Source of the DNA: a virus
UHGV virus genome: UHGV-0294517
Reading direction: 5' to 3' (one strand)
Length of the DNA stretch: 37,179 bases
Shown: positions 1-37,179 of the stretch, piece by piece
Position numbering within the stretch: position 1 is the first letter of the stretch
Layout of the letters: each line of letters starts with the position of its first letter
Translations under genes and position numbers: made by a program
Notes under the pieces: generated by a model
Told to the model about the DNA's origin: nothing
What the model saw: only the letters and a program-made list of their open reading frames with translations
The model's database searches: none

Positions 1-315
1 ATTTGGGGCAGTATAATTAGTACAAAATAAATGATACAATATTCAGGACGGCAGATCCATCCGTCCAACACTCATATACGCCGCCCGCAGAAAGGTGTGC
101 ATCATTTCGGTTGTCAGGGTCATCCCTTCTGGCAACCGGAATTTAAAAGTATTTCCCGGTATCTCTAAAAACTCTTGGTATAGTAAAAACGTATCGTAAG
201 ATTCGTAGATTTGATATTCCATTATTATTCCCCCCTCGCATTGGCTACATATTATTATAGCACAGCGGATCAGGTGCTGGGCTTGAAATTATTTTAAAAA
301 GTTTTCGATTTGCTA

Positions 316-344
316 TTGACTTTACGCCTTATAAGGCGTATAAT
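316..344 (+). promoter_or_regulatory. sigma-70-type promoter TTGACT-17 bp-TATAAT; the spacer contains the perfect 14-bp palindrome CGCCTTATAAGGCG (possible operator)
   Basis: TTGACT at 316-321, TATAAT at 339-344 with a 17-nt spacer. It lies 35 nt upstream of the GGAGA RBS and ATG 379. The palindrome is read directly. Confidence 0.6.
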
Positions 345-378
345 AAGACCATAAGATAAAGCGAAGGAGATATGAAAG

Positions 379-705
379 ATGACAAGAAATGAAGCGATTG
401 AAAAAATCATGGAACGAATCGAAGAAATCAAGGATGAATATGATTTTGGTTATATCGGAGTAAGAGTGCAAGAAGATGCGTTCGTTCTTGGGGAAATGCT
501 TAACAACTCCTTTGCATGGGTGGATGGTGAAATGACAGAGGAAGAACTTAATGGAACATGCGCTGTAAAAATTGATGAAGCCGAGCTTGCAAAGGGATAC
601 TTCGGAGATCACGTTGCTATAATCGGCGGAGACTCTGCAGAATACGGACAGGATCTCGGTGAAATCATCATCAGGAACGCAGAAGTACTTGAAATTGTAT
701 CATAG
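379..705 (+). CDS. hypothetical protein (108 aa, acidic)
   Basis: ORF with a GGAGA RBS 8 nt upstream. First gene after the promoter. No recognisable family. Confidence 0.6.
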   Translation: MTRNEAIEKIMERIEEIKDEYDFGYIGVRVQEDAFVLGEMLNNSFAWVDGEMTEEELNGTCAVKIDEAELAKGYFGDHVAIIGGDSAEYGQDLGEIIIRNAEVLEIVS

Positions 706-715
706 GAGTAATAGT

Positions 716-994
716 ATGAGAAGATATAGTGATTGCATGAGAACTGATGGTATGTGCGGAATATGCGCATTAACAAGCAGGGGCTTGGATTGTCACAACA
801 ACAGAATAAATGGCGTCATGTACAATAGGACATTGTCTGGAATGACACAGAAAGAACTTTCAGAGAAGACCGGAATCAACATCCGGCAAATACAGAAATA
901 TGAGTCTGGAGAGTACGATACTGGAAAAATGATGCTTAGGAACGCAATTGCTCTAGCAGATGCGCTGGAATGCGATGTGAGGGAATTATTGTAA
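716..994 (+). CDS. XRE-family helix-turn-helix transcriptional regulator (92 aa) with a Cys-rich N-terminus
   Basis: Internal ATG 716 preceded by AGGAG with a 7-nt spacing; the track ORF 659-994 overlaps the upstream gene. HTH motif LSGMTQKELSEKTGINIRQIQKYESGE. N-terminal CMRTDGMCGICALTSRGLDCH. Confidence 0.6.
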   Translation: MRRYSDCMRTDGMCGICALTSRGLDCHNNRINGVMYNRTLSGMTQKELSEKTGINIRQIQKYESGEYDTGKMMLRNAIALADALECDVRELL

Positions 995-1642
995 ATGGAT
1001 GATTTAACCGGAAGAAAGTTTGGGAAACTTACCGTGATTGAGAAAACGGAAAAAATAAAAAATGGCTCTATCGTTTGGAAATGCAAATGTGATTGCGGCG
1101 GCACTATATGTGCATCAACACGAGATTTAAATCAGGGGCGGATCAAGAGCTGTGGCTGCCTGAGAAAAGAAAGATATAATCTAATCGGTCAAAAATTCGG
1201 AAGGCTAACTGTGCTAAAATCTGAATCATGCGGATCACATCGAACATTTCTCTGCCAATGCGAGTGCGGAAATAAAGTTTCTGTACGCGGTGATAGTCTA
1301 AAAAGAGGTAAAACCGTAAGCTGTGGATGCTTAAAGCGTAATGGAGAGAAAGCCGGACAACTGGAAAGAGGGAGAAACCTAAATGATCATACATCTCTCA
1401 TATTTTACAAAGGGACTGTATCAAAAAACAATACAACTGGATTTAATGGGATATCACTAATCAAAGGCAAATACAGGGCTACCATTGGATACAAAAATAA
1501 AACATATTATTTGATATCTGATAGTAACATTGAGATAGCGAAAGATGTCCGAAAAGAAGCGGATGAAGCTATAAAAAATGGAACGTTTGAAGAATGGATA
1601 GAACAGCTACGGAGGAGTAGAAATGAAAAGAAGCATTATTGA
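995..1642 (+). CDS. DNA-binding protein: two tandem Cys-rich (zinc-ribbon-like) repeats plus a C-terminal AP2-like domain
   Basis: Internal repeat: GRKFGKLTVIEK...WKCKCDCGG...SCGCLRKE and GQKFGRLTVLKS...CQCECGN...SCGCLKRN. C-terminal GISLIKGKYRATIGYKNKTYYLISDSNIEIAKDVRKEADEAIKNG resembles AP2 domains found in phage HNH/homing-endonuclease-associated proteins. A GAGGGAA RBS lies 9 nt upstream. Confidence 0.65.
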   Translation: MDDLTGRKFGKLTVIEKTEKIKNGSIVWKCKCDCGGTICASTRDLNQGRIKSCGCLRKERYNLIGQKFGRLTVLKSESCGSHRTFLCQCECGNKVSVRGDSLKRGKTVSCGCLKRNGEKAGQLERGRNLNDHTSLIFYKGTVSKNNTTGFNGISLIKGKYRATIGYKNKTYYLISDSNIEIAKDVRKEADEAIKNGTFEEWIEQLRRSRNEKKHY

Positions 1643-1895
1643 TTTATTTAAAGACGCGTTAGAGTCGGATGATTATAAGTTCAAGGCAGCATTCCTCGTA
1701 GGGAGCCTAGTATCTTACGAATCGAATGACACGCCAGAAAAAGAAGTGCAAAGCACAGAGTATCTTACTGAGATTCTCGGATACCTGCAGTCTGTAAATG
1801 CAAGCGACCCAGACAAGAAAGAATTTATCAATAGAATAACGGAAACCATTGAACGGTATTTGAATTGGGAAGATGATACCCCCTCAGAGAGCTGA
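1623..1895 (+). CDS. hypothetical protein (90 aa)
   Basis: ORF overlapping the upstream gene by 20 nt (coupled). Followed immediately by the terminator. Confidence 0.5.
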   Translation: MKRSIIDLFKDALESDDYKFKAAFLVGSLVSYESNDTPEKEVQSTEYLTEILGYLQSVNASDPDKKEFINRITETIERYLNWEDDTPSES

Positions 1896-1914
1896 TCTCC
1901 GAGGGGATTTTATT
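1880..1914. terminator. bidirectional rho-independent terminator between convergent genes
   Basis: An 11-bp stem (CCCCTCAGAGA / TCTCCGAGGGG, one mismatch) with loop GCTGA, followed by ATTTTATT. It sits between the stop at 1895 (+) and the stop at 1913 (-). Confidence 0.6.
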
Positions 1915-2650
1915 AGATAGATGTAGTCTCTTTCCTGTCCAGAACAGCCATCAGTCTCGCATACCACGGTGCACTTGGTCCCCACTTGTAACATGGCATA
2001 TCCTTACCATTGTTATCTTTGTAGATCTGCTGAATGATTTTCAGCTCGTCTGGATGGCCCAGTGTGATTATCTTGTAGCCATCAAAATAAAATACTGCAC
2101 CTTTTCCCTCTACTGTAAATAAACATTTCATCTCTTCTTCTCCTTTCTGATCTGCTGTTGTGCTTTGGTTTCCGCTCATAAGCTCCTTGATACGGTTAAT
2201 AAAATAGGCTTTTGTCTGCGCTGCACCGCCGTGAATCTCTACTGATCTGTGCGGACAAGCGGTTGCAAACACCTCCTGATGCAGCATGATCGTGCTTGCA
2301 CTTGGTGTAATTCCATACTGCTTGCACTTCTGCGCTGCCAACTGTAATGCTTTTTCCTCATTCGCTTTAAATACATTCAGATCGCCCATACTCTGGCAGA
2401 CTTCTATTCCCAAGAAATTAAGATTTCCATTCGAATTTCCGCAATGCCAAGCACAGTTTGAATCATCCTCTGCTTGCAGAATTCCATCGTTACACACATA
2501 GTAGTGAGCAAATCCGTTTTCCAAGTTTGCGTTTTGTAAGTAATTCCTGTAATACGCTGTCGTAGCATTCTGACCGTCTGCCCCATTGTGAATAAAAATA
2601 CCGACAGGATTTTTACCTCTCCTGCCGGCAATTCCTCTACAGATACTCAT
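1913..2650 (-). CDS. endolysin: N-acetylmuramoyl-L-alanine amidase (PGRP/Amidase_2 type) with a C-terminal putative cell-wall-binding domain
   Basis: Motifs GIFIHNGADGQN, AWHCGNSNGN, LGIEV, TACPH are typical of zinc amidase_2/PGRP. RBS AGGAGGAACAGGAG. Immediately downstream of the holin. Confidence 0.85.
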   Translation of the reverse strand: MSICRGIAGRRGKNPVGIFIHNGADGQNATTAYYRNYLQNANLENGFAHYYVCNDGILQAEDDSNCAWHCGNSNGNLNFLGIEVCQSMGDLNVFKANEEKALQLAAQKCKQYGITPSASTIMLHQEVFATACPHRSVEIHGGAAQTKAYFINRIKELMSGNQSTTADQKGEEEMKCLFTVEGKGAVFYFDGYKIITLGHPDELKIIQQIYKDNNGKDMPCYKWGPSAPWYARLMAVLDRKETTSI

Positions 2651-2736
2651 TACTCCTGTTCCTCCTGTTCTTCTGTCTCAAATACCTTTTCCAGTTCCTC
2701 TGCGGATACTCTGCCAAATTCGTTCTGTTCGCTCAT
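2650..2736 (-). CDS. acidic micro-ORF (28 aa, MSEQNEFGRVSAEELEKVFETEEQEEQE) between holin and endolysin
   Basis: GGAGGTGAGAAC-ATG RBS. Its stop overlaps the endolysin ATG (TAATG). Too short for the ORF track. Speculative. Confidence 0.3.
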   Translation of the reverse strand: MSEQNEFGRVSAEELEKVFETEEQEEQE

Positions 2737-2779
2737 GTTCTCACCTCCTTGTGCGATATCGCACAATAAAAGAGGACGA

Positions 2780-3232
2780 TCACTCGCCCTCCTGCTCCTG
2801 TGATTTATTTGTTAAAACATCCAGTGCTTTTTTTAACGCTTCCGGATATTTCACACCCATAATTCCAACATTTTCTAAGATCGAGATCCCCTCATTTGCT
2901 ATAAATGCCAGTACTGCCGCTGTACGGATGTAGTCTACGCCGAGAGTAACATCCAGCCGATATGCAATAAGTACGATCAGTAGAGATACCCCTTTTCTGC
3001 ACAGACCTTTCCATGCAGAGTAGCTGCTCAGCGCGCCATTCTCTGATTTGTTGCTCTTTTTCCAAAAGGCAGCGATCAGTAATCCGAGAACAAAGTCTGC
3101 ACCCATAAAAATAAGTAATGTAGTTAAGTCCTCAGACCATCCTCCGATCAGGTTTACGAAACCTCCTGCAATAGCTCCGAATACCATGCATAAAAACGCT
3201 TTTACATTTGCTAACTGTTCCATTTTCTTCAT
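2780..3232 (-). CDS. holin (phage_holin_4_1 / phiLC3-like family)
   Basis: MEQLANVKAFLCMVFGAIAGGFVNLIGGW... with predicted TM helices. Start chosen at M17 of the track ORF (RBS GTGAGGAT). Confidence 0.8.
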   Translation of the reverse strand: MKKMEQLANVKAFLCMVFGAIAGGFVNLIGGWSEDLTTLLIFMGADFVLGLLIAAFWKKSNKSENGALSSYSAWKGLCRKGVSLLIVLIAYRLDVTLGVDYIRTAAVLAFIANEGISILENVGIMGVKYPEALKKALDVLTNKSQEQEGE

Positions 3233-3310
3233 ATCCTCACTTTCCTTTCTGCTTTTAAAGTATAAAAATAAGACCATCACGGTCTTGCTCTGATCTCCAT
3301 ATTCGCTCCT

Positions 3311-5812
3311 TTAGTCATCCGTAATCCATGTAAATGTCTTTATGCGTTCACAGTAGTCTGTCTTGCCAGTTACAATGGATATTCCTCCGTCTTTTGAAAT
3401 ATAATATCTGCCAGTCCCGATAACTGACGGACCAACCAATTCGCTGTACGTCTCTACTATGTCTACGACTGGTCGATATCCTATAGGGATCCTTAATTCG
3501 TCAAACGGTCCGTGCGATCCTGTGTTTGGAAATTGTATAAGTGCCGTGATTTTACATGTAACCACGCACCCTCTCCTTATTAGCTCCGCCTGTATATAGT
3601 TGGATGAGTTTGTGCTGGCGTATGGTCCTTTTATTTTTCCGGAGTCATAATTTGTTGCTTTAGATATGTTTATTTCGTATGATCCGGTGCTTTTGATGTA
3701 TATACCGTCCCGTTTAAAATTAACAAGGTTTGAAATGGTGGCTCCGTCAAAATACTGCGCAATCTGCGTTGGGAATATAGACAAGCTTGTGTGTCTGCCG
3801 CTATCCATCCCATTCGCTACAAATACGCCCTTGCTTATCGCAGAGCTGTTTATCCCGTTTTCATCTTCGGAGTAGATCTCTCCGGTATTTACCTGGATAA
3901 AAAAGTGTCCGTCCAGACTCTTTATAAGTCCAGCGGTTACAGTTCCGAGGTTTGCGGCAATCGCACTTAGCGTCTCTACATTCAGATTTTCTACAGAAAT
4001 GTAATAGATCACCCATTTACTTCCATCCCATCTTTTAATCGGCTCTCCACTTGCTGTCTGCCAGAGCTGTCCAACTTTTGGATTTTCCGGGGGTGCGGGA
4101 GATATGATAATTCCACTATCCCCTGTCTCTCCGTTGTCTCCACGTACACCGATAATCACAGGTGTGGTCTTGGTTTCCGTGCTATTGGTGTACCGGATAA
4201 GGTCGTAGCTCCATAGGTTTTTCTTGGTTTCGGTCATGTCTTGCTTCGTGTCCGTCCATCCCGGAGAGGATACCGTGATTCCTGTGCTTTTTTCGGATGC
4301 CAGATAATACTTGGTCACACTCTCGATTCCTACACCGTCCTTTCCGTCATCCCCGTTTTTTCCAGGTTCTCCCGGTGCTCCATCGTCCACCTTGGTGATT
4401 GTTACCTCATAATATCCACGCCGGATTCCATTTTCAGTTGCCACGAAAGAGTACACCGCCTTGGTATCCACATCCTCTGCATTTACTGTCACGCTCCTAC
4501 CTACATAAAACTCTGTCCCATCTTTACTCCACCGGATTTCCAGATTTCCAGACACATCCACACCGTTGTTGTAAGCGTAGGCAGTCAGTGTAGTGCTGCC
4601 GATGCCGTTTTTAAAGATAATGCCGTTGTTTGTAGAGATGGAACAGGTGTAGACTTTATTTTTTGAAATCAAGTCCTGCATCCTTTTGATGAGATCGTCG
4701 GATATTTCGGATGTAAGCTCTTTGTAGTTTGTAAATACCGTCTTTGCAGTTTTTGGATTGGTAAGACTCCTGATCTGTTCTGATACTCTTGCCTGTAGAT
4801 AAAGGACTGGTGTCCACTCCTGATCCTGCATCCTTACCGTATCCCCGATGTTGGTGTCAAAATATCCGTCCACCTCGTAGGTTACTACTGGCTCGGATGC
4901 GGTCTTGAGGTCAGATAATGCCATGCTGTACAGCTTGTCCTTGCTGTCTGTATCGTACTCTTTACGCATCAGGATATAAGCATCAGCCTTATTTACGATA
5001 TTGGACGGGAATCGGTCTCTTGCCTGCGGTGCCCGGATGAGCGCGCCGTCTGTAAAGTATTCGATATTGCCGTTCTCATCGTATTCCTTTTTATCCAGAC
5101 CATTGATCGTCAGCCCATCCTTTCCGGTCGGCTGGATACAGGTGTATAACTTTTCTGCATCCGTAGTCTTCCGAATTCCGGTAATTCCTTTTCCGTAGCG
5201 CAGGACAACATCACTGCGATATTCTCCAATTCCACTGTCCGTATCGCTGTGTTCTCGGTATACATTCAGGACAATCTCTTTTAAGGAGTAATCGCTGTTT
5301 AAGACCGTCTCAAACTCGATCTCCGCAGAAAAGACATTTGCCAGAGAGAATAATCTCTTTAACACGGTTGTTGTACCGGTCCATTCGTTGGTGATCCGTT
5401 TGTCCGACACCTCATTGAGTCCCAATTTAAGCGTTCTCTCAGCATCAAAAACGGCAAGGTACTCTTCAAAGCTCATGGCTTTTCCAGCTTTGTATTCGCC
5501 AGCATCCTCGTTAATAAGCTCAAACGACAGTGACCATGCCGTAGCAGTAATTGTCTTCTCCGTCTGATCGGTATTTACAATATTTAAGTAGTATGATCTG
5601 CCTTTGTAAGTAAATGCCACCTTGTTTCCGACTGTAACATGTTCTGCGTCTGGATGTTTGGCATTAACTGTAAAGGTGTATGTGTTCGCTGCTCCCTGTA
5701 AATATTCGTGTAGCTCATCATCCCAGTAATGCATAGATTTTTTGTGTGCGTTGTCCATAAATGCTACCGGTGTGTTGTTTGCACTTAAAATCGCAATTCT
5801 AATACTGTCCAT
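3311..5812 (-). CDS. tail-associated lysin / receptor-binding tail protein (Tal; phage minor structural protein with N-terminal prophage-tail endopeptidase region)
   Basis: 833 aa directly downstream of Dit. N-terminal region looks like siphovirus Tal. Collagen-like G-X-Y stretches (GAPGEPGKNGDDGKDGVG; GVRGDNGETGDSG). Variable C-terminal domain. Confidence 0.8.
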   Translation of the reverse strand: MDSIRIAILSANNTPVAFMDNAHKKSMHYWDDELHEYLQGAANTYTFTVNAKHPDAEHVTVGNKVAFTYKGRSYYLNIVNTDQTEKTITATAWSLSFELINEDAGEYKAGKAMSFEEYLAVFDAERTLKLGLNEVSDKRITNEWTGTTTVLKRLFSLANVFSAEIEFETVLNSDYSLKEIVLNVYREHSDTDSGIGEYRSDVVLRYGKGITGIRKTTDAEKLYTCIQPTGKDGLTINGLDKKEYDENGNIEYFTDGALIRAPQARDRFPSNIVNKADAYILMRKEYDTDSKDKLYSMALSDLKTASEPVVTYEVDGYFDTNIGDTVRMQDQEWTPVLYLQARVSEQIRSLTNPKTAKTVFTNYKELTSEISDDLIKRMQDLISKNKVYTCSISTNNGIIFKNGIGSTTLTAYAYNNGVDVSGNLEIRWSKDGTEFYVGRSVTVNAEDVDTKAVYSFVATENGIRRGYYEVTITKVDDGAPGEPGKNGDDGKDGVGIESVTKYYLASEKSTGITVSSPGWTDTKQDMTETKKNLWSYDLIRYTNSTETKTTPVIIGVRGDNGETGDSGIIISPAPPENPKVGQLWQTASGEPIKRWDGSKWVIYYISVENLNVETLSAIAANLGTVTAGLIKSLDGHFFIQVNTGEIYSEDENGINSSAISKGVFVANGMDSGRHTSLSIFPTQIAQYFDGATISNLVNFKRDGIYIKSTGSYEINISKATNYDSGKIKGPYASTNSSNYIQAELIRRGCVVTCKITALIQFPNTGSHGPFDELRIPIGYRPVVDIVETYSELVGPSVIGTGRYYISKDGGISIVTGKTDYCERIKTFTWITDD

Positions 5813-7281
5813 TACAAGTATACCTCCCTTATTTTGGCTTTAATCTGTGGCGGCGGAGAGGAAAAGGAAGAGTGGCAGAACTGCACTTCCGTTGTCCCCG
5901 GTGGAACTTTTGGATAATTGGATCCATTAATCTCATCTCCTTTTGCCGGCATCCCGTTTACATAGACCTTTGTACTCTCTCCGTCTATAGACACCACATC
6001 TCCGGCACGATACCGGTTCGGCACATCCTTATACTTATCGACATTGTCTTTCCGGAATCGGATGCTTTTTAAATAGTTGTGTGTAACGTACTGGTTTGTG
6101 AGGTTTCTGTCTCCCCACTGCCCGATCCAGATCTGGATTTTTTCGCATTCCATATCCTTAATCTCTGGTATGTTTCGCTCCATATAACTTCCATACCAGA
6201 AAATCCGCAGCTTTTCTCCCTCTTTTAAAAAGTCGTTGTGGCATCCCATTTTTAGGTTAAACGGATTGCCCTCGTAGGCTGTCGGCTGGAACTCTTCCCG
6301 TCTGAGCAAGGTGTTCCCTGGGGCAAACCACTCGATACGCGCCGTATTACCTGTGGCATCACTCTTGTTAATAGACATGGAGCAGATCACTTCATTTTTC
6401 CCTGTAAGAAACGCAATAGTCTGCGCTCCCGTCTGTCCCATCAATCCAGTCTCGAACCAGTGCTGGGTGTAACAGTAAAAGTTCTTCGCCCCACGTCTGC
6501 CCTCGCTGTCCACCGGGATAGTAAGTGTTTTCATTCCACCGTTCCAGAATCCGGATGTTGCCTGTCCACCTTTTAATGCCATGACGTTATATCCGGCAAC
6601 ATTCTTGACTTCGAGCGTTCCCTGTGCGGTGTTTTCTGGGTTCTGATAAGAGGTACCGTGATCGTCTTGAAACAGACTGTAACCGTTAAACAGTTCTTCG
6701 GACGCTTCGTAGTTCTCTCCGTCCGCTTCTTCTTGTTTCCCAAGCTGAATTACTCCATACTGGCTGACCAATCCAATAAAGCCGTTCTCGTGCTTGTGGG
6801 TAATCTCATAGTCCACATCCGTCCACTCGGTACCGTTGTTTTGGATGGTAATTGTCTGGTATCCATCTTCTTGCACTCCGTCAAATGCAAATTCTGTAGT
6901 GGAGTATGCTACCCCGTCTGGGATGAGCCATGTGATCGTGCCTTTCCCAAACATTGCAACCTGTGTTATATCAAAATTACCGTCAGGGACAGCATAAAAA
7001 TAGCGATCCGGATAATTCCCAAACACAAGCCTTTTCGGCTCTGTGACGTTTAGGATCTTCTGAATCGCATCATAACTTTCTAAAATATCGCCTTTAATTT
7101 CAAATGGCATTTCAAGTGTCTTTGATTTATATGTTATATAGCCAAAATCCTCTCCTTTTGCACTTTCTGCTCCGTCAAGAAGTTCTGTCTCTCTATTTAC
7201 TCCGCTAAACGGAGAAAACCCGGACAATACACTCAAGTATCGCCCGAGTTCCTGATCGTTGAATTTTACAGATAAACTCAA
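5812..7281 (-). CDS. distal tail protein (Dit, Sipho_tail family), long form
   Basis: 489 aa between the tape-measure and Tal genes. N-terminus resembles siphovirus Dit. The extra length suggests inserted carbohydrate-binding modules. Confidence 0.75.
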   Translation of the reverse strand: MSLSVKFNDQELGRYLSVLSGFSPFSGVNRETELLDGAESAKGEDFGYITYKSKTLEMPFEIKGDILESYDAIQKILNVTEPKRLVFGNYPDRYFYAVPDGNFDITQVAMFGKGTITWLIPDGVAYSTTEFAFDGVQEDGYQTITIQNNGTEWTDVDYEITHKHENGFIGLVSQYGVIQLGKQEEADGENYEASEELFNGYSLFQDDHGTSYQNPENTAQGTLEVKNVAGYNVMALKGGQATSGFWNGGMKTLTIPVDSEGRRGAKNFYCYTQHWFETGLMGQTGAQTIAFLTGKNEVICSMSINKSDATGNTARIEWFAPGNTLLRREEFQPTAYEGNPFNLKMGCHNDFLKEGEKLRIFWYGSYMERNIPEIKDMECEKIQIWIGQWGDRNLTNQYVTHNYLKSIRFRKDNVDKYKDVPNRYRAGDVVSIDGESTKVYVNGMPAKGDEINGSNYPKVPPGTTEVQFCHSSFSSPPPQIKAKIREVYL

Positions 7282-9134
7282 TCTCTATCCCCTCCTAACA
7301 TCTTCCGAAAACTCGAATTCTTTTCTATTTGTTTTTCCATTGGCGTTGCAAGTACTCTGGATGTCTCTACGGAATCTATTTTATTGATAATTTCAAGCGG
7401 CCGGTTTGCGAGTCTGGATAATCGATCCACCGCGTAGATCAGCTCACTATTATCTGTCGTTCTGACCGCTGATCTGGAAGCGACATATCCACTTGCTGTC
7501 GGGCTTGCAGACGTTGTAACACCAAGAGCAGCTCCCTGTATCCGGGACACCATCTTGTTTGCCTGTTTTTCCATGTCTTTGTATGGGATATTATCCTCGA
7601 ATCCAACCCCTATACCGAGAGCCATGTTTTTCCCGACCTGATCCCTAAATACACGGGATGGGGAATGGATCCCAAGTTTGCTTTTAACCCAATTCAAGGC
7701 ATCTGTAGCAGCGCTCACAGCGGCATCTACTAGCTGTCCGGCTGCAGAAGCGACACCGGATGCAATTCCCTTTATGATGTTAACTCCAACGCTGATCCAA
7801 TCTACACTCAAAAAAGCGTCTTTTATCGCAGAGATGATCTGCGGTATTTTCCCAACCAAGTTTGGTATTGCTCTAATCAAACCAGAAGCTAACTCTCCGA
7901 TAATTTTAATACCAGTGGATAAAATCTGCGGAAGATTACTTGCGATGCTTGCTACAAAACGTGCTATCGCCTGAGCTGCAGCTGCTACGATAGCCGGCAG
8001 ATTGTTTATGATTCCATCCACAAGGCGTAAAATCATCTGGACACCGGATTGTAACACGGATGGAAGCGCTGATAAGAGTCCACTTACATAATTTGTAATA
8101 GCTGCGGAACCCTGGGTAACCAACTGCGGCAAATTCTGCATGATTCCAAGAGCTAACTGCGTTACAATCTCAAACCCTTTCATAATCAATTCTGGAAGCC
8201 CTGTTGCAATTCCAAGCCAAAACTGGTTCAGAAGCTCCATTCCGGTAGAAATAAGCAATGGAGCATTTTCCATTATTCCGGTAAACAATCCATTTACAAT
8301 GTTTCCGGCAGCCTGAATCATACCGGAAACGCCATTTTCCTCAAATCCTTGCGTAAGCTGCTCAATCGCACTGATCGCCGCTGGTAATAACGATTCCGTC
8401 AGTCCATCAGATATAGGCTTAACAATTTCACCTAAAAGCTGTTGTGCGTTGTCCTTTAATGTGGAGATCAGACCGCTAAACGTCTGACTCTGCTTTTCCA
8501 TGCTCTGGAAATACTTTCCACCCTCAGATGTTGCTCTCTGCATGGAGGCGGTAATCTCATCCACAGAGATTGTCCCTTTGCTGATCCTGTCATACAAGGA
8601 TGCCATTGACTCCCCTGTACTCTCAGAAATCTCCTGCAATGGGTTAAATCCAGCTTCAATCATCTGCTTGACATCTTCCAGAGACACTTTTCCGGCGGAT
8701 GACATCTGTCCGTAAGCAGTGGCAATTCTGGACATCTTATCAGCTGAGCCTTGCGAGATATCACCAAGCATCATCATTTTGTCCATGGCTTCGTCTGCAC
8801 TAAAACCATAATTCATCAACAGCTGTGTAGTATCTGCTAAATCCTGAAGTTCAAACGGCGTTTCCGCTCCTACTTTCTTCAATTTGTCGATTACTTCCGC
8901 TGCTTTTTCCGCGGATCCAGTCATAACCTCAAATGATGTCTGGTAAGACTCTATGGATGCATTGTATTTTACTCCGGCTACAACACCAGCTCCAAGCGCA
9001 GCCGTCACAGCACCAACCGCAGCAACTGCCACTCCTGCACCTTTCTTGGCTATTCCACCAAGTTTGGAAATTCCGGAATTAAATCCAGATTCATTTATTT
9101 CCGTGTCAAATTTTAATGAGCCATCATAACCCAT
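7278..9134 (-). CDS. tail tape measure protein
   Basis: 618 aa. Ala/Gly-rich hydrophobic segment near the N-terminus and a long alpha-helical LxxL-rich region. Start at M10 of the track ORF (AGGAGGG RBS). Confidence 0.85.
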   Translation of the reverse strand: MGYDGSLKFDTEINESGFNSGISKLGGIAKKGAGVAVAAVGAVTAALGAGVVAGVKYNASIESYQTSFEVMTGSAEKAAEVIDKLKKVGAETPFELQDLADTTQLLMNYGFSADEAMDKMMMLGDISQGSADKMSRIATAYGQMSSAGKVSLEDVKQMIEAGFNPLQEISESTGESMASLYDRISKGTISVDEITASMQRATSEGGKYFQSMEKQSQTFSGLISTLKDNAQQLLGEIVKPISDGLTESLLPAAISAIEQLTQGFEENGVSGMIQAAGNIVNGLFTGIMENAPLLISTGMELLNQFWLGIATGLPELIMKGFEIVTQLALGIMQNLPQLVTQGSAAITNYVSGLLSALPSVLQSGVQMILRLVDGIINNLPAIVAAAAQAIARFVASIASNLPQILSTGIKIIGELASGLIRAIPNLVGKIPQIISAIKDAFLSVDWISVGVNIIKGIASGVASAAGQLVDAAVSAATDALNWVKSKLGIHSPSRVFRDQVGKNMALGIGVGFEDNIPYKDMEKQANKMVSRIQGAALGVTTSASPTASGYVASRSAVRTTDNSELIYAVDRLSRLANRPLEIINKIDSVETSRVLATPMEKQIEKNSSFRKMLGGDRD

Positions 9135-9186
9135 ACTATCCCTCCTATTCTTGGATAGCACAGGCTCATAGGCTCACTTAAGTGCT

Positions 9187-9333
9187 TTATTTCTTAATTT
9201 CTATTTCTTTCTTACAAGTCCGACATTTTACGTAGATACCGTGGCTTTTGGCTGTATTGTCTGCAATAGCAAGTTTGCAGCCGCACACAGGGCATCTAAT
9301 CCAATCTCGGACTAATATTGGTTCTTTTTTCAT
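9187..9333 (-). CDS. small zinc-ribbon protein (48 aa; CPVCGC...CRTC)
   Basis: Not in the ORF track (under 60 aa). AGGTGG RBS 4 nt upstream. Sits between the tail chaperone and the tape measure. Confidence 0.4.
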   Translation of the reverse strand: MKKEPILVRDWIRCPVCGCKLAIADNTAKSHGIYVKCRTCKKEIEIKK

Positions 9334-9340
9334 GATCCAC

Positions 9341-9895
9341 CTACATAAAAGCGTCACCGATTTCAAAATCAGTCAATTCTTCCTGTTTTAACTCGATCAG
9401 TTTTTTAATTTTCTGGATTCTCTTTTTCTCTTCCGGATCTTTAACTTCGCTCAGATCAATCCCTCTGTACATAATTCTTTTCTTGATCTCATTGTCCTCT
9501 GATAATCCATCAAAAAGCATTCGAAATTTCCACCAGTGCAGATATTTAATATCAATCAGGTCGATTCCGTAATCGCGCAAAAATGCTGATAATATATAGG
9601 GATAATCGATGGAAAAAGAAAAAAGATTCTTTTGCCTCACTGTTCCAGTTTGACTGACTTCTCCGTCTGAAAAATCAGCACTCATAAAGTCGCATAATGC
9701 GTCAATTGCAGGCTGCGATATTTCGATATCGTCAAGGAAATACTCACTCAAAATCAACAGCTTATCCACAGACTTGACATCTTTATCTTTTAACATGTCC
9801 AAAAGAGAAATATACTCTCGAAAATCGGTTCTGATTCTCACAGGCTTTCCATTTACAATTACCGATGTCGGGAGTGATTCATAGAAGAGGTTCAT
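9341..9895 (-). CDS. tail assembly chaperone (phage Gp15-like)
   Basis: Position between the major tail protein and the tape measure. Resembles Listeria A118-type gp15. Own ATG and RBS. Confidence 0.65.
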   Translation of the reverse strand: MNLFYESLPTSVIVNGKPVRIRTDFREYISLLDMLKDKDVKSVDKLLILSEYFLDDIEISQPAIDALCDFMSADFSDGEVSQTGTVRQKNLFSFSIDYPYILSAFLRDYGIDLIDIKYLHWWKFRMLFDGLSEDNEIKKRIMYRGIDLSEVKDPEEKKRIQKIKKLIELKQEELTDFEIGDAFM

Positions 9896-10254
9896 CGGTT
9901 CTTATTCGCCCCTCTCCTAGCTTTCCTGTTTGGTGTATATTTGTTTACCATACTGTTATATCTGGACTGCTCGCTGTTCCGTAAATCAAACAGTGAATTG
10001 GCGGCCTTAACTCTCATGTCCATGCTGTTTTTCCCTAGAAACATTTTTTCGCTTGTTCCGTCTCCGAATAATCGGTCATAGAAATCATTAAAAACCTTGC
10101 ATTGCGCCCTCGTAATCTCGGACACTTTTCCAACTTTCGGCACTTTTTCGGATTCCTCAACCATTTTTTCGTAGCAGCCCTCAAATTTTTCCATAAAATC
10201 TGCGTCTGTAAAATCGATGTCTGTTTCAAAATTATTAAATTTCCACTGGCTCAT
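9892..10254 (-). CDS. tail assembly chaperone (phage Gp14-like)
   Basis: Position and size (120 aa). C-terminal basic tail NRKARRGANKNR. Confidence 0.6.
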   Translation of the reverse strand: MSQWKFNNFETDIDFTDADFMEKFEGCYEKMVEESEKVPKVGKVSEITRAQCKVFNDFYDRLFGDGTSEKMFLGKNSMDMRVKAANSLFDLRNSEQSRYNSMVNKYTPNRKARRGANKNR

Positions 10255-10309
10255 TGGCTCACTCTCCTATTCTTTCCTGTGTTTTTTGCCACCTTAAAAT
10301 CGGCGGCAG

Positions 10310-10834
10310 CTACTCCCCCATGTAATCACCCTTAGTGTAAGTGACTGTCTTAGATGTAATATCAGTCTCTGTAACATATCCTTCCTCGATGTCGGATACA
10401 GCTTTCAGTGATCCGCTGTAAACCAATGCGTCCGTTCCATCTCCGTCGGAATCTGGGATAACTGCGCAAGTTCTCTTTGTCGCAAAGCACTTATCGCCTT
10501 TCGTATTTTTCTTGTAAAAATCCACTGTGACAACTTCCACGTGCGCATCATCGGCTACTTTCTCTCCGTCATGGATTGCGGCAATGCGCTCATGTACCGG
10601 ATTACCTGCGTACATATCGAATGAGTATTCTGTAGCCGGGGCATATCCAACTACATCTGATCTCTCCGTGCTTTCATCCACGTACTGTCTGGAATACTCT
10701 TTCGGGTTTTTCCCGTTTGTCATTGCGGTAAAATTGGTCATTCTTTCAAATTTCGGAGAGCTACCCGTTGCATCCGTGTTCATGAATGCCACACGCAAAT
10801 GTCTGCCGACTAATTTTGGTGCTATTACTGCCAT
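10310..10834 (-). CDS. major tail protein
   Basis: 174 aa upstream of the chaperones. Start at M12 of the track ORF (CACAGGAGGT RBS). Confidence 0.75.
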   Translation of the reverse strand: MAVIAPKLVGRHLRVAFMNTDATGSSPKFERMTNFTAMTNGKNPKEYSRQYVDESTERSDVVGYAPATEYSFDMYAGNPVHERIAAIHDGEKVADDAHVEVVTVDFYKKNTKGDKCFATKRTCAVIPDSDGDGTDALVYSGSLKAVSDIEEGYVTETDITSKTVTYTKGDYMGE

Positions 10835-10836
10835 AC

Positions 10837-11256
10837 TTATACCTCCTGTGCATAAATTAAGCGGCACTCTATGCGATACTTGGCATTTTCGCCGTTCATA
10901 TCGTACAGGTAGCCACTGTTTAAAGTTTCGATTGATATTGGATTCTTCTTTTCTCCGAGTTCCGGTAGATTGCCATTAAAACTCTGCTGTTCCAGCCACT
11001 CTTCAAAACTCTGGAAGAATCCACTGTTCTCAATATTGATTCGCGCGTCCTGATCGTATTCCTCTTGGCTTGAAAACGCAAACTGGAACTGCTTTTTTGC
11101 TCCACCATCCATGTATCTCTGGATAATCGGATCGCATGGAAGAGGATCGATGGAATACCCCATATCTGTTCCAATATAGTCCACGTTTACACGTCCGTCA
11201 CTTAAAAACGGGCATGTGAGGATGTATAATCTGACGATGTCAATGAGTTTTGACAT
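10837..11256 (-). CDS. tail completion / tail terminator-like protein
   Basis: Position immediately before the major tail protein gene. Family not recognised. Confidence 0.5.
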   Translation of the reverse strand: MSKLIDIVRLYILTCPFLSDGRVNVDYIGTDMGYSIDPLPCDPIIQRYMDGGAKKQFQFAFSSQEEYDQDARINIENSGFFQSFEEWLEQQSFNGNLPELGEKKNPISIETLNSGYLYDMNGENAKYRIECRLIYAQEV

Positions 11257-11629
11257 AGTTCGCCGCTCCTTTCAAGATAGAGCCCTTGTGCCGGTTCTTC
11301 ATGCGTTCGAACCACTGTGATTTTTCCTTGTGTTCGTAGTAGTGTCTGCGGGCATAAGGCGCAATCTGATTGATTTCTCCACTTCCAATCACTGTTCCAA
11401 GTGTGGGTGATTTAATCAAAACACCGGATCTCTTTGGCGTCTCTGGCGCCATCCGTCTAATACACTCGGAATCTACAAAAGACTGTGCATTTGCGAAACC
11501 GGATTCCGTACTTGGCTTAAAGCTTGGATTCCATTCGATTTTTGCTGATACTTTTCCACCGCCGGATGCTTGGGTATATATAGATCCTCTCGGAGTCTGG
11601 ATTTTGAATTTCTTTTTTCCTTTTGCCAT
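11240..11629 (-). CDS. head-tail joining protein (HK97 gp10-like family)
   Basis: Position. C-terminal ...QIAPYARRHYYE... resembles that family. Confidence 0.6.
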   Translation of the reverse strand: MAKGKKKFKIQTPRGSIYTQASGGGKVSAKIEWNPSFKPSTESGFANAQSFVDSECIRRMAPETPKRSGVLIKSPTLGTVIGSGEINQIAPYARRHYYEHKEKSQWFERMKNRHKGSILKGAANYVKTH

Positions 11630-11964
11630 TACACTCCAACCACCTTAATATGCGGATTGCCGCCAAAAGTATTGTAGTTTACAGACGTGACTCTGGTCTT
11701 ATCCAGTCCATCCAAATCCTTGATGGTCTGCATGTCAACCTTACAATCTCCTTTTACAAGATAATCATCTTTTTTGACAGCCACGCTCGTGTCCGGGATT
11801 CTGACGGTGTAAGTGTCTGCCTGCTTTAATCCATCTGTCGTAATCTGCGACTTTTCATTTTTGTACCACCATACTTTCGGGATGCAGGTTCGTTCCCACT
11901 CATCCAGCCGAGTAGATGGGTTATATTTCCTACTGTAAAGCGTGGCATCTGTGTTTGTTATCAC
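11629..11964 (-). CDS. head closure protein (head-tail adaptor)
   Basis: Position in the connector block. 111 aa. Confidence 0.55.
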   Translation of the reverse strand: MITNTDATLYSRKYNPSTRLDEWERTCIPKVWWYKNEKSQITTDGLKQADTYTVRIPDTSVAVKKDDYLVKGDCKVDMQTIKDLDGLDKTRVTSVNYNTFGGNPHIKVVGV

Positions 11965-12341
11965 GATTCCACCCCCATGTACAAAAGACCTGTCGGCATA
12001 AGATAAAGCTCTAATGTGTCAAATATCTTTCTGCCAAGCAAATCATCCGCTGTCTCTCCGTTTCCTCCACTTTCATAGCTAACAGAGTATCCATCCGTGT
12101 TTTCGGATGTGACCACGCGTCCAGAATGCTTGCTTCTGACCTTTTCATCGTTGGCAATCAAATCGCAGACAGCACAGGCGGCAAGCTTTACCTCGTCCAA
12201 TTCCTTATTTTCATCGGCGCGCCCGAAGGTAATCCTCCGGACGTAGGCTGATGATTTCATAATGGATTTTTCAAACTCTTCTTTTGACAGACTCCCTTTG
12301 TATGTAGTGGTGTAATATTCATAATCTGCATACAGAATCAT
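11961..12341 (-). CDS. head-tail connector protein (gp6-like DNA-packaging/connector family)
   Basis: 126 aa directly after the major capsid gene. Typical size and position. Confidence 0.6.
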   Translation of the reverse strand: MILYADYEYYTTTYKGSLSKEEFEKSIMKSSAYVRRITFGRADENKELDEVKLAACAVCDLIANDEKVRSKHSGRVVTSENTDGYSVSYESGGNGETADDLLGRKIFDTLELYLMPTGLLYMGVES

Positions 12342-12352
12342 TTAATCACTCC

Positions 12353-13210
12353 TTACACCGCTGTGTGTACATAGATACCATCTTTCTTGTTATCGTAGCA
12401 TTCTGCGATACCAACAGTACGGTATCCAAATTTCCAAGCGTCTGCATCCTGGTTCTGATCCGGTGTAATAATCTTGGAGACTGTGTGTTTCTGGTACTGG
12501 ATTGCTGCCTGTTTGTCCACGATCATGAAGTTTACTGCTTTACCTTCGGAGTTCTTAGCATATCCGCCGGCACCAGAAGCTGTCAGATCGATTTTGGAGT
12601 AAAATCTTCCCTCCGGAACTTTGACAATTCCGGCAAATCCGTCAATTGCTTTCTTGGATGCTGTTGTGTCCAAGTCCTCGATCATGCCGTAGATTGTCGG
12701 ATTGATAAACAGATAGCAGGTCGCAAGGTTCGCTTCTGCGTTCTCAATCTTGCTTCTTGCTGTTCTGAGTGCCGCAAGAGCCGCCTTACCATCATTGAGA
12801 GCCGCAGCTACAGTTGTCACTCCATCAATAGACGCATAGCCTGCCAGGCGGTAAGCATCAAGTTCTGGCACTACTTTAGTGCGCAGGAATTCTCCAGAAA
12901 GTCGGCTGAATGCAAGACCTGCGGACTCGATATTGTCCATAGCATCAATTGTAAACATTCGTCCACGGTCATATCCACATTTCTTTGTTTCGTATTCGAG
13001 TGTTACATCACCTGCAACATACCCTGACTGCCTATTGTAGTTTGCTAATCCCTGCATTGTCATTTTCGGGATTAAGATTTCATTTGCATTCGCTCCCTCT
13101 CGCGCCAACTCGTTTGCCCCGTCAAGGACAGCTGTGAGAGATGACAGTTTGTATACCTGGTCAAGTAGGCCAGATAAATATTCTTTTCTTAATGCAATGT
13201 TGTTTGCCAT
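12353..13210 (-). CDS. major capsid protein
   Basis: 285 aa following the scaffold gene. Resembles SPP1/A118-type capsid proteins. Confidence 0.85.
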   Translation of the reverse strand: MANNIALRKEYLSGLLDQVYKLSSLTAVLDGANELAREGANANEILIPKMTMQGLANYNRQSGYVAGDVTLEYETKKCGYDRGRMFTIDAMDNIESAGLAFSRLSGEFLRTKVVPELDAYRLAGYASIDGVTTVAAALNDGKAALAALRTARSKIENAEANLATCYLFINPTIYGMIEDLDTTASKKAIDGFAGIVKVPEGRFYSKIDLTASGAGGYAKNSEGKAVNFMIVDKQAAIQYQKHTVSKIITPDQNQDADAWKFGYRTVGIAECYDNKKDGIYVHTAV

Positions 13211-13241
13211 GTTTTTACCTCGTTCTTTCTAATATTGTTTG

Positions 13242-13796
13242 TTATTTTTCCGGTGGAAGTCCCATTGCTGCTCTCATAGCAGAACGCATGTCGCTACCAA
13301 TCTCTCCACCGGAGCCGCCAGTTGCTCCTACTGGGTTCTTAAAAGGCTCATCAGAGCCAAATAAATAAGCATCAGACTCCTTTACGGTTTCCAATGCTTT
13401 CTTGATGTCCTCAGACTGGTTTTTCGATCCTTTCAAAGCGTCAATATCAAGCATAGCCATGACCGCTTTTTCATTGCGTCCCCCGGCTGTCTTGATTGCT
13501 TCTTTGATCGTGTCGGAAAAGATGCGATCTGCTTCTTTGGCGGCATACTCAGCATCCTTGTCTTTCAGCTGCTGATTCAGCTTATCAATTTCTCCCTGCA
13601 TAGCTGTTGGGTCAACATCTTTAAACTTTTCCAAAGATTCCGTTGTGGTCTCAAGCTGACTCTTATAATTGTCACGCTCCCCCTCTGCTTTGGTAGTCTT
13701 TGCCTTTTCAGCGGCAATGTCTTTCCCGTTCTCTGCCATGATTTTACCAATGACATCCTGCTCCAATCCAAGTCCTTTTAAAAATTCTGTTTTCAT
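13242..13796 (-). CDS. scaffolding protein
   Basis: Highly charged alpha-helical K/E-rich protein preceding the capsid gene. Start at M8 (AAAGGAGA RBS). Confidence 0.8.
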   Translation of the reverse strand: MKTEFLKGLGLEQDVIGKIMAENGKDIAAEKAKTTKAEGERDNYKSQLETTTESLEKFKDVDPTAMQGEIDKLNQQLKDKDAEYAAKEADRIFSDTIKEAIKTAGGRNEKAVMAMLDIDALKGSKNQSEDIKKALETVKESDAYLFGSDEPFKNPVGATGGSGGEIGSDMRSAMRAAMGLPPEK

Positions 13797-13923
13797 GTTT
13801 CCATTCTCCTTTCGCATTAGGTTGTTTAAGGTGTGTAACCATCCACCACGAATTGACTGTTTAAGGTCTCATCTACTGACCAAAAAGGCATAAAAATAAC
13901 ACATATCTCTATGTGCTAATCTC

Positions 13924-14019
13924 TTAAAGTAACGCCTGCACCTGCTCTTTCAAGCTCTCCGGTACATTATCAATTGTCAAGTGTCCACCTTTAATTCTGT
14001 TTGCCAAAAACTGCGCCAT
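13924..14019 (-). CDS. small ORF (31 aa)
   Basis: GGAGGTG RBS overlapping the stop of the upstream gene. Not in the track. Speculative. Confidence 0.3.
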   Translation of the reverse strand: MAQFLANRIKGGHLTIDNVPESLKEQVQALL

Positions 14020-14022
14020 AAT

Positions 14023-14310
14023 TTACACCTCCGCTTCCATTGTTGCAAGAATTAACTCCTGCACCGCCTGATCTGTGACTTCCTGAGCCGCCTGTGTTGC
14101 TTTCAAGTCTTTCTGCAATTTACCGTAGGCGCTCATACCGTCATCCACTGCTTCATATTCTTTGATTACGTTTTCTTCTGTCTCTGTATAGCCAACAAAG
14201 ACAAGGTTGCTAAATCCCTCTGGTTTTTCCTCTTTGAGCGGCTTATAGCCCTCTTTCTTGATGGAGCTGATTCTTACAGTTCCGTTTTCCATGATTTTTG
14301 CATAGTTCAT
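14023..14310 (-). CDS. hypothetical head-module protein (95 aa)
   Basis: ORF in an operon with the head genes. Confidence 0.5.
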   Translation of the reverse strand: MNYAKIMENGTVRISSIKKEGYKPLKEEKPEGFSNLVFVGYTETEENVIKEYEAVDDGMSAYGKLQKDLKATQAAQEVTDQAVQELILATMEAEV

Positions 14311-14312
14311 GT

Positions 14313-15869
14313 TTAAATCTCCTTTCGATATGTTGCTTTGATATCGGGGTCAAGCTCCCCTCCGTCCGCTGTGATGACTGTGGTTGGGTAGTAGGTTTTT
14401 AATGCTCGGATTGCGTTCTGCTCTTCTTCTGGGAGTGGGACGAATTCTTCGGAATCGCCCTTATACAGAACGTGCAATGGATTATCTGCCAAATACTGTT
14501 TATATGCATCCGGTGTAAGTTCCACCTCTTCTGGGAGAGTTATACATAGGATCCCTAAATTATTTATAGTAATACCTGTATCTTTTTTGTATCCTACACT
14601 GGAATAGTCATATCCTAACAATTCAGAGCAGAACGGTACGGCTATTGGGAAAGTAATGTCTGTCCTATAAAATATTTTAGACGCAGGTTGAATTGACCAC
14701 TTTCCAGTTTTTCCGTCAATCGTTTCATTTGCAGAATTATACAACCACCCAATCTGTCCGCCCTGTTCGACCAGTCTGTCCCATTTTGTAATAGGGCGGT
14801 CGGATGTGAGGGTGATGGTTTGTTCTTTGTAGGATTCAAAATCCGTTCGACTTGCCCCGATTTCTATTTGCAGTCCACCGCAAACTCCAATGACCTCATT
14901 AAGCGATGTTTTGTTGCATCTAACATAGATATAATCCTCTGTTGCAGTAAATGTGTGCGTATCTTTGGAGTTCGGATAACCGGGATAACATATAAAATAT
15001 TTAAAATCTTCAGAACTCTTTAAAGCCACTCCGTAATAATATAAGCCTGGATTATTGATTTTTGTATTATTAGATACTGTTACAGTGCTTCCCGTACCGA
15101 CATAAACTGCAATTTCTACAAAGCCCGCACCATTTGCAGATGTCGTCCAATTCGATTTCTCTTTTGCTTTTTCGATATCAAACAGATTCTTTCCAGTAAC
15201 TTTCACACTAACTTCATACTTCTGTGTGTCTGCATTCCACTTCCCAGAGTTTTTGATTTCCTGCGGATATTCTTGACTTGGGGATGGTTTGCCGCCTGTA
15301 TAGGGTTCGTAAGTAGTTACAGTAGTGCCCAACTCAACTTGCAATTCTGTGTTTTCTTGCGCATCATAAGTCACAGAGAAAAAAAGTTTTTTTGCATTTT
15401 TCGGGATTGTTATATTTTTAAATTCCGAATAGTTATTATTCCCGGTATCAAACACTCCGGTGATAATAGTATCTGTCTCATCAGTGAATACATATTTTTT
15501 TCCTGTTTTTTCTTTTGTTCTGACTGACACTGAAACGTTTTTCCCTTGCATAGAACTTACTTCCATATTTGTTGTGAATGATTTTTGCATTTGGGTTAAC
15601 GATACTTTATCACCAGCATTAACGCTTGTTAGATATCCTTGTTCGTATACATTGGCGTTTGCCAAATTCTTCCCAGTAGTCTGCACCTGCTCCGTCTTCC
15701 CACCAAGCTCCAACCTCTCAAGCGGTGCATCCAAGCTGTTCGGAAGTACCAGCATCCCTGTACCCTCTAGCTCTACCCTGTCATAATTCGGTGGCTGCGG
15801 CGTAGAGACACCTAGAGGGCAGATCATATCCACTCCTATGATTCCTGTTCCATCTACCATTTTAAGCAT
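14313..15869 (-). CDS. large protein of unknown function (518 aa), beta-rich and Thr/Ser/Asn/Gly/Tyr-rich, inserted in the head-morphogenesis module
   Basis: Long clean ORF between the Mu-F-like minor head protein and the scaffold. No recognisable catalytic motif. Composition suggests a carbohydrate-binding, Ig-like or decoration protein. Confidence 0.7.
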   Translation of the reverse strand: MLKMVDGTGIIGVDMICPLGVSTPQPPNYDRVELEGTGMLVLPNSLDAPLERLELGGKTEQVQTTGKNLANANVYEQGYLTSVNAGDKVSLTQMQKSFTTNMEVSSMQGKNVSVSVRTKEKTGKKYVFTDETDTIITGVFDTGNNNYSEFKNITIPKNAKKLFFSVTYDAQENTELQVELGTTVTTYEPYTGGKPSPSQEYPQEIKNSGKWNADTQKYEVSVKVTGKNLFDIEKAKEKSNWTTSANGAGFVEIAVYVGTGSTVTVSNNTKINNPGLYYYGVALKSSEDFKYFICYPGYPNSKDTHTFTATEDYIYVRCNKTSLNEVIGVCGGLQIEIGASRTDFESYKEQTITLTSDRPITKWDRLVEQGGQIGWLYNSANETIDGKTGKWSIQPASKIFYRTDITFPIAVPFCSELLGYDYSSVGYKKDTGITINNLGILCITLPEEVELTPDAYKQYLADNPLHVLYKGDSEEFVPLPEEEQNAIRALKTYYPTTVITADGGELDPDIKATYRKEI

Positions 15870-16135
15870 TGTACTTCTACTCCTTTTTCTGAGGTTGCTG
15901 TGGGGATGATCTGGACGATGTTGCTCTTTCCACCACCGTAGGAACCGTACTGCAATACCTGTGCGGTCTGTGCCGGAATCAGTACGCTTTGTTCTTTTGT
16001 TGCGTCCCTTTCCAGAGATGCGTAAATATCACCATCCGTAAAATTCTTAACCAGAAATTCGGATGATGCTGTCTCAAATTCAAAAATCAATGTTTCTTCC
16101 GCTGTCGGCTGTCTGATTACTTTTACTTTACTCAT
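15854..16135 (-). CDS. hypothetical protein (93 aa)
   Basis: ATGA-coupled to the upstream minor head protein gene. Overlaps the 518-aa gene by 16 nt in another frame. Confidence 0.55.
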   Translation of the reverse strand: MSKVKVIRQPTAEETLIFEFETASSEFLVKNFTDGDIYASLERDATKEQSVLIPAQTAQVLQYGSYGGGKSNIVQIIPTATSEKGVEVQCLKW

Positions 16136-17334
16136 TTCCTAAACCTCCTAAATCGTTTTGGTACGGGTGCCACTCTGCCGCGCATATCGTAATAGATGCG
16201 CTCTCTTTCTTGTTGTAGACCCATTTTCTTGCAAAATCTGGTGTATTCTCCCAGTTGTCCTTGATACTTTGCTTTCGCAAGCATCACATCGTCTGGATCA
16301 GCTCCGCCCTGTTTTAGTAGCACAGCCTTTTCTCTCTGTGCCCTCATAGCGGTTTCCATTTTCCTCTGTTGCTGTCTGGCTTCGTATAAGGTGTATTCCT
16401 TGCCGTTAAACGTCTTAGGTATACTTTCCTTTCGGTTCTGCTCTGCAAGCCAAGAATCAGACCAATTCCGCTCCGAGACGCCTTTCACAAACGGGTAATA
16501 TTCGTGATAGCAGTTCGCTCCAAGCAGTCCAGTGACTGTTCCAAGACCACATACCGTAACAAGTTGTTCCTTTGACCAGACCTTCCCTTGCCAGACAGCG
16601 TGTGATGGTCTCGCTCCGGCGTGCCACGCGACTTCGTAATGCTCTGTCCCAAGCTTATCGGCGTTCATTTCTGATATTTTCCCGGTAAGCTGTGACACAC
16701 CCGTCATAACCGCTCTCCTTGCCGCCACATCTACCCTGCTATGCCACCCAGAAGCGTAGTCAATGCTTCTGAGTCCGCTTTTTGTGAGTTGAGTAACCAC
16801 CTTGCGAATCATGGTATTGTAGTCAAACGTGCCGTATACAACCCCTGTAATAGCTTGGTCGAGATATCCTTGGTAGATGTCGGACAATGGAGTCATAACG
16901 AGCCTACCGCCGCCATAATCCACATAAAATCCCATGGACTTTGTGACGTTCCGCAGATCATCATTGCTCTGCCGGATGAATCCATCTGTAAGCTGTTGCA
17001 ACTCCTTATTATCCTCGTAGGGGATATATTCTGCATTGACCTGCTCGTAGATGTCTTTATTACGGACATATTCCCAGTCGATTACCTTGTCGTACAGCTC
17101 AAACACTTCCGGATAGGACAGGTTTAGAGCAGTTTTAATCATCTTTTCGATGTCCTCAGAAGAGTACCCAATAATCTGTAGTCGGTTAATCTGCCAGTCG
17201 GCTGTGCTTGTGATTTTTCCCGCTTTTTTAATCCGGCGAACAATGTCCTCGAGAATCATCTGTTCCAAATCAAGAAAATGCTTCTCGATCTGTCCGGATA
17301 GCTGCTTTTTGTAGTCTTCCCTCAATTGGTTCAC
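16132..17334 (-). CDS. minor head / head morphogenesis protein (phage Mu F / SPP1 gp7 family)
   Basis: Motif region ...EVAWHAGARPSHAVWQGKVWS... typical of the Mu-F-like family. Immediately downstream of the portal gene. Confidence 0.85.
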   Translation of the reverse strand: MNQLREDYKKQLSGQIEKHFLDLEQMILEDIVRRIKKAGKITSTADWQINRLQIIGYSSEDIEKMIKTALNLSYPEVFELYDKVIDWEYVRNKDIYEQVNAEYIPYEDNKELQQLTDGFIRQSNDDLRNVTKSMGFYVDYGGGRLVMTPLSDIYQGYLDQAITGVVYGTFDYNTMIRKVVTQLTKSGLRSIDYASGWHSRVDVAARRAVMTGVSQLTGKISEMNADKLGTEHYEVAWHAGARPSHAVWQGKVWSKEQLVTVCGLGTVTGLLGANCYHEYYPFVKGVSERNWSDSWLAEQNRKESIPKTFNGKEYTLYEARQQQRKMETAMRAQREKAVLLKQGGADPDDVMLAKAKYQGQLGEYTRFCKKMGLQQERERIYYDMRGRVAPVPKRFRRFRK

Positions 17335-18687
17335 CTACTCCATTACTTCGATCTGCTCTGGCAACATCTTTTTCGCTGTGGCTTCGTCCTCGTTGTACCA
17401 CTTCATGCGGTATTCCAAATGCGACATCACTCCCATACTCACGTCCTGTCTGTCCTGCTGACGCTCTGTTTCCTCATCGGTCAGTATGGAATCGTTGAAT
17501 TTGCAAGAGAACTCATATCCCGAATTAAGCATACTGTTGTAGAATGCAAGCCCTGCGGCAAAGTCCTCTAAGCAATCGTATAAGTTGTTCTGGATCGCCG
17601 TCACTCGGTTGTACTTGCGGTTCTTTGATGCTTTAATTTCCGTGGCTGTTTTCGCTACTTCCTGCGCATCTGACAGGTCTCCATAAGCAAGACCTACAGA
17701 AAACTCGATCTCTCGCTTGTATTCCTCCAACCCGCGCTTAAAGGCTTCGTCCCTCATTTCTGGGGAGTATTCCTTTAATAATTCTTGGTCTTTCCCGACA
17801 TCCAGATTCATTCCACGGTACAGCTTGTTTTTGAGTTTCGGAAGTCCAAACTTCCCGGTTGCCTTATCTTGTTTAAGTGCTCTATTATCCACATGGATAG
17901 CACGCTCACCCGATTCGTATTCCCAGTCAAGCCTTGCCCCCTGTGTATCAGTTTTCCGGATCAGTGCAACTGCCGACTCGTACACCGACACTCCGCAGGC
18001 AGAACCATCTATTTTATTTTTAATTGGATTGCGATAATATCCAAAGTCCATACGGTTCATGCCGGGATAGGTAATCGGTCCAGGTAGGATATTCTCCCAT
18101 TCTTCCACCGCTTCTAGGCTGCATGGAAGACCGATATCATTCGCTGTCTGAGAGTGGAAACACTTGTTTTCTATAGTCAGATTCCCGTCAATGAAATAGT
18201 GCCGTTCAAGCCTTGTGAAATAATCAGCGTCCCCAACCTTTTTTACGGTCAGAAATGTGATATCATTCGGCTTTCCGTCATCCCCGAAGCTGATCGGGAT
18301 GATCTTGTCGGCAGAAACAAATTCAGCAGCCGATTCTCCCAGTGGCTTCAGGACAAACGACCCCAGTGCAAGTCCTTCCTGTAGGTTCTCATTTAGGCTT
18401 GCGATATTCTTCTTGTAAATTTTGTCTAACCGTTCGTTACTTACGCTGGTTTCCATTTCCACCAGCGCACAGTCCGCAAACTCTCGGCAGATTCCATCTT
18501 CAATCCCGAGGGAAACAATGCTGTCAGAAATCCAATCTGCATCACCATTTAACATCTGTCTCCATCTGTTGATTGCATCTATCATGTCGTTGGATAGTGC
18601 GATATCTTTGCCGATGATCTGTTTTAATGTCGTGTACCCAAACATCCTCATGATTCCTTTCCATAGTTTCTTAATTCCATCAAACAT
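17335..18687 (-). CDS. portal protein (SPP1 gp6-like)
   Basis: 450 aa directly after the large terminase. Sequence resembles the SPP1-type portal family. Confidence 0.9.
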   Translation of the reverse strand: MFDGIKKLWKGIMRMFGYTTLKQIIGKDIALSNDMIDAINRWRQMLNGDADWISDSIVSLGIEDGICREFADCALVEMETSVSNERLDKIYKKNIASLNENLQEGLALGSFVLKPLGESAAEFVSADKIIPISFGDDGKPNDITFLTVKKVGDADYFTRLERHYFIDGNLTIENKCFHSQTANDIGLPCSLEAVEEWENILPGPITYPGMNRMDFGYYRNPIKNKIDGSACGVSVYESAVALIRKTDTQGARLDWEYESGERAIHVDNRALKQDKATGKFGLPKLKNKLYRGMNLDVGKDQELLKEYSPEMRDEAFKRGLEEYKREIEFSVGLAYGDLSDAQEVAKTATEIKASKNRKYNRVTAIQNNLYDCLEDFAAGLAFYNSMLNSGYEFSCKFNDSILTDEETERQQDRQDVSMGVMSHLEYRMKWYNEDEATAKKMLPEQIEVME

Positions 18688-20014
18688 CTTCCACCTCTTC
18701 GATTAGGTATTTCATGTCACGTTCGATTGTGTATTCGAACGCATCCAAGCTGTCAATGTCAGTGCTGCCGTCATCCAAACGCTCATCTTTCCCGACAGCT
18801 TCTTTGTCCCAAACTGCATCCGAAAAAGCAGTTTGCAGAGATTCGCAGTCTTTTGTAATAAAAAACCGCCCAGCCCCCATGAGCTTGACGGTGCATCTGA
18901 TTCTGTCGTTTATAGGTCTTTTCTTTGCTGGTTTGACAGCTATCCACGGAAATTCCTTTTCCACGGCATTGCGGATAGAATTACCAAGGACGGTTTCTGC
19001 ATTGTCCCAGAATACGGACTCTACGTTACAATACTGTACATAGTCTCCACTCTTCACGCACACAGAGTAATCATCTATCACTTCTTGTACAAACTCGCAG
19101 AACAGCTTGTTCAGTCGATTACTGTCGATGTCCTCGTTTTCATCCTTAGCCATGACTCTTCTGGATTTTAAAGCAATCACGTCTCTGTAGTTGTCCGTAT
19201 ATCCTCTGGCAACGAATGAGTGACCAGATTGATTACCACCAAAGTCCAAGCCAATCTCGATTGATGTGATATCCTCTTTTCGGAATTGCTTATGCTCTGA
19301 TTCCTGCGAGAACTCATCCACGATTTCGCATTTGAACGCTTCTGGATTGTCAGCAAACCGCTTATAAATCGCTCCATCTGCTCGTTTCCATAAGCCAAGG
19401 ATGAGGCGGTCATAATAGATTGTACCCTCATATTCCTTGCAGAGTTGCTTAACAAATTCTGGATCCAGAAATGGATTATCAAATATCGTGTACTTTTGGA
19501 GATAGATGTCCAGCTCTACATTGTCGATGAACTCTTTGAGCCAGTGTGTCGGATGTTCTGGGTTGCAAGCTCCATCAAAACAGGAGTACGTCTTATCGAG
19601 ACGGGATTTCAGCATCTGGAACACCTCTTTGTTCCATTTTGCTATCTCATCTCCGTAGCAGTACTTAATGGATGCTCCCTGTATCTTTGCGACTTGGCTG
19701 ACCTTTTCCGCTCCGAGACAATAGACATCCTCTCCGCATACTCTTGCCACATTGCGGTTGTTAATGTTCCCGATTAGATCACTGGTATAGATTTCCCTCA
19801 TCGGTTGGAGTACGTTTCGCTCTATGGATTCTTTGGAGACACCCATGATTACATTTAAGCCGGGAAGTCCAGCTCTCTCTCGGATTCTTTTAGGCACGAT
19901 ATAAGCAGTGTCTACAAAAGACTTTCCAGAACGAACCGCTCCGGACTTGATATTCCATCTATGAGTTGCGTTTATGATGTATTCATTCTGTTTTTTGCTT
20001 AGCTGCATTGTCAT
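18680..20014 (-). CDS. terminase large subunit (PBSX/XtmB-like)
   Basis: Walker A GAVRSGKS near the N-terminus. 444 aa. C-terminal nuclease region. Confidence 0.9.
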   Translation of the reverse strand: MTMQLSKKQNEYIINATHRWNIKSGAVRSGKSFVDTAYIVPKRIRERAGLPGLNVIMGVSKESIERNVLQPMREIYTSDLIGNINNRNVARVCGEDVYCLGAEKVSQVAKIQGASIKYCYGDEIAKWNKEVFQMLKSRLDKTYSCFDGACNPEHPTHWLKEFIDNVELDIYLQKYTIFDNPFLDPEFVKQLCKEYEGTIYYDRLILGLWKRADGAIYKRFADNPEAFKCEIVDEFSQESEHKQFRKEDITSIEIGLDFGGNQSGHSFVARGYTDNYRDVIALKSRRVMAKDENEDIDSNRLNKLFCEFVQEVIDDYSVCVKSGDYVQYCNVESVFWDNAETVLGNSIRNAVEKEFPWIAVKPAKKRPINDRIRCTVKLMGAGRFFITKDCESLQTAFSDAVWDKEAVGKDERLDDGSTDIDSLDAFEYTIERDMKYLIEEVEDV

Positions 20015-20480
20015 GCAATCCTTTCAAGATTTCATCAAGCTTTTCAATTGCTGTTCTGTCCTCGTATTCCTGCTTATCTCTCCATTTGCCCGGTTTCCGA
20101 TTCTTAAGCCAGAAAATCTGCGCTGTTGTGTCTCCAGGTATATATACCTCATCCGTTGCTTGCACAAGTTTCTCTTTTTCGCATAATTTCCCATGCTCAT
20201 CGTAATACTTCTCTTTTACCTTAAAAGTTTTTCTTACTTCACGAGTGCCCCCGAGCGCTCTTTCGAACAATGAATTTTCCACTTGCCTATCAGCAACATC
20301 CTTATTCTTTTTTAGGACTGCCGAAAGTGCCGAATACTTATCCCTCCACGTTCTAAATGTAGAATAAGCAACCCCCATATTCTGAGCAATCTGCTCATCC
20401 GTTAGACCATCTCTAGCCCATCCCTCTATTTTTAGTAAGCCTTCCGGCTCTAGCCATTCCTGATATTTACCTTTTGCCAT
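19983..20480 (-). CDS. terminase small subunit (P27-type)
   Basis: 165 aa with an HTH-like stretch LTDEQIAQNMGVAYSTFRTWR. Start at M40 of the track ORF (AAGGTGGTGAG RBS). Overlaps the TerL start. Confidence 0.8.
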   Translation of the reverse strand: MAKGKYQEWLEPEGLLKIEGWARDGLTDEQIAQNMGVAYSTFRTWRDKYSALSAVLKKNKDVADRQVENSLFERALGGTREVRKTFKVKEKYYDEHGKLCEKEKLVQATDEVYIPGDTTAQIFWLKNRKPGKWRDKQEYEDRTAIEKLDEILKGLHDNAAKQKTE

Positions 20481-20641
20481 CCGACTCACCACCTTTAAAA
20501 CATAATAAAAGCACCCATCTCTGGATGCCAAGAATTTAGGACTACTGCTCGAAAGGATTGCAAATGCCAACAAAAACCAAAATAACCAAATACACAATCA
20601 AAATTTATAAGAAAAAGGAGGAACCTTGCAGTATTCCACAA

Positions 20642-20714
20642 CGGGTATAGCAGGACTCGAACCTGCGACACATCGGTTAACAGCCGATTGCTCTGCCAAC
20701 TGAGCTATACACCC
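20642..20714 (-). tRNA. tRNA-Asn (anticodon GTT)
   Basis: Full cloverleaf folded by hand, 73 nt. Acceptor stem 7 bp (one G-U). D-stem GCTC/GAGC. Anticodon stem ATCGG/CCGAT with loop CTGTTAA. T-arm GCAGG-TTCGAGT-CCTGC. Discriminator G. No encoded CCA. Confidence 0.9.
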
Positions 20715-20896
20715 GTAGGATGCCTTTTATTGACATCCTTTACCCTATCCGCGCTCGGGTACTGACACTAAATATAGATTGCTGAATCTATTTTTGTTTG
20801 TTTTGCAGATCTGCGGATATCTGCGTTTTGTGATATCACTCCGTAGCACTTCCACGGCATTCCGGATTTTTAATATTTACCGTGATATGCTACTAA

Positions 20897-20940
20897 ACCG
20901 TGTGCAGGGATCGAACCTGCTTGTCCCAACTGACCACGGC
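20897..20940 (-). pseudogene. tRNA-like minihelix / degenerate tRNA remnant (acceptor stem plus T-arm only)
   Basis: GCCGTGG ... GCAGG-TTCGATC-CCTGC-ACACGGT. A 6-bp acceptor-like stem and a canonical T-arm, but D- and anticodon arms are replaced by a 14-nt linker. Confidence 0.4.
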
Positions 20941-20982
20941 ATAGAAACACCGCCAGACAAGAAAGGGTAAAAGTCCGGCGGT
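20940..20982 (-). terminator. hairpin terminator candidate downstream of the late-activator gene
   Basis: A 9-bp stem CCGCCGGAC / GTCTGGCGG (one G-U) with a 14-nt loop, followed on the minus strand by TGTTTCT. Confidence 0.4.
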
Positions 20983-21062
20983 GTTCTGAATGTTTGGAAA
21001 GATTGTTTTAGAACAATATACAATCGTTCTAGGATAATTATAGCATAAGTAAAATATAAATG

Positions 21063-21485
21063 CTATAAATCTTTAAGCTGTGCGCTTATAATCTGCGATA
21101 CTCGCGCCTGGGTATATCCAATTTCATCTGCGACTTTTTGCTGGGTTTTCCCCTCAAGATAGTGCAACTCAAATATCTCTTTAATCTCCGGATCATCAAT
21201 CCCATTTATGTAGTCTTCGACTTCTTCTTGCTCTTTCAGGATCCGCAGCCTGTCCGCTTCTTTTCGCCTAATCTGCTGTCTTACATTCTCTTCTTCGTAA
21301 GGGTCATACATTTGTACAGATGTTCTCACTTCGGTGTACGGAAAATCTGCGCTGGATCCCGTTACCTTCCCCATGACAACAGTCGATTCCCGTTCACAGA
21401 GTTCTTGTATCTGGTTCTCAATCCGGATAAGTCTATCTTTGTTTGGCTTATACTTTTTCAGTGTTTTCTTGTCCAACTCAATCAC
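21063..21485 (-). CDS. late-gene transcriptional activator with a sigma-70 region-4-like HTH (ArpU/RinA-type position)
   Basis: C-terminal LEGKTQQKVADEIGYTQARVSQIISAQLKDL resembles sigma region 4. Located just upstream of the terminase genes. Confidence 0.7.
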   Translation of the reverse strand: MIELDKKTLKKYKPNKDRLIRIENQIQELCERESTVVMGKVTGSSADFPYTEVRTSVQMYDPYEEENVRQQIRRKEADRLRILKEQEEVEDYINGIDDPEIKEIFELHYLEGKTQQKVADEIGYTQARVSQIISAQLKDL

Positions 21486-21702
21486 CTCCCGGGATCCGCT
21501 CTTTTATGTTGTATTTCTCTGCTATGTACTCCACAGCGTCCTTATTCGCCCTCTCGCCGCCTTTAAAGTCGCAGGCAAAGGCTTTATGCCCCTTTTGCTT
21601 TAAAGCCGTCTCACAGGGCTTCCTCGTTGCCATAGTGTACGCTTCAATCTTTCGGATAACTCCTGCTGTCTCCTTTCTACGTTTCATGCTCTCTCTGGTC
21701 AT
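21478..21702 (-). CDS. hypothetical protein (74 aa)
   Basis: ORF overlapping both neighbours (coupled operon). Confidence 0.5.
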   Translation of the reverse strand: MTRESMKRRKETAGVIRKIEAYTMATRKPCETALKQKGHKAFACDFKGGERANKDAVEYIAEKYNIKERIPGGD

Positions 21703-22295
21703 GCCGTCACCTCAATTTTCTCTCCTGTCAGCTCTTCCAACTTCTGTCGCATTTCTTCCACTGTCATTTTCTTTGGTTCTTTGCGCTCCCAGATGAGTTC
21801 AAGGTTGCTTTTAATAAACACATCTTCTATGCGTCTGAGTGATTCCGGAGTAATCCTATAGACTTCAACGATGTCTCCTCCTGTATAATCTTCCCATTTC
21901 AAGTCATCATCATAACCGCCTATATTATTGCATCCGCCTTTTCTCACTGCCATCCCAGCCAATACAAGATACATGTTACCATCTCTTTGCTCAACTACCA
22001 TCCCATCTTCCAAATCTGCCTTGGTAAATTCTTTGTCCATGTAATCACTCCATTCTAAGATTTTATAATTGTACTTTTCCGCAAAATCACGAGTCGAATA
22101 TTCTCCGTTTCCGTAATAACACGTTCCTTCGTTGCGCATATAATTTGTATTTTTCAAATAACTTTTTCCGTTACACCACTTCATTCCATGTTCATGCATC
22201 TGCTTGCAGAAGTCTTTCGCTTCCTCCTCAGTCTTACAGTACACCGCAATCTTATTGTATTTATTTTTAAATTCTTTCCATTTAAACTTTTTCAT
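21699..22295 (-). CDS. hypothetical protein (198 aa)
   Basis: Clean ORF. No recognised family. Confidence 0.6.
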   Translation of the reverse strand: MKKFKWKEFKNKYNKIAVYCKTEEEAKDFCKQMHEHGMKWCNGKSYLKNTNYMRNEGTCYYGNGEYSTRDFAEKYNYKILEWSDYMDKEFTKADLEDGMVVEQRDGNMYLVLAGMAVRKGGCNNIGGYDDDLKWEDYTGGDIVEVYRITPESLRRIEDVFIKSNLELIWERKEPKKMTVEEMRQKLEELTGEKIEVTA

Positions 22296-22299
22296 CTTC

Positions 22300-22491
22300 C
22301 TACCTCACTATCTTTCGCACAATCCAATCCAAAAACACCACAAATAGCAGTATCGGAAATCCCGCAGCCATCAGGTAATCCGCACCTTCTAGTTTTACAT
22401 CCTCTTCCAATCCTGTCTTTAAAGTAATCACGGTTCCCAGCCCCAGGATGTAGTACAGAGCCAGGAATGCGATTGTGATTAAAATGTCCAT
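22300..22491 (-). CDS. small membrane protein (63 aa, two predicted TM helices)
   Basis: Start at M20 of the track ORF with a CAAGGAGGAATAGC RBS. Hydrophobic ILITIAFLALYYILGLGTVI and FPILLFVVFLDWIV. Confidence 0.55.
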   Translation of the reverse strand: MDILITIAFLALYYILGLGTVITLKTGLEEDVKLEGADYLMAAGFPILLFVVFLDWIVRKIVR

Positions 22492-22492
22492 G

Positions 22493-22882
22493 CTATTCCT
22501 CCTTGTATGGTTCTGGTAACGACTGATACGCCAAAATTCTTCCGTCATATATCCCGTAAGTCCAGTACCATAAATCCTCTTTAAATCTCATTCTCTTTAC
22601 CGGATATTCTTCATCGTCACACGTTACAAGATATACATCTTCTTTCTTAGGCATATTTTGTACTGAGTAAGGAATCCAGTCATTGTCTTTCTTGCTGTCT
22701 TCATATCCTTTCTGATACCATTTTCTTCGGCTGCATTCTCCGCACTTCTGGACTTCGTCCATGTGGGAACGAATGATTTCTTTTATCCATCTAATACTCA
22801 CATAATCATCACACATTCCGAATGATTCAAACTCTATCGCATGATCTTCAATCTCTTCCAAGATCTTCTCTAGTACGTTCAT
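22493..22882 (-). CDS. hypothetical protein (129 aa)
   Basis: AGGAGACGAAATAA-ATG RBS. A CGECSRRKW stretch. Confidence 0.6.
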   Translation of the reverse strand: MNVLEKILEEIEDHAIEFESFGMCDDYVSIRWIKEIIRSHMDEVQKCGECSRRKWYQKGYEDSKKDNDWIPYSVQNMPKKEDVYLVTCDDEEYPVKRMRFKEDLWYWTYGIYDGRILAYQSLPEPYKEE

Positions 22883-22995
22883 TTATTTCGTCTCCTATTT
22901 TTCTTATCCATAACACAATAACCTTTTTCGCAATAACATTCTGTTGATTTATAGTAGTTTTTATAATATTTGCATTTAATGCACTCTTTTTTCAT
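22879..22995 (-). CDS. Cys-rich mini-protein (38 aa; MKKECIKCKYYKNYYKSTECYCEKGYCVMDKKNRRRNK)
   Basis: GGAGGCGTAGTA-ATG RBS. Stop overlaps the next ATG (ATGA). Not in the track. Confidence 0.4.
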   Translation of the reverse strand: MKKECIKCKYYKNYYKSTECYCEKGYCVMDKKNRRRNK

Positions 22996-23088
22996 TACTA
23001 CGCCTCCAACAACTCTAGTTCCTCGATTTTATCCATTAAATCCATCTCAGGATAATTCTTTTTTGGATATCGTTGATATTTTCCACAT

Positions 23089-23247
23089 GGTTACTCCTCA
23101 TCACTTTCAATTCTCTCTAACCTTTCGTATCCATTCCATCCATGTTCTGCTCCACATTGTTTGATACAATAATAATCTTCGCCGCAACAATGATCGCATC
23201 TATTGCAATCTGGTTCTTCGTCATCTACTGTGTAAATTATTGTTTTC
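23089..23247 (-). CDS. Cys-rich mini-protein (52 aa; ...CNRCDHCCGEDYYCIKQCG...)
   Basis: GGAGGTAGAG-TG-ATG junction. Translated by hand. Confidence 0.45.
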
Positions 23248-23399
23248 ATCACTCTACCTCCAACAATCCCGCTTCTATAAATACACCTTCCAATAACTCG
23301 CTCATTTTATTAGTATCAATGGTAATCGGCTCACATGGAAACTCTTCCTGATTTCCACAGCACGCATACAATTTTGCAATTAAAATATCATATTTTTTC
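23247..23399 (-). CDS. mini-protein (50 aa) ending LLEVE
   Basis: GGAGGTGGAGTG-ATG junction. The C-terminus copies the YopX C-terminus. Confidence 0.45.
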
Positions 23400-23400
23400 A

Positions 23401-23463
23401 TCACTCCACCTCCAAATCACCATTATCTATTCTCTTTGCTTTAAAAAGGATTTCTCTATTCAT
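23401..23463 (-). pseudogene. YopX remnant: N-terminal 15 aa plus C-terminal 5 aa of YopX fused (MNREILFKAKRIDNGDLEVE)
   Basis: About 45 nt of near-identity to the 5' end of the intact YopX gene (24030-24075). The reading frame then jumps straight to the YopX C-terminus and stop. Confidence 0.45.
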
Positions 23464-23629
23464 CTTTTACCTCCACTTCATTATCGTATTTCATGCACTT
23501 TCCATCCTTGTACGCTATGCATTTCTCTTTAATGCACGGATGTAACACTGGTCTGACAAAATCTCCATTCCCAATAAACATTGCTTTTACCTCTTCTTTT
23601 CCCGTTAAATCAGGGCAAAATAAAATCAT
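23456..23629 (-). CDS. Cys-rich mini-protein (57 aa)
   Basis: ATG overlaps the YopX stop (GGAGGTGGAGTGATGA). Four Cys. Confidence 0.45.
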   Translation of the reverse strand: MILFCPDLTGKEEVKAMFIGNGDFVRPVLHPCIKEKCIAYKDGKCMKYDNEVEVKDE

Positions 23630-24075
23630 CACTCCACCTCCAACAGCTCTGGATTGTCAAAAATGTTTCCGATAACTTCCGTTCTATTTGGATTCCGATT
23701 ATATTTAAAAACATCGTTATTGGTGCATTTTTTATTTCCTCGTCCACATACTGCCCATGATCCCCTCCATTCGCTCCAAAACACAGCACCTACACGATAT
23801 TTTATCTCTTCGCCATCTTTTAAAAACGGACTTCCATCATAGTCATAACTATATCTGAGAATATCATTCTCCCAGATCTTCTTATCGTTTTTGTCGGTAA
23901 GTCCGGTGTACTGGCATAAAGTACTTGGAGCAATCTCGCATTTTAGTAATATATCTGGTAATTCTTTGCTAATTTTGTGTATTTCCACTTTTCCAGAAGG
24001 ATATGCAACAACATACCCTTCCACCCATTCTCCATTATCTTTTCTCTTTGCTTTAAAAAGTATTTCTCTGTTCAT
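23629..24075 (-). CDS. YopX-family phage protein
   Basis: N-terminal MNREILFKAKRKDNGEWVEGY and C-terminal IGNIFDNPELLEVE are family hallmarks. Start chosen at M9 of the track ORF (GGGAGAAAGAG RBS). Confidence 0.8.
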   Translation of the reverse strand: MNREILFKAKRKDNGEWVEGYVVAYPSGKVEIHKISKELPDILLKCEIAPSTLCQYTGLTDKNDKKIWENDILRYSYDYDGSPFLKDGEEIKYRVGAVFWSEWRGSWAVCGRGNKKCTNNDVFKYNRNPNRTEVIGNIFDNPELLEVE

Positions 24076-24077
24076 AA

Positions 24078-24233
24078 TTACTCTTTCTCCCATGACCAAT
24101 TAACCTGTTCCATAACCATATCTCTCATAGCTTCTTCGATTTCCTCATCAGTTACATCATCACCAAACTCTTCTTCAAATGTCATATTTGTTCCAGCAAA
24201 ACCATAATTTGCCTCCGCTTTTACTTTAATCAT
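24078..24233 (-). CDS. small acidic protein (51 aa)
   Basis: GGAGGGTGGAAGA-ATG. ATGA-coupled to the Lar-like gene. Confidence 0.5.
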   Translation of the reverse strand: MIKVKAEANYGFAGTNMTFEEEFGDDVTDEEIEEAMRDMVMEQVNWSWEKE

Positions 24234-24409
24234 TCTTCCACCCTCCTGTTCCATTTCCCTATAGCAGTTGTTTCTAAAGCACATCTTCGCGTTGCGACTC
24301 CGCATTCTTCGCAGTACACGAAAGCTGATATAACTTTTTCGTCAAATCCATAATGGATTTTCATTGTCGCTTCTCCACCACAAAACGGACATTTCTTTAA
24401 TTCTCCCAT
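24230..24409 (-). CDS. Lar-family restriction alleviation protein (zinc ribbon)
   Basis: MGELKKCPFCGGEATMK...VYCEECGVATRRCALETTAIGKWNRR matches the Lar-family pattern (CPFCGG ... C..CG ... AI..WNRR). ATG 24409 preferred over the GTG at 24418 (GGAG 8 nt upstream). Confidence 0.7.
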   Translation of the reverse strand: MGELKKCPFCGGEATMKIHYGFDEKVISAFVYCEECGVATRRCALETTAIGKWNRRVEE

Positions 24410-24424
24410 GTTACTCACTCCAAT

Positions 24425-24922
24425 CTAATTACGCATTCCTAATCTTCTACAAACAGTGTTATACCCACAGTCTAGTTTTTCAGCGATTTGATTGATTGTT
24501 AATCCCTTATTTCTAAGAAAAATCACATCTTCTTTTGCAACATCACTTCTTGAAACAATATGCTTCATCCTATCTCCAAAACTTCTTTTATATTCTTCTG
24601 AAACATATTGAACTAAATTATGTTCTTTCGTGTGTAATGATTTTTTAATTACTTGAAGATTAGAAATATTATTATTTAATTTATCTCCATCAATATGGTG
24701 AACATGAATTTCTGAACCAAAATTGAATCCAACAATATGTTTACCAATTATCCTGTGTACCGACACTTTGTCATGCTTTATCGAAATTCCAGCATACCCA
24801 CGATAAAGATAAATTTTATATTCCTCTTTAGGTGTAATATTTCTTCTACTGCATTCTTCTTCTATTGCTTTTTCTAAAATTGAATAATCTACTATGCAGT
24901 TACATGCGTTTTCAAATTTCAT
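24425..24922 (-). CDS. HNH endonuclease with C-terminal HTH (free-standing homing-endonuclease-like); AT-rich gene
   Basis: HNH motif VHHIDGDKLNNNISNLQVI...H. C-terminal GLTINQIAEKLDCGYNTVCRRL. By eye the locus is markedly AT-richer than flanking DNA. GGAGGTTTAA-ATG RBS. Confidence 0.8.
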   Translation of the reverse strand: MKFENACNCIVDYSILEKAIEEECSRRNITPKEEYKIYLYRGYAGISIKHDKVSVHRIIGKHIVGFNFGSEIHVHHIDGDKLNNNISNLQVIKKSLHTKEHNLVQYVSEEYKRSFGDRMKHIVSRSDVAKEDVIFLRNKGLTINQIAEKLDCGYNTVCRRLGMRN

Positions 24923-25289
24923 TTAAACCTCCGAAATCTAATCTCTGGCCGCACTTCAGACAGCATTCGTGCTCTTCTGCATGTCCATCAATAAAACATA
25001 TTGACTCTCTGCAACTTGGGCAAACGAAATAACCTAATTCATAGTCTACTTCTTCTGGCTTCTTCGCCGTATCACGCTCTTTCAGTTCCTGCATCTGCTC
25101 CAGCTGCTTTGCGCAATTGTTATATTGGTTCAAAATATCGCACACAAACCGTCCCATCTTGCACTCTGCGCATTTATCTTCCAGTTGCTCTCCGTTTAAC
25201 TGATCTGGATACTTGCACAGGTTGTCGCAGATATGCTCCATCATTTCCGTTGTGATCCCATCCATCCATGTTTCTTCTGTTTTCGCCAT
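24912..25289 (-). CDS. Cys-rich hypothetical protein (125 aa; multiple CxxC pairs)
   Basis: TAGGAGGAATGACTA-ATG RBS. CDNLC, CAECKMGRFVC, CPSCRESIC, CCLKCG. Confidence 0.6.
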   Translation of the reverse strand: MAKTEETWMDGITTEMMEHICDNLCKYPDQLNGEQLEDKCAECKMGRFVCDILNQYNNCAKQLEQMQELKERDTAKKPEEVDYELGYFVCPSCRESICFIDGHAEEHECCLKCGQRLDFGGLNEI

Positions 25290-25507
25290 TAGTCATTCCT
25301 CCTACACCTCATATCTTTACAAAAATACAATTCCGTCCCTCTCTTTGTCTTTACATACTCAAAATCTCCGATGATTTCCCGTCCACAGGAAGAACAGATA
25401 TGTACTTCATTTTTCTTCGGATTCTCTTTCTTTTTTTCATAGCCTGCTGTAAATACCTCCGCATTAATATCCGGTTTGGATTCGACATCGCCCTGTTGAG
25501 TCGGCAA
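25289..25507 (-). CDS. zinc-ribbon ORF (72 aa) with only a TTG start; possibly the C-terminal part of the upstream gene separated by a frameshift
   Basis: Protein-like sequence with CSSCG...C..C, but no ATG or RBS. It begins exactly where the overlapping 193-aa ORF turns Arg-rich and low-complexity. Confidence 0.35.
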   Translation of the reverse strand: MPTQQGDVESKPDINAEVFTAGYEKKKENPKKNEVHICSSCGREIIGDFEYVKTKRGTELYFCKDMRCRRND

Positions 25508-25932
25508 CTGGTCCGTACCCAGCCTTCGTGAAACTCCATGTAATTTGCGATTGTTCCAAAGATATCCTTAACCGAAGTTTCTTGTTTCTTTGACTCAGGC
25601 AGCATATCGTTATCCTTCAGGAAGTTTTTAAACGTTTCAATACTTGCATCGATTCCGCTCTCTTCGCTTATTGCTGCATAGATGTTCTGGATCGTAAGTC
25701 CGTATTCGATCATGCACTTAATTTCTCCCTTGTACGGTTCGTATTGTTTTCTTTTATTTTCCATTTTTCTTAACCACATCCTCTTGTTTGCTATTACCCT
25801 CTTTTTCACTTCTTTTCCAGTAATATCCTCAAGTACTCTGCAGATATGCTCATCCGTGCATCCGAGCTTTACCATCTCTTCGATCTGGAACTTGTAGGGA
25901 TCCAGAAAGTGTACTGGTCTACTCATTTTCAA
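25351..25932 (-). CDS. HTH-containing hypothetical protein; the last ~55 codons are probably out-of-frame read-through
   Basis: N-terminal 138 aa is protein-like (HTH-like LGCTDEHICRVLEDITGKEV). The tail after ...YMEFHEGW is R/K-rich junk overlapping the 72-aa ORF. Confidence 0.5.
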   Translation of the reverse strand: MKMSRPVHFLDPYKFQIEEMVKLGCTDEHICRVLEDITGKEVKKRVIANKRMWLRKMENKRKQYEPYKGEIKCMIEYGLTIQNIYAAISEESGIDASIETFKNFLKDNDMLPESKKQETSVKDIFGTIANYMEFHEGWVRTSCRLNRAMSNPNRILMRRYLQQAMKKRKRIRRKMKYISVLPVDGKSSEILSM

Positions 25933-26110
25933 CCTCTCTTTCCAGCCACTCTTTTTGGCTCTTGTACAAATTCAGGTATTTATCACGGTTTTCTTCGTAC
26001 AGATCGTTTTCTAAATCCTCATCTATTCTTGTAAGTATCATCTTCACTGCGGAGATTTCTGGTGTATCAATTTCTCCTGTTATGTTGTTTAAATGATCAT
26101 TGTTCGTCAT
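25919..26110 (-). CDS. hypothetical protein (63 aa, acidic)
   Basis: ATGA-coupled to the upstream small ORF. Confidence 0.5.
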   Translation of the reverse strand: MTNNDHLNNITGEIDTPEISAVKMILTRIDEDLENDLYEENRDKYLNLYKSQKEWLEREVENE

Positions 26111-26235
26111 TTCCCTCTCACCCTGTTCTTTCTCTTCCGCTTTGTGCTGCCGCGCGTAAACAAATCCATATTTCCGTGTCTCAATCCGGTAGGCTGTTTC
26201 CTGTAGACTCTAAAGCCGTATCTTTTTCTGTTCAT
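26107..26235 (-). CDS. small basic protein (42 aa, Arg/Lys-rich)
   Basis: GGAGGAGCAAG-ATG RBS. Translated by hand. Not in the track. Confidence 0.35.
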   Translation of the reverse strand: MNRKRYGFRVYRKQPTGLRHGNMDLFTRGSTKRKRKNRVRGK

Positions 26236-26246
26236 CTTGCTCCTCC

Positions 26247-27122
26247 TTAATTTGAGTTCAATAACTGTTCTTCCAGAGAGTCCATGTCGTATCCTCTGCG
26301 CTCAAAGTTATTTAAGTTTCTGCTTACCGGCGGTTTTGATTGTTTTTTCTTCTTTTCCGATCCTTCCGGTTCATTATCAAATTTACCTTCTAAAATCTTT
26401 TTTAAATTCTGCTCTTTTATGATCCAGTTAAAATTCGCATTGAATTTATAATCCCCTTTACTTTCTTTGCCTTTCAGGAATTTGCTGTTCTCCGCTTTTA
26501 TAAATGCGGTTCTGATCTGGCTAAAGCTGAATTTCTTACAGGCTGCATCAATATCTTCCTTCCTGCTATCGGAAATCCGCTCGACTCTATCAAAACTCTT
26601 ACAGATATCATTAAATGTGTCGGCGATCAGCTGATAGCTTATTTTGCTATCAGTCTTATCTCTTACTCTATCTCTATTATCTAACTCTATATCTATATCT
26701 GTGTTACACTTCTGTACATTGTTGTTACACTCTGTTACATTCGTGTTACATTGTAACGCCTTATTTTTTCTTGATGCCCTAACACGCTCCGCTGATTCCG
26801 ATTCCGAGCAGATTAAAGACTGTGTTTCCGTCATTAAAAATTCTGTTTCGGAACAGGGCTCAATAAGTCCTTGAGACAGTAGGTATTGTACAGTTACTTT
26901 CACATTGTCTGGATCTTCGTCTATTGTCAGGGCAATTTCTTCCGGAAAATTCTCTTCAATCCCCTCAAAAAACAGCTTTCCACCATTGTTTAAACTCAGT
27001 AGCTGCATTTTTAAATAGATAATGGTATATGTATCACCACCAGCAATTTTCCGTAACTTTTTAATTTTGGGCTGTGTAAAAAAATCTTTCTGTAGCTTAA
27101 GCCAGTAGTATCGTTTTGACAT
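26247..27122 (-). CDS. phage replisome organizer / replication initiator (N-terminal phage_rep_org_N-like domain)
   Basis: N-terminal MSKRYYWLKLQKDFFTQPKIKKLRK..GGDTYTIIYLKMQLLSL is typical of replisome organizer N-domains. The central low-complexity linker is encoded by iteron DNA. Confidence 0.8.
   Translation of the reverse strand: MSKRYYWLKLQKDFFTQPKIKKLRKIAGGDTYTIIYLKMQLLSLNNGGKLFFEGIEENFPEEIALTIDEDPDNVKVTVQYLLSQGLIEPCSETEFLMTETQSLICSESESAERVRASRKNKALQCNTNVTECNNNVQKCNTDIDIELDNRDRVRDKTDSKISYQLIADTFNDICKSFDRVERISDSRKEDIDAACKKFSFSQIRTAFIKAENSKFLKGKESKGDYKFNANFNWIIKEQNLKKILEGKFDNEPEGSEKKKKQSKPPVSRNLNNFERRGYDMDSLEEQLLNSN
26671..26760. repeat. candidate origin of replication: AT-rich TATATCTATATCT stretch plus 4-5 direct iterons TGTTACA(Y)T at ~10-11-bp spacing and one inverted copy (TGTAAC)
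   Basis: Read directly. TGTTACA at 26703, 26724, 26734, 26745; variant TGTACAT at 26713; inverted TGTAAC at 26753. Lies inside the replisome-organizer ORF, as in many lambdoid/Firmicutes phages. Confidence 0.55.
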
Positions 27123-27126
27123 TAAA

Positions 27127-27489
27127 TCACAGCCTTTCTGTATCTATCTGCATTCCAGATTGGTATTCGCGGTATATTTGCATCCAATCATCCAGTTCCA
27201 TCGTAACAAGGATTTTATGATTGTTTTTCTTATGGAATACAGCGGGAAGATTTCCTGTTCTATTCGCTGCGGCATCTCTCTTTGCTTGATCCATCCAGTC
27301 ATAAAGTCGCATCTGCTCTTGATGTTTCGCTTCCACATGAATTAAGGGGAGACCAACTACGTCTGAAGCATCACCTGTATTTCCACAGTATTGCGCTGTT
27401 CTGTGTGCTTCTTTATATCCATAATCACGGAAGATACCAGCTAATTCCCGTTCAAATCTTGCGCCTTTCTTTTTACTATTTACTGCCAT
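27127..27489 (-). CDS. Holliday junction resolvase, Hjc-like PD-(D/E)xK nuclease
   Basis: GARFERELAGIFRDYGY ... GDASDVVGL ... IHVEAKH matches the Hjc-type motifs (FEREL, D-hydrophobic, E-x-K). Start at M13 of the track ORF. Confidence 0.7.
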   Translation of the reverse strand: MAVNSKKKGARFERELAGIFRDYGYKEAHRTAQYCGNTGDASDVVGLPLIHVEAKHQEQMRLYDWMDQAKRDAAANRTGNLPAVFHKKNNHKILVTMELDDWMQIYREYQSGMQIDTERL

Positions 27490-27589
27490 TCCATTTCCTT
27501 TCTTTGTAGTGCAGGCAAGGTTCATCCTTTTCCTTGCCTTTGCACTCCCAAAATCTCTCGCAATGTATGCATTCTCTTGTTTTCTTCAT
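27476..27589 (-). CDS. small Cys-rich ORF (37 aa; CIHC...C...C) overlapping the resolvase start
   Basis: Hand translation. Weak RBS. Speculative. Confidence 0.25.
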   Translation of the reverse strand: MKKTRECIHCERFWECKGKEKDEPCLHYKERKWNGSK

Positions 27590-27598
27590 GTGATCGCC

Positions 27599-28009
27599 CT
27601 ACATGAACGGAAGTTCTTCATCAATTCCATCCGGAACGTTTTGGAATCCGTCAGAATCCGGCTGTCCATATTGCGGAGCAGACTGTCCGCTGCTTCCCTT
27701 GCTTTCGCAGAACTCAAAACTATTCACGATCAACTGCATCCCGTAATGCCTCACGCCGTCTCTTTCATAGTTGTTGTTTCTCATTTCTCCTTCGATCAGC
27801 AACTTTGTCCCTTTCCCCACATTGCATTTTTCAAATGTTTCCGCAATCTTTCCGAATGCTACACACTGGAAAAAGTCAGCTTCTGAATCTCCGTCTCTCT
27901 TAAATCTGCGGTTTACGGCAAAGTTGAACCTTGACACCACTTTCCCGTCATTTGTGCATTTCATTTCCGCATCTGCTGTCAGTCTTCCGCATAAAATAAT
28001 TTTATTCAT
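27599..28009 (-). CDS. ssb: single-stranded DNA-binding protein
   Basis: OB-fold N-terminus (MNKIILCGRLTADAEMK...). Gly/Gln-rich linker. Acidic C-terminal tail DEELPF. Confidence 0.9.
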   Translation of the reverse strand: MNKIILCGRLTADAEMKCTNDGKVVSRFNFAVNRRFKRDGDSEADFFQCVAFGKIAETFEKCNVGKGTKLLIEGEMRNNNYERDGVRHYGMQLIVNSFEFCESKGSSGQSAPQYGQPDSDGFQNVPDGIDEELPFM

Positions 28010-28022
28010 ATCAATTCACCTC

Positions 28023-28868
28023 TTAATTTCCAAACAACGCCGCTGCTGCGCTCTGTCCTCTTTCGGAAGATTCAGTTTTTTCTTCCTGCGACTGTTCCAT
28101 GTCAATAATCTCCGCATCGCTATCGTTATCGACGTATGTTTTTGTTCCGTCATCGTTTATCACTGCCATATCTGCATCCATTGCCGACATCATATCGATA
28201 GACATGATTCCCCATTTAGAGATCAACTGGCGCAGCATAGTTTTATACGCCATTCCGTCAAAGTCCTTTTCCCAGAACGTGTACCCCTTTTTCGCCTGAT
28301 ATCCTTTTGAATACTTTAATGCATGGGCTTCCATTTTCTTTTTGCTCCAATAGATCGCCTTTTTAAACCCATTCGTATACTCAAACATTGCATAATATCC
28401 GATTGTTTCAGCCTGTTCTCTTGCTTCTTCATCCTCAATCAGATGTACCTCAATCTCTTCATTCAAAGGATCGAAACGGACAAGCTCACCTTCTTTAATC
28501 GCCAGTACATTAAGTTTTTTGTACTGTCCGGAACGGATTGCAAGCTGGATATACCCTTTGTATCCAAGCTGGAACTGCGCCACCTTGCCTTTGTTTCTGT
28601 CATTAAACGGTACGAGGTAATACTGTCCCAACTGCGGAGACGGTGAAAGGTTCAGCGACTCCCCAAGCAGCGCACCGGAAAGGATCGATTGATTCGTGCA
28701 TTCCTGTAATGCTGCATTGTTGTTTACAGCTGATACAATTGCGGAAATAAATCTCTGTCCGCTCTTTCCACCGATCACATTGTTGATCTGGTTTTTAACT
28801 GCTTCCTGTGTTAAATATGCTGCGATTCCTGTGCTTTTTCTTGCTGTTAAGCTATTTCCTACTGCCAT
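28023..28868 (-). CDS. recT: RecT-family single-strand annealing recombinase
   Basis: 281 aa resembling RecT (…AQFQLGYKGYIQLAIRSGQYKKLNV…). Adjacent to SSB and the exonuclease. Confidence 0.85.
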   Translation of the reverse strand: MAVGNSLTARKSTGIAAYLTQEAVKNQINNVIGGKSGQRFISAIVSAVNNNAALQECTNQSILSGALLGESLNLSPSPQLGQYYLVPFNDRNKGKVAQFQLGYKGYIQLAIRSGQYKKLNVLAIKEGELVRFDPLNEEIEVHLIEDEEAREQAETIGYYAMFEYTNGFKKAIYWSKKKMEAHALKYSKGYQAKKGYTFWEKDFDGMAYKTMLRQLISKWGIMSIDMMSAMDADMAVINDDGTKTYVDNDSDAEIIDMEQSQEEKTESSERGQSAAAALFGN

Positions 28869-28887
28869 TTTTTATATCCTCTCTCTC

Positions 28888-29784
28888 TTATAATGGTTTA
28901 AATTCAATATTTCTGCTATCAAAGAATTCCTTCAGTGCAAGTGCATCTGCTGTTGTTAGCAATGCTTTAAATGCAATCCAGACTGGAAATTCTTTCACAC
29001 CTGCCGAAGAAACGACTTCATTTTGTTCTGCAACAGGAGGATTCATGCATTCTTCAAAAGATTTTGCATCTGTAAATCCAATCTGTCCGGGAAGATCATC
29101 TTCTTTCTTCTGGGACTCTGCTGCCTTTTTCGCTTCCTTCTCTGCTTTCAATCTTGCCTGCTCTGCTTCATGTTCTGCTTTTTTCTTCTGGATTTCTGCA
29201 AGTCGCTGTCCTTCGCTTAACGCCCTGTTGATATCCAGAGTTGATTTATAGACTTCTAATGCTTCAAAGCCAAATTCCGGTAATTTCGAAAGCGTATCCA
29301 CATCTTTCTCCACGCTTGTAATAAATGCGTTCATAACATCTTCGATGAACCTCATGGATGTTGTTTTGTTTAACCATCTACTGTCAAAAATACGTTCCAA
29401 AGAAATTTCAAACGGTGTCGATTTACTGTTCCAAAGTTCCTCGATTTGCTTCCGTTTTTCCTGCTTCTCGTACTCTTCAAATTCCTTAATTTGCTTGTCG
29501 ATAAGGTTAATAGGATCATTAATAAGCTTAATTAAGGCGTTAATTTGAGTCTTAAATTCGTTAAATGGCTCTAAATAAGCCTTTTCCAGTCTTATTCTTT
29601 CGTCGTTTAAGGCTTTTTTCAGCTTATTTAAGCTTGCTTTATCTGATTTAGCATCCTTAATTTGCTCTCCGGTGTACACTAAATTACTGTGGTCTTCTAC
29701 TATTTTTTGTATTTCTGACCTTAATTCTTCATAATTAAATGTAATTTTCTCCGGCATTTTCACTTCATTGACTCTTAATTCCAT
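28888..29784 (-). CDS. coiled-coil phage protein of unknown function (possibly DUF1351-like) between recT and the exonuclease gene
   Basis: 298 aa, K/E-rich helical. Family assignment is recall only. Confidence 0.55.
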   Translation of the reverse strand: MELRVNEVKMPEKITFNYEELRSEIQKIVEDHSNLVYTGEQIKDAKSDKASLNKLKKALNDERIRLEKAYLEPFNEFKTQINALIKLINDPINLIDKQIKEFEEYEKQEKRKQIEELWNSKSTPFEISLERIFDSRWLNKTTSMRFIEDVMNAFITSVEKDVDTLSKLPEFGFEALEVYKSTLDINRALSEGQRLAEIQKKKAEHEAEQARLKAEKEAKKAAESQKKEDDLPGQIGFTDAKSFEECMNPPVAEQNEVVSSAGVKEFPVWIAFKALLTTADALALKEFFDSRNIEFKPL

Positions 29785-29797
29785 GTTTTTCTCTCCT

Positions 29798-30457
29798 TTA
29801 TCTTCTTATTACATCCGGAAGGATAAGCGGCGGGCATTCATCTCGCTCCACGTATCCCCAGAATCGTTTTCCTTCTTTCATCAGGTATTCCATGTCTTCT
29901 TTCACATCTTTTCGTTCAAAATGGTAATGTTTCGTTTGAACGAATACCTCACCAGCATATTCACTTTTTAGCTGCGCTTTTAACTCGCAAAAATCAGCCT
30001 CAAGAACTGCCATATATAGCAAGCACTGGCAATAATAATGATCTGGGATCTGGCGATTCCATCTCTTTCTCATATTTCCATTTAAAATGTTCGTTGTCTT
30101 ACATTCCCAGATTCCAAGTCTCCCATCTCCATCAAAAAGCCAACCATCTACTGAAGCCTGCGCCCAGGGATATTTATCATTGCGAAAACTGTTGTTTTCC
30201 TCATATCTCACTTGGTATTCTGGGAAGTCCAGCCGAAAGAGTTCTCTTAATAATGGCTCTGCCTGTGTACCGTATTTAATATAGGGAAGATTCGAAATGT
30301 CTTTCGCTTCTTTTCTCCCTGTTTTCAACTCCCACAACTCTACATTTGTCATGTATGGATTCTTCCCGATTACAGCGGCAATTTCAGAACCGCCGATTCC
30401 ATTTTTTCTATTTTTAAGCCATTCTTCATGGTTGCTAAGTATTGTTTTTGTAATCAT
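29798..30457 (-). CDS. YqaJ-like viral recombinase-domain exonuclease (lambda Exo-like PD-(D/E)xK)
   Basis: IGGSEIAAVIGKNPYMTNVELWELKTG... and WECKTT motifs. Start at M86 of the track ORF (GAGGAAAAG RBS). The upstream 85 codons are Arg-rich read-through overlapping another gene. Confidence 0.8.
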   Translation of the reverse strand: MITKTILSNHEEWLKNRKNGIGGSEIAAVIGKNPYMTNVELWELKTGRKEAKDISNLPYIKYGTQAEPLLRELFRLDFPEYQVRYEENNSFRNDKYPWAQASVDGWLFDGDGRLGIWECKTTNILNGNMRKRWNRQIPDHYYCQCLLYMAVLEADFCELKAQLKSEYAGEVFVQTKHYHFERKDVKEDMEYLMKEGKRFWGYVERDECPPLILPDVIRR

Positions 30458-30546
30458 TTGACTTTTCCTCAAATTTTCTCTATACTTTAACTGATTTATT
30501 TTTTCCTGAGTGCTCGAGGGTTGCCGCCCTGTGACAGCACTCTTTT

Positions 30547-30735
30547 TTAATACCCAAACACCAGGTACCACGCCAGTAGCACCAAGATAAACCCGATCAC
30601 TGCCACTCCAGCTCTGATCCAGTAAGGCTTGTCCTTTTCTTCTGGCAGCTCTACGGAGACTGACCGGATATCCCAACTGTTTAAAGCGTTGGGCTGTTGA
30701 GTAGTCTGGCAATGATAAGTTCCTTTAATTTCCAT
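30547..30735 (-). CDS. small membrane protein (62 aa, C-terminal TM helix)
   Basis: Strong TAAAGGAGGAAGAAC-ATG RBS. Hydrophobic AGVAVIGFILVLLAWYLVFGY. Confidence 0.55.
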   Translation of the reverse strand: MEIKGTYHCQTTQQPNALNSWDIRSVSVELPEEKDKPYWIRAGVAVIGFILVLLAWYLVFGY

Positions 30736-30910
30736 GTTCTTCCTCCTTTAATTTCACGGATTTTCTTCCTTGATACTCCAGTTCCCTGCAGTAATTGTTT
30801 AAACAGGCGATTGCGTGCAACTTTTGCTCCTCAGAATACCAACCAAACCTTTCTGTGGATTCCAGTGTCTGGATAAATTTCTCGATCTTGTTTACTGTTA
30901 GCCTTTTCAT
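30725..30910 (-). CDS. hypothetical protein (61 aa)
   Basis: GGGAGGACAAGCT-ATG RBS. Confidence 0.5.
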   Translation of the reverse strand: MKRLTVNKIEKFIQTLESTERFGWYSEEQKLHAIACLNNYCRELEYQGRKSVKLKEEEHGN

Positions 30911-30932
30911 AGCTTGTCCTCCCTTCTACCGC

Positions 30933-31046
30933 CTAGGCGGTTTCCTCTTCTGTCCTCTTTTCGAGTGTGTAATCAATTTTCACATGTTCCTGTTCTTCGA
31001 TAAGAGATATCAACACTTGTATGATTTTTTCCATATCTGGCTTCAT
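30933..31046 (-). CDS. small ORF (37 aa); its stop codon lies in the centre of the palindrome CCGCCTAGGCGG
   Basis: GTAGAGAGGTGATTTT-ATG RBS. Hand-translated. Confidence 0.3.
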   Translation of the reverse strand: MKPDMEKIIQVLISLIEEQEHVKIDYTLEKRTEEETA

Positions 31047-31098
31047 AAAATCACCTCTCTACTATGTATGCTGGATGGATTGTCCGAGATATGTTGTC

Positions 31099-31257
31099 CT
31101 AGTTATTCTCTTTTTCATCTACTGCATCCATGTCAGATCTCGCCTTTAAAATATCTATACTATTTTTAGCGAGCATAAATCCCTGCGGATCATTTTCTGC
31201 CAGATGCTTTGCCTTTCTTACCATTTCTGCAATTTCTTTTTTATCTTTATCGCTCAT
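31099..31257 (-). CDS. small ORF (52 aa)
   Basis: AAGGAGGTACGC-ATG RBS. Not in the track. Confidence 0.4.
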   Translation of the reverse strand: MSDKDKKEIAEMVRKAKHLAENDPQGFMLAKNSIDILKARSDMDAVDEKENN

Positions 31258-31267
31258 GCGTACCTCC

Positions 31268-31981
31268 TTATGCTGCGTTTAAAAACTTATTTACAAAATA
31301 CTGTTGCCCTTTACCTGTCACTTTTGGCGTGCGGTTAATCTTATTGCACCCGTTTCCATCGATATGTACGGATTCTTTAATCTCAAACAATCCCATGTCC
31401 ATGCTTCTCTGTGTTGGTAAGTTCCAGTCTGTTCCTTTTCTCTTAATCAGATATCCGTTTTCACGCATCCAACCAAACAATCTCTGCGCTCCAATATTTA
31501 CACCATTCTGACGCAAGATTTTAGCCAAATCGCCGACAAGAATAGAAGTGTTAGCTGTTGTAATAGCCTGTCCAAGCACTGCGTGCGGCTTCATTTCCTC
31601 AATCTGTGCTGTCTGCTCTTCAATGGTCTTCTGCGCTTCCAGAACTGCCAGTGCAAGAAGTTCTTTACCCTGCGGAACGTGCTCTTTGATGATATTTTCC
31701 ATCTCATGAAACCGTTTGATGTATTTTGCTGTGAACTCCGTCCCTTTGACTCCTGTGAGTTTGTGGGCGATAAATTCGCAGCCCTCTTTTGTGATTAAAT
31801 AGCACGGGTATTCTTTTCCGCGACGCTTATATGTAGATTCACGGAAGAAATCTGACGGCTCAAAATTGAGCTGTGAAAATTCTTCTAAATACCCTCTTAT
31901 GTCTCTGATGATGTTCTTGTGTTCCTTTCCAACCATTTCAGCCACTTCTCGGCTATCTAATTTTTGCTGCAATTTGTTCAA
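31268..31981 (-). CDS. phage antirepressor: Rha-type N-terminal regulatory domain plus C-terminal KilAC/Ant domain
   Basis: N-terminal SREVAEMVGKEHKNIIRDIRG (Rha-like). C-terminal AVLGQAITTANTSILVGDLAKILRQNGVNIGAQRLFGWMRENGYL (KilAC-like). Confidence 0.8.
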   Translation of the reverse strand: MNKLQQKLDSREVAEMVGKEHKNIIRDIRGYLEEFSQLNFEPSDFFRESTYKRRGKEYPCYLITKEGCEFIAHKLTGVKGTEFTAKYIKRFHEMENIIKEHVPQGKELLALAVLEAQKTIEEQTAQIEEMKPHAVLGQAITTANTSILVGDLAKILRQNGVNIGAQRLFGWMRENGYLIKRKGTDWNLPTQRSMDMGLFEIKESVHIDGNGCNKINRTPKVTGKGQQYFVNKFLNAA

Positions 31982-32051
31982 TACCTTTTACCTCCTATTC
32001 TTTCATTGCCGTCGTAACCTCCGTGGCGGGATTGTTTTATTTGTTGCAACA

Positions 32052-32060
32052 TGGTAAAAT
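32052..32060 (+). promoter_or_regulatory. extended -10 promoter element TGgTAAAAT for the opposite-strand accessory operon
   Basis: TG at 32052-53 and TAAAAT at 32055-60, about 26 nt upstream of ATG 32087. Weak -35 (TTGTTT at 32032-37). AGGAGG at 32069-74. Confidence 0.4.
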
Positions 32061-32086
32061 CCATTTAAAGGAGGTTTACCATAATT

Positions 32087-32473
32087 ATGTTTTGGACTAC
32101 TTTTAGTCGAATATGCGACATCCTAGGATTTATAAGCTTTTTCTTATCTATCGGTATTCTGAAAAAAGTTTACGCAAAAGCCGAAAGTCAGAGAGAATCT
32201 TACAAAAATGAACGAGAAGAGTTGCTCTATGCCCTCATTGCGTTGCGGCAAAACATTTGGGACGACGGATTGTTTACATTAAGCATCCAAGATAAATTGC
32301 AGAGCAAAATATACGAATTTCAAATAAAATACTCGTTAATATCTTCGATTCGTTGTTCATTCCATTTATATAGATGTTTGCATCTTCTGAAATCCGAAAT
32401 AACCGAGTCTAGCAAAAGAAAAATACGGCAAGATCTCAACTTTTTAATAGCACGCTTAAATAAAAAGGAGTAA
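32087..32473 (+). CDS. accessory gene A: small protein with an N-terminal TM helix (128 aa), unknown family
   Basis: AGGAGG RBS. Hydrophobic ICDILGFISFFLSIGIL. Noticeably AT-rich codon usage. Opposite strand to the surrounding phage genes. Confidence 0.65.
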   Translation: MFWTTFSRICDILGFISFFLSIGILKKVYAKAESQRESYKNEREELLYALIALRQNIWDDGLFTLSIQDKLQSKIYEFQIKYSLISSIRCSFHLYRCLHLLKSEITESSKRKIRQDLNFLIARLNKKE

Positions 32474-32477
32474 ACAA

Positions 32478-32906
32478 ATGGAAAGAGAAAAAATATCTAC
32501 ATTTATCGAAAAAGTTTTCGAGAAAACACATTCAGAACAACTTTATTGGTCTGTAATCGACAAAAAGGATAATCTGTACAAGCCAACTTCGATTGAAGAA
32601 AATTGTCCGTTTTATTCTTCTAACGACTTTCACGAATTAGATAATCGTTACAGCTATTTTTCCAAATATAAAAATGGTTACATTCTGCTACTCGCTTATC
32701 GCGATAATAAAAATATTCCTTGTCCTATTCCGCCAGATAAATGCCTATTTTCTTTACGCATGCAGGATGATAGCAGTCGTTTCTCCACCGAAATTACAAA
32801 CAGCTCTATCACTGATGATCACATTCAATTAACTCGCTTATTCAATCTTGTCGAAGAGAAATCAAACCGAGTTAAATTTTTGATTAACGACTTCCTCAAT
32901 AGTTGA
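32478..32906 (+). CDS. accessory gene B: soluble protein (142 aa), unknown family
   Basis: AAAAGGAG RBS 5-9 nt upstream. 4-nt gap after gene A (same operon). AT-rich. Followed by a strong terminator. Confidence 0.65.
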   Translation: MEREKISTFIEKVFEKTHSEQLYWSVIDKKDNLYKPTSIEENCPFYSSNDFHELDNRYSYFSKYKNGYILLLAYRDNKNIPCPIPPDKCLFSLRMQDDSSRFSTEITNSSITDDHIQLTRLFNLVEEKSNRVKFLINDFLNS

Positions 32907-33359
32907 TATTCCGTCATTCTTTATCGTGCCAACCTCTTTATCTTTGAGGTTGGCAATTTTGCTTTCCGCATCTTTCAACACAATAAGTTCCAATCTCTTC
33001 ACTCTTCTTTCAAGCTCATCTCTCTGCCTTATTTGAGATTCCCAATACCATCGTGAAATCCACATATCATTTTCCTCCTTCCTTATATTCTGTCCTCTGC
33101 ATCTTCCGGGCTTGGAACCGGCTTCGGCTGCATTACAGTGCCAGAATGCGTCCGGCGGTTTATCAGAGCTGTTGTCATTTTCTTCAAGCCCAAGATCAAT
33201 CAACATATCATTGAATTGATTGGAAATCTTTAAAATAAATTTTGTTAAAATAATAAGAGATTTCACATTCCCGCGATCTGATATCTTCCTGTGAGCTGAT
33301 AGCAGATTTTTTATAACTGTCTTTCTAATGTAAAATCCAAATTCTTCTTTTGTTTTCAT
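32862..33359 (-). CDS. first gene of the leftward early operon, hypothetical (165 aa), coiled-coil C-terminus
   Basis: Start at the second ATG (GTGAGGAAATGGAA-ATG). Directly downstream of the leftward promoter. Overlaps accessory gene B by 45 nt (convergent). Confidence 0.5.
   Translation of the reverse strand: MKTKEEFGFYIRKTVIKNLLSAHRKISDRGNVKSLIILTKFILKISNQFNDMLIDLGLEENDNSSDKPPDAFWHCNAAEAGSKPGRCRGQNIRKEENDMWISRWYWESQIRQRDELERRVKRLELIVLKDAESKIANLKDKEVGTIKNDGISTIEEVVNQKFNSV
32926..32965 (+). terminator. rho-independent terminator of the accessory operon
   Basis: Perfect 9-bp stem GCCAACCTC/GAGGTTGGC, 9-nt loop, then AATTTTGCTTT. It lies within the 3' coding end of the convergent minus-strand gene. 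Confidence 0.65.
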
Positions 33360-33413
33360 TTCCATTTCCTCACTTTCGGTTTGTTTGTGTTGTTGTTTTG
33401 TTGTTGTACGACT

Positions 33414-33442
33414 ATTGTACGTCGGTTAATCAACTTTGTCAA
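33414..33442 (-). promoter_or_regulatory. leftward early promoter TTGACA-17 bp-TACAAT
   Basis: On the minus strand, TTGACA at 33442-33437 and TACAAT at 33419-33414. Direct repeat TTGTACG x2 (33404-10, 33415-21) overlaps the -10. Confidence 0.55.
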
Positions 33443-33450
33443 TACCTTTT

Positions 33451-33467
33451 TGTTGATTTTTTCAACA
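33451..33467. promoter_or_regulatory. operator candidate: palindrome TGTTGA-n5-TCAACA between the divergent promoters
   Basis: Read directly. Arms at 33451-56 and 33462-67. Confidence 0.4.
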
Positions 33468-33475
33468 TTTTTTAA

Positions 33476-33504
33476 TTGACATTTATCTCTCTGTAGTTTA
33501 TAAT
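33476..33504 (+). promoter_or_regulatory. rightward promoter TTGACA-17 bp-TATAAT for the repressor gene
   Basis: TTGACA at 33476-81, TATAAT at 33499-504. AGGAGG at 33516-21, then ATG 33529. Confidence 0.65.
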
Positions 33505-33528
33505 CTACATTGAATAGGAGGTGTGCCA

Positions 33529-33921
33529 ATGAATGAGCGCATAAAAGAGCTGCGCAAGACAATAGGAATAACGCAGCAAGAACTTGCTGATAAACTTGGA
33601 TTAAAAAGAAATACGATTGCTACATATGAAATAGGAAAAGCAATTCCGAGTGATAGAGTTATTTCTGACTTATGCAATAAATACAGCGTGAACGAAGAAT
33701 GGTTAAGATCCGGAAATGGAGAAATGTTTAAACAGCCATCTGATGAAGTAGGCCACTACGTAGAAGACTTGCTTGAATACGACGGCGTCGGAAATCCTTT
33801 TTACGATATTATTATAGAAATGATGAAGAAATATCAGGAAATGGATGAGAAGTCAAAACTTGTTATAAGAGAGTATTTTAAAAGCGTAGGATCTGGATTG
33901 AATAAAAAAGGGGAAGACTAA
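33529..33921 (+). CDS. XRE-family HTH repressor (candidate lysogeny repressor, 130 aa; no S24 peptidase domain seen)
   Basis: IKELRKTIGITQQELADKLGLKRNTIATYEIGKAIP is a classic XRE HTH. Divergent from the early operon. Textbook promoter and RBS. Confidence 0.75.
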   Translation: MNERIKELRKTIGITQQELADKLGLKRNTIATYEIGKAIPSDRVISDLCNKYSVNEEWLRSGNGEMFKQPSDEVGHYVEDLLEYDGVGNPFYDIIIEMMKKYQEMDEKSKLVIREYFKSVGSGLNKKGED

Positions 33922-34028
33922 AGTCTCCCTCTTCGCTCCAGATACCTATGTAATATCGAAACAAGCTGCCGGATGATTTTATAATCATTGCCGGTAAGCT
34001 TGGATAACAAGATATTTAATTCGTCCAT
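33918..34028 (-). CDS. small ORF (35 aa) antisense-adjacent to the repressor 3' end
   Basis: GGAGGGACTCACG-ATG RBS. Speculative. Confidence 0.25.
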   Translation of the reverse strand: MDELNILLSKLTGNDYKIIRQLVSILHRYLERRGRL

Positions 34029-34225
34029 CGTGAGTCCCTCCTAACTACAAAAACACTTGTTCGAAATCCCTGAACATATAATACTATCTCAGGAGGCAAA
34101 AATCAATATTTTGTTCGAACATTTGTTCTGTTATTTTTTGGTACTTATGTACCTCTCTATTAAGTTAACAATCTAAAATCGGGAAACTTACGCGAAAATG
34201 GACAATCGTCCCAGATCTGGGACAC

Positions 34226-34423
34226 TTATTGATATGGAGAGTCGATAAGGTCAGAAATTCGGACTTTTAATCCTTTGGCAAGCAATTCCAACGCGTCTGC
34301 TGTCGGTGATATTTCACCATTTGCAATACGGTTAATCGTTGATTTTGATATTCCGGTCGCAATGGATACTTGCCGAGTAGATAGGTTTTTATTGGACATG
34401 ATCTTATCGAGTAATATCTTCAT
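34226..34423 (-). CDS. small XRE-family HTH protein (65 aa), probably leaderless
   Basis: LSTRQVSIATGISKSTINRIANGEISPTADALELLAKGL is an HTH. No Shine-Dalgarno sequence. A TACAAT -10-like hexamer ends 9 nt upstream of the ATG. Confidence 0.55.
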   Translation of the reverse strand: MKILLDKIMSNKNLSTRQVSIATGISKSTINRIANGEISPTADALELLAKGLKVRISDLIDSPYQ

Positions 34424-34556
34424 AATATTTTAATTGTAGTATATTCCAAATCTGGAAACTACAGGTAAATAATGGTAATGATATAACCGCTTCGGCGTTT
34501 ATATATAAATTGCGGGAAAAGTACAGGAGAGAAAAAGAAGGTGAATTAAGAAAGGA

Positions 34557-35582
34557 ATGGGATTTCGTTTCAGAAAAAGTTTTAAAATTGCTCCCGGTAT
34601 AAAGTTTAATCTTAACAAGAATAGCCATAGCTTCACGTTTGGTGGAAAAGGAATTCACTACACTGTTAATTCTGATGGAAAACGGACAAAAAGCTTTGGA
34701 ATTCCAGGGAGCGGACTGTATTACACAGAAACCAAAAACGGAAAAACTAAAGAAAACAAGGGGAAAACAATGAGTAAAGCATCGAATAAGAGTGGTGGTG
34801 GATGCCTTAGTGTTATTGCATTGCTGATAATGCTCTCTATTGCACTTGTAGTGTATTCTTTTTTATGGATACCAGCGATACCGGCATTGATATACTGTGT
34901 TGTATCCAAAAAATTCCGGCCATACAGGATCAGGAATACTGTGATATGCTCGATTGTGTTTGCAACATCTCTAATTATCTTTATATGGCTTGGATCTCCG
35001 TCTGAATTGAACTCTATATCTGCAGAGTGGGGGAAAGAAGAATTTAATATCGGAGATGTAACGGAGGTGAAAATTACTCCAAGCCCGTCGGACGCAAAAA
35101 TCGAAAGCTTGGAATTATCCGAAAATAATATCGCAGATCTCGAATATAAGGACGGAAAAGCCGTCATTACATTTACGGGTTCTGGGAATGCATCACTATT
35201 TTTTACGGCGAATGGAGAAATTAAAAGCAGTTCGAAAACTATTACCGTTATAGATCCGGAAGAAGAAGCGAGAATAAAAGCCGAGGAAGAAGAACGGATT
35301 AGGTTGGAACAGGAAGCTCAAGCAGCTGAACAGGCGCGTATCGAGCAAGAACAGGCTGCGGCTGCTGAACAGGAAAGGATTGCACAAGAGCAAGCTGCAG
35401 CGCAAGCAGCACAAGAGCGGGCTGCACAGCAAAGCCAAGATGACCCCATCGTGTATATAACAAACACTGGGGCAAAGTATCATAGCGCTGGATGCAGAAC
35501 TTTGAAATCTAAGATAGAAAAACATCTGTCTGAGGTACGCGGAGTTTATGAACCGTGCGGCATTTGCCATCCACCACAATAA
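34557..35582 (+). CDS. membrane protein: N-terminal DUF4236 domain, two TM helices, Ig-like/beta region, E/Q/A-rich coiled coil, and a C-terminal Ada-like Cys/His zinc-binding motif
   Basis: MGFRFRKSFKIAPGIKFNLNK...GIPGSGLYYTE is the canonical DUF4236 N-terminus. TM segments LSVIALLIMLSIALVVYSFLWI and ICSIVFATSLIIFIWL. C-terminal TGAKYHSAGCRTLKS...LSEVRGVYEPCGICHP resembles the Ada N-terminal zinc-ribbon pattern. Confidence 0.75.
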   Translation: MGFRFRKSFKIAPGIKFNLNKNSHSFTFGGKGIHYTVNSDGKRTKSFGIPGSGLYYTETKNGKTKENKGKTMSKASNKSGGGCLSVIALLIMLSIALVVYSFLWIPAIPALIYCVVSKKFRPYRIRNTVICSIVFATSLIIFIWLGSPSELNSISAEWGKEEFNIGDVTEVKITPSPSDAKIESLELSENNIADLEYKDGKAVITFTGSGNASLFFTANGEIKSSSKTITVIDPEEEARIKAEEEERIRLEQEAQAAEQARIEQEQAAAAEQERIAQEQAAAQAAQERAAQQSQDDPIVYITNTGAKYHSAGCRTLKSKIEKHLSEVRGVYEPCGICHPPQ

Positions 35583-35757
35583 AATAAAAACCGCCCCTGC
35601 GCCAACAGAGACGGTATACATATCCGAAGATATGCTATTGAAATCCACGAATATTGTATCATCTTCGGAGCAGTCACGCAAGCGGAACATTTGTTTTGCG
35701 CTGGCTGTTATTTTTGTGCCAATTTTAAATATATTTTACAAAAGGAGAGTGATGCAA

Positions 35758-37152
35758 ATGCCAGAAAAAATACTGCGGTGTGCCATATACATCCGCGTCT
35801 CCACATTTGAGCAGAGCGTACATGGCAAGTCTCTGCAAGCACAGAAAGAATGCCTGGAGCAATACGCAACAGACAACAATATGTCTATAGTAGGCGTCTA
35901 TGCGGACGAGGGAAAGACTGCCAGAAAAGAATTGAAGAAAAGAAAAGCCATACACGCTCTTGTAGAGGACGTAAAAAGGGATAAAATTGATGTGATAATT
36001 TTCTGGAGACTCGACAGATGGTTTCGAAATCTTTCTGATTTTTATAAGGTGCAAGATGTGCTTGATGATCATGGTGTTCGCTGGATTTCCGTATCAGAGC
36101 CCGGTATAAACATGGAGACAAGAGATGGACGATTGCAGTTAAATGTAGTGCTGTCGATCGGTCAAAACGAAGTAGACACCACATCCGAGCGAATTAAATT
36201 TGTGAATGAAGCATCTATAAGACAGAAAAAGCTAATATTTGGAGATGCAAATATGCCTTTTGGTTATAAAACAGGTGTTGTAGATGGAAAGAAATGCATG
36301 GTTAAAGATTCGGAAACAGAACACATGGTGGAAGATTTTTTTGAATATTTTAGAAATCATAACTCCAAGAAGGGCGCTATCCGGTACATGCAGGAAACCT
36401 ATGGAATTGATTTTAGCTATGGCATGTTACGGACGATGTTATCCAGCGAATTTTATAAAGGGACGTACAGAGGATACCCTTATTGTCCAGCATACCTGTC
36501 AGAAAAAGAATGGGATGAGATGCAAACTATATCGAAAAGAAATATTAAAAACACGCCGTCTGGTAGAATATACCTATTTACAGGTTTGATGCGCTGTCCT
36601 GTGTGCGGACAGAAATTAGTTGGCACCGGATGCTCATCAATTATCAACCGTAAAACCGGAGAAAAAAGAACATACTGCTACTACCGTTGCAACAGAGCGC
36701 TTATTGATCATATTTGCACGTATAGGCATAGGGTAAGCCAGAACCTTATCGAAAAATATCTGCTCGAAAATCTTGAAAGAGAGTACGAAAAGTATAAGGT
36801 CCGCACCAACCAGATCAGCGAAGAGTTAAAAAAGCAAAAGAAAGCGAAAGATCCGAAAAAGCTTAGAAAAGAAATGGAACGATTAAATATATTATTTCAA
36901 AAAGGGCGGATCTCTTACGATTACTACGATAAGGAGTACCAAAGATTGGAGAGAGAATATTCCGCTTCTGCTGCTTTTTGCGAGGAAGAAGAGACGAGAA
37001 ACCTGCATTATGTAGAAGAACTATTAAAAACTGACTTTCGCCAGATGTATGATTCGCTGTCTTTGGAAAATAGACGTTCTTTTTGGAGATCTACAATACA
37101 GGAAATTTATCTAAACGAAGACAATACGATTAAAGGTGTTGATTTTATTTAG
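35758..37152 (+). CDS. large serine recombinase (phage integrase)
   Basis: N-terminal resolvase catalytic domain AIYIRVSTFEQ...(Ser nucleophile)...FWRLDRWFRN. Recombinase domain. Zinc ribbon CPVCGQKLVGTGC...CYYRCN. C-terminal coiled coil. Start could be ATG 35752 or 35758 (AAGGAGAG RBS); the track ORF begins upstream at 35548. Confidence 0.9.
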   Translation: MPEKILRCAIYIRVSTFEQSVHGKSLQAQKECLEQYATDNNMSIVGVYADEGKTARKELKKRKAIHALVEDVKRDKIDVIIFWRLDRWFRNLSDFYKVQDVLDDHGVRWISVSEPGINMETRDGRLQLNVVLSIGQNEVDTTSERIKFVNEASIRQKKLIFGDANMPFGYKTGVVDGKKCMVKDSETEHMVEDFFEYFRNHNSKKGAIRYMQETYGIDFSYGMLRTMLSSEFYKGTYRGYPYCPAYLSEKEWDEMQTISKRNIKNTPSGRIYLFTGLMRCPVCGQKLVGTGCSSIINRKTGEKRTYCYYRCNRALIDHICTYRHRVSQNLIEKYLLENLEREYEKYKVRTNQISEELKKQKKAKDPKKLRKEMERLNILFQKGRISYDYYDKEYQRLEREYSASAAFCEEEETRNLHYVEELLKTDFRQMYDSLSLENRRSFWRSTIQEIYLNEDNTIKGVDFI

Positions 37153-37179
37153 CGCGTCTTGTACTAAACATCTAGCCCC

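Follow-up and report, generated by a model that had tools for sequence, protein, structure and literature searches.

In the modular theory of Susskind and Botstein, as in the boundary sequences of lambdoid phages, a short conserved border sequence joins unrelated modules. The locus described here resembles such Botstein-type linkers in this respect, in the apparent exchange of modules through general or phage recombination, and in the footprint of a C-terminal tail shared by adjacent genes. Boundary sequences are reported to be undetectable at most mosaic joints, and the 18 C-terminal residues that gp67 and gp68 of mycobacteriophage Island3 have in common are an isolated case (PMC3029335). The present junction, in contrast, is a defined stop/Shine-Dalgarno/start unit of 18-24 nt from YopX, reused many times in one slot, seen in at least 119 contigs, and attached to at least four unrelated protein families. 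A second precedent is the PeSL (promoter-early stem-loop) cassette in the hyperplastic regions of T4-type phages: there too, repeated regulatory motifs flank small ORFans in a plastic region, and genes are gained, lost or exchanged by recombination between copies of the motif and stay expressed (PMC2839356, PMC4122927). The PeSL is a transcriptional unit (sigma-70 promoter plus terminator hairpin) located between genes (PMC2839356, PMC4122927), whereas the present junction is translational (Shine-Dalgarno sequence with overlapping stop and start codons), overlaps coding sequence, and contains neither a sigma-70-like promoter nor a stem-loop terminator.

The Start-Associated Sequence (SAS) of Cluster K mycobacteriophages is an asymmetric conserved repeat of ~13 nt with a Shine-Dalgarno core, found a few nucleotides upstream of the ATG of non-structural genes of different families, rare elsewhere, and sometimes taking in the upstream stop codon (PMC3203893). 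The two are alike only in where they sit with respect to the start codon and in their Shine-Dalgarno content: the SAS consensus, GGGATAGGAGCCC, lies 3-7 nt upstream of the start and differs from the junction in sequence; the SAS is spread over half a genome, its proposed role is in translation initiation rather than recombination, and neither a shared protein tail nor combinatorial exchange has been reported for it (PMC3203893). Finally, recombinases of the RecT/Red-beta type give rise to mosaics by acting at short or diverged homologies, and the setting in which such relaxed, Rad52-like recombination was described is similar (temperate phages with RecT and an exonuclease, exchanging with related phages and prophages), except that the homologies studied, in E. 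coli phages, measured tens to hundreds of bp (PMC3945230), whereas in the present Lachnospiraceae phage RecT would have to act on a patch of 18-24 nt. The junction system is a variant of Botstein's linkers and T4 PeSLs, kinds already known. Two papers on R. gnavus phages mention neither YopX, nor mosaicism, nor the present junction.

The array and its junction copies

The window, meaning the whole stretch of 37,179 nucleotides that was analysed (UHGV virus genome UHGV-0294517), contains an array of small genes, all on the minus strand, in a region that is the hypervariable segment for accessory genes in a temperate siphovirus, a gut prophage of the Ruminococcus gnavus type, between the replication and recombination genes and the late activator (Table 1). 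The 129-aa gene is part of the conserved flank to the right of the variable region; in other phages it lies directly behind the junction. Positions 27127-30712 encode RecT, YqaJ, SSB and a PDDEXK nuclease. A search of 20000-26000 against Rfam returned no family except one tRNA. Promoter-like and terminator-like sites do not exceed the shuffled expectation, and none is found at the junctions or inside the array, so that the cassettes appear to rely on the Shine-Dalgarno sequence of the junction.

Table 1. Coordinates of the array, its junction copies and associated genes in the window.
Feature	Position	Strand	Description	Evidence
129-aa gene	22493..22882	-	MNVLEKILEEI...	gene-order strings; PHROG 15198
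ORF E	22879..22995	-	38 aa, MKKECIKCKYY...	pN/pS 0.11, 9 nt alleles
Junction J4	22992..23009	-	degenerate TTGGAGGCGTAGTAATGA, F25 relic to ORF E	3 mismatches
F25 gene relic	22998..23088	-	ends ...ELELLEA*	alignment with L014, L041, L047, L072
ORF D	23091..23249	-	52 aa	pN/pS 0.19; 15 homologous clusters
Junction J3	23246..23263	-	TTGGAGGTAGAGTGATGA, ORF C to ORF D	1 mismatch
ORF C	23249..23401	-	50 aa, MKKYDILIAKLYACCG...GLLEVE	pN/pS 0.17
Junction J2	23398..23415	-	exact copy, YopX relic to ORF C	0 mismatches
YopX relic	23401..23463	-	MNREILFKAKRIDNGDLEVE, 20 codons, in frame	D1 repeat; A-linked alleles
ORF A	23456..23629	-	57 aa, MILFCPDL...	4 conserved Cys; pN/pS 0.20, 15 alleles
Junction J1	23626..23643	-	TTGGAGGTGGAGTGATGA, YopX to ORF A	0 mismatches
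YopX gene, intact	23629..24075	-	148 aa	Pfam YopX (PF09643); PHROG 8684/98
HNH endonuclease gene	24425-24922		~0.8 kb upstream of array	
RecT single-strand annealing recombinase	28023..28868	-		Pfam RecT, E = 1.8e-44
YqaJ-type exonuclease, RecT partner	29798..30712	-		Pfam YqaJ, E = 8.1e-25

The intact YopX gene matches the Pfam YopX profile practically from end to end (profile 2-128 of 128, residues 7-146; E = 8e-18; 65.1 bits, gathering cut-off 22.4). Its final codons, TTG GAG GTG GAG TGA (LEVE*), are the 5' part of J1, which comprises these tail codons, the Shine-Dalgarno sequence GGAGGTG, and the stop codon TGA with a 1-nt overlap onto the ATG of ORF A. In its 5' half the junction is the native conserved C-terminus of YopX. 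At up to 3 mismatches, TTGGAGGTGGAGTGATGA has four matches in the window, all on the minus strand within 22992-23643, against an average of 0.04 in shuffled sequences, none of which (of 100) reaches four; contexts of this type are absent from the ~45 other same-strand gene starts. Together with a direct repeat (D1, below), these copies show that the repeat structure proposed in an earlier note on this DNA is real. The near-identical junctions that were said to chain the mini-genes occupy three of the seven boundaries, plus one degenerate copy, but the A-to-relic, D-to-F25 and E-to-next boundaries differ. Tails of the LEVE type, likewise, end YopX, the YopX relic and ORF C, but the C-termini are EVEVKDE in ORF A and ESDEE in ORF D. 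In other loci ORF E is directly preceded by the exact junction, unlike the degenerate J4.

Probable exchange of genes at the junction

The exact 18-mer is present in at least 119 viral contigs of IMG/VR, a count that is a lower bound; its 49 matches in species-representative prokaryote genomes (596 Gbp) fall mostly in unrelated taxa and are consistent with chance. Among the matches listed, it terminates YopX variants, the WLEIT family, ORF C, F25 and several relics, and precedes A, C, D, E, NAL62, KIPD, KIPK, NVL and others; as expected of a linker, it ends at least four unrelated families and precedes more than ten. Among the same listed matches, 48 upstream and 46 downstream context types occur in 70 combinations with seven four-gamete violations: one identical 36-nt upstream context is followed by up to seven different genes, an identical YopX 3' end by six and an identical WLEIT relic by seven, and conversely one downstream gene is found behind different upstream genes. 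The comparison loci were mostly found through the exact-junction search, which inflates the apparent ubiquity of the junction; the exact 18-mer is present in 44 of 78 YopX-ascertained loci, and an unbiased set of near-identical YopX copies has only four downstream against two upstream context types.

Homology breakpoints relative to related loci peak at 23625-39, 23400-14 and 23235-49. At J1, homology to relatives stops at 23625-23639 in 33 HSPs; at J2, breakpoints cluster at 23400-23429; and J3 is the right edge of a 380-bp block (A, relic, C) that shows clean presence or absence, with a junction copy at both edges. This block is present in the window, in L014 and in loci with their arrangement, and absent from L047, L072, L074 and L100; its flanks are ~97% identical, and the two alignments share a 20-nt overlap at the junction. 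Boundaries without a junction are mosaic breakpoints as well, for example the YopX 5' end (24000-24089), so the junction is not the sole exchange point, and breakpoints concentrate at gene ends also through selection for intact genes. The combinatorial flanks, the breakpoint peaks and the 380-bp indel nonetheless support the proposal that small genes are reshuffled within a conserved slot by recombination at the YopX-tail/ribosome-binding-site junction.

The best explanation, to which we assign a probability of about 0.7, is homologous recombination at a conserved boundary, or linker, formed by a YopX tail that doubles as Shine-Dalgarno sequence and overlapping start codon. The small genes are separated by a portable boundary sequence of 18-24 nt, consisting of the conserved C-terminal codons of YopX (..LLEVE) with a perfect GGAGGTG and a stop codon overlapping the next ATG. 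This tail would have spread from YopX to other protein families and, standing now as it does at the end of several unrelated genes, would provide a short homology patch in register with gene borders. Copies could then recombine between co-infecting or co-resident related phages, or inside one genome, swapping, inserting or deleting whole genes while the downstream gene would always retain a working ribosome site; deletions ending at the junction would leave relics, such as those of YopX and F25 here. The phage's own RecT/YqaJ would be the likely catalyst, and we infer that the exchanges are homology-driven and RecT-dependent. Even by the standards of single-strand annealing recombinases, a patch of 18-24 nt is short, which counts against this explanation, and since all 28 clusters of ORF C homologues end in ...GLLE(V/A)(E/K) followed by a variable end, the tail of that family may be an ancient or a convergent feature and not a recent acquisition.

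A rival explanation is convergence combined with illegitimate recombination: the junction would recur solely through selection of each small gene for a strong Shine-Dalgarno sequence and a stop/start overlap, and mosaicism would stem from random, homology-independent joins that selection filtered for intact genes. GGAGGTG is a perfect anti-16S core and in this reading frame forces the codons E-V; in distant homologues of YopX and ORF C the 5' half is retained with other 3' halves; junction-less boundaries are breakpoints too; and the in-gene chimeras P0108 and P0116, together with an HNH-YopX tail fusion in L112, demonstrate that illegitimate joins do happen in the region. We nevertheless consider it unlikely, because the identity is 18 of 18 nt and often 21-24 nt, includes positions outside the Shine-Dalgarno sequence (TTG, the final GAG, TGATGA), and spans at least four unrelated families with fully combinatorial flanks; because the 380-bp indel is clean, with its two junction copies; and because the ~45 other starts in the genome, coupled or uncoupled, have quite different Shine-Dalgarno contexts. 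Moreover, the YopX-ascertained loci keep the 5' half of the junction in nearly all cases, with a 3' half that varies in distant relatives, so that Shine-Dalgarno function alone does not fix the full 18-mer.

That the arrangements are assembly artefacts, produced when metagenome contigs were fused into chimeras at the repeat they share, is scarcely credible. The comparison loci are indeed mostly metagenome-derived viral contigs. However, typical assembler k-mers are longer than a repeat of 18-24 nt, independent samples repeat the same arrangements, and different arrangements occur both in cultured, completely sequenced phages (in phiRgPS_6, Cys11 is followed by C) and in what look like isolate records, numbered like IMG isolate-genome IDs (three regions, ID 2545555826).

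The strong confinement of the repeat to one slot, the neighbouring HNH endonuclease gene and the precedent of PeSL-type mini-circle cassettes (PMC2839356) might suggest a dedicated gene-capture or diversity system (integron-like, DGR-like or driven by a homing endonuclease) that recognizes the junction as a specific site. Such a system is very improbable here: 22500-24400 contains no inverted repeats and no attC-like structure; the part of the ORFs that was scanned includes no integron integrase of the IntI tyrosine recombinase type, the sole integrase found there being a serine recombinase at the prophage end (35548-37152); a TR/VR pair is absent; and the HNH gene occurs in only a few related loci, which marks it as itself a sporadic insertion. 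We are likewise doubtful, if somewhat less so, that the junction is a self-propagating, "translation-ready" recombination site comparable to an integron attachment site, recognized or preferentially broken by a phage function, with circular cassette intermediates and active capture of small anti-defence or host-takeover genes. If this were true, RecT/YqaJ, possibly with a nuclease, would act on the junction in Lachnospiraceae phages, and the LLEVE C-terminus would be stamped on unrelated proteins as a side effect. The region is diversity-generating, as it had been called, at the population level only, no dedicated machinery having been found: the process is best read as population-level mosaicism, not a dedicated diversity generator.

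Two gene relics

In the YopX relic, the 5'-terminal 47 nt of a YopX allele are fused to the junction at a breakpoint near 23417/23416; relative to the YopX allele of L044, ~390 nt are missing. It retains only the first 15-16 codons and the LEVE tail, not the YopX domain, and is thus a homologue at the DNA level and not a YopX protein. It was found in 11 viral contigs. The first 55 nt of the resident YopX gene (24021-24075) are one arm of direct repeat D1, and the corresponding 55 nt of the relic are 87% identical to them. This repeat, and the two deletion scars in the array, could point to local tandem duplication of YopX and its neighbours within this genome, followed by deletion. Yet the relic matches the resident gene at only 43 of 47 nt, with a different upstream sequence, as against 46 of 47 nt plus 30 identical upstream nt for the full-length, A-linked YopX genes of L101, L044 and L109; in other contigs the A-relic-C block follows three distinct upstream genes; and the mini-genes share no relationship with one another. 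Local tandem duplication is therefore very unlikely, and the relic is not a recent duplication of the resident YopX. The earlier note was right that it is an internal-deletion derivative but not about the parent: by alignment, the source is a second YopX allele, located downstream of ORF A in relatives.

The 3' join of the relic falls 1-3 nt upstream of the 18-mer; the available alleles show no clean microhomology, and no intermediate of a two-step deletion, which would end in ..DNGDLLEVE, was found in IMG/VR. Two related loci, L067 and L068, resemble the product of recombination between the arms of D1 in a window-like genome; their flanks are just 86-92% identical to the window, so direct descent from the window genome was rejected, but they do fit D1-arm recombination in a similar genome.

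The spacer between ORFs D and E is a second gene relic, F25, absent from the earlier note. The full gene, of 70-72 aa, is carried by L014, L041, L047 and L072; the relic has a 125-nt, frame-shifting internal deletion between two AAAATAT repeats, of which the kept copy is at 23076-23082.

The small proteins and the accessory slot

ORFs A, C, D and E are kept as small genes in relatives, with pN/pS of 0.11-0.20, and are under purifying selection. Pfam and PHROGs contain no family above threshold for any of them, and homology searches with the mini-proteins returned only unannotated small proteins of the same phage and prophage group. Homologues of ORF A occur in M. gnavus and Blautia and form 87 clusters at 90% identity, not one of which carries a Pfam domain. 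The description of the mini-proteins as Cys-rich suits A (four Cys), D (six, of which four are invariant) and E (five conserved, with a basic tail, NRRRNK), but not ORF C, which has only two conserved Cys. In ORF D, the invariant positions 15, 18, 28 and 32 form a CxxC...CxxxC pattern, and the product is a putative small metal-binding protein; its match to DUF7565 is weak (E = 0.002, below the cut-off), and the AlphaFold2 model from a 12-sequence alignment (pLDDT 51.7, pTM 0.26) is unusable. From their Cys patterns, zinc ribbons are plausible for A, D and E, and the small proteins may be accessory factors, possibly for host takeover or anti-defence.

The array marks a slot of small accessory-gene turnover in gut phages, in which a coding-tail/Shine-Dalgarno/start unit is reused in dozens of gene combinations. 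Clear linkers are seldom seen, and the present one is unusually clean and abundant. The phage group has cultured members and encodes a RecT system, and its host is known (R. gnavus ATCC 29149), so the linker question is directly testable. The case also illustrates how, when a recombination linker extends into coding sequence, an identical C-terminal peptide can be forced onto unrelated proteins.

Organization of the small-gene array

The window is approximately a complete genome of a temperate siphovirus of the Ruminococcus (Mediterraneibacter) gnavus phiRg type, in which a small-gene segment, flanked by replication genes and the late activator and with all genes on the minus strand, contains the array studied here (table). 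Matches of positions 22300-24500 to R. gnavus phages are patchy (identity 84-94%, with 16-29% covered in the best-matching phages), in itself a sign of mosaicism. The free-standing HNH endonuclease gene is found in few related loci only and is therefore probably a sporadic (homing-type) insertion. Near the same place as the tRNA-Asn gene, related R. gnavus phages have tRNA-Ile or tRNA-Ala. Within 24078-24418 (minus strand), a DUF7167-like ORF has a listed start at 24305; its relatives begin MIKVKAEANY (~24233), a start that gives a 51-aa protein and an ATGA stop/start overlap with the Lar gene.

Features of the array and its genome setting
Feature	Coordinates	Strand	Remarks
Serine integrase and antirepressor			in window
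Replisome organiser			in window
RinA/sigma-like late activator			in window
Terminase and amidase endolysin			in window
Recombination module	27127-30712	minus	complete: YqaJ exonuclease, DUF1351, RecT, SSB, PDDEXK (PDDEXK_15) nuclease
HNH endonuclease gene	24425-24922	minus	free-standing; HNH_3 + HTH
Lar restriction-alleviation gene	24418..24230	minus	
YopX	24075..23629	minus	Pfam E = 8e-18; then J1
Junction J1	23626-23643	minus	YopX/ORF A
ORF A		minus	57 aa; after J1; 8-nt overlap with relic start
YopX relic	23463..23401	minus	20 codons; then J2
Junction J2	23398-23415	minus	relic/ORF C
ORF C		minus	50 aa; between J2 and J3
Junction J3	23246-23263	minus	ORF C/ORF D
ORF D		minus	52 aa; after J3; 95-nt spacer, then degenerate J4
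Junction J4	22992-23009	minus	F25 relic/ORF E
ORF E		minus	38 aa; after J4; overlaps 129-aa gene by 4 nt
129-aa gene	22882..22493	minus	3' of ORF E
tRNA-Asn (GTT)	20641-20715	minus	between small-terminase-like gene and late activator

At up to three mismatches, the 18-nt junction TTGGAGGTGGAGTGATGA occurs four times in the window, always on the minus strand, versus 0.04 copies expected from shuffles, confirming the proposal of the earlier note that a repeated junction chains the mini-genes. In gene sense the copies read ..L-E-V-E-stop, with a perfect Shine-Dalgarno sequence (GGAGGTG) seven bases 5' of ATG; the ATG and TGA overlap by one base in the three good copies, and J4 is degenerate. The chain is not built of near-identical junctions throughout, as had been proposed: three plus one of its seven boundaries use the junction. 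Some 45 other same-strand gene starts have ribosome-site contexts quite unlike it, so the junction is not the generic ribosome-binding site of the phage. Within the array there are no promoter-like or terminator-like signals above background, no inverted repeats and no Rfam families, which suggests that the mini-genes are part of one long transcript and rely on the Shine-Dalgarno sequence embedded in the junction.

Judged by pN/pS across alleles from related loci (A, 0.20; C, 0.17; D, 0.19; E, 0.11), the mini-ORFs behave as genes. Their description as Cys-rich applies to ORFs A, D and E, in which Cys residues are conserved among related alleles (four in A; C15, C18, C28 and C32 invariant in D; five in E), and not to ORF C, which conserves only two; zinc binding by A, D and E would be a reasonable expectation from the Cys patterns only. 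Database searches return 87 (A), 15 (D) and 28 (C) homologous clusters, all of small unannotated proteins, the few named sources being M. gnavus, Blautia, Coprobacillus and other Lachnospiraceae; Pfam and PHROG searches of the mini-ORFs give no family at threshold, and an AlphaFold model of ORF D (pLDDT 51.7) is unusable. Alleles of ORF A (window 23456-23480, minus strand) end either in ..NEVEVKDE, with YopX or the relic next, or in ..NEVERESE/G, and in gene-order strings the next gene after ORF A is YopX/relic or gene F18; the point at which the ends switch is GAAGTGGAG, resembling the junction core.

Distribution and origin of the junction

At least 119 IMG/VR viral contigs contain the exact 18-mer, and species-representative prokaryotic genomes (596 Gbp) have only 49 copies, most of them in unrelated taxa. 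Junction flanks were compared after each locus had been put in the same orientation and translated on either side of the junction. The genes that end at the junction are many YopX variants (..GNIFDNPELLEVE), an unrelated 85-98-aa "WLEIT" family (..LEEYFELLEVE), ORF C (..GLLEVE), the F25 family (..ELEMLEVE) and several gene relics; at least 12 different genes lie 3' of it, among them A, C, D, E, a 62-aa MNALEK gene and those beginning MKIPDCDF, MKIPKKVQ, MKIYDK and MNVLEK. Among these loci, most of which were chosen by the junction itself, one identical 36-nt upstream context leads to up to seven different downstream genes, one downstream gene follows up to nine different upstream contexts, and 48 upstream and 46 downstream context types form 70 combinations with seven four-gamete violations (upstream-type pairs sharing two or more downstream types). 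Gene-order strings have conserved flanks (F2 on one side, NVL-TM3-F4-F5-F8 on the other) with small genes between them in many orders, and the cultured phage phiRgPS_6 has another combination: a Cys11-family gene, a junction variant and ORF C. Three viral regions, apparently of one genome (shared IMG ID 2545555826, judged from numbering), all have the junction but differ in the cassette downstream of it, KIPD (L009 and L075) or the MKIYDK gene (L078); if they are indeed one genome, related prophages co-reside and can meet.

Loci ascertained by YopX (n = 78) are unbiased for the junction: the exact 18-mer is present in 44 and a version with at most one mismatch in 51, and nearly all the others keep the 5' half (TTGGAGGTG) with a different 3' half, such as GGAATAGATG, GGAATAAATG, GAGCGATGA or AGATAATGA. 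The Pfam YopX profile aligns through to its final position, which falls on residue 146 of 148; judged from this alignment, the ..ELLE tail is intrinsic to YopX and doubles as a Shine-Dalgarno sequence for any next gene. Because the variable 3' halves indicate that the full 18-mer is not required for Shine-Dalgarno function, its exact recurrence on unrelated genes argues for common descent by recombination rather than convergence. All ORF C homologues have ..GLLE(V/A)(E/K) followed by variable ends, from which we infer that the tail is old in the ORF C family, as we infer the direction of transfer.

Breakpoints, relics and chimeras

When positions 21000-26000 are aligned to all the loci collected, homology ends gather at gene borders: 33 of them lie within 23625-23639, and others cluster in 23400-23429 and 23235-23279. 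Of the individual events, the clearest involves a 380-bp block (ORF A, relic and ORF C) that is present in the window, L014 and loci of their arrangement and absent from L047, L072, L074 and L100; its flanks are ~97% identical on both sides, and the two alignments have 20 nt in common, namely the junction. This structure would be expected from junction-junction recombination or from junction-targeted insertion. Cassette content varies among relatives, the mini-ORFs are conserved (pN/pS 0.11-0.20), and the predicted self-repeat structure is borne out by the four junction copies and a direct repeat (D1) between the YopX 5' end and the relic. Depending on the locus, the gene that precedes the 380-bp block is YopX, Cys11 or a WLEIT-type gene. 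Two results caution against overstating the role of the junction: boundaries without it also act as exchange points, and near-identical YopX copies have only four downstream versus two upstream context types. The first ~60 nt of YopX (MNREILFKAKRKDNGEWVEG) are kept at the DNA level across otherwise diverged alleles, and many homology blocks begin at 24075-24089 and end at 24000-24014 (minus strand), which suggests a second recombination linker at the YopX 5' end.

The relic is, as previously proposed, an in-frame internal-deletion derivative of YopX, but its parent is a second YopX allele rather than the resident one. Over 55 nt it is 87% identical to the resident 5' end (repeat D1), matching it at 43 of 47 nt with unrelated sequence upstream, versus 46 of 47 nt plus 30 identical upstream nt for the full-length YopX located immediately 3' of ORF A in L101, L044 and L109 (order in L044: A, YopX, junction, C). 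The order in the window is therefore best explained by two putative steps: an ancestor with A, YopX and C would have lost ~390 nt of YopX, and the block would then have been set behind another YopX through exchange at J1. A ..DNGDLLEVE intermediate of the relic breakpoint was not found in IMG/VR. In a second relic type (L067 and L068), a DUF7167-linked 5' allele is joined at the same point as in the window relic, with flanks only 86-92% identical to those of the window; recombination between the D1 arms in a window-like genome would give this product.

A second scar, missed in the earlier note, is the "spacer" between ORFs D and E (22998-23088, minus strand), a relic of F25 that has lost 125 nt between two AAAATAT repeats, with a shift of frame; F25 is intact (70-72 aa) in L014, L041, L047 and L072. 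Other loci have further relic tails, among them a 24-codon WLEIT tail and, in L028, a YopX tail with a frameshift. In L112 an HTH protein of HNH type, related to the HNH_3 + HTH gene of the window, is fused to the YopX tail ..IFDNADLLEVE. Two small proteins are chimeric: P0108 has ORF C up to ..AGLL and then the C-terminal portion of a different small protein, and P0116 has a Cys11-family N-terminus joined to ORF C from ..DILIAKLY. Illegitimate joins therefore take place in this region as well, and the two chimeras point to such joins within genes.

Mechanism and relation to known systems

The mechanism with the best support is exchange by homologous recombination at a conserved boundary sequence, one that is at the same time a translation-initiation unit. 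Exchange at the junction would leave every product with a functional Shine-Dalgarno sequence and start codon for the downstream gene, and with an in-frame stop where the upstream reading frame enters the junction. In E. coli phages, members of the RecT and Red-beta families have been shown to give rise to mosaics where homology is short or diverged (PMC3945230); the RecT/YqaJ pair of this phage would be the natural catalyst, with exchange probably dependent on RecT. The flank combinations, the junction-bounded block and the breakpoints support the proposal that recombination at the YopX-tail/RBS junction shuffles mini-genes; the region can be called diversity-generating at the population level only.

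Such exchange is the linker, or boundary-sequence, mechanism of modular theory, to which lambdoid phages have been ascribed and of which mycobacteriophages offer a single case, Island3 gp67 and gp68 with 18 C-terminal residues in common (PMC3029335). PeSL cassettes of T4-type phages (PMC2839356, PMC4122927) are a functional parallel, but the junction has no promoter and no hairpin and so is not a PeSL. Start-Associated Sequences of Cluster K mycobacteriophages (PMC3203893) are similar in position, whereas the junction differs in sequence and in the evidence for exchange. Integron and DGR identities were rejected. The two R. gnavus phage papers do not mention the junction. What would be new here is that the linker is a translational stop/Shine-Dalgarno/start unit derived from a protein tail and used repeatedly and combinatorially. 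Such a linker stamps the same C-terminal peptide on unrelated proteins. The array does not amount to a new kind of system; its value is as a clean and testable case for an old question of phage evolution.

Follow-up and report, generated by a model that had tools for sequence, protein, structure and literature searches.

The early region of a Mediterraneibacter gnavus prophage (UHGV virus genome UHGV-0294517; the whole 37,179-nt stretch analysed is called the window below) raises the question of what two plus-strand genes, here termed gA and gB, are doing inside an operon that otherwise runs on the minus strand. An earlier note, made from the sequence alone, had described them as a horizontally acquired moron and a candidate defence or exclusion cassette. 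Analysis of the locus and of its relatives makes it very probable, as far as sequence comparison can tell, that gA and gB form an autonomous transcription unit, which together with the convergent early gene gC makes up a conserved three-gene module, and that this module is one of at least eight alternative opposite-strand cargos at a hot spot of M. gnavus-type temperate phages. The coordinates of the features are given in Table 1.

Table 1. Features of the gA-gB-gC locus (positions in the window)
Feature	Position	Strand	Evidence or remark
Antirepressor, Rha N-terminal domain and KilAC/ANT domain	31268..31981	-	PF03374 6e-33, PF09669 2.5e-28, phrog_63
Conserved junction element	32009..32037	+	Hairpin 32009-32029, 22-mer CGTAACCTCCGTGGCGGGATTG 32013-32034, TTGTTT 32032-32037
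Exchangeable module gA + gB + gC	32043..33072		1030-bp segment, flank homology
Extended -10 element TGGTAAAAT of the gA-gB unit	32052-32060	+	9-mer kept across lineages
gA, 128 aa, N-terminal TM helix and predicted cytoplasmic four-helix bundle	32087..32473	+	AF2, hydropathy, alignment
gB, 142 aa, soluble	32478..32906	+	Alignment, dN/dS
gC, 67-aa early-operon gene, MWISRWYW..., coiled-coil-like	32862..33065	-	Converges on gB
One-way intrinsic terminator of gA-gB	32927..32965	+	Embedded in gC coding sequence
Twister-P1-like self-cleaving ribozyme candidate	33089..33139	-	In early-operon transcript; RF03160
Divergent switch promoters	33414..33504		Consensus scan

The gA-gB unit and its products

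The ORF list of the window confirms the strand arrangement that had been described earlier: apart from gA and gB, all sizeable non-shadow ORFs between position ~1.9 kb and position 33365 lie on the minus strand. The pair is read in the direction of cI and the integrase, opposed to the early lytic operon. On one side, the module is followed by the antirepressor gene, the first of the early genes downstream, which diverges from gA. On the other side, gC, orfX and the switch lie between gA-gB and the gene of a cI-like HTH repressor (33523-33921, plus strand). The switch comprises an early promoter on the minus strand (33442-33414, 11 of 12 consensus positions) and a cI promoter on the plus strand (33476-33504, 12 of 12). 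A search for operators common to the switch region and the gA promoter gave no convincing candidate.

The putative promoter of the unit consists of the extended -10 element and the -35-like TTGTTT of the junction element, separated by a 17-nt spacer, and is followed by AGGAGG (32069-32074) ahead of the gA start. Consensus matching alone is at chance level, with 11 promoter-like sites against 11.6 expected in window DNA. The 9-mer TG(G/A)TAAAAT is nevertheless found 25-35 nt ahead of the gA start in seven of eight lineages, in which the upstream sequence is otherwise unrelated, and at the level of sequence this upholds the proposal of an own extended -10 promoter. At the other end of the unit, the arms TGCCAACCTC (32927-32936) and GAGGTTGGCA (32946-32955) pair perfectly around a 9-nt loop, and the T-tract ATTTTGCTTT comes next; the stem, previously given as 9 bp, measures 10 bp. 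Its folding energy is -20 kcal/mol (z = -4.9), and none of 200 shuffled sequences folds as well. Our terminator scan missed it only on account of its loop limit of 8. This terminator is predicted to work one way only, because the minus strand has no U-tract. A hairpin with a T-tract lies 8-44 nt past the gB stop, always within gC, in seven of seven lineages, and is represented by two different hairpin sequences. The location of the terminator inside the convergent early ORF was thus correctly recognized in the earlier note, the 3' ends of gB and gC overlapping by 45 nt (32862-32906). Translation of gA and gB is probably coupled, since the gB RBS, AAGGAG (32465-32470), lies inside the 3' end of gA and only 4 nt separate the two genes; in distant lineages (L018/L021) they overlap by 8 nt.

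The AT-richness of the cassette, formerly judged by eye, is real when computed: its coding GC is 0.337, against 0.416 in the window and 0.393 in the flanks (+-3 kb), a value within the bottom 1% of 820-bp windows. The difference, 5.7-8 points, is a modest one, and comparably low values occur in the lysogeny module at 33-35 kb (0.36) and in a stretch around 24 kb (0.33). In all nine lineages tested the cassette lies 4-9 GC points under its flanks and follows the GC of each host phage. As the offset is present in all nine, it does not date the acquisition.

Both products have the architecture that had been proposed, a protein anchored by its N-terminus and a soluble partner, gA having one TM segment and gB being devoid of any hydrophobic segment. 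The TM helix of gA spans about residues 7-25, with a Kyte-Doolittle 19-residue mean of 1.77 (2.06-2.39 in homologues). Structure prediction, suggested earlier as a check, modelled gA (pLDDT 85.4) as this single helix followed by a four-helix bundle, which fold comparison identifies as a generic helical fold; the model of gB, calculated from a 3-sequence alignment, is unusable (pLDDT 33.5). Residues Y39, R43, A52, W58, D60, Y82, C90, H93, H99, A122, K127 and E128 of gA are invariant. The gB family comprises 46 cluster representatives at E<=1e-3, down to ~25% identity, and is characterized by the motifs FIxKAIxKTK..L.W, SY.A.YK.G..LLL, SLRxQD..S.Y..EI.NS, L.RLYNL and the C-terminal DFLNS; its alignment contains no conserved residue set of catalytic look. 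Values of dN/dS are 0.09-0.29 for gA and 0.09-0.16 for gB. On these values and on the deep homology we rejected the explanation that gA and gB are chance ORFs.

Neither family was recognized in the earlier note, and this remains so after searches of Pfam, PHROGs, NCBIfam and PADLOC, which returned no family match for the window proteins gA and gB, and after sequence-profile searches of the PDB, in which neither protein had a match below E 0.3. Nothing consistent was found for 41 gB relatives (Pfam, PHROGs, PADLOC) or for 6-9 gA relatives (Pfam, PADLOC, NCBIfam), and domain searches detected no DNA- or RNA-binding domain in gA or gB. The comparison with defence models, which the earlier note had recommended, was negative in its PADLOC part, no model matching either family: PADLOC-DB v2.0.0 gave no match to a window protein at E<=1, and across 41 gB and 6 gA relatives only scattered single-member matches with E>=2e-4. 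One of nine gA relatives (L015) weakly resembles SLATT_6 (PF18169, "SMODS and SLOG-associating 2TM effector domain 6"), a pore-forming effector family. The match spans the TM helix and the next two helices, with a Pfam E of 1.4e-3 and 19.2 bits against a curated cutoff of 100. The gA protein differs from these effectors in having one TM helix, not two, and in the lack of a nucleotide-signalling partner gene nearby.

The conserved triad and its exchange

Analysis of gene order reveals that gA, gB and gC, with the terminator inside gC, are found together in ~12 diverged prophage lineages whose proteins are 25-46% identical. Wherever the extent of the contig allows a view, gA lies upstream of gB and gC converges on it (34 of 34 distinct gB contigs). 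The gC gene has its own RBS (GGAGG, 8 nt, then ATG), and in this window it is in frame with an upstream ORF, yielding a 167-aa ORF (33365-32862). Its 3' overlap with gB, 11-45 nt across lineages, and the embedding of the terminator in its coding sequence are conserved. In the diverged lineages the triad adjoins cro/cI/ImmA, two genes from the divergent cI/cro promoters, and in the distant ones the downstream early genes are not antirepressors. Searches by tblastn outside this context gave no match, neither for gA, gB and two distant gB relatives among 50,697 deposited phages nor for gB among the plasmids of PLSDB. With its fixed position and no other context found, the triad looks more like a component of the phage life cycle than like freely moving defence cargo. 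Clear homology to ordinary phage early proteins, conserved in syntenic position across relatives, had been named in the earlier note as an observation that would speak against a novel defence module; the position is indeed conserved, and no known family of early proteins was matched. Identical proteins occur on 349-379 contigs, complete M. gnavus chromosomes included, and all copies are annotated as hypothetical.

The unit shows the behaviour of an accessory element in that some copies are inactivated: gB is frameshifted in L004, and gA is split or truncated in L002/L003, P0010 and P0011. The fairly frequent pseudogenes would agree with a toxin-antitoxin-like addiction pair, i.e. a small membrane protein and its soluble neutraliser that stabilise the prophage or arrest growth, as would the presence of two small, apparently translationally coupled genes (as in type II systems), one with a membrane-anchored product, the weak SLATT_6 match of L015, and matches of single members to the CBASS "2TM/4TM effector" models of PADLOC. 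We nevertheless consider such a pair improbable. In L004 the frameshifted gB stands beside an intact gA, 100% identical to the window copy, which is hard to square with a gA toxin that needs gB. Neither a recognisable toxin fold nor an antitoxin-type DNA-binding domain was found with Pfam, NCBIfam and PHROG, the SLATT match comes from a single member far under the cutoff, and a TM helix joined to a 100-aa soluble bundle is unlike both the short type I toxins and the 2-TM SLATT effectors.

Comparison with related prophages, proposed earlier as a check at this junction, gave a positive result, the flanks being kept and the module replaced. In phages with 78-98% identical flanks, the 1030-bp module is swapped for ~630 bp of unrelated sequence. 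On the side of the switch, homology extends from 33406 or 33394 down to 33073-33040 (L041, L045, L057; 91.5-98%), and on the side of the antirepressor it begins again at 32042 and continues leftwards at 78-91% (L041, L045, L047, L049, L057). The cultured phage RG-TP1 likewise has the common flanks with another cargo, an 85-aa protein between gp48 and Ant gp50. This alternative cargo is paired with a different overlapping early-gene tail (...YPLFFSGMQ), and gC moves together with gA-gB as a single module. Insertion into a pre-existing operon had been suggested earlier. Our findings contradict an insertion of the pair that clipped a resident gene, since gC belongs to the exchanged module and the gB/gC overlap, with the terminator embedded in it, is kept in ~12 lineages.

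The 22-mer of the junction element precedes at least eight different cargos, all on the opposite strand: besides gA-gB, the 85-aa Cys-rich protein, DUF2513 and DUF2321 proteins, a 268-aa TM/coiled-coil protein and several small ORFs. Comparison of the gB and gA profiles with alternative cargos (the DUF2513, 103-aa and 268-aa proteins) by hhalign revealed no relationship. The junction hairpin is conserved in sequence and has no exceptional stability on either strand (z ~0). Judged from the sequence, the hot spot is bounded on one side by the twister-like ribozyme candidate and an RBS, and on the opposite side by the junction element with its hairpin and -35, adjacent to the antirepressor gene. 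The cargos have the hairpin/-35 element in common and differ in the -10 element and in their genes, which, with the uniform orientation of all of them and the one-directional terminator of gA-gB, is what one would expect if convergent transcription itself were conserved, with the junction promoter shielding ant and the genes beyond it in lysogens from leaky early transcription, and with an incidental coding content. This explanation is improbable for gA-gB-gC: strong purifying selection and the deep conservation of all three genes show that the proteins are selected, and the early genes downstream in distant lineages would not fit it, as they do not encode antirepressors.

A moron in the sense of Hendrix and Juhala is an extra transcription unit located between conserved genes of lambdoid phages. 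On sequence grounds gA-gB resembles one in all four points tested, namely its own promoter, its own terminator, a differing base composition and variable presence, and to this extent the earlier classification stands. The part of it that does not stand is recent insertion. Given the persistence of the GC offset and the conservation of the triad, we rejected a recent foreign origin, and gA-gB differs from a sporadic recent arrival in forming a three-gene block with gC that has kept a fixed position in ~12 lineages and a low GC in all nine tested.

Possible roles of the module

From its orientation and promoter sequence, gA-gB is predicted to be expressed in lysogens. The reading that we tentatively prefer is that of a lysogen-expressed, membrane-associated module that is silenced by early transcription. 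In the lysogen, with the early promoter repressed, the constitutive-looking extended -10 promoter would express gA and gB in coupled amounts. The gA protein would insert with its N-terminus out and its C-terminus in, and its cytoplasmic four-helix bundle may hold or control the soluble gB at the membrane. Given the antisense position of the unit in the early operon and the one-way terminator in gC, induction of the resident phage would silence the module at the RNA level: early transcription would cross the whole unit antisense, the terminator being no barrier in that direction, and promoter collision together with full-length antisense RNA would shut off gA-gB. The gC protein, made at induction, may serve as a counter-partner at the protein level.

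The likeliest of the possible roles, plausible though less likely than not, would be a benefit to the lysogen at the membrane, i.e. exclusion or abortive infection of superinfecting phages. RexA/RexB of phage lambda and gp30/gp31 of mycobacteriophage Sbash are pairs of a membrane protein and a cytoplasmic partner that are expressed from the prophage and cause abortive infection. Like them, gA-gB consists of two genes that lie in or beside the immunity region in lysogeny orientation, with one membrane and one soluble product. The likeness is one of logic only, as no sequence or profile similarity of gA and gB to these proteins was found. Moreover, RexB has four TM helices and gA one, and in contrast to rexAB, which is co-transcribed with the repressor, gA-gB has a promoter of its own, with early genes between it and cI. 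Superinfection exclusion proteins of the Sie2009/Ltp type from lactococcal and streptococcal prophages are also small, AT-rich, N-terminally membrane-anchored and expressed from the prophage, as is predicted for gA. They differ in being single genes between repressor and integrase, whereas gA-gB is a pair embedded antisense in the early operon, and searches revealed no homology to them. The full proposal, that gA/gB/gC is a hitherto undescribed module of three genes in the immunity region of Lachnospiraceae prophages, in which lysogen-expressed gA and gB exclude or abort superinfecting phages and which has its own antisense off-switch, possibly with gC as another, is possible and still rather doubtful as a whole.

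Part of the evidence can also be accommodated by a core regulatory function in the lysis-lysogeny switch, in which gA would sequester gB at the membrane or release it and thereby modulate repressor, antirepressor or early transcription, and the gA-gB transcript would control gC in the manner of antisense RNAs. Such transcripts, the oop RNA of lambda and the sar RNA of P22, overlap an early regulatory gene in its 3' or 5' portion, oop acting on cII and sar on ant. The predicted gA-gB transcript similarly ends inside gC near the switch, with an overlap of ~95 nt, directly upstream of the antirepressor gene. It differs from oop and sar in being the mRNA of two conserved proteins, and an antisense effect is here only predicted. 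A regulatory function would agree with the position of the triad, fixed in every diverged lineage despite 25-46% protein identity and directly upstream of the antirepressor in M. gnavus phages, with the conserved gB/gC overlap and terminator, and with the co-variation of gC and cargo, the 85-aa cargo having another early-gene tail. We regard it as unlikely, because close viable relatives (e.g. RG-TP1 and the phiRg series) lack gA-gB and have unrelated cargo at the site, inactivated copies persist in prophages that are otherwise intact, and neither gA nor gB has a detected DNA- or RNA-binding domain.

Under the tentatively preferred reading of a lysogen-expressed membrane module, as well as under the regulatory one, gA and gB may well provide a new prophage function in host protection or modulation of the switch and are good candidates for it, since two families without a match in any library searched are kept as a fixed triad, which in the diverged lineages lies beside the lysis-lysogeny switch of many Lachnospiraceae prophages. 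Their host M. gnavus is prevalent in the human gut and has been linked to inflammatory bowel disease, and the identical cassette is present on ~350 public contigs. A hot spot with at least eight alternative cargos is furthermore a defined place from which to harvest presumably lysogen-expressed cargo of gut phages. The cassette is missing from phiRgPS6, phiRg507T2/2, phiRg507T2/3, phiRg519T2, phiRgIBDN1, phiRM10 and RG-TP1. Cultured M. gnavus phages without the cassette exist (PMC10072058; RG-TP1), so the function is directly testable.

A ribozyme candidate at the edge of the hot spot

The boundary of the hot spot opposite the antirepressor is marked by a Twister-P1-like ribozyme candidate that ends 12 nt ahead of the gC RBS. 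It matches RF03160 over the full model span (1-68) with 46.4 bits and E 1.6e-9, under the gathering score of 67.2, a shortfall due to the missing P3 stem. The core is present, including the UAA cleavage site, P1, P2, P4 and the CCAAGCCC loop. Eleven variants were found at 21 loci, some of them long forms with a P3 stem, and their variation is too small for statistics; one of the eleven (in L066) carries a compensatory change in P4 (CCCG..CGGG). How twister ribozymes of bacteria are linked to phage genes has been described as unexplained (PMC6765202), and the hot spot provides a concrete genomic context for it.

Genomic setting and signals of the gA-gB unit

The window represents a temperate siphophage or a prophage of Mediterraneibacter (Ruminococcus) gnavus. 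Its structural genes show 94% nucleotide identity to Ruminococcus phage RG-TP1, and the exact products of gA and gB, the two plus-strand cassette genes, are encoded on 349-379 public contigs, M. gnavus chromosomes of 3.0-3.7 Mb among them, in which their sole annotation is "hypothetical". Leftward of 33365 essentially all real genes lie on the minus strand, and the order is orfX, gC (the convergent 67-aa early gene), the gA-gB cassette, the Rha/KilAC antirepressor, a YqaJ exonuclease and further genes.

Features of the window and of the compared contigs (window positions unless a contig or accession is named)
Feature	Position	Strand	Remarks
GP20-b cis-regulatory RNA motif	13818-13881	-	late region; 44.9 bits, above gathering score
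tRNA gene	20642-20714	-	late region; 70 bits
Low-GC stretch	23900-25200		GC 0.33, as low as the cassette; on the strand of the surrounding operon; small ORFs 23629-25289
Rha/KilAC antirepressor	31981-31268	-
20-nt direct repeat	31970-31989; 33431-33450		CAATTTGTTCAATACCTTTT / CAACTTTGTCAATACCTTTT; 85% identical
Junction 22-mer	32013-32034		CGTAACCTCCGTGGCGGGATTG
Extended -10 promoter of gA	32052-32060		TGGTAAAAT
gA	32087-32473	+	128 aa
gB	32478-32906	+	142 aa
Terminator	32927-32965		10-bp perfect stem, 9-nt loop, T-tract
Composite ORF (orfX and gC)	32862-33365	-	167 aa
orfX	33365-33073	-	97-98% conserved in cassette-less phages, own stop there
Twister-P1 match	33139-33089	-	Rfam RF03160
Divergent near-perfect promoters	33476-33504; 33442-33414	+; -
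cI-like HTH repressor	33523-33921	+
DUF4236 membrane protein	34557-35582		right end of window
Serine integrase	35548-37152	+	right end of window
85-aa cargo	L041 4174-4431; L045, L047, L057; RG-TP1 PQ571303 30120-30377		MPEYYERSDFMRRCNSPFNG...CAYCMPEKN
Further alternative cargos 3' of the 22-mer	L036/L037, L058/L061, L062, L068, L069, L033

The earlier note had described the cassette as AT-rich and equipped with its own extended -10 promoter and a terminator lying within the convergent early gene, and all of its sequence-level statements held on checking. The GC content of the cassette is 0.337 vs 0.416 in the window and 0.393 in the flanks of 3 kb on either side, and falls in the lowest 1% of windows; similarly low values are found in the neighbouring lysogeny module (0.36) and in the stretch near 24 kb. 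The -10 element is preceded 17 nt upstream by TTGTTT, and AGGAGG lies ahead of the gA start codon. Taken alone, the match to the promoter consensus says little, since a scan of this kind gave 11 sites vs 11.6 expected; TG(G/A)TAAAAT recurs 25-35 nt 5' of the gA start in seven of eight lineages, in which the remaining upstream DNA is unrelated. The terminator (-20 kcal/mol, z = -4.9) is located inside gC, the 3' end of which overlaps that of gB by 45 nt, and because there is no U-tract on the minus strand, it should halt gA-gB transcripts and let the early ones pass. Purifying selection acts on both genes (dN/dS 0.09-0.29 for gA and 0.09-0.16 for gB), and this selection at the protein level contradicts the idea that transcriptional interference is the sole function of the unit, which we regard as improbable. 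Sequence comparison thus shows gA and gB as an autonomous, conserved and coupled two-gene unit, which has the orientation of the cI and integrase genes, runs antisense within the early operon, and ends at a predicted one-way terminator within a co-inherited early gene.

Conservation of the triad and the cargo hot spot

The comparison covered 34 distinct gB-carrying contigs, which represent about 12 lineages with identities down to 25%; their integrases are of the tyrosine or serine type, and their replication modules are unrelated. Wherever the contig allows a view, gA lies immediately upstream of gB and a gC homologue is convergent to them. The gC homologues (MW[IV][SP][RK].W..., 56-96 aa depending on the ORF call) overlap gB by 11-45 nt, and every lineage tested has within gC, 8-44 nt past the gB stop, a strong hairpin with a T-tract; these hairpins are of two unrelated sequence types. 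In the lineages outside the M. gnavus group, a Cro-like HTH gene comes immediately after the triad, and next are the divergent cI-like gene, an ImmA peptidase and the integrase. The cassette GC is 4-9 points below the flanks in nine of nine lineages and follows the overall GC of each phage; thus, low GC is intrinsic to the module and no mark of recent arrival. Of the proposal that the cassette is a horizontally acquired moron, we retain the hot-spot cargo with its own signals, but not the recent arrival. Insertion that clipped a pre-existing gene is unsupported, since gC travels with gA-gB and the triad recurs in all these lineages. The cassette is well delimited and more conserved than the earlier note assumed, and the gA-gB-gC module is old.

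Viral contigs were searched with the antirepressor of the window and with gC, and the presence or absence of the cassette among related phages, a check proposed earlier, gave a positive result, since the flanks are kept and match while the segment between them differs. Between 33406 or 33394 and 33073-33040 the window is 91.5-98% identical to L041, L045 and L057, and in these phages as well as in L047 and L049 the match resumes at 32042 and runs left at 78-91%. In place of the 1030-bp segment 32043-33072 they have unrelated DNA of about 630 bp. On its left side the exchanged segment is bounded exactly by the gC RBS, so that gC swaps together with gA-gB. The replacement DNA encodes a different opposite-strand gene for an 85-aa Cys-rich protein (without a match in Pfam and PADLOC searches); this gene is convergent to, and overlaps with, another early gene, which ends in ...YPLFFSGMQ. 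In the cultured phage RG-TP1 this version is gp49, located between gp48 and Ant gp50, and its label "3-hydroxyacyl-CoA dehydrogenase" looks like a mis-annotation. The DUF4236 protein of the window ends in a Cys motif (..TGAKYHSAGC...CGICHPP) resembling that of the 85-aa cargo.

The junction 22-mer takes in a hairpin and the -35 element, and it is followed in various phages by gA-gB, the 85-aa protein, a 59-aa ORF, an 83-aa ORF with DUF2321 and DUF2513 proteins, a 268-aa TM/coiled-coil protein, a DUF2513 protein, a 103-aa ORF or a 57-aa ORF, all on the strand opposite to the early operon. The DUF2321 cargo proteins are of the zinc-ribbon type. PADLOC models found no convincing match among the alternative cargos. 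The site is a moron-type hot spot with a shared junction element bearing a putative promoter, and the cassette is a lysogeny-oriented accessory cargo of this prophage hot spot, previously unnamed.

The early-operon transcript contains a candidate twister-P1 ribozyme 12 nt ahead of the gC RBS (46.4 bits, E 1.6e-9, full model span); for want of the P3 stem it does not reach the gathering score of 67.2. Eleven variants of this element occur across 21 related loci, among them 79-80-nt forms with the P3 stem and one compensatory P4 change, and the distant lineages lack it. The candidate ribozyme marks the left, conserved border of the hot spot, next to the exchangeable module. Bacterial twister ribozymes are known near phage genes, for reasons as yet unknown (PMC6765202). 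In the window the candidate sits inside orfX, which is in frame through it into gC, and the lack of a stop before gC results in the 167-aa ORF. The earlier note had taken this ORF for one convergent early gene; it is convergent, but it is a composite of orfX and gC; gC is served by a GGAGG RBS of its own, and at every other locus it stands as a separate gene. Should the candidate ribozyme cleave, the orfX message would be left without a stop codon.

Protein families, possible role and inactivated copies

The earlier note recognised neither protein family, and we found no Pfam, PHROGs, PADLOC or NCBIfam match for gA or gB; a scan of 41 gB and nine gA relatives against family libraries gave nothing consistent, and tblastn detected neither family in 50,697 deposited phage genomes, nor gB in PLSDB plasmids. 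The membrane anchor proposed for gA corresponds to a single hydrophobic N-terminal segment (Kyte-Doolittle mean 1.77, in homologues 2.06-2.39). In the AlphaFold model of gA (pLDDT 85) a long N-terminal helix (TM and stalk) is followed by a four-helix bundle; the invariant residues are Y39, R43, A52, W58, D60, Y82, C90, H93, H99, A122, K127 and E128, and fold searches matched only generic bundles and uncharacterised gut-virome proteins. A gA-like protein of L015 (5600-5995) weakly matches SLATT_6 of Pfam (E 1.4e-3; NCBIfam 19 bits vs a cutoff of 100), the sole lead, which comes from just one of nine family members and is unconfirmed. The PADLOC CBASS "4TM" and "2TM" effector models matched one gA relative each.

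Word-indexed searches for gA and gB relatives returned close ones only, and phmmer, run exhaustively against 1.84 billion cluster representatives, yielded 46 gB relatives, about 40 of them full-length (roughly 140 aa, 25-46% identity). The gB family has an N-terminal helix with the motif FIxKAIxKTK..L.W, a beta-rich middle (SY.A.YK.G..LLL and SLRxQD..S.Y..EI.NS) and C-terminal helices finishing in an almost invariant ...DFLNS; no catalytic-looking set of conserved residues was found in the family alignment, and the AlphaFold model from a three-sequence alignment (pLDDT 33) is unusable.

We propose that the prophage would express gA-gB as long as repression of the early promoter lasts. The K/R cluster that follows its TM helix suggests an N-out/C-in gA, the predicted cytoplasmic bundle of which may bind or control gB; on induction, antisense early transcripts crossing the whole unit would silence it, with gC appearing simultaneously. 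The most likely role of the pair is to benefit the lysogen at the membrane, by exclusion or abortive infection of other phages, and we offer it tentatively, because the case for it is one of architecture; RexAB and Sbash gp30/31 are similar in logic only. Somewhat less probably, gA-gB is a genuine component of the switch with antisense control of gC or Ant, as its fixed position beside the switch would favor, but viable relatives do without the cassette. Cultured M. gnavus phages without it exist (PMC10072058), and RG-TP1 likewise lacks gA-gB, so that the defence hypothesis is directly testable. The two copies of the 20-nt direct repeat lie in the ant start/RBS region and in the -35 region of the early promoter; they may have arisen by chance or mark a regulatory site common to both.

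Several copies are inactivated, consistent with a dispensable, accessory function. In L004 (8001-8425), otherwise 100% identical to L005-L007 over the module, the reading frame of gB shifts by 1 nt after codon 78 and gA is intact, which speaks against gA as the toxin of a toxin-antitoxin-like pair, an unlikely reading of gA-gB. In P0010 and P0011 gA is truncated, and in L002 (8001-13501) and L003 it is split by an inversion of about 5.3 kb. This inversion breaks gA after ...ACATTTGGGAT, and its second breakpoint lies about 290 bp 5' of the serine-integrase gene. It is present in two independent samples, the inverted segment also contains an IS (rve) insertion, and a recombinase acting at a pseudo-site may have caused the rearrangement.
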